A stretch of 64,000 bases of DNA from Magallana gigas (GCF_963853765.1 NC_088861.1:37820001-37884000), one strand, 5' to 3'. Shown: positions 1-64,000, counted from the first letter of the stretch. Program-made: numbers and translations. Notes: generated by a model not told the origin, from the sequence alone.

Positions 1-1471
<1,471 letters not shown>

Positions 1472-1721
1472 CTGAAATTCTGAAATATATATAGAGTGCG
1501 TTATATAAGTTTTAATAATTAATTTTTTTTTTAAAAATACATACATTTTTAAAATAAAACAATAATTGATATGATCCACTGTTCGGTTCTCTTTAAGTTT
1601 TCCAATATATCTAAAATAAAGTTTGTGTACCTCCTCAAAAATAAAAATAAAACCTAACAAACAACAGACTTGCAAGATATTTTCGGGGGTAAGGCAAATG
1701 CATTTCTGATGAACAAAATAC

Positions 1722-1886
1722 CTTCGACTTCAAAATACTTTCAGGAATAGGACTGAAAGATTTACCACTGGCAGATGGGATTAAAGAATTTATAAAACAT
1801 CTGTTTCGGAAGCCTCTACAAACTAAATAAGACCAATTAGAGGTCTTAAAAGCATTTGAAAAAAGAAATGAACGTAAAGTAGCCAT
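1722..1886 (-). CDS. Candidate first exon of HINT2 encoding a mitochondrial transit peptide
   Basis: MATLRSFLFSNAFKTSNWSYLVCRGFRNRCF... is Arg/Ser-rich and acid-poor and ends at AAG|GTATTT. This donor is phase 0 but the next exon needs phase 2, so the junction is unresolved. Confidence 0.4.
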
Positions 1887-2208
1887 CAGAATCAAAGTGA
1901 AAGTAGGTCATACTTTATTGATATAGTATCCCGTGCCCGACAGGAATTTCAAAGGACATAAAGGGGGGGGGGGCTAATATTCGGGTACATATACATGTAT
2001 ATACAATATTGTAAGAAAAATCGTTTCTTGTTAGTGAAGGTGATGGGGGGGGGGGGCACAATCATCAAATAGTCGTAAAATACAAATTCAAATTTAATAT
2101 TTTTTCATGATATAATAGCTAGAAGTTTACAAAAGGACAATTTCTAATTTTATTCAGTTTTAAAAATTTTAACAAATGATAATAAGAAAACATAATTTCT
2201 AAAGTTTT

Positions 2209-2276
2209 GGTGGTATCGAACCCACAATCTAAAAGGCTTAGATCTGCCTGGTGCTCTAACCGCTGAGCTTACAGTC
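2209..2276 (-). repeat. tRNA-derived segment (A and B boxes) inside an interspersed repeat; not a functional tRNA
   Basis: The minus strand reads ...agctcagcggttagagca...ggttcgatacc, resembling A and B boxes. There is no proper acceptor stem. Confidence 0.55.
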
Positions 2277-2282
2277 ACAATT

Positions 2283-2424
2283 NNNNNNNNNNNNNNNNNN
2301 NNNNNNNNNNNNNNNNNNNNNNNNNNNNNNNNNNNNNNNNNNNNNNNNNNNNNNNNNNNNNNNNNNNNNNNNNNNNNNNNNNNNNNNNNNNNNNNNNNNN
2401 NNNNNNNNNNNNNNNNNNNNNNNN
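2283..2424. other. Assembly gap (N run)
   Basis: Run of N. Confidence 1.
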
Positions 2425-3576
2425 ACTTGTATTATTTTTCTTAAAGGTTCAATTGTTGGGATACAAAATCATGTTTTAAAAGTATAGTGGCCCGGGTCAT
2501 CTCTCTACGTTTTTGCTGATTGCCATTAGACCTCATTTAGGCAATGGCAAAAGAAAAAGCATTGAAGTTCTAAAAATGACTCTATTTGGAGGATTTGTTA
2601 CGCAGACGCCAGTTTAAATCAACATATTCCAAGTATTTAACATATTTAAGTAGTACAAATTGATGTTATGTTTGATATTATAATACATTGTTTTGAATGA
2701 TTAAAAAATTTATCAGATTTGTCATTTGACATTTTAATTTTACTCTACATGTACCTTGTCTGTCTTCATATCGGCAATTTACACGCCTTATTCATCCATC
2801 TTCTTTTACGTGCTCCCCAAAAAGTAAAGGCGGGGAGTAACTCTGTGTGATTAATCAATTTTCTATCTGTAAATCTAAATAGGAAAAATGTTTGCTGCGA
2901 GAAAAAGTAGAGGCAGGGGCAGCTGCATGCACCCCCCCCCCTTTTTTATGCTTCGTGCCTGGTCATTATTTCCAAAAAAAAGTTATTTCTTGATTGTTTA
3001 TTTTCTTTTTCATTATTTTTTTTTTTTTGTCTTTTGTTTAATTTTGTCGTTGTTTGTTTTTTAAGACATTATTTATAGGCTAAGTATCGAAACAGATTCA
3101 AGTCCTTCGGGTTTTTTGAAACAGCGGTAATGATAAACAAACGCCGGAGAACTTTTGATTTACACTAAGTCTTACATGTGTAGGATTTAAAACTTAGAAA
3201 ATTTATTTTTAACTTTCTGTAACGTAGTTCTACGCCGCACAGACCCGTGTTAAACAACTTTAGATATTTATTTAAATGCAAGATAAAAAAAAAGAATAAA
3301 AGAAAGCTCGTTGCACCTAGATATGATTGCCGATCATGAGCATACAACTTTAAACTTTTCAATCGATTGATTTTAACCGTAGCTGTATAGTCAATTGATC
3401 TATACAATAAGAACGAAACGAGGGAATTTAAAAACCCTCAACCCGGTAGTAGAAATAAAAAGTTCACTTCTTGCCAAACCATTCGAAGATCGAAGTGAAA
3501 ATTGAGATATACAACTCTATAAAATTCCAGCATTCAATGATTGTGTAAAATTAACAATGATTAAGTAAATAAACGA

Positions 3577-6500
3577 ATGTGCTGCGGGATGGGATTTTTC
3601 CATGTAATATGGACGTTATTTCTACCTTTCCTATTTATATGTGTCTTATTCTCTACAAAATCGGGAACTGGTACGTATGAAATGAAAAAAAAATCTGTGT
3701 ATATAAATGTGTGTTCTGTAAATATATATTTTAATTCTTCATGACCTTCAAATGATTTGTTCATTACACATATACTAAGCCGTCACGTGGAATTTTGTGA
3801 TGTTCCGTAAAAATAAATCACCGTTATATATAATTAAATAAGAATTAAGAAAGGTCGATCTCTTGATAGATTTATATACTTATATCTGTAATTCTTTTAT
3901 CCGAGTAAACAAAGAACCTTCTTATGTGTTTACATCAAAAGATTTTTTTGATACTATAAATACGCATGTGTGTGTGTGCTTTTTTATTTTTTACTCAATA
4001 TGTTCTGAATTTTTCTGAATTTAGTTTTGCTGCAAATTTTGCTTTTATGATAAAAGTCTTTTTATGAATGTAACTGGATTAACCGCTAGTAATGATTCCA
4101 ATCAAAACAAATCATTACGTTTTAAAAGAAGAAAATCTTGCGTAATTATGAAATATATAGCTATTCGTTATTTTTACGACTGTAAAGTGCCAATTTGAGC
4201 AAATCTGGGTCCTCTAAAACCTCTAAAATATGACGACAGATATTCACAAATTATGATAATTTTTTTTTATCAATTCAGAGGGAAATTAAATTGCAAATAA
4301 TTACTTCATACGTAAAAAAATTCAGCTTAATATATTGATTTTAAATTAATGAAAACAGTAAAAACGATATCTATAAATCTTGATCAACAAAAATTTTGCA
4401 AACACCGCCATACATACACAGTTTTTGCGTAATAATAGTGTATTATGGACTTTTCAATATTTTTTGTATTATTATTTATTTTTTATATTTAATGAACATT
4501 GAAGTATTTTTGCATTTCTTTTTTTATTAATGTTCTAAGCAACCAAATCTCCACAAATTAATCACTTCCTGATTGACGGATTATAAATCTAGTTCAAAAT
4601 CCATTTCCTGACAAGGTATAGATTTAATACGTTCTCACCTAATCTGTCAAACCGATCAGCAGGCTATTGTACATAACTCAATTCAGTTTGGTTGCTATAT
4701 TTCATTCAAAGTTTTTTTTTAAAAATTGACTTTTAGATATCATATCAGTTTTTTTAACAAAAGAAAAAGAACGCTGATATAAATGATTAATAATATTTGC
4801 GAATGATTAATACAGAGATGCTACAACCAGAACACAAAAATACCGGTATGGGATTACCCTTTTTAGGAGTTCAGTTCACAAATTGGGTGTTTTTTGTTAT
4901 TTTGATTTTGTTATATATATATTTTTTTTTGGGGGGGGGGGGGGTTGAAAGGATTTTAAAAGGGTTTCTGTCAACTAAATGTACTTTAAACTTTTACAAA
5001 CAATAAACATTTTATGTATCTTTAAAATACATTCAATTTTAAGTAAATTTGTAGTTGAAAAATTTCACTTTCTTTTAGAGAATATATTCAGATTGCAACT
5101 ATAGGACATGTGTAGATAGCTAGTACACAATTTACAACAATAGAATCACATTTACATTTCACCGACCCATTTGTCCCTTTGGTTTACCTTTTAGATTATA
5201 TAATTAATGTTTACACAAGATAAGTCGCATGAAATGATTTAGACTTACACAAATATTTGGTGTTCTAGGTAGTTACAACAGCAGAGTGTCGTTGATGATT
5301 TTTCATTGAAATGTTTTCATTGACAGGCACATTTACATATTTGTTAATAATACTTTGAATATTTAAATGGGAGAACACCAGTCTACTTTTTTTACTAGTT
5401 AACACCCAATCTCCATCAAATTCCTCCGAACTTCAAACTTTATCTCCCCCCCCCCCCCCCCCCCCCGCCAACCCTTCCCCTCCGCGCCCGGTATCTGACC
5501 CCGCGTACAATTATTATTTGTAGTTTATTTAGGGTAAACAATTTTAAGCTAAATTAACCAAAATCATGGAGTTTTTATGAATTAACGGATGTTAAAACAT
5601 TTATACTGTAGATTGATGAGATATGTATAAGAAAATTGCAAGAAAAAGGTTTATTTTAATTCATCATTCATCAATTGTTTGTTTACACAGCATGGTTTTA
5701 TATTGTTCTTTGTCATTGTCTTGTATGAAATTAAATTTTAGAATCAATCCAAAACTCGTACTTAAGACTTAACTCTGTACTGCTTCATTTCAAAGGTATG
5801 TTTTTTATGTCTCTGGTATGACGTAATAGTCTGCATAAATATGAATTTTAAAGGGAGGAAAGGCCTTTAATAGATTGCATTTTATTTACCAGTTTATCTA
5901 TTAATTCATTGATTGATCTGCTGAGTAATTTAAGAAATAGTCCACATAATTGTTGTACAATTTTATTCATTTCTTTCCTTGTAATCGTCATTGTAAAAAA
6001 AAAATACATCTTAACGATGACGCAATGATCCATGGAATCCTCCCTCCATTTCTTTTTACCCATTTGTCTGAAAGTCATGCACTCAACATTACTTGTCATC
6101 GTTTTGATGACAAGCCAAACCATATTTGAACGAACGCATGAGTAGTAAATGCCCGATTTAGCAAACATTCTAATGCGTTTTTGGCAAACAGAATAAAGTG
6201 CGGCGAAAGAAGAAATCGTTGCATATTATGCACACGGTTTGCACATATAAACTCATCTCTCAAGATAACTACTGCATGCAGTTGTGAACTAGCGAAAGAG
6301 GAGTAAAAATCAACTTTCATTTGTAATTTATTGCATGCAATTGTCTCGGATAAGGGGGTATTTTACATCTTGAAATAAAAGTACAGCATATTCCACAGTT
6401 CTGAAATGAATTATATACGGGTTTCTTTGACCATGAAATGCATTCTGAAAATTCTTGTAAAGGAAAGAGGAATAAACCCTTCGCGTTTCTAACTCGTATC

Positions 6501-9500
6501 AAATTAGACATCGAGACTGTGAAAGGAGAAATGTGTTTCTACGTACATGTATCTACTTTAATTTCTAAGTAAATTTTATTATCTTCACGAATTTCTAATT
6601 TTGAACCGTTTATTATCCTGCAGGCATGTTCACGAAGCTATCTTAGGACTATGGTATGTCCTAAGTACATCTTAGGATACGTCTTAGTCTTAAGGATGAC
6701 GTTTACTCAGAATGAAAAAAAATTCCACTGATGATAATGAAAAACCAACTATTGTGTGTTATAAACCTTTTATTGTAGTGTTATTTTTCATTTTCAAAAA
6801 AGTAGGTCAATGACCTACTTTTTGAGTTAATGGCCATTGTATATTTTTGGAAAATTAAAGGAAAATCACTTAAAATTTTACACTATGATTGAGATTTTCT
6901 TAATTGTGAAAATAATACCAATTGCTAAACACTTTTGAAAATGAAATACAATTTATGAATGGCAGTGACACTAAATACATACAAAGCAGTAAGTTTTCCT
7001 TCACAATTTTTATAAATATTCCAGTCCGAATTTCCTCTATCACTTGTAACGTGTCTGCCTAAACACGCTAATAATTATAATGGGTCCCCTCAGATACCTT
7101 GCTGAGGTGTTTGATTTTTATGATAATTGTTTAAGATATATAATAATTTTCCTTATCGCTTGCCTAGCTTTTATTGATTCAAAACTCAATTAATTATAAA
7201 TATTTGAATGTATGGGCCGTAGCCGCACTCTTTGCGTCGTTCCGACACACCCCGTCGCTTCTATCAGTCACTTCAAGCGACCCGTCGCTTATATCGGTCG
7301 CTTCAAACAACCCGTCGCTTCTGTCGGTCACTTCAAAGCAACCCCACGAAGCACCCTCGTAACTGATAACAAATGTCAACTCGCTGAATCTAAGCAACGC
7401 TCACGAAGACAAGTTGCTTCTATACGCCAGTATTATTGTTCTGCAAATCGCTGAGCAATATTGACTTACGAACAATAAGCTTACCTTGAAGTATTCACTT
7501 CAGCGTCTACACTGCGACTGACTGCTGACTCACGGCATCTCGTATTTATACCCTTTGATCACGTGATCTGAGATACTCGGAACAATCAAAGAATCGGGCG
7601 TTTGCGACTTCAGAGTGTCTCTCGGTACTCATCATCCATTTTCATTTACCATTTATGTTACATTACCCACGCCTCCTTCTCAAGCGTCCTCGCTTGAATC
7701 CAGGAATAAAAACAAACAAGCAGTGTGTACAATTTTTCTTATTTACAATGATCGTAGATTATTTTTAACAATATTTTTAAACAAAAAGTTTCCCACAACA
7801 AGAAATGGTTATCTACCATTTTCGAACAACAAACAGAGTGTCTCTACACCATGTTCAGGCTCTTTTTCTTCTCAATCACCTTTACTTTCACTCCATTCTC
7901 CCACTTGGTTGTTACTTTCTTCGTGGAGTGTACATACAAAATTGGCTCTGTTTGCACGGCTACATCCCTTGTAGATGGCTCCAGATTGCTACTTTCGTTA
8001 CGAACTTTTTGATCTCGATTGGTTTCTTCGGATCTGCGACCAGTGAACAAGACAGGTTGAGTTTTCTTCCTCACTATTCTTCCGATTTCTAGTTCATTAT
8101 CTTCATCTTTTGCCATTGACTCTTCCTCTTCATCTGTCCCACTACACGATCCCAATAGAACTTCTTCTAGGTTGCCAGGGTCTTGCGTTTCCCATTCACT
8201 CGGGCTGTCATCCTCTTCTAAACCTGGTGTAGTGAGTGTGGATTCGATCCTTTCTGGGGCTTTCTCTAAAGACTGAGAGGGACTTAACTTCTGCTTTTTC
8301 GCTGGTGGCGTTACTGTAGCTGGTTGAGCGTGTCTCTTCATGTGTTTCAGAAGATAGCTGTTCTTCTTAAAGCGAACTCCACACGTCAGACATTTGTGTT
8401 TTTGGCCTGAGCATAAGATAACATGATCTTGCCAAGGCTCGTTTACTGGCTTGTCACAGAAAGGACATCCTTCCTGTTGCTTCGCTTTAGTTAACTTGGT
8501 ATTAGCCATGGGTTTGGTTCTGAAAGGATACAAAAACCAATTTAATATATTTACTAGTCCGAGACATGAATACTCTTAACTCACAGGCATATAAAACAAC
8601 AATTCAAAATTAATCAAAACCTAACACATAGTCTGACAAATAAGCAGGAGCGCGTCTGTTTCTAACAGATCGTTGCGGTAACTCTTGTTCAGCTTCAATA
8701 TTAATTAAACCCAACTTGTTATCATTTTCATCATCTATCTGATCACCAGATTCTCTTTCATCGAAATTTGACTCTAACTTAGGGACCTCCTCTTCATTAG
8801 TCAAAATCTGAGACTTAACCAACCTCATTCTATCAACATGTATCACTTGAGGAGAACCTTTGCTTCCACACGAAACTTTGTACGTGCATTCCGAGCACTT
8901 TTCGAGGACCAAAAACGGGCCCTGCCAAAAGCTTGTTAGTTTTGGCGATGTACCTAATTTTCTTCGCGGAAAATAAACGTAAACTTTATCTCCGGGGGAA
9001 AATATCTGCCACTTTAACTTTCTGTCGTGGTAACGCTTCTGTCGCAACATTTCTGCTTTTGTGTTTTCTCGTACGATGCGATGAGCTTGCTCCAGTCTCT
9101 CTTGGAGCAACCACGCCCATCGATTTTGTGGAATAGGTTTTCGTTGCACTTCCATTTCGTATACGAGATCTAACGGGGTAGTTGCTTCTCTACCGAGCAT
9201 AAGATAATTTGGACTGAACCCAGTAGTATCGTGAGGTATGGTAGCTGCTTGTCCCAATCGGTGTGATTTTGGTTTACACATGAACTTAGCATGGCCTCCA
9301 GAGTTCTGTTAAACCGTTCCACCATACCATCGGATTGTGGATGGTAAGGTGTAGTATGAGTTTTCTCTACTTGCAAAAGGTTGCATACCTCCTTAAACAG
9401 TTCACTCTCATACTGACGCCCTTGGTCCGAATGGATAGTGTATGGTACCCCCAATCTTACTATAACCTCCTCCACTATTATCTGGGCCACTGTTTTAGCC

Positions 9501-12500
9501 TCCATGTTCGGCATCGCGAAGCATTCGGTCCAACGAGTAAAATAATCGGATACCACGAGAATATACTTATTCCCTGAATCTGTCACGGGCAATTCACCCA
9601 TTATGTCCGTTGCTAACCTATCCATTGGAAACCCACTCTGCACAATCTGCATCGGCGCTCTCTGTCCAGCGAACGAAGGTTTTCTTTTCCCACAAACCTC
9701 GCACCCGTTCACGTATCTTCGAACATCCTTGTTCAGGCCGGGCCAATAAAACTTACTTCGTATCCTAGCTATCGTTTTATTTATCCCCAAGTGACCCGCT
9801 GTTCTTTTGTCATGACAATCCAGCAAGATGCGCCTCCTTTCCGACATAGGTACAACAACTTGTAAATTCTCTAATCCTGTGTCCGTGTCTTTTACTCGTC
9901 TGCAAACCAAATTGTTCTCTATAGTAAGTATATCTAACTGTGACCATAGTGAGCGTAAAAATACGCTTTGACTAGAGATCTCGCGAAACTTTGGCTTCTT
10001 TTCCTTGCCCATCCATTCTTTGACTAATTTAAGCTCTTTGTCATTATCTTGTATTGTCTTTATGTAAGGTTCGTCAAAAGCGAATTCTTTATCATCGGCT
10101 TTTGCCCTTCGAACATGCGGCTCTTTGTCATCATCAATATCATAGCCGCATTGCCTACAGGGTAGACGACTTAAAGCGTCTGCGTTCAGATGTTGCTTTC
10201 CTGGTCTGTGTTGTATTTCCATATCGAAGGTAGACAACACTTCAAGCCACCGAGCTAATTGACCCTCGGGATTCTTGAAAGTAGTCAACCATCTTAATGA
10301 GCTATGATCTGTCCGCAGAATGAATTTCCTCCCATAGAGGTAATGCTTAAAATACTTTGTGAAATACACCACAGCCAGGAGTTCTTTCCTTGTCACGCAA
10401 TATTGCCTTTCCGACTTTGATAGAACTTTGCTAGCATAAGCAATTACCCTCTCTTTACCTTCATGAACCTGTGATAACACAGCCCCCATTGCAAAATTAC
10501 TTGCGTCGGTGTCCAATATAAACGACTTGTTAAAGTCGGGATGTGCAAGTACTGGGGCGCTTATCAGGGCGGTTTTCAATTGATCGAAGGCAGTTTGACA
10601 ATCTGTACTCCATGTAAAAGAATCAGTGTTGTTCTTCTCTGTCAATTTGTGTAAGGGTTTTGCAATACCGGCAAAGTTTTTAACAAACTTCCTGTAATAT
10701 CCGCATATGCCCAAGAATGAGCGAAGTTCGCTGACATTGGCTGGTGCTTTCATTGTTTTGATTACCTCTACTTTCTTGCTGTCTGTAGTTATTCCTTTGT
10801 CGGATATGACATGCCCAAGATATTCTACAGACCTAGAGAACAAAGAACACTTCTTCGCTTTCAATTTTAGTCCAGCGCCAGCCAACCGACCAAACACTTT
10901 TGAAAGATTCTCTACCATCTCTTCGAATGTTTTGCTGATGACCATAATATCATCTAAGTAAATCAAACAAATTTCCCAGTTCAACCCGGCAAGTACGGTT
11001 TCCATAAGCCTCTCGAATGTTGCTCCAGCATTGCAGAGACCAAACGGCATTACCCGAAATTGAAATAAACCTTTTCTTGTCGCGAAGGCTGTTTTCGGCT
11101 TATCCTCAGGCTCCATTTCTACTTGCCAGTAGCCCATGCACAAATCGAGAGTTGAAAACCATGACGCACCGCTCAGACTATCGAGCATGTCATCAATGCG
11201 CGGCAGAGGGTACGCATCTTTTAACGTTGCCGAATTTAAACGCCGGTAATCTACACAGAAGCGTGTAGAACCATCTTTCTTCTTGACAAGAACAACCCCA
11301 GAGGCCCAGGGACTCGAAGACGGCTCTATGACATTTCGCCGTAGCATATCGTCTACTAATTTATCTGCCTCTTCCCTCATGTGGACTGGGAGTCGCCTTG
11401 GTGGTTGCTTTATAGGACGAGCATCTCCAGTGTCAATTTTATGTTTGACTACGTTTGTTCTCCCGAGATCGTTATCTGAACTAGCAAACAAAAAGGCATA
11501 GTTCTCAATAAGCTTATCCACTGACTTTCTTTGCTCTTGATTCAACCTGTATTTCGTGACTTCACTCAGAGTTTCAAGTTCCCTTGACCAAGTCATTTGG
11601 TGGTCGGTCGCTTTTGTAGTCTCTAACACTTTTTCGACTGGACAAAGTTGTCCAATGTTAGTCCCTTTATAAATAGTTTGAGGATCTTGTGAAAGATTCA
11701 TAAACCGAACAGGTACTCTAGTTTCACTGTTTACTAAAGTCCTCCCCACCAGACTTCTATTAGTCGTAATCAAACAGTCCTTTGGCTCTACGATCCCCAA
11801 ACCACTGCAAAGGTTTACCCCATCTGGCACGCACACATCACAAGTTGTGATGATTTCACTTCTAGCTGGAACAACGAACGATTCTGAAGCAACAACTCTG
11901 TAACACCCTAGCGTACCTTCAAGCAACAACGAGTGTTTCTCTCTGCCGATGCTTAATACCTTCTTAGGTATATCTAACGAACATTTATGTTCAGTCATGA
12001 AATCTAAGCCAATGATTCCATCCACAGTAATGTCTGATATTACTATTTGTGAAAGATATTCCCTATCACCCAATTGAATATTGGTCACAATCTTTCCTAA
12101 CACCCTCAAAGATCTGCCTTCAGCGGTCATAATATCTTGCTTTACTTTGTCTATAGCAAAGGTGCCATTTGATTGTTGAACTCTGTCGTAGGCTCTTTCC
12201 GAAAGCAAGGTAACAGTCGCTCCTGTATCTACCAACATTTTTATCTCAGTTCCGCCTATGCAGACAACGGCATACATTCCGGCCTCACTCGGTCTATTAA
12301 ATGCCACTGAAGGTTGCTTAACTTCTTCCTCTGGTCTAGTTTTTGCTGCACTAACTGATGCAGGACGTGGCGCTTTAGGACCATAGTTGCTTTCTACTGG
12401 ACGTTTTCTATTCTTTTGCTTTGATGGACATTGTCTGCTTATGTGTCCTTCTTCATGGCAATTGTAACATTTTATTGTTTTCGGCAAGTGTCTTTGCTTA

Positions 12501-15500
12501 CTGCCATTTTGGGCTGATCTCCTTGAATCATCAGGCTTTCTCATTTCTCGTATTTCCGACTTAAGCTCATTCAAAGAGCTTTGTAAGCCTTTTAGACACT
12601 TCGTCAATTCATCGGTGTTGTCGGCATCATCATTTCTGGAGGAGTCACCATTAGCCATACGCAAGTGTGACTTCTGTTCTATTCTTCTGAAATCTGACTG
12701 TATGAAAGCCTCTAACTCTACTGCAAGCCTTATTGCATCGTTTAGACTCTGTGGTCTGGCCTGTTTGATTCTAAGGCGCATATCCGCATCCACCAAAGCA
12801 TCAATGAATTGTTCCTTTGCGAGCGTTTCCCTCACGTCATTCGGTGCCGTTGGATAAGCTAAATGTGCCAATCTCCTTATTGTCTGGCCCAATTCTGGGA
12901 GCGTCTCTGTTGCTTTCTGTATACGTTCTCTCAATTGAACTCTATATAGCTCTGTTTGATTTGCAGGTGCAAAGCGATCCTCTAAAGCCCTTACGAGTTC
13001 ATTGTAGTTTCTACCTAATTCGCCAGCAAGGTTGCCTAACACTCCCTGGGCGTTTCCTCTTAAGGACACTGCTAAGTAGAGACCTTTTTCCCTGTCTGTC
13101 CATCCATTCAAGGCTGCACACGCTTCAAAATGCGATTTGTAATCTAGCCACGAAGCGCTGCCATCAAATGTCGCTGGCTTTATATAGTTGGATGGCTTCT
13201 TAAAAGAAGTATCGGGGTTTTTATATCCTCCCTCATCTTTTTCTGTGGGCGCTTCAAGCGGCCGTTGTCGCCTGACAGTAATTCGCGGTTCATTTTCCCT
13301 TACTTCTATTCGATTCTTTTCACGGAACCTCGGCGATGCCGTAAAACTGAGATCCTCTTGATATTCAGGGTCATACATTTGGTTATATTCTCTTCTTTTG
13401 AATCTGATTTCTGTTGGACCTTCAGACATAATTCCAGAGTCGCTTTTCCGAACAGTTTGATGTGCTGGAGTCGAGGTCTGCTGTTTCATATCTTCTCTAA
13501 GTTTCATCGAGTGTTCAAACGTCGTCCTGTTAAGCTCCTCAAGCTCCGCTTCAATTCTCTGTATTTCCTCGGTAATATTATCCAATGCCATTCTTACAAT
13601 AAAAACACGAGATTATTATTTAAAAACTTTAATGTACAAAAATCATACAATCAAACGTGGTCCCAACGTGGGCGCCAAATTTTGTAACGTGTCTGCCTAA
13701 ACACGCTAATAATTATAATGGGTCCCCTCAGATACCTTGCTGAGGTGTTTGATTTTTATGATAATTGTTTAAGATATATAATAATTTTCCTTATCGCTTG
13801 CCTAGCTTTTATTGATTCAAAACTCAATTAATTATAAATATTTGAATGTATGGGCCGTAGCCGCACTCTTTGCGTCGTTCCGACACACCCCGTCGCTTCT
13901 ATCAGTCACTTCAAGCGACCCGTCGCTTATATCGGTCGCTTCAAACAACCCGTCGCTTCTGTCGGTCACTTCAAAGCAACCCCACGAAGCACCCTCGTAA
14001 CTGATAACAAATGTCAACTCGCTGAATCTAAGCAACGCTCACGAAGACAAGTTGCTTCTATACGCCAGTATTATTGTTCTGCAAATCGCTGAGCAATATT
14101 GACTTACGAACAATAAGCTTACCTTGAAGTATTCACTTCAGCGTCTACACTGCGACTGACTGCTGACTCACGGCATCTCGTATTTATACCCTTTGATCAC
14201 GTGATCTGAGATACTCGGAACAATCAAAGAATCGGGCGTTTGCGACTTCAGAGTGTCTCTCGGTACTCATCATCCATTTTCATTTACCATTTATGTTACA
14301 CACTTTTCAAATTCCTACCCATTTTTGATCCAATTTTACAAAAAATTGAATGATGATAATACAAAAACATTTATAGTATTAAACTACTTATATTGATCTT
14401 ATACTGTTGGCATATAATTTACATGAGGTCAATGATCAAAATTTTGAGATATGGTGTCTTTTCTTGTTTTTAAGCATAATTCAATATTTTTTAAATTCAT
14501 GCCATACGGTTATTATAATGAAAGTTAAAACTACCAGAAAATATGCAAAATTATATAGACTAAAATATAAAATATTAACTTTTAATATTAGAGTACTTCC
14601 AAAAATGTTTAAGCAGAAAACAAAATCTGCAAAATTTAGTCCGAATTTCCTCTGTTTGGCTAAAAGTCTTTTTTTGTTTTGGCATAATTCCATAATGTAG
14701 TAGAAATATCGAATGTTATGTCAATAATAATTCATTTCACGGATACTTTTTGTGTTTAGAACAAATTTTACTCATGACATTGAACTTTATAACAATCCGA
14801 ATTCGAGAACTCAAACCCTGAGTAAACAACACCCTTAAGTCTGTTTCTCGAAGCTCTCCTAAATTTAGGAAACGTCATAACTTTGTCCTAACTTTAGGAC
14901 ATCTCTTACCTTGTCCTAAGACCATCCTTAGGCTGTATAATAACGTTTTGGGGGATATCGGGGTTGTTGTGAAGCTTTTTCCTAAGACTGATAGAATAAA
15001 GCAATATTTTCTACAGTTCCAGCATTTCCAACAAACATCTAATTCCTAATCCTGGAGGAGGGAGGTGGGGGGGGGGGGCGGGGGGGGGGGCGCATGGTCA
15101 TTAATTTTATCATGTACGTTCATTTTATCAATAAAAATTGGAGAGGGACCCTGTTTTTTGGTTGTTGATATTTTTAACTATTTATATGTTGTTTTTGTTC
15201 ACTAAAATACATTTAAGTAAATGTAAATTTTTTAAAATGTATACGTTAAAATTACTAGTTTTAGGCCTATTGTGTTACATGTAACTACCGCCACGTTTTC
15301 TCTGGCAACATGTTTGATGATTTATCCCTGCACAAGTCTCTCAAATTCGATTTTTATGAATAAATGTCAAAAATAAGAATGGCTGTAGAAGGTTAGGACA
15401 TACTAACTTAAGATGTTCCTAAGTTACCGTCGAGCTACATCTTAAGACGTGTCCTAAGTTGATCTTAGGATGTTCCTAACTTTTTCCTAAGTCATATCTT

Positions 15501-18500
15501 AGGAACACACTTAGGTCATATCTTAGGAAACTTTCGTGAACATGCCTGCTGGTCGTCAAAGTTCGAGGTCAATCACATTATTTCTTTAACAGGTTTCTTT
15601 TATTAATTTGTTTATTGTCGATTTCTTAAAATTCGTGGATTATGCGAACAAGCGATTTCTTTTGTTGAATTTTGCGAATTGTTGACTTTTCTCTTTTATT
15701 TCGCGAGGTGTAGATTTCTTTGTTGAATTTCGTTAATAGCAAGTTAATTTGTTTTATTTCACGAATAGTCGATAATTATTTGATGAATTTGCGAATAGTC
15801 TTTAATCTTTTGTATGATCATTCATTATTGCTTGTCGGATTCGATGAAACAAATTGACCGTGTCAATAAAATTGGAAGGACATTGATCTTATGCAATCAA
15901 GAAAAACTAAAAAATCTTCGAAAATTATTTGACCACAAGTGATATACATGTAGACATGCATTTTATGTTTTTACAAATCAACACCACCTCAACGCGCATC
16001 AATCCAATTTATTTAGTTGAATTAAAATTATTGAAAACTGAAAACAGTTTTCCTCATCCTTATTATCTTGTCGTACACAAGATTTCTGACGATCCAGAAA
16101 TATAAATAAACAAATGAAATATATTGATAATCTATGCGCGGATCTAGAGGAAGGGTGGGGGGGGGGCTGTAAAATTTAAATTTCTTTAAATTACATAATA
16201 AAATTGCCAAAAATATGCCTCGGAACCCCTCCCCCCGTCAAACTCAAAGAACCGCCGGACCCCCCCCCCCCCCGGAAAAATTTTCTGGATTCGCGCAAGC
16301 AATCCATGCCAAAATTATATCTATGAATTAATTTGAATTGAATGCATAACAGAAAAAAAGAGTGAATTATAGGAATGCCTCTTATCAATTATTTTTAATC
16401 CTTATTGATTGAACAGAAAAAAACTGAATTTAAATTCAGCAAAAATCCCCTTTTCTTCTATTTAGTATGTCTGAGATTATTTCCTTTTTCATTTGGAAAA
16501 ATAAAAAGTCAACACCAATTTAGATTAAATGCATGTCATAAATATAATATGTTCATCAAATAATCTTTATTTTGTAGCAATCAAGCCGCTGGAACAAGTG
16601 TTTGAGGCCTGCTACGGAGTGACGGCTGACGACTTTTTGGAGCCGGTGTGTAATATCAGTGAAGTTCTGTATATAAGGGACGTATTTACTTACGCCAAGC
16701 CGCGTTCCTACGGATGCCCACAAGAATCGACGCCGACCAATCGGAACGACTCATTCTGTTGTCGCTATAACAACGACACCACAGACTGCGGTTGGCGCTA
16801 TTATGGCGAATCTTATAAAGGCGTTCATTATACGAACTGTGTGGGAAGGTTGAAGTGCACCATTCAGGTGGCGTGGAATAGAACGGAACTGAACTGCGAT
16901 CCGCACATTTACATGTCCAAAAGTAACTTCATGAGGCAGTTTTACCATTGTATAAAAAGTAAGAATGATACTTTACTTTCAAGTCATATTTTATAATCTG
17001 TTTTCACGGACGTCCGCGCTGAATAGCAGTCACATTACCGTACCTGACGTCAAATGTTATGAGTGCTGTAATTGGAAATAACGAAAGCTTTTAACATTTA
17101 CTTCGAATCTCACTAGCTATTATAATATATACCCCTGTCTTGATAAACAAAGACTGTTGGTACGTCTAGAACGATACCTTAGTGTGATGTTTACAGCAAG
17201 CAATTATCATGTAAGGTCTGTTTAACTAAACTTGTGATTTATTGCAAGTTCAATAAAACGAAGGTAAACTTGTCAATGCGTCTTGAAATCGAATGCACAT
17301 CATTTTAACACGTTTGATTTAGAGGTATTCCCTAACTAAAATTATTTCAGAAAAAAATAAACACTATACGAGTACTCTGAACCAAAGTTTCACGTGTTTA
17401 CCTAGAATAATGTATTTACTACTAGTACATGTATATTAAATAAGCACATTCATGTTTATTTTGTCGTCGGGGTGACTGATTTCCATTTAACTTTCAAATA
17501 GTTAGGAACGATGGATTGACCTTGACCTCTGATTGCGACCCAAGACCTTGACCTTTAAAAAACATCACAAACACTCCCGGTTAGGTTGAATTTCGCTCAG
17601 AACTTTTGAAACGACGTCAAATTTATGGAAGAGAAAAGCTATATCAAAATAACGTTTCCTTCGGATTGCTTGATTTTCAAAACAATGTCGAGGACAAAAT
17701 AACAGCAAATTTTAAGTGAGTGCTATCTGTCTTAGAGAGAGTGCAGACAGTGACAGACATCAATATTTCAACGCCCTGGCTGGTTTCTCAATGATCATTT
17801 TGGCCATAATTTATTAAGTGTTTTTCTTTATCAATCACAAAAAATTGCAGCTCATTTCAATTATAAGCAAGCGCAGAAAAATACCAATTTAATGTTTTGA
17901 CGTTTTGTCATCATGGGTGATTGATTTCAATCATTGTTGTCTTATTTTATCTGTTTATTTTAATGAAAAATTAAGAAATGTTTAAAATTTGACATTATTT
18001 GATTTCCTTTTTTTTCTTAATTATTCTATTTATCAGGGTGAACTCTTAGAAGTTTGAGATAACTCCATAAATAACCAACAATCCAAACCGAAATACTGTA
18101 TACAGGGTTATTTTTGTCCCGTGTTATTTTCGCCCTTTTTCAATTGCAAACGGTTTCGCCTCGTCTTGAATTCGTCCAGATGCAGTTATGTTAACAAAGA
18201 TATTTTTTTGCAATATAGAATTCGCCCAGTCTTAAATTCGCCCTCTGACAATGAGGGCGAAAGAAGCGAAAATAAAGCGAATATTTCCCTGTATACAGTA
18301 AACACCTACTCAAATACACAGTTGTCTTTCTCATGCCTCTTTAGAGTTATTAAGGCCAAGATGGTACCTATAGGTTTATAAAATTAAAGATATAAATTAT
18401 TTCAATGATGCTTTATAACAATACCTTTGTTAGCTAGGGTCTATCGTGGCTATAACGTTTAGTAAACATATTAGAAAGTCATGTTTTAAATTCTGATTTT

Positions 18501-21500
18501 CTATAACAAAAGAAAAGAACGATATAAGTGTCAAATCTAGAACTTTTATAACCAATGAAAAAAATTTAGAATGCGTACAATTTCTCCGACAAATGTCTTT
18601 AAAATAGGTGTCAGGATTACTTTTCTCATGATTTGATAGAGAATGTCAGAAAATTGTTTCATTTTCTGGCATAATTTCATTAAAGCCGAAAGGTATGGCG
18701 TCACAATGGTTCCAAAACAATATTGAGAGCGACAGCTGATCTTTTTTTTTCGTCGAAGTTTATATCTTCAACGATTGATATGAATCTTGTGTTTCAGCTT
18801 CCTTGATATCGGACATTTGCACATCTTCAACAAAAACAGGAAATGAATTATATGTATGGAATGATGGGTATCCAGACACTAGTGGCGACTGCGCAACTTC
18901 CTCCGGATGTGCCTGTTCCGTTTCTGCTACCAAAGGTTCAACTATCCAGGTGGACCTCTTAGATCTCCGTTTGTATGAAGATGGCGTCGGCACGTGTTAC
19001 CAGCGGCTAGTAATATCTGAAGGAGGAGTGGACACATCCATTGATTGTGATAAAAAGAACGAATTCGCTTTGACGCCCATCTACACGAGCCAGTCAGATT
19101 CTTTCGACATTCGATTTGACAACACACATTCAGGACAAAGTGGAAACTTTTGGATAGCATTGCGAGGTAATATATATTTACAATGTACATGTGTACATGT
19201 ATTAACTATGTCTAGTCATTTCCCAAAATTTAACAAAAATTTTGCAAATTAGTATTTCCCTTAACGCTATTAAAGAGCAGAGCAGGTAATTAGTATATCT
19301 GTTTAAACTGTTTTAACAGATAAAGAAATCATACTTGATTGTGATCATAGCATGCAAATCATAAGATTTGAATATGTTGCGTTACCAACCGAGTTTATTT
19401 AAACAATAAAATGCCTTCTTTGGTGAATTAGTTGGGATATGAAGGTACTGACATTGCAAATAAAATAAATAACACGCGTTAGCGGGTTATGTAAATTTTT
19501 TCTGCAATGATCGCTACCTTCATTTCCCGAATGAATCACCAAAGAAGGCATTTTATTGTTAATATTAAATCTTTCTTTTAACTAATAATGAATTGATTAT
19601 GAAAAGTAAGAACAATTCACTAAATTACTGTTAATGTACATAAGTATGTAAGCTAAATGAAACAGCCAAATCGGCTCCTGTGAGACTTTGAGTCTGACAT
19701 CATCATGATTATTTCGTGCAGTTCGTGAGTTTTCTAAGGTCGCTGTAGGTTTCGACCAATCGATAAACAGGGCGTGCAAATTTCAGTCCTGTCACTTTCT
19801 TGTCAGTTTAAGCCGTTGTAGATTTTGACCAATCGATAAACGAGGCGTGTAGATTTCATATAAAACTATGAATTAACTATAATTTTCCGTAAGAAATAGA
19901 GGGAATATACTTGGTAGATGTAAATATATTCCTATAAACTTTTAAACTCTCCTATTTTTTTTCTTAATATTTATCATAATAAGTGTATATGTTTTATGTT
20001 TGAATACCGAAATGTCCCACACTCTTTTCAGCGATAGACAGTACTGCAACTCTGACCTTGACCTGTGGGAATTCCTCCGCCGTGTATTCCTGTGGGGAAT
20101 CCCTTCCAACTACACCAGCACCAACCATCGTGACGTCACCATCAAATAGTTCTTCCACTTCAACAAATAGTTCCTCATCTTCATCAAATAGTTCTACTAC
20201 GTCATCTTCTACCTTGGTTGTCTTAACGACAGATTTGACGTCATCAGTTACGGCGTCATTGTCTGCTGCTGCAAGCCAGTCCAAAGCTGATGGTATTTTT
20301 TTTTCAGTAGAAAATATTTATTGCTTCTGATAGCACAATCATGACTCAAAAGTAAACAGAAACATGGATTCTGAGGAAATTGCTTACAGTTTTTATTATA
20401 GATATTTTTTAGCTCAAACATCCTGTTTTACTACTTGTATGTGGACATTGAGTGCAACAAAGATGGAATAAGCATTGCTTCTAACGTTATGCCATCAAGA
20501 TATAATTTAATTTTTCCAAAATAAAAAAAATAAAACATGAATGTAGATCAGGAACTTTAGGACATTACGAAGTAACTCATCCAACCTGGTATTTTTGCAT
20601 CCATAAAATCAATTAAAAACATGTATAAAGCATGATTGGATGATGAAAATATAGATATTACAAGCATAAAATCAACTACATGTACTTTAAAAGTGGCTAT
20701 TTACGCGGTCTTTGTTTCTAACATCATGAGTTCGGATATTTTGATGTTTTAATTCAAAATTTCTACATATTGTAGTGAGCCAATATGTCAATTCTGATTT
20801 ATTTTAAATAATAGTAACCAAGAACGCTGACTTTTTCCCCTATCCCATATCCATATAAATATGAATACATGTAATCTATTTAGTATATATCTTACGCCAA
20901 ATAATAATTTATATTTATATATGGCTTTTATCAGACCTATACTGGAATATGGTGATGTTGTGTGGGGCAACTGTACCAAAACAAACTCCGAATTGCTTGA
21001 AAAAGTACAAATTGAAGCAGCCAGAATAATAACAGGGTTGAGAGTTAACTCATCTAGAAGTATCTTATATAGCGAACTTGGCTGGGAAACCCTTCAATCT
21101 CGAAGTTATAAACATAAGCTTATTCTTTTCTACAAAATCATTCATGGTTTAGCACCGCAGTACTTGTTAGACTTAATTCAACCATACTTTCCAACTGAAC
21201 ATGCATATATAATCTTAGGTCTAATGGCAATTTTTACTCTCTGCCACTATGTCGGACTACTTCTTATTACAATAGCTTTATTCCATCTACAATTAAATTA
21301 TGGAATAATCTTGATGCAGAAATAAAACATTCATCATCTTTGTCTATTTTTAAGTCAAAACTCAAAAACCAAAATATATCCAAAACTTGCAAACACTACA
21401 GCTTTGGCAATAGGAAAGAAAATATTATTTTATGTCAATTACGGAATAAAGCTAGCAATTTAAATGTTCATTTATTTAAGGATTTTTTAATTGCTGATAG

Positions 21501-23900
21501 TCGATGTACAAACTGTGGGTCTGAATCTGAAGGTAATATACATTTTTTTCTTGGGTGTCCAAGATACACTCAACAAAGAGTTAAACTTTTTAATCAATTT
21601 AATGACATTAGTGTCCATTTTCATATTAACAATATTCTTTATGGTAGTTCTTACTTTTCATACAACTTAAATTGTAAAATTGTTTCTTATATTCATAGTT
21701 ATATTATAGCTTCTAAGCGTTTTTGATTTTTTTTTCAAGCGGGCTGGATCATGACACCAATATTCTATGTATGTCTGTCGGTATGAATAAATGAGGTGAT
21801 GGGTTTATAAATGTAGGAATGAATGTGTTCATGTATATGCTAAACAACAAGTTAATTTATCATCATATGACAAAAGTCAAGCTTATTGTTTATTATCCAA
21901 TTATCCTTTGTCTTGTATACAAATATATCAATAATATACCACTCTGTAAACTGGTAAATTATACTCTATACTATATACTATGATTTTTTATAACACCACT
22001 TCTTGACTTTGTATTTTGGAGAGGGTTTATATATAGGCTTTGCCCGTTGCCTAATCCATTTGATTACTCAATAAGATATGTTTAAATTAAAGAAGATAAT
22101 AATTTTATTTTGAATAACTCCTCTTACTGAATGGGCATTTTAACATTCGGTAACAAATTATATACATGTACAAATCTGTAAAACAACCTTAATTAAAAGG
22201 TTAATTGGTTCCGAAACATGCATTTTACTCAGAGAAACAATGCGTTGGTATGAAACCTACACCAAAATGATATACATGTACGTACATGTAAATTAGATTG
22301 ATATCCACATATTTTTATCAATAGAGAAACCAAATTCTTGCTATTTGCAGCTTCTTTTTTGCTAACTAACATAAAGAAAATTGACACAAATAATCAGCTG
22401 TAATTGTTGGAAAATTCTGTGTTTTGTTTCAAAAAATAAAATGGCTAAAATGAAAATAGTAATCACGATTCAATATCAAGTTTGATTGGTCAAATATTAT
22501 CATATTATCAATATAAATGGTAAACAATAAATTTTGCATATAAAACCAATAAATATTTAATCGTTAAACGCTCCGCATACACGCATACATTTAAATGTAC
22601 ATATTGAAGAAAAATGTTTCCCCGACAGTTCAGTGGTATATTTGAGTATTATCTTGTTTGTTTTAATGCATTTGCTCAATACAACAAAACTTAATATTTT
22701 TCAAATTAAATTTACAAGAAGCGAAATTAAATGGTTAAAAAAAAAGTGATTACAGTAAATAAAAAGATGTTGATTACGCTCTCAAAAGGAGTTTTTGTTA
22801 GTTTTCCCTTCATTAAAGTCTTCTGCTGTTTCATTTTCTATTCCTCGAACAATTCTCAAACATCACTCAATCAATCGGATTTTCCAATCAATCAATCATT
22901 CAGCTGATTTTTATTTGTAGACATATCTACCTACTAACTCGATTTCTGACTTTCAAATCATAGTTGCATTGTAAATTTAGGCATTAAGAATGCCCAAGTA
23001 AACCACTAAAAATGGAAAGAAATCGAGAGATGTAAGATTAATTTGTGACCATGCCCCTTTAATTAATAAATTATCTATCGGATAGTTATCTTTTTCATTA
23101 ATTAACAAAATATATGAATACCTTTTTTTTTTTAAAAAAATCTAGAATAAACTAAAGTTTTTTTGTTTTTTTTCAAAAGATGTTGGCTCTTCTTAAGTAT
23201 TTACACCGACAATACTGTTGCATTTTTTCCAGATATACTTCATTGTGATCCTTACCTATTTTGTGTTTATGCATGACATTGTGTATATGCAAGTAATTAT
23301 AACAAATATCTCATTAACCAGTGGTCTTGTTTTGAGAGTATGGTAATATTCTGGTATTTTATTAACAGAATCCGACAAGACCGCACTGATCGCCGGAACA
23401 GCCGGGGGAGCCCTGCTCCTCGCATTGCTGTCTCTGCTTGCTGGCTTTCTACGATACAGATTCCGGAAGGTAAGATTATATTTAATACTGTATATGTCTT
23501 TATTAAAATTTAGCACTATCCTTTTGATCTGACAATGATTAATAACGCATGTTCATATCGGCAAATATTGAGCATAGATAAAATAATCAATAGAGTTCTA
23601 AAAATGGTATTAGAATCAATAGATAAATTAACTTCCGGTGTGCCTTTTTAGAACATGTACTCGCATTAACATGAAGTCAGATACATTTATATCAAACAAC
23701 ACTGATTCTAAAAAAATATTATCTGTGTCTACCAGAATATAATCTAGTAACGTAAAAACGCTGATATTGATTTCAGGGATGTTTTTTTTTTCTTTTGCTA
23801 GAATAAAGTCAGTGCCGAAGATGAGTACACCAGCCATTTTGGAACCTTGAGCGACGCCAACAACGTCGCTCCTATTGGATACAGACAACTGACTGAGTGA
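3577..23900 (+). CDS. Type I membrane protein, 434 aa: signal peptide, SUEL/Gal-lectin-like domain, CUB-like domain, Ser/Thr stalk, TM helix, short Tyr-motif tail; exons 3577-3670, 16578-16958, 18798-19166, 20032-20292, 23369-23469, 23802-23900
   Basis: All six exons have GT-AG junctions with compatible phases (1,1,1,1,0), total 1305 nt. Signal peptide MCCGMGFFHVIWTLFLPFLFICVLFSTKSGT; 10-Cys domain; 6-Cys CUB-like domain; TM ALIAGTAGGALLLALLSLLAGFL followed by RYRFRK; tail ends IGYRQLTE*. TATAAAA at 3518-3524. Domain names are motif-based. Confidence 0.8.
7045..7662 (-). repeat. 3' LTR of Gypsy element 1
   Basis: Direct repeat of 13683-14300; TG...CA ends; minus-strand AATAAA at 7175-7170. 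Confidence 0.97.
7844..8509 (-). CDS. Accessory ORF of element 1: zinc-finger protein (C2HC + C2H2, NLS-like motif, acidic region), 221 aa from the ATG at 8509
   Basis: CPFC...HVILC and CLTCGVRFKKNSYLLKHMKRH; PPAKKQK; Glu/Asp-rich middle. It lies between the pol stop and the PPT and is preceded by a pyrimidine-tract acceptor tcctttcag| at 8520. Confidence 0.8.
   Translation of the reverse strand: MANTKLTKAKQQEGCPFCDKPVNEPWQDHVILCSGQKHKCLTCGVRFKKNSYLLKHMKRHAQPATVTPPAKKQKLSPSQSLEKAPERIESTLTTPGLEEDDSPSEWETQDPGNLEEVLLGSCSGTDEEEESMAKDEDNELEIGRIVRKKTQPVLFTGRRSEETNRDQKVRNESSNLEPSTRDVAVQTEPILYVHSTKKVTTKWENGVKVKVIEKKKSLNMV
8610..9236 (-). pseudogene. Out-of-frame integrase C-terminus of element 1
   Basis: PHDTTGFSPNYLMLGRE...WQGPFLV (GPY/F module) continues the integrase in a different frame. 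Confidence 0.9.
9170..13591 (-). CDS. Gag-Pol polyprotein, 1473 aa, frameshifted near the end of the integrase core
   Basis: CCHC knuckle CYNCHEEGHISRQC, protease LVDTGA, RT YLDD, RNase H LDTDAS...TDH, integrase HHCC (HDKRTAGH...CEVC) and D,D(35)E core (ATD...SDQG...VERFN). The frame breaks after WDKQLPYL. Confidence 0.95.
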   Translation of the reverse strand: MALDNITEEIQRIEAELEELNRTTFEHSMKLREDMKQQTSTPAHQTVRKSDSGIMSEGPTEIRFKRREYNQMYDPEYQEDLSFTASPRFREKNRIEVRENEPRITVRRQRPLEAPTEKDEGGYKNPDTSFKKPSNYIKPATFDGSASWLDYKSHFEACAALNGWTDREKGLYLAVSLRGNAQGVLGNLAGELGRNYNELVRALEDRFAPANQTELYRVQLRERIQKATETLPELGQTIRRLAHLAYPTAPNDVRETLAKEQFIDALVDADMRLRIKQARPQSLNDAIRLAVELEAFIQSDFRRIEQKSHLRMANGDSSRNDDADNTDELTKCLKGLQSSLNELKSEIREMRKPDDSRRSAQNGSKQRHLPKTIKCYNCHEEGHISRQCPSKQKNRKRPVESNYGPKAPRPASVSAAKTRPEEEVKQPSVAFNRPSEAGMYAVVCIGGTEIKMLVDTGATVTLLSERAYDRVQQSNGTFAIDKVKQDIMTAEGRSLRVLGKIVTNIQLGDREYLSQIVISDITVDGIIGLDFMTEHKCSLDIPKKVLSIGREKHSLLLEGTLGCYRVVASESFVVPARSEIITTCDVCVPDGVNLCSGLGIVEPKDCLITTNRSLVGRTLVNSETRVPVRFMNLSQDPQTIYKGTNIGQLCPVEKVLETTKATDHQMTWSRELETLSEVTKYRLNQEQRKSVDKLIENYAFLFASSDNDLGRTNVVKHKIDTGDARPIKQPPRRLPVHMREEADKLVDDMLRRNVIEPSSSPWASGVVLVKKKDGSTRFCVDYRRLNSATLKDAYPLPRIDDMLDSLSGASWFSTLDLCMGYWQVEMEPEDKPKTAFATRKGLFQFRVMPFGLCNAGATFERLMETVLAGLNWEICLIYLDDIMVISKTFEEMVENLSKVFGRLAGAGLKLKAKKCSLFSRSVEYLGHVISDKGITTDSKKVEVIKTMKAPANVSELRSFLGICGYYRKFVKNFAGIAKPLHKLTEKNNTDSFTWSTDCQTAFDQLKTALISAPVLAHPDFNKSFILDTDASNFAMGAVLSQVHEGKERVIAYASKVLSKSERQYCVTRKELLAVVYFTKYFKHYLYGRKFILRTDHSSLRWLTTFKNPEGQLARWLEVLSTFDMEIQHRPGKQHLNADALSRLPCRQCGYDIDDDKEPHVRRAKADDKEFAFDEPYIKTIQDNDKELKLVKEWMGKEKKPKFREISSQSVFLRSLWSQLDILTIENNLVCRRVKDTDTGLENLQVVVPMSERRRILLDCHDKRTAGHLGINKTIARIRSKFYWPGLNKDVRRYVNGCEVCGKRKPSFAGQRAPMQIVQSGFPMDRLATDIMGELPVTDSGNKYILVVSDYFTRWTECFAMPNMEAKTVAQIIVEEVIVRLGVPYTIHSDQGRQYESELFKEVCNLLQVEKTHTTPYHPQSDGMVERFNRTLEAMLSSCVNQNHTDWDKQLPYLTILLGSVQIILCSVEKQLPR
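13683..14300 (-). repeat. 5' LTR of Gypsy element 1
   Basis: Direct repeat of 7045-7662, followed on the minus strand by the PBS and the gag ATG at 13591. Confidence 0.97.
14107..14188 (-). promoter_or_regulatory. LTR core promoter (TATA + Inr) and two consensus 5' splice donors
   Basis: TATAAA at 14188-14183; TCAGTC Inr with its A at 14157, 31 nt from the TATA start; AAG|GTAAGC at 14122 and C|GTAAGT at 14107. Confidence 0.65.
16135..16297. mobile_element. Short MITE with tgcgcggatc-type TIRs and poly-G/C tracts
   Basis: tgcgcggatctaga versus the reverse complement of tctggattcgcgca, 12/14 match. Confidence 0.6.
18094..18300. mobile_element. MITE, copy 2 of the tactgtatacaggg family (inverted relative to copy 1)
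   Basis: Same TIRs and internal ttcgccc/gggcgaa motifs as 737-950. Confidence 0.8.
19402..19880. repeat. Interspersed repeat with a ~159-bp imperfect hairpin (19402-19560) and a duplicated gaccaatcgataaac motif
   Basis: aacaataaaatgccttctttggtga... pairs with ...tcaccaaagaaggcattttattgtt. Family not assigned. Confidence 0.6.
20880..22090 (+). mobile_element. 5'-truncated, frameshifted non-LTR retrotransposon (CR1/L2-like ORF2 C-terminus) in an intron of the receptor gene
   Basis: FIRPILEYGDVVWGNC...LEKVQIEAARIITG...ELGWETL...LFYKIIHGLAPQYL, then a C-terminal C-x2-CG-x3-E-x3-HFFLGCPRY zinc motif in another frame. Ends are approximate. Confidence 0.85.
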
Positions 23901-24003
23901 AGCTATCAGTTAGTGGAAGATACTGTCACTGCTTCAATATCTATTTGATGATCTATTTTGTATTGAAATAAATGGGTTTTTTAAAAATATAATTATCGAC
24001 ATT

Positions 24004-24149
24004 NNNNNNNNNNNNNNNNNNNNNNNNNNNNNNNNNNNNNNNNNNNNNNNNNNNNNNNNNNNNNNNNNNNNNNNNNNNNNNNNNNNNNNNNNNNNNNNNN
24101 NNNNNNNNNNNNNNNNNNNNNNNNNNNNNNNNNNNNNNNNNNNNNNNNN
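24004..24149. other. Assembly gap (N run)
   Basis: Run of N. Confidence 1.
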
Positions 24150-25256
24150 ATTCAACAATCAATGCACTGACAATACATTGTGTTTCAGAAAAAAAAACTG
24201 TGATATAGTTTACACGATTATATACCAATTATATGATAAAAATAATATACATATTTAGCAATTTATAAATTCGTATTTCGTGCGATCTTGCTCAATACAT
24301 GTATCAACCCATATTGTTTTATTTGATATTTTCTGATATCCATTTCAGGTCCCTCTATATCCAGTATTCTTTTTAATTAATGTCAAATATCTTATTTTAT
24401 TTATATCAATTCTTAATGCGTTTGTTTTGTATTTATTTCAACGTAAATCATCTTCCATACCACCCAGTGATATGCTTTATATTTCCATGTACTATATTTA
24501 TGTGATCGTTTTAATAAAATTTGATTCAAAAGTTGTTTTGTCCATTTAGCCGAAAATATTACATGTACACATGATAAATCCAACAGATGCATATTTCTGA
24601 TGCATATGACTTGCATAGACACAATCTTAATTTATCATAATTATTGATTTAATACTATATCTACATTAATATCGTTTTCAAGAACCAAGTACTTTTAGTA
24701 CAATTTAGCCAGGTTTAATATAAGACGATTTTACTGTATCAGTCTACCATGAGGTTTCCAACATGTACAGTTACTTTATACCCAAATGTATTTGATAACA
24801 GAGAAAGATAATGATTTATTTTAATAAAAATTATGTACATGCATAAGTATGCAATATCTTGCTATCACACTTTTGCAATGACGTTTTCAAAGACTAATGT
24901 TTCCACTGATTCTGTTTCATACAAGCAAACCTCAGCGCGCGTTATCCGCTTCTGGAAATTTGTTAAATATAGATTGTACATGTAGCATAAATATAATATG
25001 TTTTCAGGCAAACAACTCTAGTATATATGATATTATATAGCTGCTGAAACAGTGAAATTAACCTTTTCGGCAGAATGATGTGCATATTTCATTGTGTGTT
25101 CGTATATAGCACATGTATATGTTCACGCAATACCATGGATTAAGTGTAGTCCGAAAAATACAAACAGTCGGGAGTTCCAATCTAGTAACAGTGAATGCTG
25201 GCACAATCTGAATTTACACTTTTAAAATGATCCAAAGTGTATATGCATGTATCAAT

Positions 25257-27544
25257 TCAGACGGTGTCGCTATGGCTTCGACTTATTCTTTTCTTGAACC
25301 CTTTCTTGAAAGTAAACAGCTTAGATTTTGTCTTATCATTAGCCACCACGGCGGCCTGAGAACAATGTTTCACAAACTCCCGCTTCAACTGAATAACGAG
25401 TTCATCCATGGCTTCCGAAACACCGCTATATCCATCCGCCACTGAGACGTCGAACTTCGGACAGTTTAATTGCTCCGCCAAAGTAGTCCCTTCACTGTCA
25501 CTGACTTTCCTCACAGATAACAGGTCACATTTGTTCGCTATCACCACAGCTGGGATCTCCTGACCCCTTTGTTTGACCAGCATGTCTTTTAGAGTGTACG
25601 CGTACTCATAACTTGACTTGTCTGTGATGGAGTAGATGAACACGAACCCGTCGCCCCATTTGATGTGGTTCTCCTTGTGTTCTGTGCTGTCCTAAAACAC
25701 AAAACACCATACTATAAATACTTATTTTAAAGAAAGTATAGGATTTTATGAAGTAATACAATATAAAGCTTGATAATTTATATCAGATGCATGTGGAAAG
25801 AGAGCTTGGGAACTACATCTAAAGGGATTAACAAATTATTAATATACCAAAATCATTTTCAAAATGATTTTTGTGCATACGTATGATGTTCTAATTTAAA
25901 TATTAACTTATAATAGAGCAAATGTTGAGACTGCACCCATCATGCGCATTAGATATCAATAAACAAAATCCATCTGAAATACATAAACGTTTATTTTATA
26001 TGCATGTTTCTGTTTCAGATTGTATTTACTCAAATCAAGAAAGAAACCTAATAAACACGACAAACTTTATTGCATTCATGTTTCTCTCTGTATACAGTTC
26101 TAAGTATGTTTCAAAACTTATGTGAACCATCAATTGTTAACAGCTGTTCACTTATCCATTTGATGTCGATTGAATCTTTACGTCCTTTTTATGCTATGAA
26201 TAGCATTAAATGCCTTGGGATATTGCAATGTTTATTTCTTTATCTTCTCTGCAAAAAAGAATTCATTGCCTATAAATTGCCGGTTTCCTCAACATTGTGT
26301 ATTTCTTTTGGGATGTTATATGCTATACACTTACATTGGCTGCCGTGTCGATGATTTCCAGAGTGACGTCATCACGTGGCGATGGTATTTTGTGATTATA
26401 GAGCATCTCTGTTAAAAATAGAACAAAATCTACATTACAATCAGTTATCTATCAGGATGAAAATACACACGTGTCAAAACAAACTGGCATGTATGACTTG
26501 AAACGAAATGTAAGATGAAATTTGTATATATCTCGCAGACGTTTGATGAATTGGAATGTCAAACGTATAGAATTTCTCATTTCTTTTCGACGTTTTCGAT
26601 GTTTTGCGGGATAAAACTCAAAGAGAAACCAGCGAGATACTATCAGTGAGTGTTAGTATCAGTGACTGGTCTGAAGATAACACAAATAGGTTAAATATGA
26701 CAAATCTAAAATTGTTCAACAAATAGGTAAACAGGACCTTTAAGTTATGTCAAATCTATATATAGATTTGGAAAAGTCCTCATATTTTAAACACTAGGAG
26801 AGCATTTTAAACGAATACAATTTTAAGAACTTTAATAAGATTGTTGAACAAACATGCTCCTTCATTTTGAAGTAAAATAATAATTAATAAAACTGTCAAT
26901 GATTAAAATTGATATGTCGAATTTTACTGTATCTAGTTAAATGTTGGTAGTTTAAATTGCTGGAACGTTCCAGAAAAAACCTAAATACGTTTTTTTTATG
27001 TGATGAAATATTTAAACCGGAGACAGCCTGTAGGTAAATCACGTGGATTCACAATGAAATAGAGTGAATAAAGTAAAATATTAATGTTGCCAATATCATA
27101 AAACACACATAAGCAAGACGTTATATATTTATCTCATATCATTTACATTTTCCAGTGTCTATGTGATAAAATTGCTGAAAATTATATAACTACGTAACAA
27201 GGAATCATTCTTTGAGTATTATGAGGTAATCAAATACGGCCGTGGGCGTGCTCAAAATTATCATAAAGCCATTCCTTAAATAAAAAATTGTATATACTAT
27301 CCAGTGATGCATATTATTAGATAAGGGATATATATATTTCATTATGAAAAATATACATTTTAAATATAACGTCAAAAGCGTAATATGGTCACCCTCTTCT
27401 GTGAAAAAAAATGAACATGAGAATAGCTGTTTATTCCCCCCACTTGATGAATTTCAAGCTATATTACACAAATATAAATTTTCAAAATTTATTCTATTAT
27501 CATAAACAAATCAAACACTGCTGTTACATTTTTTTTCTTCACAA

Positions 27545-27616
<72 letters not shown>

Positions 27617-30600
27617 CTGAATTGGAGAGTACACAAATTCTCCAAACTGTATCCAAATTCAATACATTCATTTCTTAGAAGTGTACACCATTCTTTGGAA
27701 TAAGTTTGTTATTACAAGGATATGTAAACGACGCTTGGAAAAGAATCTTTGAGATGCTTTGATTCTATATCCAAAACCACAAGTTCTGGTATAAAACCAT
27801 ATAGTCTCAAGGATGTTTTCTTATTCTCTTCTTCAAATACATTGGTAGGTTGATCCAATATTTTGGCTCTTATCGTAAGGATAACTAACACATGTGTTCC
27901 GTATCTTGCCATGAAATGATAAAAAAAATTGTATGAAATAATTTATGACAGGATTTGTTGATAGCCAGGAATTCATTTGAAGACGATATTTTTAGCTATT
28001 GAAGGATTACCGACTAATAGACGGTAATGAGTATAGTGCATTTTTTTTTATTAGGCGCGGGGTTATTTAAGGGAATGTTTGAACATTTTATATAAAATGT
28101 AAAGAAGGTGCACACACCTTCCACAAATGTGTGTCATACTCAGCCGAATAATGGGACAAAAATAAAACATGGGTAATCCGGACTTCTCTCTCAACACAAT
28201 CAACATTTTAAATGCCCTTAAAAAACCGAAACAACCTTATGCTATGCTACTACCGACTTTACGTATTTAAAAAAACCCACAGACAACTTAAAATCATCTG
28301 TTTACAGTACTTTATGATGGGAAATGAAGGCTCTAAAATACAAGTACTTAGACATCACATGATTAGATAACACTTTCTTTTTTTATTTTACTTCCTTGAT
28401 CTATTTTCAATCTATTACGACACACTTTTTAAAAAAAATAGTTGAAAGAAATGTTGAAGTTAGTTATTCATTCTAATATGACTGTATATTTTCAAAATGC
28501 AGTTTTAAGATATTCTAATGAATGAAACGGGCATCAGGAAACAATGAAAAGAGACGCATGGCATACTTGTTTACCAATTTCTAAATTTGAATCCAATATT
28601 TTTGCTAACTTTTTTATATATGTAGGTCTATATTGAGTATTTTTTTTCAAAATTAATGGACAATTACACATATATTTTACATGAGTTTACATTACGTTTT
28701 CTAAATACATTCAAGAAAGGTATTTTTTTTCTGTTTCATAATACTGTGGTTTCATCAATATTCGTTGATTCATACCAATTTTCGTGGATTTCGTTATTCA
28801 GTTGATCCACGAAATTAAGTGTTCATTGAAGTGCAATTTTCATTATCATTTTGTATTGATAAGGTTATTGGCCACGAATTTGCGTATCCTTGAATCTGTG
28901 ATTTTTACTTTATCCACGAAAATAAATACCCTTGAATATCAATGAAACCACAGTAGCATGTTTAATGTTTTTTTCTTCCCAAATAATATTCATTATATTC
29001 TGCAGAAAGTCTTTAGATACCAGCATTTAGAATGATATTTTTGTACATCGTACTGTTTCCTTTGGACACCCAAAGAACCCTGAAAATGCTTTTTATTGGC
29101 TTGATGAGTGATAATGTCAACTTGCTTTATAATGATTTTTGGTCACACAAATTCAGCTACCACCCTCATCCCACCTCTAACCGCCCTCCCTGTTATTCAT
29201 CCTCGGGTTGTGTTCACTCGTGTCGTTGTAGAATTTATACACGTAATTGTGTATAGATTTACAATATCATACAAACTTTCTTTTATTTTTTTTCCACAAT
29301 TTAAGGTATATATATATATATATCCTTAAGTAACCTTATGCTCGCAAATCTCGCCAATATTTATCATGTGTGTATAATTCTTAGTTTACAGTGCCTGTCC
29401 CCTCTTTAATCCATTAATCCGTCTGTCTGTCTGTCTTATATATCTACACACACAGACCCCGCCGTTGTCTGTCTTACCTTTGTTCCTATCGTAGTCCCCT
29501 ATGTATCGCTTTGTCATGTACCGGACCACAAATGCTGAAATAAAGTAATAATATGTTTACATACTTGATAAATTAGGCTAAGTCATGTAAAATAAAACAT
29601 AGGATACATTGAAATACTTGAAATCGAATACACAAATATTTTGTATATTACTACGATTTTTCATAATATACATGTATTTGATTATTAGGATGCATGTTAC
29701 TGCAACTGCACAATGATAAATAGAATTGAAGGCAATTATGCAAATTGGTTCAAAACTATAAAAAAGATGTAAGAAGCATCTTGAAAAAATGACATAATAT
29801 TTAACCAACACACAAAAATAATATTATTTAAATCAAATTCATCTTTCTTTCAAACGTTGTGACACTAAGTATATATATATCAATGTCTAAAAAAATGCAG
29901 GCTTATCTTTATTGGAAAACTAGACTTTCAATCGATCTTTAATAAACATGTACAAGCACAAAGGTTACAAACGGGTTTAGGTGCACTCAGAATTACGCAG
30001 AGTAATCCAACTGCAAATATTGCTTACGTCTCTAAAAAAAAACATGGCGTATAACACAAGTCGACTTATCGGCATATTTGTTTTTAGGAGATCTTCGGAG
30101 ATCAATAACACTACATGATTTCTCCCCTGGGGGTTATCTTGACTCGGCGGAAGGGAATTATAACCCATCATCTGCCGCCATTAGGTCGACAGATGGCGCT
30201 ACAATCGTTAACTTTACATTAGACCTTCATTTAGTTAGGGAAAACATACCAACATCAAACCATTTTTTATTTACTTAAACAAAGGAAATATGAAAGTTCA
30301 ATTTCTTTTTAATGTTGAAAATGAAAGAACCCAAGAAAGATGTGCTAGGGGGTGTTTTATTTAATAAGCAACTCTTTTCAACGCCAACAAACTCGGTTCG
30401 TATGGAAAAAAAAGATGGCATTTTTACAGAGCGTATTCCACTTTATCATAGACATGATTATGTAATATTTGTGTATAAATGTCTATGAGAGCTGCGCTAC
30501 GTGACTAATGTACAGGCATGTACGTATATTGGTACATGATTTTCTTACCCTACATATTAATCAACTTTATTGGTGGCAATAATGTGAAAACTGGCAAGAA

Positions 30601-33090
30601 TTTACAAAATATTGTGTAATCATTTGTAGCTTAATTTTGAAGTTTTTGTTGACACCATAAGCACTTACCCAACAAATATTATTCCGGATTCATTGCAAAA
30701 TTCATTATACAAACAAGCCCATCTGCGAAATAACTTCACAACGAACTTTTCGAAAAATTGACAATCTAATGAAATTGGCCCATTCCGAATTAGAATGACT
30801 CCTCGCTAGAAAAAATGTATACGAAATAATGTATATTTTCATCATATAAAGAACAGTATTTATTATTATTTGAAAGAATATACCAGTAGTTTTTATGGAT
30901 ATCCAAAAACCCTTTCATTACTCGGAATTTAAATACATTACGCGGCAGATAGCTGTATACATAGATCTGTCTGCTTACAATGATTCAGAAAAGGGTGAGA
31001 AAGACGGACATATTGGCATGTAGAACACAGACATCTCCAAACAAAACAGAAATCTCGCGAGAAGTCGAGTTTAAAGTTGATTGATTTGTTCCCGATGTAA
31101 TTTCCGGTAGTTAATCTCGTCAATAGATCTCATGTTGATCAGGGGATCTGAAGCGCTTGAATCACGTCATTTTTAGATTGCTCACAGGGGGATCTGGATA
31201 TAAACAAATTAACGCTGCAGAAATAAGTCTACCATGTGGGTCTCTCTCAAGTTTTGATTTCTTATTTTCAAAACGTAATCCAGGTATAATCAAAATTTTG
31301 TAAAAGTGTTGGTGCGCGTGATACAAAGGTAAAGAAAAAATCGCATCGCTGAGAACATGGAGAAAACATTATGTAATCTACAAAATGTACTTTACCCTGT
31401 ACTATAAATCAAGGCTAAAATTAAAAGCTGTGGATGATAATCTATATCGTACACAGGTACATACACTGTTTGTACATATATGCATATATATTTCAGGACC
31501 TGGCATGTCAAATAATGAAATCGTTAAAATCCCCAGGAAAACGGCAGATGTAATTCGGACTTGTAAACATTTTGCCTGTTGTTCGATTCAATTTAATATA
31601 ATCAAAAGCATATCTCCATTAGCACTCAAAGTTAGCTGTTTGTTTATACTACATGTACTTCTCGCTATATCTTTCTCAAACCACCAGTGTCATTCACGAC
31701 CCAATAGAAATAATTCCATCAAAACTTGAACCCCCCCCCCCCAAAAAAAACCCAAAAGATATGAGGTTTTGCTGGTCGTGGCCACCCCCACCCCAGTGCA
31801 CTTTTATAAGCTGTGCCGGGCATGGCTGTCACTGATGATGCAGCATCACGCCAATGGCGTCACGCATGTAAATGATGTTGATGAGTATTCGGATAATGTT
31901 GGCGATAATCCTCATCACCATTATCTCATTTCCATGTAGTAACTCATAATCTCCTGACTATATATTCTCGGTCAATTAAAGCTTACAATACTCCTAGAAC
32001 ATCAACAAGAAAGCCGCTTGCTTCATAACGTCGCAACACGAGTTAACACATCGCCAAATTAAATCGCTTTATTTCGTTTATTCCAAAAAACCCTGTCGTT
32101 TTTTTAAGAAGACAAATTGCAGATAACGAATCAGACGCTTGTATCGAGCTTTATGTGTTTGATCCTGTACCTAAAAACTCGTCAAAATAAGAAAAAAAGA
32201 GCAGAGCACATGGAAAATATAAGAAGTGTTAGGAAAAGAACACAGATCTTCAGTTCGTTCCACTTTAGACGATCTCTTTCAATTATTGTTCAAGCTAACG
32301 CAGTGGTGAAAGCATACTTTGTACCGACAGTTCCCGAAATCATTAGATGAATATCATTTTCATAGGAGGTTTTTTTTTTGTTTATAAATATTTCTTCTTT
32401 TTCGCGAGATATGAAGAATGTTAATGCAATTATATTTATCAAATTGCAGAAATTCCTGTAAAATAAGTTCACATCATAGCTCGGTATGATAGTTTAAAAT
32501 TTCTTTTTTTAATTGATTTTTAGGAAAACAAATTTAAGCATGACTGTGTTTAATCCCTAACATGTATCATTAGAATAAAATATCTTCAAATCAAAGCGAT
32601 ATATATTGATTGAAGTAGTATATTGGAGGATGTTTAATGATTGTTAATATTTAATAATCTTGTGCATGCTAATTAGCTTAAAAAGATAACACTACATAAA
32701 AGCAATTTTAACAGCATTTAATTCATAAAAATTTACCAAAATAAATAAGTAAATAAATGAAAAATGAAAAGACAAAAAATATCTCTTTAACAAAAAATTC
32801 AAATAAATTTTGCTCGTATTTGCCTTCATATTATACTTTTTTAAAGTCAACTTGATGCATAAGTATAATGAAAACTCTACATTTAATTTTCAGACACAGC
32901 ATACAGTCATGTAATACGTTATGAAAAAAATGTTGACAGTATAAACTCATGAAATATTCTTCTTATCGCACAGTTATTTATAATTACACAATAATGCAAA
33001 CATAATTTTATGGAAATACTCACCCGTCTTCCCGACCCCGGGACCGCCAAACACCACGATTTTAGCTCCCGTGAATCTCCGGACCGACAT
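25257..33090 (-). CDS. RERG/RASL11/RASL12-type Ras-like small GTPase, 210 aa; exons 33090-33024, 29534-29478, 26408-26335, 25691-25257
   Basis: G1 GGPGVGKT, FVVRYMTKRYIGDYD, G3 IIDTAA, HIKWGDGFVFIYSITD, G4 NKCD; no CAAX; basic C-terminus. All junctions are GT-AG and in phase (633 nt). Confidence 0.9.
27547..27612 (+). repeat. (GA)n microsatellite, about 33 units
   Basis: Direct reading. Confidence 0.98.
28742..28955. mobile_element. MITE with TA-flanked TIRs (tactgtggtttcat...atgaaaccacagta)
   Basis: 14-bp perfect inverted termini including TA. Confidence 0.8.
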
Positions 33091-36000
33091 GTTTACACCG
33101 CGAAGAAGAGATCGGCAATAAATTGACAGACAGAATCTGTTTTTAAAAGATTCTAGAAATATTTATGCATTTGCTTTAGCTGGTTGGCTTGTTTCCAAAG
33201 TGAGCATCATTTGACATAATAAATATACAAGACGAACCCCGCGTAAGACTAGACGCCCGTCCAACACTATACTGAAGTTTCAGCAAAGCATCTAGTTCCA
33301 ATTGCTATGTCAAGCTATATATAATACAGAACCTATATAGCTAATAAAAAATACCACCCGCAGAATTTTGAGATTATTTCTTATGAAATGTGTGGGTGTC
33401 AATCACGTATAAAACCCCCATCAGGCGTTCAATTTTTGCTCCGATGATGCATGATAAGAAACGTTTAAAACCATTGAAATTTACTACATCATTTATTTTT
33501 AGCTAGAGAAAATCGTATTCATGCTGTTCATTAGTCTGATTGCTTAAATCACTGAAGCACTGGAATAAGCCAGTTTTGTGTTGATAATTGATGGATAAGA
33601 AATATCTTGAATTAATTTAAAAACAATTATGTTTATGTTAGAATTTCAGACAATGTCCAATGCACAGAAAAAATCGCTTTAAGAGATAATACATTAAAGT
33701 TTTAAAATTCATAGAATATACAACTATAGAATTGTAGTAAATTAGTTTTATAACTATTATGTAACATATATAAATCTGCACTCTGTATGGGGGGGGGGGG
33801 GCTATGAAAATAAATACCAAAGCATCGCAGTAAAAATGTGTTTTTTAAACAATAAAATACTTTAGGCCTATTTGAAATTGGTGATTCATAAGGGTATGAA
33901 AGAAGTGACGTTGCAGAAAAAAAATACGGAACCCGCATTGGTTCGTGATTGTTGCATGTATGTCGATGAAAGTTTCAATAAACTTAATATAACTAAATCT
34001 TGCAGACTTCAGCCCTGTCAGTTTAATTCTAAAAAAAATCGGTTTTTTCTTCAAAGATAGATAAGAAAATGGTCGATGGATGGAAGTAAAAAAGGTTACA
34101 TATTTTTTTATTTTGTTTTAATCGTTTCAGTTCCTATATAACCACGACGTGTAGGATTGATCTGTAACGGCCAAAATAGTCTTATACTAATATCTGATAG
34201 TCACCAAAAATACTATAGCCTGTCCCAAGTTATCGTTTCCGTCCCTTTTTGATATTTTTTTCCATTACTATTCGGCGGGTGTTTGATTTGTGATCTCAAG
34301 CCCAATGCATTGAACAACAACGTGCGTAAAATATAAAGAGCTTCGCTTAGTATGGTTCATTCAGTTCATATATGTAGCTTGTGGTTGGTCTGTCATATGT
34401 AATTTAATATTCAGACTGATTCTGTGATAATGTATAATTTTCTGCTTCCTGAAATCTTTGTTCAACTGGCGGTTGGACCTATAGAATCCAGTTTCTATAT
34501 TTGTACTTTTTACCATTTTATTGTTATAACAATACATGTATGATACCAGCCCTCCACTGCCAAAAATTACAATTTTTAGTTGCGTTAAACTGCTAAAAGA
34601 ACGGTCAAAGAGATCTATATTATTTGGAGAGAAAGGCGTTCGCGATTGCTTAAACATATGGTACATGTAAACGATCTGTGGGGTATTAATGTCAAATCGC
34701 GCTGTATATCATCTCATACATTGCTTTCTTCTTCATTTTCTAATACAACACTTCATCATTCCAAGCATCAGCTCTATGTATATATAAATATTTATCTGTT
34801 TAAAAAGGTATTCAAAAGAGTTATTAAAAACTTGAGGGTGTTTCTTATTTCATCAAATTAAACGAGAAAATTGTCATGAATTTATTGATAAAAAAAAACA
34901 AAACAATGCAAGACCATAAAAATATAAATTATAAACATATATAATAAGCTAATGAAAATATTTATACATTCATAAGAAATATAAATTAATTAAGAAATTC
35001 TAAAACTTATAAATAGCCAGGCAGTTACAAAAAAAATCAAATTTTTTGAAAATTTACCATTAAGTTAATAATGTTCTGAGGCACTCTATAAACTGCATAA
35101 AGAAAGGGTCTAATAAGCAATGGGCGATTAATTCATAATTACAATGTTTGACAAAAAATTTCATATTTTTTTTCACTATACAACTTAGCATATATTTTCC
35201 GTATCTATCTATAATATAGCCATTTCTCTGAACATTTTTTTTCTTGTGAAATTAAAGAAAATATACATGAAATTTTCATACGGTTAGCATTTGGTATGTT
35301 CTTGATTTGTGTATAAATACTTGAACAATTACTCCCCCCCCCCTCCATCCCACACACACACACTTCCTCCCTTTACTTTTGTAATAGTTTCATGTATCAG
35401 GATATTTTAAAAAATACCACCATATCTTACCATAAAAAGATTCCTATGTAAACAACAACAACATATTAAAACTCGAGTAATGTGTAAACATTTACATATA
35501 TACAACGTACACATCAAACTGATTATGACACAAATCTATAATTCGTTCAATGTACAAGTACATGTATAATGGAAAGAAAAACAATTCCCCGGCAGACTGA
35601 TGAATGCTCATTATTAAACGGTTATAAGAATACGTTCGGAATACATAAAATTTAAGTTTTTAATTTGACTTGATTTATTCATGTTTTTGTTTCTTTCAAT
35701 TTGATGCGCATCCATGTAACTTCACAAAAATGCGTGATCAGATAATATTAACCCCCCCCCCTCGATTACTGTCCAGAGTTCATAGCTCAGAGTAAAAACA
35801 ATAGAGTAATATGAGATATACAGCTCTGTATGTACACGGTAAATATTTAGTAAATAAAATATCATTAACTGTTCATAACTTTTTATGGAACAAATCTTTC
35901 TTTACGCGCGTTTTCGCAAATTCAGCTTTACTACCAGTAAACAGAAAATTCTCAATTTGAATCTTTTAAGTAAAACAGGTCACTTATCTTTAAGAAATTA

Positions 36001-37342
36001 GCATACGGTAATTGTTACGCGAAAAAAAGATGTGGCGGAATAAAAAGTAATTTACAGTATAACAGGTTATTTAAATGAACATTTAGGTATGTTATGAAAA
36101 TTATTATAAATAATTAAAATTCATTAAATTTACTTACCTTTCACAATTCCTTTCTTAATCAAGACAAATATATAACATGATTGGTTGTCATTGTTATACA
36201 TGCAGACATTATTCGTTAACTTGATGTATTTTGACCGATTTGTGTTGAATTGACAAAATCCTACAACAATCTAAGACTACAGCCTTAGTTCCAATCATTT
36301 ATCAGTGGCGTATTATTTACCATGTATTGACAATTGAAATTCGATCTCATGAACATTCTAAATTCTTTCTATCATGAAAGTATGTAAAGCCAAAATTTGC
36401 TTTATATTTTGCTATATCACATGTTATAATCTATATCTTTTTCTCATATCTTCAAAACTTGCATGAAGTAATTGTTATCATAAAAATGATACATGCTAAA
36501 TGTGTACTATTACAGAAGATTCAGATCTTTCAGTAAAAATATTTTATACTTCACTTTTTGCAATAAGAGACAATGTGCAGTATTGCCTTTGATCTTTAAA
36601 CATGCAACAGTCTTAAAATGTGTTCATAATTTGCAGTGATAAATTAACTGAATGGGATTTCAAACTCCCAGCAGTAAACCCCTCAGTGGTTTGTTCCAAT
36701 CCCATTGTGGGACATTGTGACCAACTCTCAGTTGAAGGTGTGAAAAAGGATTACTAGGTAATTTATGAATCCTAAAATATTCTATTGTTGTAGGTTCAAT
36801 TTGTTAGCAAATATATCACAAACAATGTTGATATCTTGACAAAGCAATTATCAAACATTACACAAGACAAAAACAAATACTAGTGACAGATAACAAACAT
36901 CAACAACAAAACAATTTCAAACATATCTTTAAACTAATAACAATTTGAAAAGAGAAAATAACAGTAAAACTCTCTTTATTGTGATATAAATTACACAATT
37001 CTGAGCTATGATGGATTACAGGTTTTTTTTACCAGTAAATTGTAACAGTTTTTGTATTAATTAGCAGGGTTAGCTACCAAATTGTCATGTGTCCTCGGAA
37101 TGTCATTCTGTAAGTCATAATTTGTGTGTCTGTCTGTCAACATGTCTATAAATAAGGATATAAGAAAAACATTACAATGGAAACTAAAAGCACCAAAAAG
37201 GTTAAATAACAACGAGAGACACTCCATTCAAAAGTTTATACATGGCAACTGTGTTTACAATCTTTTGTATAAACAGCAGGTAAAACAAATCTGGATTTTT
37301 AGGAAAAAAAATTATTAAAGAGTTGTCTATCCTTGCACATTT

Positions 37343-40300
37343 CTAATGCGCTGCCAGTTTGCAATCAGGAAAATTGCTGTCATGCTCCTGTTTGGGTTCG
37401 TCTCCAGGCTCCCATTCCTCTAGTAGATTCCCACAATACCAGCACTGTGTCGTGTCATTCTTACCTAATCGAAATATTATAAACAGCAACCTTTAATTAC
37501 ATGTAACATGTTATTTTGTATTGTGAGGAAAAAATATATAAACCAAATTTTATGTGACTACATGTATCACTGCCAATTTAAGGCCTATAAATTTAGCAAG
37601 AATTGTAAGATCATTAGACTTCAGAGATGTTTAATTAGTAAAGGAATTGTTTACACATTAATTATAAGGGACTGAACATTTAAAAGTATATATCTATAAT
37701 AGTATCTACATGATCTTTATAATGGTTTTTGTTTCCTCTCCGACTAAACTGTCACATTTTCATTGGTTTAAATACACATGTATTTACATGTGACTGCCTG
37801 ATATATTTCTGTGTATGGTTCAGGGTTGTCTCTAAGACCCAGGAGGTGGGGAATTCCCCCGCCTAAAGTGACGTAATTACCTGGCTATTATTGCATTTCA
37901 AACACAATCTAGCTATAAACTAGACCTTCAGATCCCCTTCTACTTTTTTATTTCTCCCTTCTACTTCAATTTTTAGAGACAACCCTGATGGTTGGTGAAA
38001 ATATATATTTAGAAATATGACCTACATTTTGCATACTTCTCAACTTTTGTCATTAATAAATACAGTAACCAAGTTCAATTTAAGTTCTTTTTATTTGGAG
38101 TAGTTGCCTCTAAAATGACTTTTAAAATTGGAGTACTTGTCATTTAAAAAGATGTCACTTAGCTGGGTCTGGAGCAGAAAAAAACATCAAAGTTTTCTCA
38201 AACCAAGGTGGGGAAGAGAAAACTTTTAGAATTAATTTTGCTACAAAAATTTGGAAAAGAACATGAACAAGGTTGGAACAAAGATTTTCAAATGCTTACT
38301 AAAAGGTGATACTTAAGGGAAAAATGAGAATTTTAAAAAGCTTGACTGGGTAAAATTAGATGAGATGTAATTAAGGCCTAGTCACTTTTACATGAATTTG
38401 CATATACATTGTACAATGTATCATCACTTCATGTGAATAAATGTCTCTCTTGATAATCCTTAGAAAAATATTAAACACTTAATATTATGTTTGTGACTGA
38501 CAGACGACAATAATATCTTGGGTTGATCAATCTCATAGATGCTCTGCTTTGCCCTGCCATCTATGAAATTGATCAACCCAATATATTTCCATAGTCAGTC
38601 ACTAACAAACCTAACAAGTACATGTAATAATATTTGTCCTGATTTTATTATAGACTTGCATACATGTAAAACAGTTAATGTAGCTAACTTTTACACAAGG
38701 AAGGAACTAAAATACAAGGAAATCTTGATTAAAAGGAAGCTATGTCTTAATCCATCCTTATCATAAAGAACTGAACATTTTCTACAAAAATTCCTTCAAC
38801 AAAAGTTTTGCAATTTACCTCATGATGAAGCTTTATGGAAATAAATATTTATAAAAGTTAGGGTTCTTAAAAAATACATTTGGAGAAGGCAAAAGGTGAC
38901 TAGTATGTATATTTCGAGAGGCCCGATACTGAATATATTTCCCTACACCCCTCTAGTGTCTTGATATCAATAAATTCATTCATGACAACACATAGGAAGT
39001 CATTCAAACATGCATGTTAATGGCAATCTGATATTATGAATGAAAATTGCACAGAAATCATTGGAATCAATGATTTTTGGGAGTTGATTAACTTGATTTT
39101 AATCAACTCTCCTACGCAGCTACTCTGGCAAATTGGAAGTGAAACAGTGTTTGGATCCAAGCACAAATCATCACTGCTGACAACACTTAGTACTTGCAGA
39201 TAATCGATAATATCAATGCAATGTATTGAGAGGCATTGTTTTTTTTAAAGAAAACTTATTTATAATAAAATAATTAGATTTTAAAAGATACAAACAATTA
39301 AGATATGTTTTGAAGTAGTATGTATTCCTATGTATACACCCTAGTTAAATAGTTTGCTGTCACTGATTACAAAAGCACCATTTCCAGTGTTTGGAATCAA
39401 GGGCAGACTTTATATCCAAATTAAAGATAGAACCAGTACTTGTGTAGACTTGACTTCTTATTTGTTTGTTAAAAAATTGCTATAATACAATTTTCAAGAC
39501 TGATATATTTCAATTACTTAATATAGTCATAATACACCATTGAGTTTGAACACTAAATATTACACAACATCGTTTAAATAGGTCCTAGGATTTTCAAGTT
39601 ATAACTTGGAATTCTAGTATGAAAAGCCAGGGAATTTATATTAGAAATAAATGCGCATAGCAATTCATTAACAGCTTAGAAACCGATAAATTAAACATCC
39701 ATGCTTTGAGAAAGTCAAACTGTTTAGAATCATGAACATAACAGTGCTTTTAATCATGTTTGTAAGAATATAACAGTCAAACCATGAGCCTATGATGAGT
39801 GTAGATGTGTGCCATGTTTATTGTAATATCAAAAATATGACCCCTTGACCCTGTTAAAATGTTTACACACACAGAAGAACTTTTCAGTTCTTCTGTAAAT
39901 TTACACAAACCCTATGTTAAATAAGGAAATTTGCTTGCAACTACAAATATCTATAAATCATGTGCATGTATGTAAATGTATTAAACATGTAGGCCTATAA
40001 TCATGATAATGCTGCTACTTACCAGTGTAGAACAGACCTGCCTTAGCTATGGCCTCTGGACTGGGTTTTTCGTCTTTAGTGTATTTCCAGTCACGGAAGG
40101 AATTCAACCGTAAAGTGAGCTCTTTCATCTGTGGGAGCCTTCCAATATCAGCCTTTAGCGAGTTGCTGATGAGGTCGGCTCGTGATAAACCTCCGTTCAT
40201 CATTGATCCGAAGTTTTTGCGGTCCAGCTGGTAGATATGCATACAGTCTCTAGAAAACCGACGATGTTCCGACATGATGTCATCTTCCTTTGTCCAGTTG

Positions 40301-40518
40301 TTTACTATGATCCCACAAAATACACATTGGACCTTATCATCTTGACCATCTCCAATGTAATGAAATCCATTTTGTGCTAGATCTTCTTTGCTTTTTACTG
40401 CATTTTTGGGATAATTCTTGAACGTATTCAATCTCTTTTTGATGTCCACTTGGAGGGGCTTGAATCGCTCTAGAGGGGATGTGGGAATGATGTCATAGTT
40501 TGATCTATCTGCTTCCAT
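37343..40518 (-). CDS. Inhibitor of apoptosis (IAP) with two BIR domains and no RING, about 205 aa; coding exons 40518(40602)-40023 and 37464-37343
   Basis: BIR1 RLNTF...GFHYIG...VQCVFC...W...DD...EHRRFSRDC. BIR2 RLNSF..W...AKAGLFYTG|KNDTTQCWYC...WEPGDEPKQEHDSNFPDC, then KLAAH*. Phase-1 GT-AG intron. The start codon may lie in an upstream exon. Confidence 0.88.
37821..37987. mobile_element. 167-bp MITE, TIR cagggttgtctctaa, 6-bp TSD ATGGTT (hAT-like)
   Basis: 15-bp perfect TIR; atggtt at 37815-37820 and 37988-37993. Confidence 0.8.
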
Positions 40519-43500
40519 AATGCACTCTTTTCTATTTCTTATTGCTCTGTATTGGTAGGTCCTATAAATTTGTTTAAATATCTGTTGCAAAATCCATGGA
40601 ACCTGTAAATCATTAATATAGAAATTTGAGTAAGACTCAGCATTTTAAAGGTACCCTATAAGAGATGAATTTCAATGAATATGGCTTAGCTCCCCCCCCC
40701 CCCCTTCTCCCCACCACTTCCACTTTTTTTGCAAGGTTATCCATAACCATAACCTAAGAACTTTGTTTAGAGATTTTTGATAAATCTATTTCCTCTGACT
40801 TTCAATTTGCTTCAGATACCACTGGAAAGAGAACTTTGTCCTTATTTAACAATTTGGAGTACCAACACCTATATGTATGGGGTGAGGTTTAGACATAGTA
40901 AATTTGTCTAACCCGCCAGAAAATACCCCGCCCCAACAAGGGCCCCAAATGTATTGTAGACACTCATTGCTTTTGGTGGGGTTTGAATGGCATACAAATC
41001 ACTCTACCGATGACAAGCTAAAGGCTAACCATCAAGCCAGATTTTATAGGAATTCCGTAACATGTACTTGATTTTACCACACATGTTCAAGAAGAAAATA
41101 GTAGAGTTGGTTATAACAATGGAAGTAAAAATAAAATTTTAAGGAATTACAGACTCATTTATACAAAAAACACTTACATTTAGATTGTGAACCTATCTTT
41201 TCTTAATTAAAGTGCACTGTACACCAACTGATGTTTATCAATACTAATTTAGAAAGATTTTGTTAGGAGTAAATATTATTCAAAATTTACATGCCCAATG
41301 TGTTATGATTAAAAAATTTAAAATATCGGACAAGCAATATTTGAACAATATTAATTATGAATTAATTGACATTTACCTGCAAGATTACATGTACCATAAA
41401 CTGGTTAAAGATTATCCTTAAATTATCCATGTTATCCGAGCATGAGTTTATATATTGTTCATGAATACATGTATCAATAAATGAAAATTATCATTAAAAA
41501 CTAATTGTCTTTAGTACTTCCCCACAATTATGAAACTTCCCAATGAAGCACAAGGAAAATGAAAATACATTTATATTGGATTCAATAAAAATGAAATGAC
41601 TTCCCCGACTATATCGTAAAACATTATAAATTCCATTTTCCAAATCATACCAGGCATGTAACATCGTTTTTGAAAGTGGGGGATGGGGTGTGGGTGGGGG
41701 CAGACTCATCCAAAAAATCTTATTAATATGAAGACAACAACAAAAAACACCCACAAAAAACCCACTTCCTTCCCGAAGTTAAAGAAATCCTAATCTGTGG
41801 GTAGGTGGGTTGGTTGGGGGGGGGGGGGAGAGGGGGGAGTAGCATAGTACATGTACCTTTAACTTCACTCTTGATTTCTCATGTTCCTTATTTTCATTTC
41901 AATTTTTATGTTCTCTCTCAAAACGGATTTTTTTTTTGGGGGGGGGGGGGGGTGCAACTCCCTGATAATTAATTTTTTATGTGTAAATTTTAGAAAAAAG
42001 TTTGCTGCAAGAAAAAGGTGGGGTGGGGGTGGCAGGGTCTCTCTTCTTGATAAACCCAGAGAATTATACTCTATACTAGGTCCCTATATTTACTAAAGAC
42101 CCTAACACTAAAAGTATTAAATTATAATCTTTTTAATTATGCCAACATTTCATTGATTAGTAAAACTTCATGACTTACTGAATATTTCATTCAATCTTCT
42201 TAAAATTCAATAGAAGGATTGCATGAATTTGTTTTGTAATCAATTAAAACTACATCATTTATTAGTGCAGTCCCAAAACAAAAATAATGAGTCCCTCTCA
42301 ATTCATTTTTCCTACAAAGCTCCAGTGGCAAATACACTCATAAAAACTTCTCAAATCAACAAGACCTTGGAAGAAATATTACAGACATTTTTCTAAGCAC
42401 TGTTACATGTAATACACACAATATAATAAAGAATTAAAGAATTTAAACATGTTTCATCATGTGCCTGAAACATTCTATGGGAAGGGTTTATAAAATTAAT
42501 TACTTCTCATTCGCCTCATATAAATTTTAATACATATCAATAAATTCCATGTACATGTAGTACTACAGTGAAATATAGAATAAACACAGAACCATTTTAA
42601 CAAGAGCATGGACTTTGGGTAGTTGTGTCAAACAGCAATGTGACATATAGGCCTGTCTATTTCATTGTCAGCCACAGCCCTCTGATATCAACAAGAATTG
42701 TTCGGCTTTTGAGCAAAGACTACGGTGCATGTTTTGCTTGAATCAGCGTCATTTTTAACTTGCTTTGACGCAAGAAATAGATAGCTATGTCCTACTGAAA
42801 GTCCAAGGTCTTGTTAAAAATTGTTCTATTTCATTTGCATTTCAATCAACATTTTATGGCTCAAATGTACTTGATAACGGAGGCTAGATGGTCAAACAAT
42901 TAACCATCAGATCTACCTTAAAAATTTAGATACAATTTGTTATGCTATAAGGAAAAAAGTATGTGCGAAAGAAAAAATCCATATATTTTACCTTAAAATT
43001 GGGTATTCTCCTATATTTTTATATAGCGCTCTTCTTTGAAAAGAGATCAATACAGTCTAAAAATGGTGAATACCATCGAGACCTCATTAGTATTAAAAGA
43101 CTTTGATTGTATAGTAGGTGTATGATATGTTTAATTAATTATTTTTAATACTGTTTTATTATTAATTGCTACATGTAATAAAGTCGTTCCTTTTATAATA
43201 CAATTTAATGTAATATAAGTATCATTAGTTTGAAATTAAAATACAAATTGATTTTTCTTTCACATATACATGTATTATATAGTATATACTGGTAATCAAA
43301 CTCATCATTGCATATTCCAAATGATAAGTAGCAGTTGTTTTAGTGGACCCATGTCCTCATGCAGTGCCCTATGTTATCATGAATCAATTATTTTAGTTAT
43401 TCATTCTTATTAAATGAAGAGATTCAGTCAATGAGTTTACATAATTTCGAAATATTTTTTGCAATCTTTAATATATTGAAGTAGGGAGTTTAAGTTGTAG

Positions 43501-43537
43501 GAGTTATCGTTCTTTGACTTTACTGATTATTATTCAA

Positions 43538-44209
43538 CAGGTCCAGTACAATCTCCAGATTTAGCTATATAGCTTGAAAAAGCTATATTGCTTTATAAAG
43601 CTATTCAAAATAGCTTAATAAAGCTATTTATATGCAGTTTTTGAAGAAAATATTAATTGTAAGAAATGGACGAGAAATCGCAATTAACTTGCTACTCATA
43701 TTTGCGCCACTGACCATTATAAACTTGACCCAAATGTAAGATAGTTTTAACACTGCAGCTTTTAAACACTTTTAAGCAAAATGTATATTTCCATTGTTTG
43801 GGTAACTGTTCACCATTTTGTGTGCAATGAAGCGTGGATAAGTATGATTTCTTCTCATTGTGATAAATTATTACCAATCAATTATCTTGTTTACCATAAC
43901 TGACCTCCTTTATATTTCATTCAAGAAGTAACTGTGTGGTCATGAATCAGTTGCCCCAAAACTTTTAGTGCAAAGTCTCTTAAGGAGATGCAAACTTATG
44001 AGTAATCTTTACATGCACTGTTTACAGAACAGTTCAAAGTTGAAAATTATCACTGCACTAAAGTGCGATTTTTTAAATTAACTGAAAAAATTACACATTT
44101 AAGAAAAATGTATGACAAAATAGCTAAATGAAGCTATTCTGAATAGCTTAATAAAGCTATTTAGCTTATTCAAGCTATATAGCTAAATCTGGAGATTGTA
44201 CTGGACCTG
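43538..44209. mobile_element. 672-bp MITE, 41-bp TIR, 5-bp TSD TTCAA, subterminal AAGCTA repeats (hAT-like)
   Basis: caggtccagtacaatctccagatttagctatatagcttgaa occurs inverted at the right end; ttcaa at 43533-43537 and 44210-44214. Confidence 0.85.
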
Positions 44210-46085
44210 TTCAACTCAAGTCTAAAGCTTCATTTCTTTGTTTTTTTGTAATAAGGCATTCTACTGAAAGATATAAATGTACAGTCTGATACATAACAAC
44301 ACTAATGCATTGGCAATTTCAATTCTAAAGATTTTATCGTTATTTAGGTAACGTTATAATTTTAAATGTCATATCAGCAATTCATGTCATTTCGGTATTT
44401 TGATGTACCGGGTGCTTAATCTACAAATCTATCATACAATGTACATGTATGTCAATCAAAAGTCACGAGGAGTACAATGTACACATCTATAGATAATGAA
44501 TAGGCATATTTTTGTGACAGAAAGGCTAAACCAGATTATTTTTTTTAATTAAGGCGGTGGTGTGTCAAAACGAAACAAGAAAACTATTCTCATACATGTA
44601 GTTAACATTGACTATACTTGGAATATTATTTTAATCAAGTAATACATAATAATTCAAAGATACTTACATTATCCTAAGTAATCAGACAGACAAAACAAAC
44701 CATCCTCACACAAAGACGACACAGTCGGGAAGGGGAAGGACATTGCGTAAACAAACTAAAAATAGATCCAGGTAATCCCGAACCCGATCTGTATAAATAG
44801 AAGGTATTTATGGAATTCGTACTCTAAAGAAATCGTACCCCGGCCTCATATGGGCGCGGTGGCATTTCTTTTGGCGAGCTCTTTAAGCATTTTATACGTA
44901 TATTAAATTTATCAACTTTGCAAGCCAGGTGTTGTGGAATAAATCATTGATAAAGAAAGATATGGTAAAGGCATAAAAAATCATTTATTGCCTATGAAAG
45001 TTAAAGTCAGGCGTAATTGCATGCACAGAAACACGAGAAATGAAACCCTTTCACAAATCACAGTACAACTCAGATTTCCTGAGACATCCATGATAAACAA
45101 ACATGTGTACACTACACAACGGTTGAACCAGGAAGGATTAATTATATATTAATTAACACACACACAAGCGACCTATAAATACGTATTTAGATTTTTATAG
45201 TAGAGTGAACATATATTTTGTTATGAAAAACAATGTACAACGTCAGATGTCAGTCGATCAGCTTAATTAATATTTACATGTATTCCATTAAATAATTCCT
45301 TCCATAAAAAAATGTTTACAACTTGAACTTTTCTTAAAATATATATGTTTGTTATTCCAAACAAAATGACAAAAAATCACATGCAAATGACTCAGAAAGT
45401 CTGTACGAAAAATCTAATTGTTGTTTTTTGCGGATCATCAAAAGTTTTAGGACCACAGTCGATGTTCGATGCTATAAATGTCATCTTCCTCTGCCCATGT
45501 GTTTATTCCGATCCCACAAAACACACACTGGATTACAATGTATAATTATCATCTTTTACACCCCATGTGTAATTAAAACCATTACATGCAGGACCTTCTT
45601 TACTTTATGCTGCACTTTTGGGATAATTCATGAAAGTCTCTAATGTCATTTTGAGGTTGTGCTGCCGGTGCTTGAAGCGCTCCCGCAACTTATCCACAAC
45701 TTATGGTTTAGGGTTTTTTTAGGTTCTTTGATCGCTTCTGTAGATTCTGTTAATCAATTATAAATGAAGTTAAATTTAATTATTACCAACATAATTAAAC
45801 TACCGTAGGTTTATATCATACAGAAAGGGCGATTATTGGTTTATTTGCACAGCGCGAAAATCTTTATAACCTGTATAAGTATAAATACATGTACATATAA
45901 GTATAAATACTTAAATCGTTGTTATGTACACACCGGGTTCAACTCAAATATATTAGGCAAAGGTTAAAAGTTTTGCAATCCATTTTAAAATTTAAAAAAG
46001 GTAAATGACAATCATTACGGTTTGGACTCTCTAAGCTGCAGGTCTGTTGCACTCGGTCTGAACAAAAAAAATGGGATGTACCTGT

Positions 46086-49000
46086 TGTCATATTATAAGA
46101 AATATTCTATGTACGACTTGATTTGTTTATTGAGCATGCGCAGATAAAAGTTTAGAAAAGTTAGAAATGGCGTTATTTGTAATATGCTAAAAATCCGCTA
46201 GCATCCGTGGCTTAACCTACCATAACATGGTGTCAGAATTATAGTTACATAGTAAAATAATCGCAGAATGGATCTAGCAGGTATTCCGCAACCGCAGATG
46301 CAATGGGACGCATCAAACCCACTCGATGCGTGGAAGAAATTCAGACAACACGTTGAACTCATTTTTGAAGGACCTCTCGCTGAAAAAGAGGAGAAGCAGA
46401 AGATTCGATATTTACTTCTATGGGCAGGAGAAAAGGGCCGAGATGTTTACAATACTTGGACCCTCAGCGAAGATGAAGGTAAATCGCTAGAAGTACATTT
46501 CAAGAAATTTCAAGAATACGTACAGCCCAAGCATAACCCAGTCTTTTCGAGATATATTTTCAATAACGAGACACAAGGTGCACGACCAGTGGAGCAATAT
46601 ATTACCCGCTTGCGTCTGTTAGCTAAAGACTGTGCATTTGGTAGAGCAGAAGATGAAATGATTAGAGACCGCCTTGTATTTGGCACAAACTCAGCTAAGG
46701 TGAGAGAGAGATTGATCAACGAAGGGGCACAACTCACACTGGAGAAGGCAATCCAAATTGCTCAGAATTTTGAATACTCGCAGCAGCAGCTGAAGACGAT
46801 GGGGCCACCTGGAACAGATAATTCTACTATACCGAAGGATGTCAATGCAGTGACTCGTGGCAGACCTTATTCCAGGGGACGTGGCCGAGGAAACATTCGC
46901 GCTCACAGATCTACAGTACCGTCGCGCAGGAGAGGAACTTCTCATAGAGGACGAGACGATCACCGGGGACAAGACAACGCGTACGCGCATCAAGATAAGT
47001 GTCAGAACTGTGGTTTCGACCATCACAAAGATGTTCGATGTCCCGCAAAAGGAAAGCAGTGTACCAAATGCCGACGATGGAATCATTTCTCAAAAGTGTG
47101 CAAAAGTGTTTGTGAAATTCATGAATATAGTGGTGTAGATGAATATGATGATGTGTGTCAATCATTTGAAAATGTTGATGTAGATGATGATGTAGATGAT
47201 CATTATGATGGTTTCTTTATTGATTGTATTGCAAAATCATCTACAAGTGTCACAAATAGTGAAGCATTTGCTGAATTGAATGTATTGCATGCAGGGTCAA
47301 ACAGCACTGTAAATTGTAAACTAGACACAGGTTCACAAGTAAATGTACTCCCCATCAGTGTATATAGACGTATGCAAGTGTCATGCCCTCTCCGTCCGGC
47401 TCAAAATCTCTTGGGGTATGGGGGTTCCCCACTTAAGTCAGTAGGTGTTTGCAGTCTAGATATTGATTGCAAGGGTCAAAGGGTACAGACAGACTTTCAT
47501 GTCATTGATCCACAGGGGAAAAAGGCTCCGCCTATCTTGGGGTTACCATCATGTTTAAACTTAGGACTTGTAAAACTAGTTGACTCAGTTAATCTGACCC
47601 CACCTTCCAAGTCCCTTGATAAAGATCAAGTACTTGCCGAATACCGAGATATATTTACAGGTATAGGTCTGTTCCCAGGTGAAGTTAAAATTGAAGTTGA
47701 CCCAACTATACAACCAGTTATTCACCCACCCCGTAGGGTCCCGCACGTCATATCTAAAAAGCTTAAAGTAGAATTGGATAGGATGGAAAAGGTCAAGGTA
47801 ATTACAAAGGTCAAAGAACCAACCCAATGGGTTAATTCCCTGGTTATTGCTGAAAAACCTAACGGAACACTTAGAATTTGTTTAGACCCACGAGATCTAA
47901 ATAAGGCTATTCGTCGCCCACACTACCCCATGAGAACTCTCAATGATGTTCTTCCACAGCTCTCTAAAGCAAAGTACTTTACGAAACTAGATGCTCGTAG
48001 TGGCTATTGGACATTGAAACTCACAGAGGAGTCTAGCATGTTAACTACTTTCAATACCCCTTATGGCAGGTATAGATTTCTAAGACTTCCCTTTGGTCTG
48101 AAGTCATCACAAGATGAATTTCAACGCAAAATTGATGAATGCTTTGAAGATTTACCAGGTTTAGTTGCTATAGTTGACGATGTTCTTGTATATGGCAAGA
48201 CCAAAGCAGAACATGATACAAACTTGCGTGCAGTTCTGCAAAGATGCAGAGAGAAAGGCATAAAGCTTAATCCTGAAAAACTCGCTGTTTGTGAAACAGA
48301 AGTAGACTATTTTGGTCACATAATATCAGGTCAAGGTCTTAAGCCTGACCCCAAAAAGGTCAAAGCCATCAGCGAGATGCAGCCCCCTAAGAATCGCAGT
48401 GAGCTTGAGACTGTTTTAGGTATGATTACCTATTTAGCAAAATTTGCACCAAGCTTGTCAGAGGTAACTGCTCCCATGAGAATGCTATTATCGTCTAAGT
48501 CTGAATTTGTTTGGGATGCAGCCCAAGATGAAGCCTTCAACAAGGTCAAGTCCATTCTTACAAGGTCTCCAGGACCTATTCTTTCATATTTTGACCCCAG
48601 TAAAGACGTAGTGTTGCAAGTAGATGCTTCAAAGTATGGTCTAGGAGCTACATTATTGCAGGATGGCAAACCTGTTTGTTATGCATCAAAAGCACTGACT
48701 CCTAGTGAAGTAAATTATGCTCAGATAGAGAAAGAGATGTATGCTATTGTATTTGGGTGTAGTTATTTTCACCAGTACATTTATGGTAGAGATGTGACAG
48801 TTCAAACTGATCACAAGCCTTTGGTATCGATTATGCAAAAACCCATTCACTCAGCGCCAGCTAGGTTACAGCGCATGATATTACGACTTCAAAGGTATTC
48901 TATTCACCTTACACATGTTCCTGGTAAGAAAATTCCAGTAGCTGACACTTTGTCTCGAAAATACTTACCTGATACATGTCCATCTATTTCTGATGATCTT

Positions 49001-50773
49001 GAAGCCCAAGTTCACATGATATCTAGCACTATACCCATGAGTGACACATGTCTTGACAGAATCAGGTCAGAAACTGTTCAAGATTCTCAGTTAGTTACCT
49101 TAATGAGTACTATCCTTAATGGTTGGCCAGAGCACATGGCTCAGTGTCCACTCTCTGTAAGAGATTTCTGGAATTTTAGAGATGAATTGTCTGTTATAGA
49201 TCAGTTAGTCATGAAAGGGAATAGAATTGTCATTCCAAGGTCAATGCAATATGAGATGTTGCATAAACTTCACACAGGTCACCCAGGGGTAGAGAGAACC
49301 CTTAGACGGGCCCGAGACTCTATGTTTTGGCCTGGTATATCACAACAAGTACGTGATATGATTCTTACTTGCACTACATGCCTTACCCACCGCAACTCAA
49401 AACCTAGGGAACCTTTGAACGTGACAGAAGTACCTGAATACCCATGGCAAGTTGTTGCCACTGATCTTTTCACATGGGAAGATCAGGATTTTCTTGTAGT
49501 CGTAGATTATTACAGTCGATATTTTGAAATCTTTAAACTTCAAAACACAACTAGTCAGAGTGTTATCTCTAAATTACAAGAATCATTCTCTAGAAATGGT
49601 ATTCCAGAGAAAGTAGTATCGGATAATGGTCCACAATACTCTAGTCATGAATTTAGGGATTTTGCTCTACAGTGGAACTTTAACCACAGAACTTCTAGTC
49701 CCAGATATCCCCAGTCTAATGGACTCGCCGAACGAACTGTCCAAACTGCCAAACGTCTGTTGATAAAGTCTAAGAAAGATGGACACAACATATTTATGTC
49801 CCTCCTTGCTTACCGTTCAACACCCCTCAGTATTGGTCTTTCACCATCTCAATTACTTATGTCTAGAAGGTTACGATCAGACTTGCCTATACACCCCTCC
49901 TTGCTAAAACCTCATGTCCATGACCAGTTTGATGTCAAACACTCCATGATAAGTGATAAGATGAAATCAAAACAAAATTATGACAAGAGATCAAAATTAT
50001 CACCACCTTTGGATAAGGGAGATAGTGTTAGAGTTCAGCTAAATTCCAAGACATGGACCCCAGCAATTGTCTTAGAACCTCACAATGATAGATCATATAT
50101 TGTTAAAACACATAATGGCTCTGTCTATAGGAGAAATAGAAGACAAATCTTTAGGTCCAGGGAAAAGGCAGAAAGTGATATTGAAACCCCTAACCTATCA
50201 ATAATATCCCCACAGCCTATTACTCAACCTGAACCAAAGCCTGAGACATTTGACCCAGACATTGTCCAACCCATGTCTACTACCTCTAACACATTAGGTG
50301 ACCAGCCCAACCTTGCCTCCCCTAAACCAGTACAAAATGACAAGCAATATGTTACCAGATCAGGCAGGATTGTTAAACCAAAACAGATACTGAATCTTTG
50401 AATACTCTGTTGTCTTTAATTAGAAATTATATATATCATATCAGCCATTATATTAACAATGATGAAGTGTAATTTAGACATTTGATACAATCTACTGTCA
50501 ATATATTTACAAACCAATATGTGCCATTTTGGCTTTTCAGTTAATTGTCATTATTTGTGTACAATATAATTAATACATCAAATTTATTGTGTAGTTAAAG
50601 TTAATTTCCAATTCCTTTGAAAAAAGGGAGATGTCATATTATAAGAAATATTCTATGTACGACTTGATTTGTTTATTGAGCATGCGCAGATAAAAGTTTA
50701 GAAAAGTTAGAAATGGCGTTATTTGTAATATGCTAAAAATCCGCTAGCATCCGTGGCTTAACCTACCATAACA
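46086..50773 (+). mobile_element. Intact Ty3/Gypsy LTR retrotransposon, Mag lineage, Steamer-like
   Basis: Identical 142-bp LTRs (46086-46227, 50632-50773); 5-bp TSD CCTGT; tRNA-Leu PBS TGGTGTCAGAA at 46228; PPT GAAAAAAGGGAGA at 50619-50631; single uninterrupted ORF. Confidence 0.97.
46268..50401 (+). CDS. Gag-Pol polyprotein, 1377 aa, intact
   Basis: Mag-type Gag with two knuckles (CQNCGFDH...C, CTKCRRWNHFSKVC), protease KLDTGS, RT IVDD, RNase H QVDAS...TDH, integrase HTGH...CTTC and ATD...SDNG...AERTVQT. Confidence 0.96.
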   Translation: MDLAGIPQPQMQWDASNPLDAWKKFRQHVELIFEGPLAEKEEKQKIRYLLLWAGEKGRDVYNTWTLSEDEGKSLEVHFKKFQEYVQPKHNPVFSRYIFNNETQGARPVEQYITRLRLLAKDCAFGRAEDEMIRDRLVFGTNSAKVRERLINEGAQLTLEKAIQIAQNFEYSQQQLKTMGPPGTDNSTIPKDVNAVTRGRPYSRGRGRGNIRAHRSTVPSRRRGTSHRGRDDHRGQDNAYAHQDKCQNCGFDHHKDVRCPAKGKQCTKCRRWNHFSKVCKSVCEIHEYSGVDEYDDVCQSFENVDVDDDVDDHYDGFFIDCIAKSSTSVTNSEAFAELNVLHAGSNSTVNCKLDTGSQVNVLPISVYRRMQVSCPLRPAQNLLGYGGSPLKSVGVCSLDIDCKGQRVQTDFHVIDPQGKKAPPILGLPSCLNLGLVKLVDSVNLTPPSKSLDKDQVLAEYRDIFTGIGLFPGEVKIEVDPTIQPVIHPPRRVPHVISKKLKVELDRMEKVKVITKVKEPTQWVNSLVIAEKPNGTLRICLDPRDLNKAIRRPHYPMRTLNDVLPQLSKAKYFTKLDARSGYWTLKLTEESSMLTTFNTPYGRYRFLRLPFGLKSSQDEFQRKIDECFEDLPGLVAIVDDVLVYGKTKAEHDTNLRAVLQRCREKGIKLNPEKLAVCETEVDYFGHIISGQGLKPDPKKVKAISEMQPPKNRSELETVLGMITYLAKFAPSLSEVTAPMRMLLSSKSEFVWDAAQDEAFNKVKSILTRSPGPILSYFDPSKDVVLQVDASKYGLGATLLQDGKPVCYASKALTPSEVNYAQIEKEMYAIVFGCSYFHQYIYGRDVTVQTDHKPLVSIMQKPIHSAPARLQRMILRLQRYSIHLTHVPGKKIPVADTLSRKYLPDTCPSISDDLEAQVHMISSTIPMSDTCLDRIRSETVQDSQLVTLMSTILNGWPEHMAQCPLSVRDFWNFRDELSVIDQLVMKGNRIVIPRSMQYEMLHKLHTGHPGVERTLRRARDSMFWPGISQQVRDMILTCTTCLTHRNSKPREPLNVTEVPEYPWQVVATDLFTWEDQDFLVVVDYYSRYFEIFKLQNTTSQSVISKLQESFSRNGIPEKVVSDNGPQYSSHEFRDFALQWNFNHRTSSPRYPQSNGLAERTVQTAKRLLIKSKKDGHNIFMSLLAYRSTPLSIGLSPSQLLMSRRLRSDLPIHPSLLKPHVHDQFDVKHSMISDKMKSKQNYDKRSKLSPPLDKGDSVRVQLNSKTWTPAIVLEPHNDRSYIVKTHNGSVYRRNRRQIFRSREKAESDIETPNLSIISPQPITQPEPKPETFDPDIVQPMSTTSNTLGDQPNLASPKPVQNDKQYVTRSGRIVKPKQILNL

Positions 50774-51370
50774 CCTGTGTCCATATGAAAAAAAAAAAAT
50801 CAGACCGGGGGCTACAGACCTGAATCTAAGACTTATGACCTTTTGTAAAAGGTTTGTTTTTAAAAAATTTCTCTTAACTGCATTGATTTATTTGGCCTTA
50901 AAATGTATTGCACTTTACATTTTTAAAGTGTTGAACTCCATGGTGTTTCTGCCTGTGCAGAAGTAAAACCACAAGCATGAACAAATTGTACACCCGAAAA
51001 ACCACACAAAATTTAATGAATAAATATAAATTGTACACCCGAAAAAAAACATTAATATGTGTGTGGCTTCGTAAAAAGAAAGTTCCAATATATACATGTA
51101 TGCACACCATCTAAAACCAACAACTATGTAACGACCATTTTGGAAAAAATGAGCTTATTAGTATATGACCGAGAACGGAGAAATTCAGGGCTTAATAAAG
51201 TTAAAATTGTCTTTAAAAAACTCCACAAGTCATGTCTTCCTACAAATTCACTACATGTCTGTTATTTTAAACATATATTATCTATACAAGAATGGATCTC
51301 AAGGTTACATTGCGCAGGCCCAGGTTACACTCCGGTAAAGGGATCTTGTTATCTCAGACGAACAACCAAC

Positions 51371-54300
51371 ATGGCCGCCGTGTTTCTGTGTCTTCTGCTG
51401 AGTTTGACTGCAACGTTGGCAGTGCGACGACAGGCCAATTTAGAAGGTAAAAGGAGCCCCTTAAAATGGAATATAAAAGCTTGCATAAACTTTTAATTTA
51501 TTTCTAGCTGTTGTCCGTGGGATTAACTGACCACAGGCAAAAATACACATATATCAACTATTAAAAATATATTGGATATTGTTTTAAAAGAAAATGTTGT
51601 TTAACTAACTATTGTGTAACCTGTATGATTTATACAGGAAACTATACGTATAAAAATAGGAACTAGTAAAGTATTGAAGATATCGAAATCAAGTGCAACA
51701 TGAAAGTACTTCAAATTGGTAAAAATGTCAATGAACAGAACTCTGGAATCTTATCATAACCCCCTTTTTTTCTAGCGTTTTAAATCACTTTCTTCGGTAA
51801 ATTCATGCATAATCAGACATAAATATGTAACGAGTATTTCGAAAATTTCCTGTTTGTCTTGGTTATCAAACGGCACTCAATAGATCAGAATATTGCCCCA
51901 AGGCGGCTCACTACACCGGGAAATATTTTCTCAAATCAGCAGAAAATTACTTGATTATGATAGATATCATGATGAATAAGAAGTATTCAAGTCTAATATG
52001 CAAACAATGTGCAAAAAGCTGAAAAATTACATTTTCAAAAGTTTAATAAGTTAAAATGAACAAAAGCTCCAGGTGGATTCGAACATATGATCTGCGGTTC
52101 AGAAGCCCAATACTTTAACCACTGAGCTACGACGATATACAGCCGAATTGAACGATTAAAATAGTTTAACAAAACATTTAAATCGCCATCTTGTGACGTA
52201 GTGTCTTAAAAAGTATAAGTGTAGGTGTAGTGAGGTACCTTAAACGTTGAATATTTGGTTGAGGTACTGTTTGAGTAGTCAGTCAAGATAGATACAGTTT
52301 ATACTCTACAGACCAATATTTATCAGCTAAAAGGGTCACACAAAGATTGTCTCTTTCTTGTAGACATCAGTTAACATAATGATCATTTGCATGACAAATG
52401 TACTTTAACAATAAATCAAGTACCAATTCCCTAGAACGGTATTGAAGGCTCAGTCCCACTATTTTCTAAAATGACTGTCTGATCGAATATCTTGGGAAAT
52501 AAAACTTGACTTATTGCGTGGACCCTGAGGTCCACGCAGAAAATATATAAGCGAGGTTAAACCGGATGCTATGGGGAAAATTCAGCCTGCGCATGAGCTA
52601 ACCTGGTTCCTGTGCGTAGTGGGTAGCTCAGGGAACCAGGCTAGCACACGTTTATCTGAATCGGGTCCGGGATTCCGTGCCATATGCACACATAAGTTCA
52701 AAGGCGCTGTAATTGTAAAGTTGTCGGTAAACAGTACAGAAACAAAGTATTCCTTTTAAAGAAATGATTGGCATGTGATATGAATTATCAGTATTATGAG
52801 ATAAGTTAATGTTATGCCGAAACTACAACATGCATCAAATAGCATAATTTGCAATGTTTTGTTGTTTTCCGAATACACATGTAACTTAACTTTACTTTTA
52901 TAGTAGGCGAGGCTAGAGAACTTCCCGATTAAATTTTTGTTAAGCATTTAAGTATTATTGAATAATTATGTCATTGTGTAAAAGTTTAAATCTCAAGAAA
53001 AATGCATCAAAATATGAAATTTTTAATTTACACAAAGCTGTCACTGCATAGTTAACAAAGTAGTGCGAATCGTAATGTGTGCGCAAATAGTAGAATTCAC
53101 CGAATGCCTGATACTGTACATGCAAACTTCAATCATAGATAGATCATAATTATTTTAGAAGTATGAACCCTTAAAATTCTGAGATAAAAAGTCAGGGCTA
53201 TACATACATGTATACGTAAAACAACGTACAAATTTAGTGGTTAAAGGCAGAGGGCTAGAGTCGGTGGAATCTCTGATAATCTTAAGGCTTTCACGTTTTC
53301 GTTTGAAACACATGCAAATTGTCCACGTATTGTAGTCCTTTTTTAAAGGACAGCAACTTGTTATATTAATATATTTAACATGACGCTGTAAATTCAAACA
53401 ATCCCATTTTGCAGTGCCTGCCTTTTCTGCTGGAAAGCTTGTCGCCAATGTCCACGAACCTCAACTCACCGACGCTTCCGGTTTGGCAGCAAGCCAGAAA
53501 TTCAAAGACGTCATATACACTCACAATGATGGCGCCGGCGGGCCTTACATATACGCCATTAACGCCACGACAGGGGAGGTAATTTCTACAATGGAGATTG
53601 CCATGGCGACCAACCACGACTGGGAGGATATAGCGGTGGGTCCGTGTGGCGAGAATAGCTGCATATACATCGCTGACTCCGGCTATAGGGGCGGCTCCTC
53701 GGCCAACACCATCTACAGAGTACAGGAACCAGCCACACTCAGCCCCAGCCTAACACTGGCCATCGATTCAACGGCAACATACACGTAATTATTTTGGGGT
53801 TTTTTGTTAATAGGTACATGTACATGTATCGATCAGCAATATTTTATTCAAGTAGCTGTTAAAGGGGCATGGTCACGATTTTGGTCATATTTTTTTTTTC
53901 TGTTTTTATTATTTACAATGCTTAATGAATGCATTTCTAATCATCAAATGAAATTTGGGTGCCCGTCGATGAGTTTTAAGCAAGATACAAGGCTCACATA
54001 GTTCGTCATGTAAACAAGGCTCGTGCCCTGGTTTTGTTTACATAGGTTCAATATACCAGTACAACATCTTTTTCAAGATGATTTGTCTATACTCTTATTC
54101 ATTTTAAGCATAAATGAACAGTTCCTAACGATTAACACATTCATTTTTGGTCTAAAACTGGAATTTTCACTTCAACGTTCTAAATCTAAACAAAAGCTTT
54201 GTACACATAGCGAGGAATTGTAAGCTCTGTAACTCGCTTATATCTCAACAAATGACACTAAAATTTTGGTTGCCAATTAAAAATGCCTTACTGAAGCATT

Positions 54301-55339
54301 CTAAACTTGAAAATTGAAAAAATAATTTTTGACCAAAATCGTGACCATGCTCCTTTAACGCATTTGATGACGGCGACTGATTTTGAAACGGTGGCCCCTG
54401 TTTCGAGTTCTGTCTGTCGCTCTCGCTGTACATGTAACATTGTAACCTTGGGCAAGATTATGAGGGTGATTTTACTCTACTTGTGCTTGTGCACTCTGAC
54501 TCTCACCACCCAGAGGTTAATATGGGTACCCGGTACACGAGACTATCTGAATAAAAAAAAAAAAAACCAAAACATTAGCATCATAATTTGGCAGCTCTGC
54601 TAGTATGTAGGTTGTTATGAATTGTAGTCGTGCGAGGCAATTTACTTTACCAGAAAGACTATAAACCTCTTCCTTTACCTTTGCTTTATGATTTTACTAA
54701 ACAAATGATAACTTCTGCCACTGATATGCATATATTGAGGGACCGTATACGCGAAAAAGCTTTAAACAATCTAAAACAAGCGTCAGTTACTTTAGCAAAA
54801 AAGATTTTTCGAATTTTTTCTATGAATTTAGGAAACAATATTCATTTGATAAGTGGTTAAAAGGATTTGTTTTCATATTCAGTTGGTCTGAGGACGAGTC
54901 CCAAACGTTAATGGTTGATCCAAACGGAGAGGTTTATCTGATCGGGGTCATCTACAGCGGGCGTGGGATGGTCTCCCACCTCCCTGCTAGCGCCTGGGGA
55001 TCATCCACCCCCGCCAATATCGAAACGACCCAGTTTCTGCCGATCCACACCCACCACCACGACCCCGTGTCTGGGGACGTCTCAAGGGACGGTACTGAAC
55101 TCCTCATCAAATCCAAGTCCAACATCTTTTACTGGAAAATCGAAAACGGCGACGTCTTGACGTCTCTCACAAAACCCCCTGTGGAAGTACCCTACCATCC
55201 CACTGGTCTTGGAGAAGCCATCTGCTGGAGTGCTGACGGTCAGAGCTACTACACCTTACCCGAGGGACACTACCCCGCTCTCTATGTGTACTCTAGACTC
55301 GGAGGGGGTCACGGATCATCCAGCGTGATTGGAAAATAA
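51371..55339 (+). CDS. Secreted 300-aa protein with beta-propeller-like repeats resembling a bacterial family; exons 51371-51446, 53415-53784, 54883-55339
   Basis: Signal peptide MAAVFLCLLLSLTATLA. Motifs SGLAAS, THNDG, NHDWEDIAVG, IYIADSG, LMVDPNG, GDVSRDG, GEAICWSADG. Phase 1 and phase 2 GT-AG introns join in frame (903 nt). Confidence 0.85.
51901..52240. mobile_element. TIR element (possibly Kolobok-like) carrying a tRNA-derived segment at about 52066-52133 (-)
   Basis: aggcggctcactacacc versus the reverse complement of ggtgtagtgaggtacct; the right end runs into TTAA. Internal agctcagtggttaaag and gttcgaatcc resemble A and B boxes. Confidence 0.65.
52515..52645. repeat. Two small hairpins: perfect 10-bp stem (52515-52538) and gctaacctggttcc...ggaaccaggctagc (52597-52645)
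   Basis: Direct reading. Probably transposon end remnants. Confidence 0.6.
53863..54354. mobile_element. MITE with TTAA TSD (Kolobok/piggyBac-type target)
   Basis: aggggcatggtcacgattttggtca and tgaccaaaatcgtgaccatgctcct, both flanked by ttaa. Confidence 0.85.
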
Positions 55340-56834
55340 ACTGTAGTATTCACATTGAACCGGTAGATAAACAATCTTTGGCAATCGGTACGATTTTATA
55401 CACGGACAATGGACACGTATTATAAACCCATTTTAGTGTTTATTTTTACCATTACTCTAAAATCTAATAAAAATTGTGAATTCAATTTTAGTTGTCTCAT
55501 ATATACTGTTTAATTACTTTTGATTCTTTAAGTTATACCACGTAATCGTAGAGGCTTTTTTTCACAATACTAAGTGCCTTTTCGATCTTTAGGATCAATA
55601 CTCTATTATCTAAAACGGCAAGGGGCAAAAACACTTTCTAATTTTAATACAAATTGTTTCCGTATTAAAAAAAACAACATACAACTATGGTCTGGATGTT
55701 TACATTGGACACGGACAGAATATTTCTAATTACTGTGCAAGTCTTGAAAAAAAATTGCAGCAATTCATTTATCATAAAAGAAGAAAAGTACGAGACGAGT
55801 TTAAATTTTTCACTGCGCATTTGAAGGGAATGCAGCGAATTGAATTTTCTCCTAAAAATCAATTTCAATAAATAATTATATACCTTTAAATGATCAACTA
55901 CCTCAAAAGTCATTGGAAATCAGATATGCTTCGAGATAGCAAGATCATTAACCTTTACGTGATTTTTGTGTGTTTTCTTGTTTTTTTTAATACATTGAAT
56001 GCACATATAGCTTATTGCATACATAGTGTGATTTATTAGATATCTTAAATACATGTATGATAAGGGCTTGTATCGATAATAGCTATGTTTCCTACTGCCA
56101 TAAACATTTATTTTAATAATCTTTAAAGAAAAAGTAAGTAATCAAAACTCAAATGTGTAAAGTCTCTCTCTACTTCGACTACATTTTGGAAGCTTTACAA
56201 ATTTGATAATAGAAACAAAGAAATCAATCAATTTGAAAATAAGATCATGGCAAGTGACATATCAGTAACTTACTGCTCTGAGTACGTATAGGAATAATTT
56301 GTCGGGTAAAAGCCCCGACAGGGCATTGAGCAATGCATCGCTGTTTTAAGAAAAAAGAAACAGCGGTCTTCAAAACCACACACGAAAAGGCATTATGCAA
56401 TGTGTTAGTGATTGGTAAGGGTGCTTTACATACCCTGGTGATTTATATTTTGTATGTATATTAGTTTAAGGGCAACAATCAAGGGAGTCAGATATCGATG
56501 ATCTCGTAACTTAAAAGAAGTTTTCCTAATCCCATTCATTTACTAGTAGTCTATTAAATATTTTCAACCTAGGGGCAAGTTGTTGAGATAAACAAAAATG
56601 TAAGAAACAATTTCACCTCCTCCATCATTCAAAAACGGTCAAGCACGAATGACATTAGATGAGAAAATATGTAAATTAATAGATTACTTTTATTAGAAAA
56701 ATGTCGAACAAAATTATAATTCACGACTTTGAATAATTTGAAATACTAGCTGCAATTGTAAGATAACGATATAGCCGCCAGTATGCCAAGAGAATCGACA
56801 GATGGCGCTTTTGTGTCCAATCCCTGTATGAACA

Positions 56835-57711
56835 ATGGCCGCTAAAACAGTCTTTAATTTCGTTGGAATTTTGCTCTTTGTAGGTATACAGGCCCAGGTA
56901 AGTATTGTATACGACGTTTTCTCAAATTCTAAAATCAATATTAGTGCTTTGATTGAAATTACAGGTAGTGTAACGATCAATTACTTAATATTATTGAAAT
57001 GTTTTTTATGGAACAATGCTTTCAATTATTTTCAAAATGTTGTGCTATGATGTACACAATGAAAACAATCGTACCAGGTCTTATTTTATGTATAATGAAA
57101 GTTTAATCATATTTACAACCTATTTATACCACAAATTAGCTGACCTATAGATGTACGTCATTCGCCGCGTATGATTGACCTGCCTTTATCACTCTTACAA
57201 TAATATGACCTTGCCCCTTGACAATTGTAACAGTACTGATTTCATGTTATATTAGAAAAACTCCCAAATAATGTAAAAGAATATATAAATATCTATAAAA
57301 TATTTAAAATAAAAAAAATTTAGATATTGCAAGTTTTAGCATTTCTTTTTATTCTACAAGAATATCAATAAATGCACATGCAAGTTTAGGACAAATTTCT
57401 TTCAGGACAATATTCGATGTGATATGAGTGACCGATATGGTACATGCGATTCAGGGTTTTGCTGCGTTCGAGACCAATTCCTAGCATCTTATGTTTACTG
57501 TAAACGGATACCAACAGAAACCCACCATTGCATCACCGTACAGTCAGAATCCGAGTGCGCATGCGCCAGCGGCCTAAAGTGTAAACCGAACATCAATGTC
57601 CCTACTTACACTTCCGTCTATGGTACATGCAAAGCAGACGTCGACGAAAATTTCCCTCCTAGTACACTTCCCACCAGTACTCAACACAAACACACGCATG
57701 CGCAGCATTAG
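56835..57711 (+). CDS. Secreted prokineticin/astakine-like (colipase-fold) peptide, 122 aa; exons 56835-56897, 57406-57711
   Basis: 21-aa signal exon, phase-0 intron, ten Cys spaced C-x8-C-x4-CC-x11-C-x9-C-x8-C-x-C-x5-C-x15-C. The x4-CC-x11-C-x9-C and C-x-C-x5-C blocks match prokineticins. Confidence 0.8.
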
Positions 57712-58430
57712 TCGGCAATGGTTTTGACTTTATACTATGGAGAAACATTGTTTGTTAATTGGTGATTAAATTGAGATGAGCAAAATGTTGTCTTGATTGA
57801 AATTAAATAGTGACTTTGTACAACGGCGATTAAAAGTGTTTTAATGTTGAAAGACCGATATGAACTCCGAAGTCAGAGAGGTCATCATCGCCAAACATTT
57901 TTACCGATGATTCAAGCCGATATGACAGTTTTAAATATATCTAAGTTGGCGGTGATGCATGTCTACCCTGTGGAATATTAGGTAGAGGGTATACATTTTT
58001 GATTATGAGAAAAATATATGTCAGGCGCCTATGGATATAAGTACAAAATGTAAATGCATATTTCAGCTTTTACCCCGTTGCAAAGCAAAACTCCCGTTTT
58101 CTGTTTATTAAAACCAGCCGACTAATTATACATTTGCGTTTTTCTGCTCATGTTTATCTTGCATGAAATGACGAATTTTCCCCATTTTAATTTCACAAAA
58201 TCGACATAATCTGTAATCTGTATAAACACAGCATACCGAATGAAAAACACAACTTATATGTACAGGGAAGCGAAATGTTCTAACAGAGAAACGTATTGTA
58301 TTTTAAAAAAACACGTAACGTACAAGAAATTGAGACTATAGTTTAACATCTATTTAATCTTTAATTTCAAACAAAGCTCTAACTTCAGTTCGCTGTCAAA
58401 CCAGCCTTAATCGGAACCGACGATGCTGGT

Positions 58431-58800
58431 GATGCGAGACAATTTATACTTCAATATTTTTCTTCTAAAATGAATACTAATATGTCAGTTAGGTATAAAA
58501 TTTCTCGGGGAGTCGTTTATCAATAATGGGTCTTAAAATTACAAAATGGTCTAGGGGGAACTTTACAAAAGATGCAGTAACTGTAATTTTCTTTTTTTAA
58601 GCAATTCCACTATTTGATGCGAGACAATTTATACTTAATATTTTCTTCTAAAATGAATGATAATATGTTAGTTAGGTATAAAATTTCTCAGGGGGTCTTT
58701 TGTCAATATGACGGGTCTTAAAATTTACAAAATGGTCGAGAGGAAACTTTACAAAAGATGCAATTACTGTAAATTTCTCATTTTAAGCAATTCCACTATT
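58431..58800 (+). repeat. Imperfect tandem duplication, two units of about 185 bp
   Basis: gatgcgagacaatttatact... starts at 58431 and 58616; both units end gcaattccactatt. Confidence 0.9.
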
Positions 58801-59315
58801 GTGTATCAAATCGTAAAAACATTAAATCGCGATCACCAGTTTTTTGTGATTATAATAGTTCATATATATGTAATTTAAAACTGTCCGATAAACGAGACTT
58901 TCAAAATCCCCGAGGGTTGCTCCTTGCGATTACCGCGGAAATTATTTCCTCGCATTTAAAAAGGAGTCCACAGTAATGACTCCAAGTTAAATTTGAACCC
59001 CTTGTCATAATCCTACAGGGTCATTTTTGTCACAACAGCAAACGTGCCTCTCGGCTGTACAACCCAAATCTAAACACTTATTAGTTTTCATCTTTATTTA
59101 CTGTTCATTCCCTCTTGTTCTCTTTCTGAGCCCAATATTTCTAACCTATCACACCGGTTCCGTCCGCATTTTCTCTGTAAAAATAATGTTTAAAAGAAGA
59201 GTAAAACATGCAATTTTCATTTAATTAAAAATAACTATAATCATAGAATTAATATTTTTTAAGTTCATTGTTTGAATCGCTTTACGTTGAAATACAAACA
59301 TAAAAAACTAAAAAC

Positions 59316-59683
59316 CTACGGTTTTTCGCAAATGTAAAAGTGAGATCCTCCCCTTTCCTTGCCGTGGGCCCATGGAACACAATTATCATCCATCCAAAAT
59401 AGAGTGGTACCCTCAAACTTCATAACGAGGCAGTTTGTGGTCTCGTTTTTAGTTGGATATCCTGACGCCCATTTTGTGTAGGGACCGAGAGCGGTGCCTG
59501 TCTCTAACCATCGCCACTGACCCTCGAACACATTGTCCTCTGCCCCAACCCAAAAGCCTGACTCCCTAAACTCTGTAAATGACACGAACTGTTGATATAG
59601 ATCTATAAATTGCGAAGGATTGCCTTCGTCAATGGTATTCATAATCAAAAGTACAAAAGAAAGATTTACGACATTCACATCAT

Positions 59684-59747
<64 letters not shown>

Positions 59748-61454
59748 GACGTATATACCGTGAAGAACACTGAGGATCTGTGTTACAAAGTTGTGTTTAT
59801 CCTCGTTGTCATCTGTCATCAGATAGCCACCTTTACTCCTGCAATCCCTCTGTCATACAAAAAAAAACCGGAAAAAATACTCATGGATATAATGTATACA
59901 GGGAAATATGCACCCCATTGTATTTTCGTTGTCAGCGGGCAAATTTAAGACTGGGCAAATTCCAATATTCCGAGCTATTGCTTAAGTACACAAGTATGAC
60001 TGGGCGATTCGGAATTTAAGACGGGGCGAAATAGTTTCCAGATGTATAAGGGCGAAAACAACACGGAGGGAAAATAACCCTATATACAGTAGTCAATATG
60101 ACAAAATAATATATATTTGTTCAATAAATAAAAAAAAATCACTTTCAATAAACACTACACGTCTTACACAAATACATGTAATTTTGAGTTAGCTGGAACA
60201 GTGCATCTTTTCGTGGACAACATTTATTGCATGTTGTAAGGCATGTCAAGATCGAGTTTGATTTCGTTTAAATGAGAGATGGAAAGTGAATTTCACGAAT
60301 CAATTTGTCAATGAAAAATTACAATAAAATCAACGGAAATTTTAAGGCATTGAATACGAATTGTGTGGCATTTGTGCTTTGAATTTTATTCGAGTTTTAA
60401 ATGCCATTGGTTTCCGAAAAGGAGCTGTATAGCTTGACTATGTATTATTACGTTGTTCAGAAAGACGACCAAGCAGAATATGAATGCAAGGCATTAATGA
60501 AATAAAAGCCCAAGGGTCACATCGATCACCTGAGCAACAAAAGCCATAATGAAATCAGATTTATGGAATCATATACAAAATATCTTGACAATGTAGTTGA
60601 ATAAAGATATAAAAAGATATGTTGAACATTGAACCACTTTTGAGCAGGAAGATTTCGAAGTCATATCTCATAGTAAGTATTACAGTTTTTAAGTTTTAAA
60701 GAACATCTTAAACATCTATAAATTTACATCAAACTTTAATTTGAGCCCATAATTATTCACGTTCTAAGCAAGTGAATATCAATGTTATGTCAAGATAGTC
60801 TTGTTTTAGTAAAAGCATGTATTATAACATTTCTTTTATCATTTAGCAAGAATCATTTATTTTTTCTTATGTAAAAATGCCTTCCTAATTAACAAACTCC
60901 TCTTCATCTTGGGCACAATTTGGTTAAGATTGAAAGCAACGTTTTGCAGAAAAAGTCGAAAAACAGTTTACAGACAGACAGACGAACAGACAGACAAACG
61001 GACGCAGGATTAAAAAAAATGACCAGAATAGCTCACGTGTTTTTACCTTAGGTGAGGTATACAGCTGCACGTACTATTTAACTTTTTATGTCCTAAGTCC
61101 TTTGATTAAGTTTTATTATTTGTGCATGGTCCTAACTTACCGCGGCATCTATCCAGCCTCTACTGGCTCTGCTGAAATGTAAACATTCTCCCTGAAATTC
61201 TGACCAGTCTATTGGACAGGCAGCGAAAGCAAAGACGACACCTAGTGTAAAACAGAAACAAGATAGCAAAGTGTCTGTAGTCATTATATCGCCATTAAAT
61301 AAAACAAAATCGCTTTTTTCTTTGGTATTGCTTTTGCAACTCCTCTCAACTCTGTTAATTGGATCAATTTGCTTTGAGTTAACGGTATATCAAGAAACAT
61401 TTCAAGGTACTCACAATAGACTAGTACAAACCCTGTTAGCACTTCGGTCGCCAT
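59316..61454 (-). CDS. Secreted single-domain C-type lectin (perlucin-like), 162 aa; exons 61454-61415, 61241-61141, 59849-59759, 59572-59316
   Basis: MATEVLTGFVLVYCVVFAFAACPIDWSEFQGECLHFS...DCRSKGGYL...FWVGAED...EGQWRW...YTKWASGYP...NCL...WMDDNC...YICEKP*. All junctions are in phase. The stop overlaps a possible GTAGGT donor, so a further exon cannot be excluded. Confidence 0.9.
59689..59747 (+). repeat. (TC)n microsatellite in a lectin intron
   Basis: Direct reading; one interruption. Confidence 0.97.
59890..60091. mobile_element. MITE, copy 3 of the tactgtatacaggg family
   Basis: taatgtatacagggaaat...aaaataaccctatatacagta. Confidence 0.75.
60503..61058 (+). mobile_element. Degenerate non-autonomous Helitron/Helentron-like (HINE/pearl-type) element
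   Basis: 5' block gcccaagggtcacatcgatcacctgag, (acag)n microsatellite near the 3' end, and terminal agctcac...ggtgag palindrome. This layout is typical of bivalve elements; ends are approximate. Confidence 0.6.
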
Positions 61455-62670
61455 TGTTGTCACGGTTTTGTTATCAGACGAGGCCTAGGTCTTAATTTGG
61501 TCGTCTTATGAGATGCACCTTAAAGTACAGTTACAATAACCCAATTGATAAAGTGCTGCTTTTACCTCTTACAGAATATTTCCAAACGAGATAAAAAGGC
61601 AGATAAAATCTGCAATCTTGATTTTATAAAATTGTTAGTTAAAGAGTTTTTATCTGACCTTTTTATTCGACAATTGATATTTGTTAATGAATTGATGAAA
61701 AACCTATTGTATTAATTCAGATATAAATTTGTAAAGAGTACATGGATAATAATATTTAAATGTTGAATGAGTAAATTGACCAAGTTCTTCACTTGTTCCA
61801 GTATATGAATCGGCAGTGTTACATGTAATATGAAATCTACATGACAACAAAAAGATTATATAATTGGGGTCAATTTTTCGGGGTCTCTGGTTGTTGGACG
61901 TCGTTGGAAAATTATCAAGACATTGATCTAGGGCAGAATATAGTCACATGACTCGTGAACGAAGTCAATCATGATTCGATATCTTGTCCTTATTTGTACA
62001 GGTTTGTTTTAAGCTTTTGTTTCTCAACATTGCTACAGTCGAGGATTTTTTTTTATGAAAATATTCTCTACAATACTAGTTCACACAATATTCTCCGATT
62101 ACCTTAATTTGCAACATAGTTTTGGAATCTTATGTTTATGAATCATTTTCCGTCCATGATATATTTGTAACGTAATGTAACTTCTCTCTGTTATTGGTAT
62201 GCAACACATATGCAATTGTTCTTTTCTTTTAATTATATTTTCATGCTTGTTCTTTCGAAATTCATTACATTAAATCATCTTGTCTATAAAAATCATTACA
62301 CTAATATAACAATGAAAGTTTTACATCGCACATTCATGTACACACTTGATTGTGAATTGCGAGAAAGTCTTATAAAACGACTATATCGCACATACATCTA
62401 TACTTAGTGTGTGTACTTTAGTCTTATAATGCTATGTTGCATGTTATAGAATTAACCACCAAATTCGACTCTTGTCTTAACGTGTTTTAGAATAGTAGAT
62501 CTTTCATTTTGGCTTGCCGTAAAGTTATATTGTCTTTTATCCATTAATACTAAAACTACTATTGTTGCAATGTTACCTTTTATATTGTTTTGCTACACAG
62601 CCATGACTTGCACCTCCTCGTCATTACTTAATTCTGCATATTATAGCGTTCATCTTTTCTTTCTCTACAG

Positions 62671-63402
62671 CCATCGCCTGTACTCTCTGTTCCTGTCCAC
62701 AGGACTGGGCGGAGTATGACGGAGAGTGTCTGTTCTTTGGACATGATAGAAGGGACTTTATTGGAGCTGAGGTATAAATGCATGTAATAATTGCTTTAGA
62801 ATTTTGAAAATTAAGCTTAAAATATAGTGCAATGACACTCAATATGATGAGTGTAATTGTTTTAGAAATTGCAATTTAGAAGTAAGTTTGAAAATCTAAT
62901 GTATCGATTCTCCACATTAGGTCAAAACTTAATACTTTTTTTTCTTGCAAAACGACCTTTTATACATATGAAGTTGCAATTTAGCTATTGATCGTATCTG
63001 AATATATGACCAAGAACTCATTTTTTTAATAAGACAAATATTTGTATCATATTCTAATTAAATGAATGTACTTTGTCAGTACACGTTGGTTTGTTGTTTG
63101 AGTATGGGAATGAGGAAATATAAACCATGTTATGTGGCAAAAATGTCTTGTTTTTTTCATACTTTTAATTCTAATTTTGTTTTAAATCATTTCAATTAGA
63201 ACATTATAACTTTGTATCGCTTTTTAGAACAGGTACTATATGTATTGTTTAGTTTATATGTTTTTTACTATATTGATCTATCACTGATAACTGTCTTATA
63301 AAATTTTGTAGAATGACTGCAAGCATAGGCATAGCTACTTAGCATCAGTTGACAATGCAGGAAAAGCCAACTTTATCCGACAGATTCTCAGTGTAATGCA
63401 TA
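62671..63402 (+). CDS. Second C-type lectin (paralogue), partial; exons 62671-62771 and 63312-63402
   Basis: CPQDWAEYDGECLFFGHDRRDFIGAE / NDCKHRHSYLASVDNAGKANFIRQILSVMH. Exon sizes (101, 91 nt) and phases equal those of the minus-strand lectin. The last exon is outside the window. Confidence 0.85.
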
Positions 63403-64000
63403 GTGAGTAGTTTGTTTCTTTGTATTGTGTATAAATGTATCAATTTATCAATAAAGTCTAGCAAATGAAATCAAATGGCCTTATGTAGGTTTATCAGATA
63501 CTGGAAACGGTATAGACACAAAGTTCATGTTGTATTTCTCTTGAAACTGCATTTTTATCATATTACAATAACAGTATCAACTAGTAAAAAGTTCTGTAGA
63601 ATAATTCAAATTCTTAATTGCTTAGTTTTCGTAGACTCTGTTGGTGGTCATCAAAAAAATTATACTCTTTACCTACAGCAGATATTAACTTAAACAAATA
63701 TTATTGATTCATTAATTTAAAAACATAATTCAGACTTTAGCATACATATCTGAATATGAAAAAATTAAATTGTTAATAATATTTTTTCGAATTTGTTAGA
63801 TTTTATTAGAAAAATATGTATTGGTTTTTGAACTGCTTTTCCTATTGCTTAAGAGGGTTTGATTACCATTTTAGACTCAAACAATCTCTTTAACAAGAAT
63901 AGCTCTATATATAAAGACAACTTTTCTTTTCTTAATGACACATTATGGATTAAATAATCATATTGAAAATAAAAGGAATCTTTAATTGATGATTTTGTTG

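Follow-up and report, generated by a model that had tools for sequence, protein, structure and literature searches.

Structure and state of the Gypsy element

The window analysed here is a 64,000-nucleotide stretch of the Magallana gigas genome (GCF_963853765.1, NC_088861.1:37820001-37884000). On its minus strand, from 14300 to 7045, it contains a Ty3/Gypsy element with LTRs of 618 bp each, which show 0 mismatches, and a 4-bp target duplication. The element is young, and its LTRs (TG...CA), primer-binding site (PBS), polypurine tract (PPT), and target-site duplication are those of the Ty3/Gypsy class. The Pfam matches follow the Gypsy order, with Gag preceding protease (PR), reverse transcriptase (RT), RNase H, and integrase, and the best match of the RT among solved structures is Ty3 (E = 5e-42). 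An additional open reading frame, hereafter ORF3, lies behind integrase. The features of the element are the following, L001 being a related metagenome locus described below:

13683..14300, minus strand: 5' LTR, 618 bp, TG...CA, identical to the 3' LTR
14198..14203, minus strand: E-box CACGTG, 15 nt before the TATA box, with equal spacing in the L001 LTR
14183..14188, minus strand: TATA box
14117..14125, minus strand: predicted splice donor AAG/GTAAGC, the sole such site besides its 3' LTR copy
13889..13982 and again 7251-7344, no strand assigned: 30-bp repeat in the LTR, 3.1 copies, candidate binding site
13660..13677, minus strand: PBS, presumably tRNA-Lys-like
8610..13591, minus strand: gag-pol (Gag, zinc knuckle, PR, RT, RNase H, integrase; Pfam)
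8520..8537, minus strand: predicted splice acceptor, pyrimidine run plus CAG, 10 nt before the ORF3 ATG
7844..8509, minus strand: ORF3, 221 aa, intact, between the integrase stop and the PPT
7663..7690, minus strand: PPT region
7045..7662, minus strand: 3' LTR

The integrase stop codon occupies 8612-8610 and ORF3 starts 100 nt further on. In this copy the pol frame is broken near 9233. No chromo family appears among the Pfam matches of the integrase tail or of ORF3. An RT tree restricted to the sequences of this analysis places the window element far from the group with integrase-fused ORF3 (see below), with six of its eight inner branches unresolved.

Elsewhere in the window, a second young LTR element (46086-50773, plus strand) has identical 142-bp direct repeats and an intact gag-pol-like frame of 1381 codons (46256-50401). 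Judged by eye it is Steamer/Mag-like; it has no match to the ORF3 profile, and its C-terminal tail carries R-S-G-R-x-x-K-P, which resembles the basic motif of ORF3. It is adjoined by a BIR-repeat (IAP-like) coding exon (40015-40644, minus strand) and its diverged second copy about 5.2 kb away (45478-45682). This exon was recognized by eye, as were a Ras-family small GTPase-like exon (25257-25691, minus strand) and a non-LTR, CR1/L2-like element with a decayed 3' end (20831-21726, plus strand). A C-type lectin-like exon (59316-59852, minus strand) lies beside a GA microsatellite.

ORF3 and its family in bivalves

The initial annotation described an intact 221-aa ORF between pol and the PPT with C2HC and C2H2 fingers and an acidic middle, and the residues bear this out. 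Within ORF3 we distinguish, all on the minus strand:

8480..8509, minus strand: histone H3-tail-like N-terminus, codons 1-10 (Ala1, Thr3, Lys4, Thr6, and Lys9 after Met removal)
8411..8467, minus strand: finger 1, CCHC (C15-C18-H29-C33)
8330..8392, minus strand: finger 2, C2H2 (C40-C43-H56-H60), with the usual Phe and Leu core
8288..8308, minus strand: basic patch PPAKKQK, residues 68-74, candidate nuclear localization signal, conserved in the oyster subfamily only
8174..8194, minus strand: acidic W-x-x-Q-D-P-G motif, D110 and P111 nearly invariant in the family alignment
8054..8083, minus strand: basic G-R-x-x-R-K-x-T-x-P motif, R147 and K148 invariant in 31 aligned sequences
7946..7969, minus strand: LC8-type motif RDVAVQTE
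7853..7936, minus strand: predicted C-terminal beta-hairpin, residues 192-219, pLDDT 82-92 (AlphaFold2)

Finger 2 fits the C-x2-C-x12-H-x3-H pattern with a hydrophobic core and is modeled with a helix at residues 50-61 (pLDDT about 90), while its match to Pfam zf-C2H2 (E = 7e-4, 20.3 bits) is below the curated cut-off of 25.2. With a family profile, DNA-binding C2H2 proteins are matched by both fingers in tandem, with E-values down to 1e-21. The acidic middle comprises 18 Asp or Glu within residues 98-140. The AlphaFold2 model built from 31 sequences (mean pLDDT 68.5, pTM 0.30) combines well-scored fingers (80-92) and a C-terminal beta-hairpin (82-92) with a disordered middle; Foldseek (best E 0.05) and VIA-align (best Z 3.4) matched it at the fingers only, with the hairpin compared as part of the whole model. 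An env identity, already rejected in the initial annotation, is ruled out by a maximum 19-residue hydropathy of 0.33, without signal peptide or transmembrane segment; none of the 27 family clusters defined below exceeds 1.6.

Two short motifs pointed out earlier fare differently. The PPAKKQK patch is present at 8308-8288 and K72 and K74 are kept in at least 90% of 15 oyster relatives, but only one of 27 distant clusters has such a patch at the same place. RDVAVQTE, found at 7969-7946 as described, has a VQT anchor, Asp at -4, and Glu at +2, with a local pLDDT of about 54 (AlphaFold2). The preferences of the dynein light chain LC8 given in PMC6607443 are an xQT anchor, a disordered region, an H-bonding residue at -4, and D/E/P at +2. 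The putative LC8 site fits them, so that the suggested LC8 binding stands at motif level; a loose LC8-type motif occurs in 16 of the 27 clusters.

The closest named relatives of ORF3 come from Crassostrea angulata and Magallana gigas (86-87% identity). A word search returned 15 relatives, 39-90% identical, 14 of them with alignments that cover about half the protein or more, and those with names are all from oysters. Searched against 1.84 billion representatives, the profile gave 435 matches; the best 150 are mostly multi-finger proteins aligned at the fingers only and include about two dozen proteins of 190-350 aa that match lengthwise at 20-30% identity. These distant relatives span oysters, scallops, and one mussel, the named family members (30 proteins looked up by cluster) belonging to Saccostrea, Ostrea edulis, Magallana, Argopecten irradians, Ylistrum balloti, and Mytilus edulis. 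Ostrea has six named 217-aa copies, labeled 'REST-like', on at least five chromosome-scale contigs, and Argopecten has seven named copies. Conservation is concentrated in the N-terminus, the zinc ligands (seven or eight), the W-x-x-Q-D-P-G and G-R-x-x-R-K-x-T-x-P motifs, and, in many members, xQT. Three homologs (P0219, P0220, and P0150) possess an extra zinc-finger pair at the end, and P0220 carries four LC8-type motifs where most ORF3 proteins have one. Because the Cys/His ligands and a number of short motifs are still in place among relatives only 20-30% identical, ORF3 is, judging from its conservation, not a chance ORF; its relatives likewise mark it as an old family and not a recent capture. 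Horizontal transfer among bivalves could have contributed to the host range. Viral contigs yielded no relative (0 of 31 candidates with alignment A1, 0 of 3 with integrase), a profile search with alignment A2 of near-length proteins was dominated by multi-finger proteins and gave no further distant member, and the ESM Atlas returned generic C2H2 clusters only.

Direct linkage to pol is provided by L001 and by eight polyproteins, most stand-alone members being known as protein only. In L001, whose integrase is 64% identical to that of the window element, the frame of pol continues past integrase directly into an ORF3 homolog (profile E = 4e-23), which is tail-less and has a different C-terminal domain. 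The L001 LTR measures 1311 bp, and gag, pol, and ORF3 form one frame of 1740 codons (483-5705). The L001 region matched 13 long proteins: eight are Gypsy polyproteins ending in an ORF3 homolog (E = 1e-20 to 1e-36), one (P0224) keeps the C-terminal ORF3 part only, and four end after the integrase tail; this search returned long proteins only, and the frequency of fusion is not readable from 8 of 13. The ORF3-fused elements are 63-67% identical to the window element in RT-RNase H and mostly 24-32% in ORF3. L001 is one of five loci from a metagenome scan, of which L002 ends right after integrase and the distant L003-L005 (29-34%) have no ORF3 profile match. Indirect evidence of a tie to Gypsy comes from stand-alone members: the cluster of P0036 also includes Gypsy Gag proteins, and the gene model P0004 is a pol piece joined to ORF3. 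The cluster of P0218 includes Gypsy Gag/protease pieces in the metagenome-assembled genome of the bacterial symbiont Candidatus Thiodiazotropha endolucinida, probably host clam DNA in the bin.

The fused architecture could mean that ORF3 tethers integrase to chromatin, covalently in the fused forms and in trans in the window element, as chromodomains do in chromoviruses. Such targeting is favored by L001 and by 8 of the 13 long matches, where ORF3 is in frame with the end of integrase; we nevertheless consider it improbable, as the fused forms retain their own Met and an acceptor-like site, and a stop plus a 100-nt spacer separates the two frames in the window.

Sequence comparison supports ORF3 as a conserved non-env accessory gene tied to the Gypsy pol of a bivalve lineage. 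All five listed ORF3 differences between the window and a contig from run X7 are third-position synonymous, for an expected fraction of 0.21-0.34 (p = 0.0004-0.005); this contig has nine differences over 7667-8650, eight of them shown, three of these outside ORF3. The corresponding count for pol is 9 synonymous among 16 listed differences. This supports purifying selection on ORF3, from a small sample of five differences and one other copy. An inert captured host zinc-finger fragment is thus a scarcely credible reading, and a largely refuted one, even if an ORF3-less variant exists and some members are labeled as host REST-like genes: the frames are intact, the ligands are invariant at 20-30% identity across elements whose RT is 35% different, and the REST-like entries occur in many near-identical copies, as expected of a transposon. 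A capture unique to the window copy is excluded by the 20-30% identical relatives behind Gypsy integrase.

The claim of a conserved, element-encoded accessory gene therefore holds as regards linkage and selection and is qualified by a variant without the ORF, an observation of a kind that the initial annotation had in part named as refuting. In this variant, seen in one X7 contig and one X21 read (2 of 4 runs), position 8603 is joined to about 7850, and acceptor and ORF are gone. It retains the last ORF3 codons, from which we infer a deletion and not the ancestral state. Its contig in run X7 has a depth of 62.7 against 30.5 for the ORF3-bearing one, although expression is poorly measured by contig depth. 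Copies without ORF3 may obtain the protein in trans, or the gene may be dispensable over short periods; ORF3-less and tail-less variants count against necessity.

Predicted splicing of ORF3

The predicted LTR donor is located 66 nt after the TATA box, and the exon before it has no ATG. The predicted acceptor (14 pyrimidines of 18) is tied best of the element. L001 has a comparable layout, its LTR containing an E-box 15 nt before the TATA box and one donor 77 nt after it, with an acceptor-like site just before the ORF3 Met. The fused forms, in frame with pol, still keep an internal Met behind an acceptor-like context: upstream of the ORF3 Met, 18 of 18 extensions fit a pattern of pyrimidine run plus YAG-compatible end, drawn up after inspection of the data, versus 31 of 264 other Pol Met contexts. 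The LTR donor and the acceptor before the ATG, which both DNA loci have, predict a spliced ORF3 mRNA. No read across the LTR-to-ORF3 junction was found in the four runs, which have low depth (46 and 124 raw reads placed). The sense-strand depth in run X24 is 1.2-9.5 over the ORF3 bins, 0-0.4 in the three bins directly upstream, and up to 5 in gag.

With a single strong donor after the TATA box in both LTRs, the gag-pol RNA would be intron-retaining. ORF3 made from spliced RNA might then act like Rev or CERV, binding the unspliced genomic RNA and enabling its nuclear exit despite the strong LTR donor. CERV, encoded by the Gypsy element Cer1, does so and is itself made from a spliced mRNA (PMC10309623), and the invariant R-K of the basic motif would suit RNA binding of this kind. 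We nonetheless regard RNA export as unlikely: it leaves the H3-register tail unexplained, no leucine-rich export signal stands out by eye in the family alignment, and CERV has a different architecture (517 aa, H/M/G domains, exons common with gag).

An H3-like N-terminus and its possible role

The most conserved non-finger feature of the ORF3 family is its N-terminus. The initial annotation missed it, together with the donor/acceptor pair and the integrase-fused forms, and all three open other mechanisms. Membership of the family was decided on the fingers and the motifs after them, without regard to the N-terminus, which gave 108 of 308 collected proteins, in 27 clusters at 45% linkage. Counted after the start Met, Thr3 is found in 22, Lys4 in 25, Thr6 in 22, Arg8 in 17, and Lys9 in 16 of the 27 clusters, or 102 matches in 135 (five positions by 27 clusters). 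These residues and positions are those of H3T3, H3K4, H3T6, H3R8, and H3K9, position names found in the literature. At least four of the five are matched in 20 clusters, a result reached by 4 of 15,120 arrangements of the columns. The first residue after Met is A, V, P, T, or S in all 27 clusters, and these residues are permissive for removal of the initiator Met. The profile that retrieved most clusters contained the N-terminus; as a control for ascertainment, six fused clusters were retrieved with the motif-less L001 query, and five of them match at least four positions. The likeness to H3 was noticed post hoc and rests on position counts in 27 clusters that are homologous, not independent. 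Excluded by the filter were some members that depart from the motif (P0223 and P0114) and also fragments that fit it (P0079 and P0091, for example). L001/P0155 and P0223 have no tail, and in P0221/P0222 it lies internally.

The match to H3 is incomplete: Arg2, required by many H3 readers, is present in none of the 27 clusters, position 7 is Pro in 15, and 12 have a CDK-type S/T-P-x-K/R site. A CDK site or a basic arm could therefore be behind part of the pattern, and ORF3 might be a plain zinc-finger transactivator with its fingers on the LTR, an activating acidic middle, and a CDK-regulated basic arm that happens to resemble H3. The CDK-type sites, the missing Arg2, and the acidic middle agree with this. 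Thr3, Lys4, Thr6, and the fixed distance to Met are, however, better conserved than Pro7, and the ORF3 of the window lacks Pro7 yet keeps Thr3, Lys4, Thr6, and Lys9, which makes a plain transactivator a very doubtful explanation.

An H3-like N-terminus joined to C2H2 fingers is also the layout of the SNAG factors SNAI1, GFI1, and INSM1, whose N-termini mimic H3 and bind LSD1 (PMC5066116). By analogy, ORF3 could be a self-repressor, its hook recruiting LSD1/CoREST-type repressors to the LTR and limiting copy number; the twofold depth of the ORF3-less X7 contig would go in the same direction, with the reservation on depth made above. This is highly unlikely, as the LSD1-binding SNAG residues P2, R3, S4, and F5 (SNAI1 numbering; PMC5066116) are not conserved in ORF3, where position 2 is Arg in 0 of 27 clusters and position 4 is Lys in 25. 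ORF3 follows H3 (Thr3, Lys4, Thr6, Arg8, Lys9) and not the SNAG P-R-S-F, has its fingers directly after the tail, unlike SNAG factors, and belongs to a transposable element whereas these are host genes.

We tentatively favor, as possible rather than probable, that ORF3 is a nuclear H3-tail mimic brought by its two fingers to the chromatin of its own element, where it would favor transcription. Observation provides the ORF, its place behind integrase, its conservation, and the N-terminal pattern; on these, five steps can be envisaged. Splicing from the LTR donor to the acceptor would give ORF3 its own start, removal of the initiator Met would expose a free H3-like N-terminus, and the fingers would bind the LTR or element chromatin. 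The tail might then engage readers or writers of H3K4/K9, either attracting activators as a hook or diverting silencers as a decoy, and LC8 bound to the xQT motif might render the protein multivalent. The acidic W/D/P motif recalls the DWP motif through which the Epstein-Barr virus protein BKRF4 binds H2A-H2B (PMC12937675), a likeness that we note as a lead only.

Whether or not the H3 reading holds, the ORF3 genes form a deep and apparently undescribed accessory family of bivalve Gypsy elements, in which the gene may stand apart from integrase or be fused to it, lack its tail, or be deleted. There are precedents for accessory ORFs of LTR elements, for histone mimics, and for anti-silencing proteins in transposons, taken one by one. 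What we propose, with due reserve, is that a widespread bivalve Gypsy lineage carries its own spliced, zinc-finger-tethered copy of the H3 tail, which would hijack or soak up the H3K4/K9 machinery at the provirus. If true, it would be the first histone-mimic counter-silencing protein of an animal retrotransposon that we are aware of. Our literature search, with supplements, Repbase reports (which, like the others, may annotate such ORFs), and subscription journals outside its range, retrieved no paper on this ORF3 family and no retrotransposon histone mimic; the words 'ORF' and 'zinc' have 0 occurrences in the main text of PMC6238403 and PMC9679248. Many ORF3 copies sit in bivalve gene sets as 'REST-like' or uncharacterized proteins and contaminate the annotation as host transcription factors. 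Little is settled about the means by which animal retrotransposons escape silencing by chromatin, VANC of plants being the best-documented suppressor of silencing encoded by a transposon (PMC6719617). Peptide and reporter assays could address the matter, given that the conserved H3-like tail is short and sits on a zinc-finger protein of 221 aa.

Several known systems share traits with ORF3. The earlier statement that standard Gypsy elements encode only Gag and Pol, and some also Env, overlooks both CERV of Cer1 (PMC10309623) and the additional ORFs of plant elements. Like ORF3, CERV from Caenorhabditis elegans is a non-env accessory protein of an animal Gypsy element; it is nuclear and translated from a spliced mRNA. 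By description, it differs in the architecture given above and in exporting RNA, ORF3 lying after pol and having classical fingers and an H3-like tail. The additional 3' ORFs of LTR retrotransposons (PMC8220671) are, as ORF3, sense ORFs between pol and the 3' LTR, and chromoviruses have a chromatin-related module at or behind the integrase C-terminus (PMC8220671); ORF3 has no chromodomain and would imitate a histone tail where chromoviruses read one. ASCIZ/ATMIN (PMC5963919) shares with ORF3 its zinc fingers and the location of LC8 motifs in disordered sequence, but is a host gene with many LC8 sites, against mostly one in ORF3. VANC of Arabidopsis VANDAL (PMC6719617) is likewise a family-specific regulator encoded by a transposon, and works via tandem motifs in its own element; it belongs to a plant DNA transposon and its anti-silencing activity is demonstrated, whereas for ORF3 such activity is proposed. 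NS1 of influenza A H3N2 (PMC12937675) is also a parasite protein with an H3-tail-like stretch, which engages the H3K4-reading machinery. In NS1 the mimic lies at the C-terminus and DNA-binding fingers are absent, whereas the H3-like stretch of ORF3 is at the true N-terminus and is conserved across a deep lineage.
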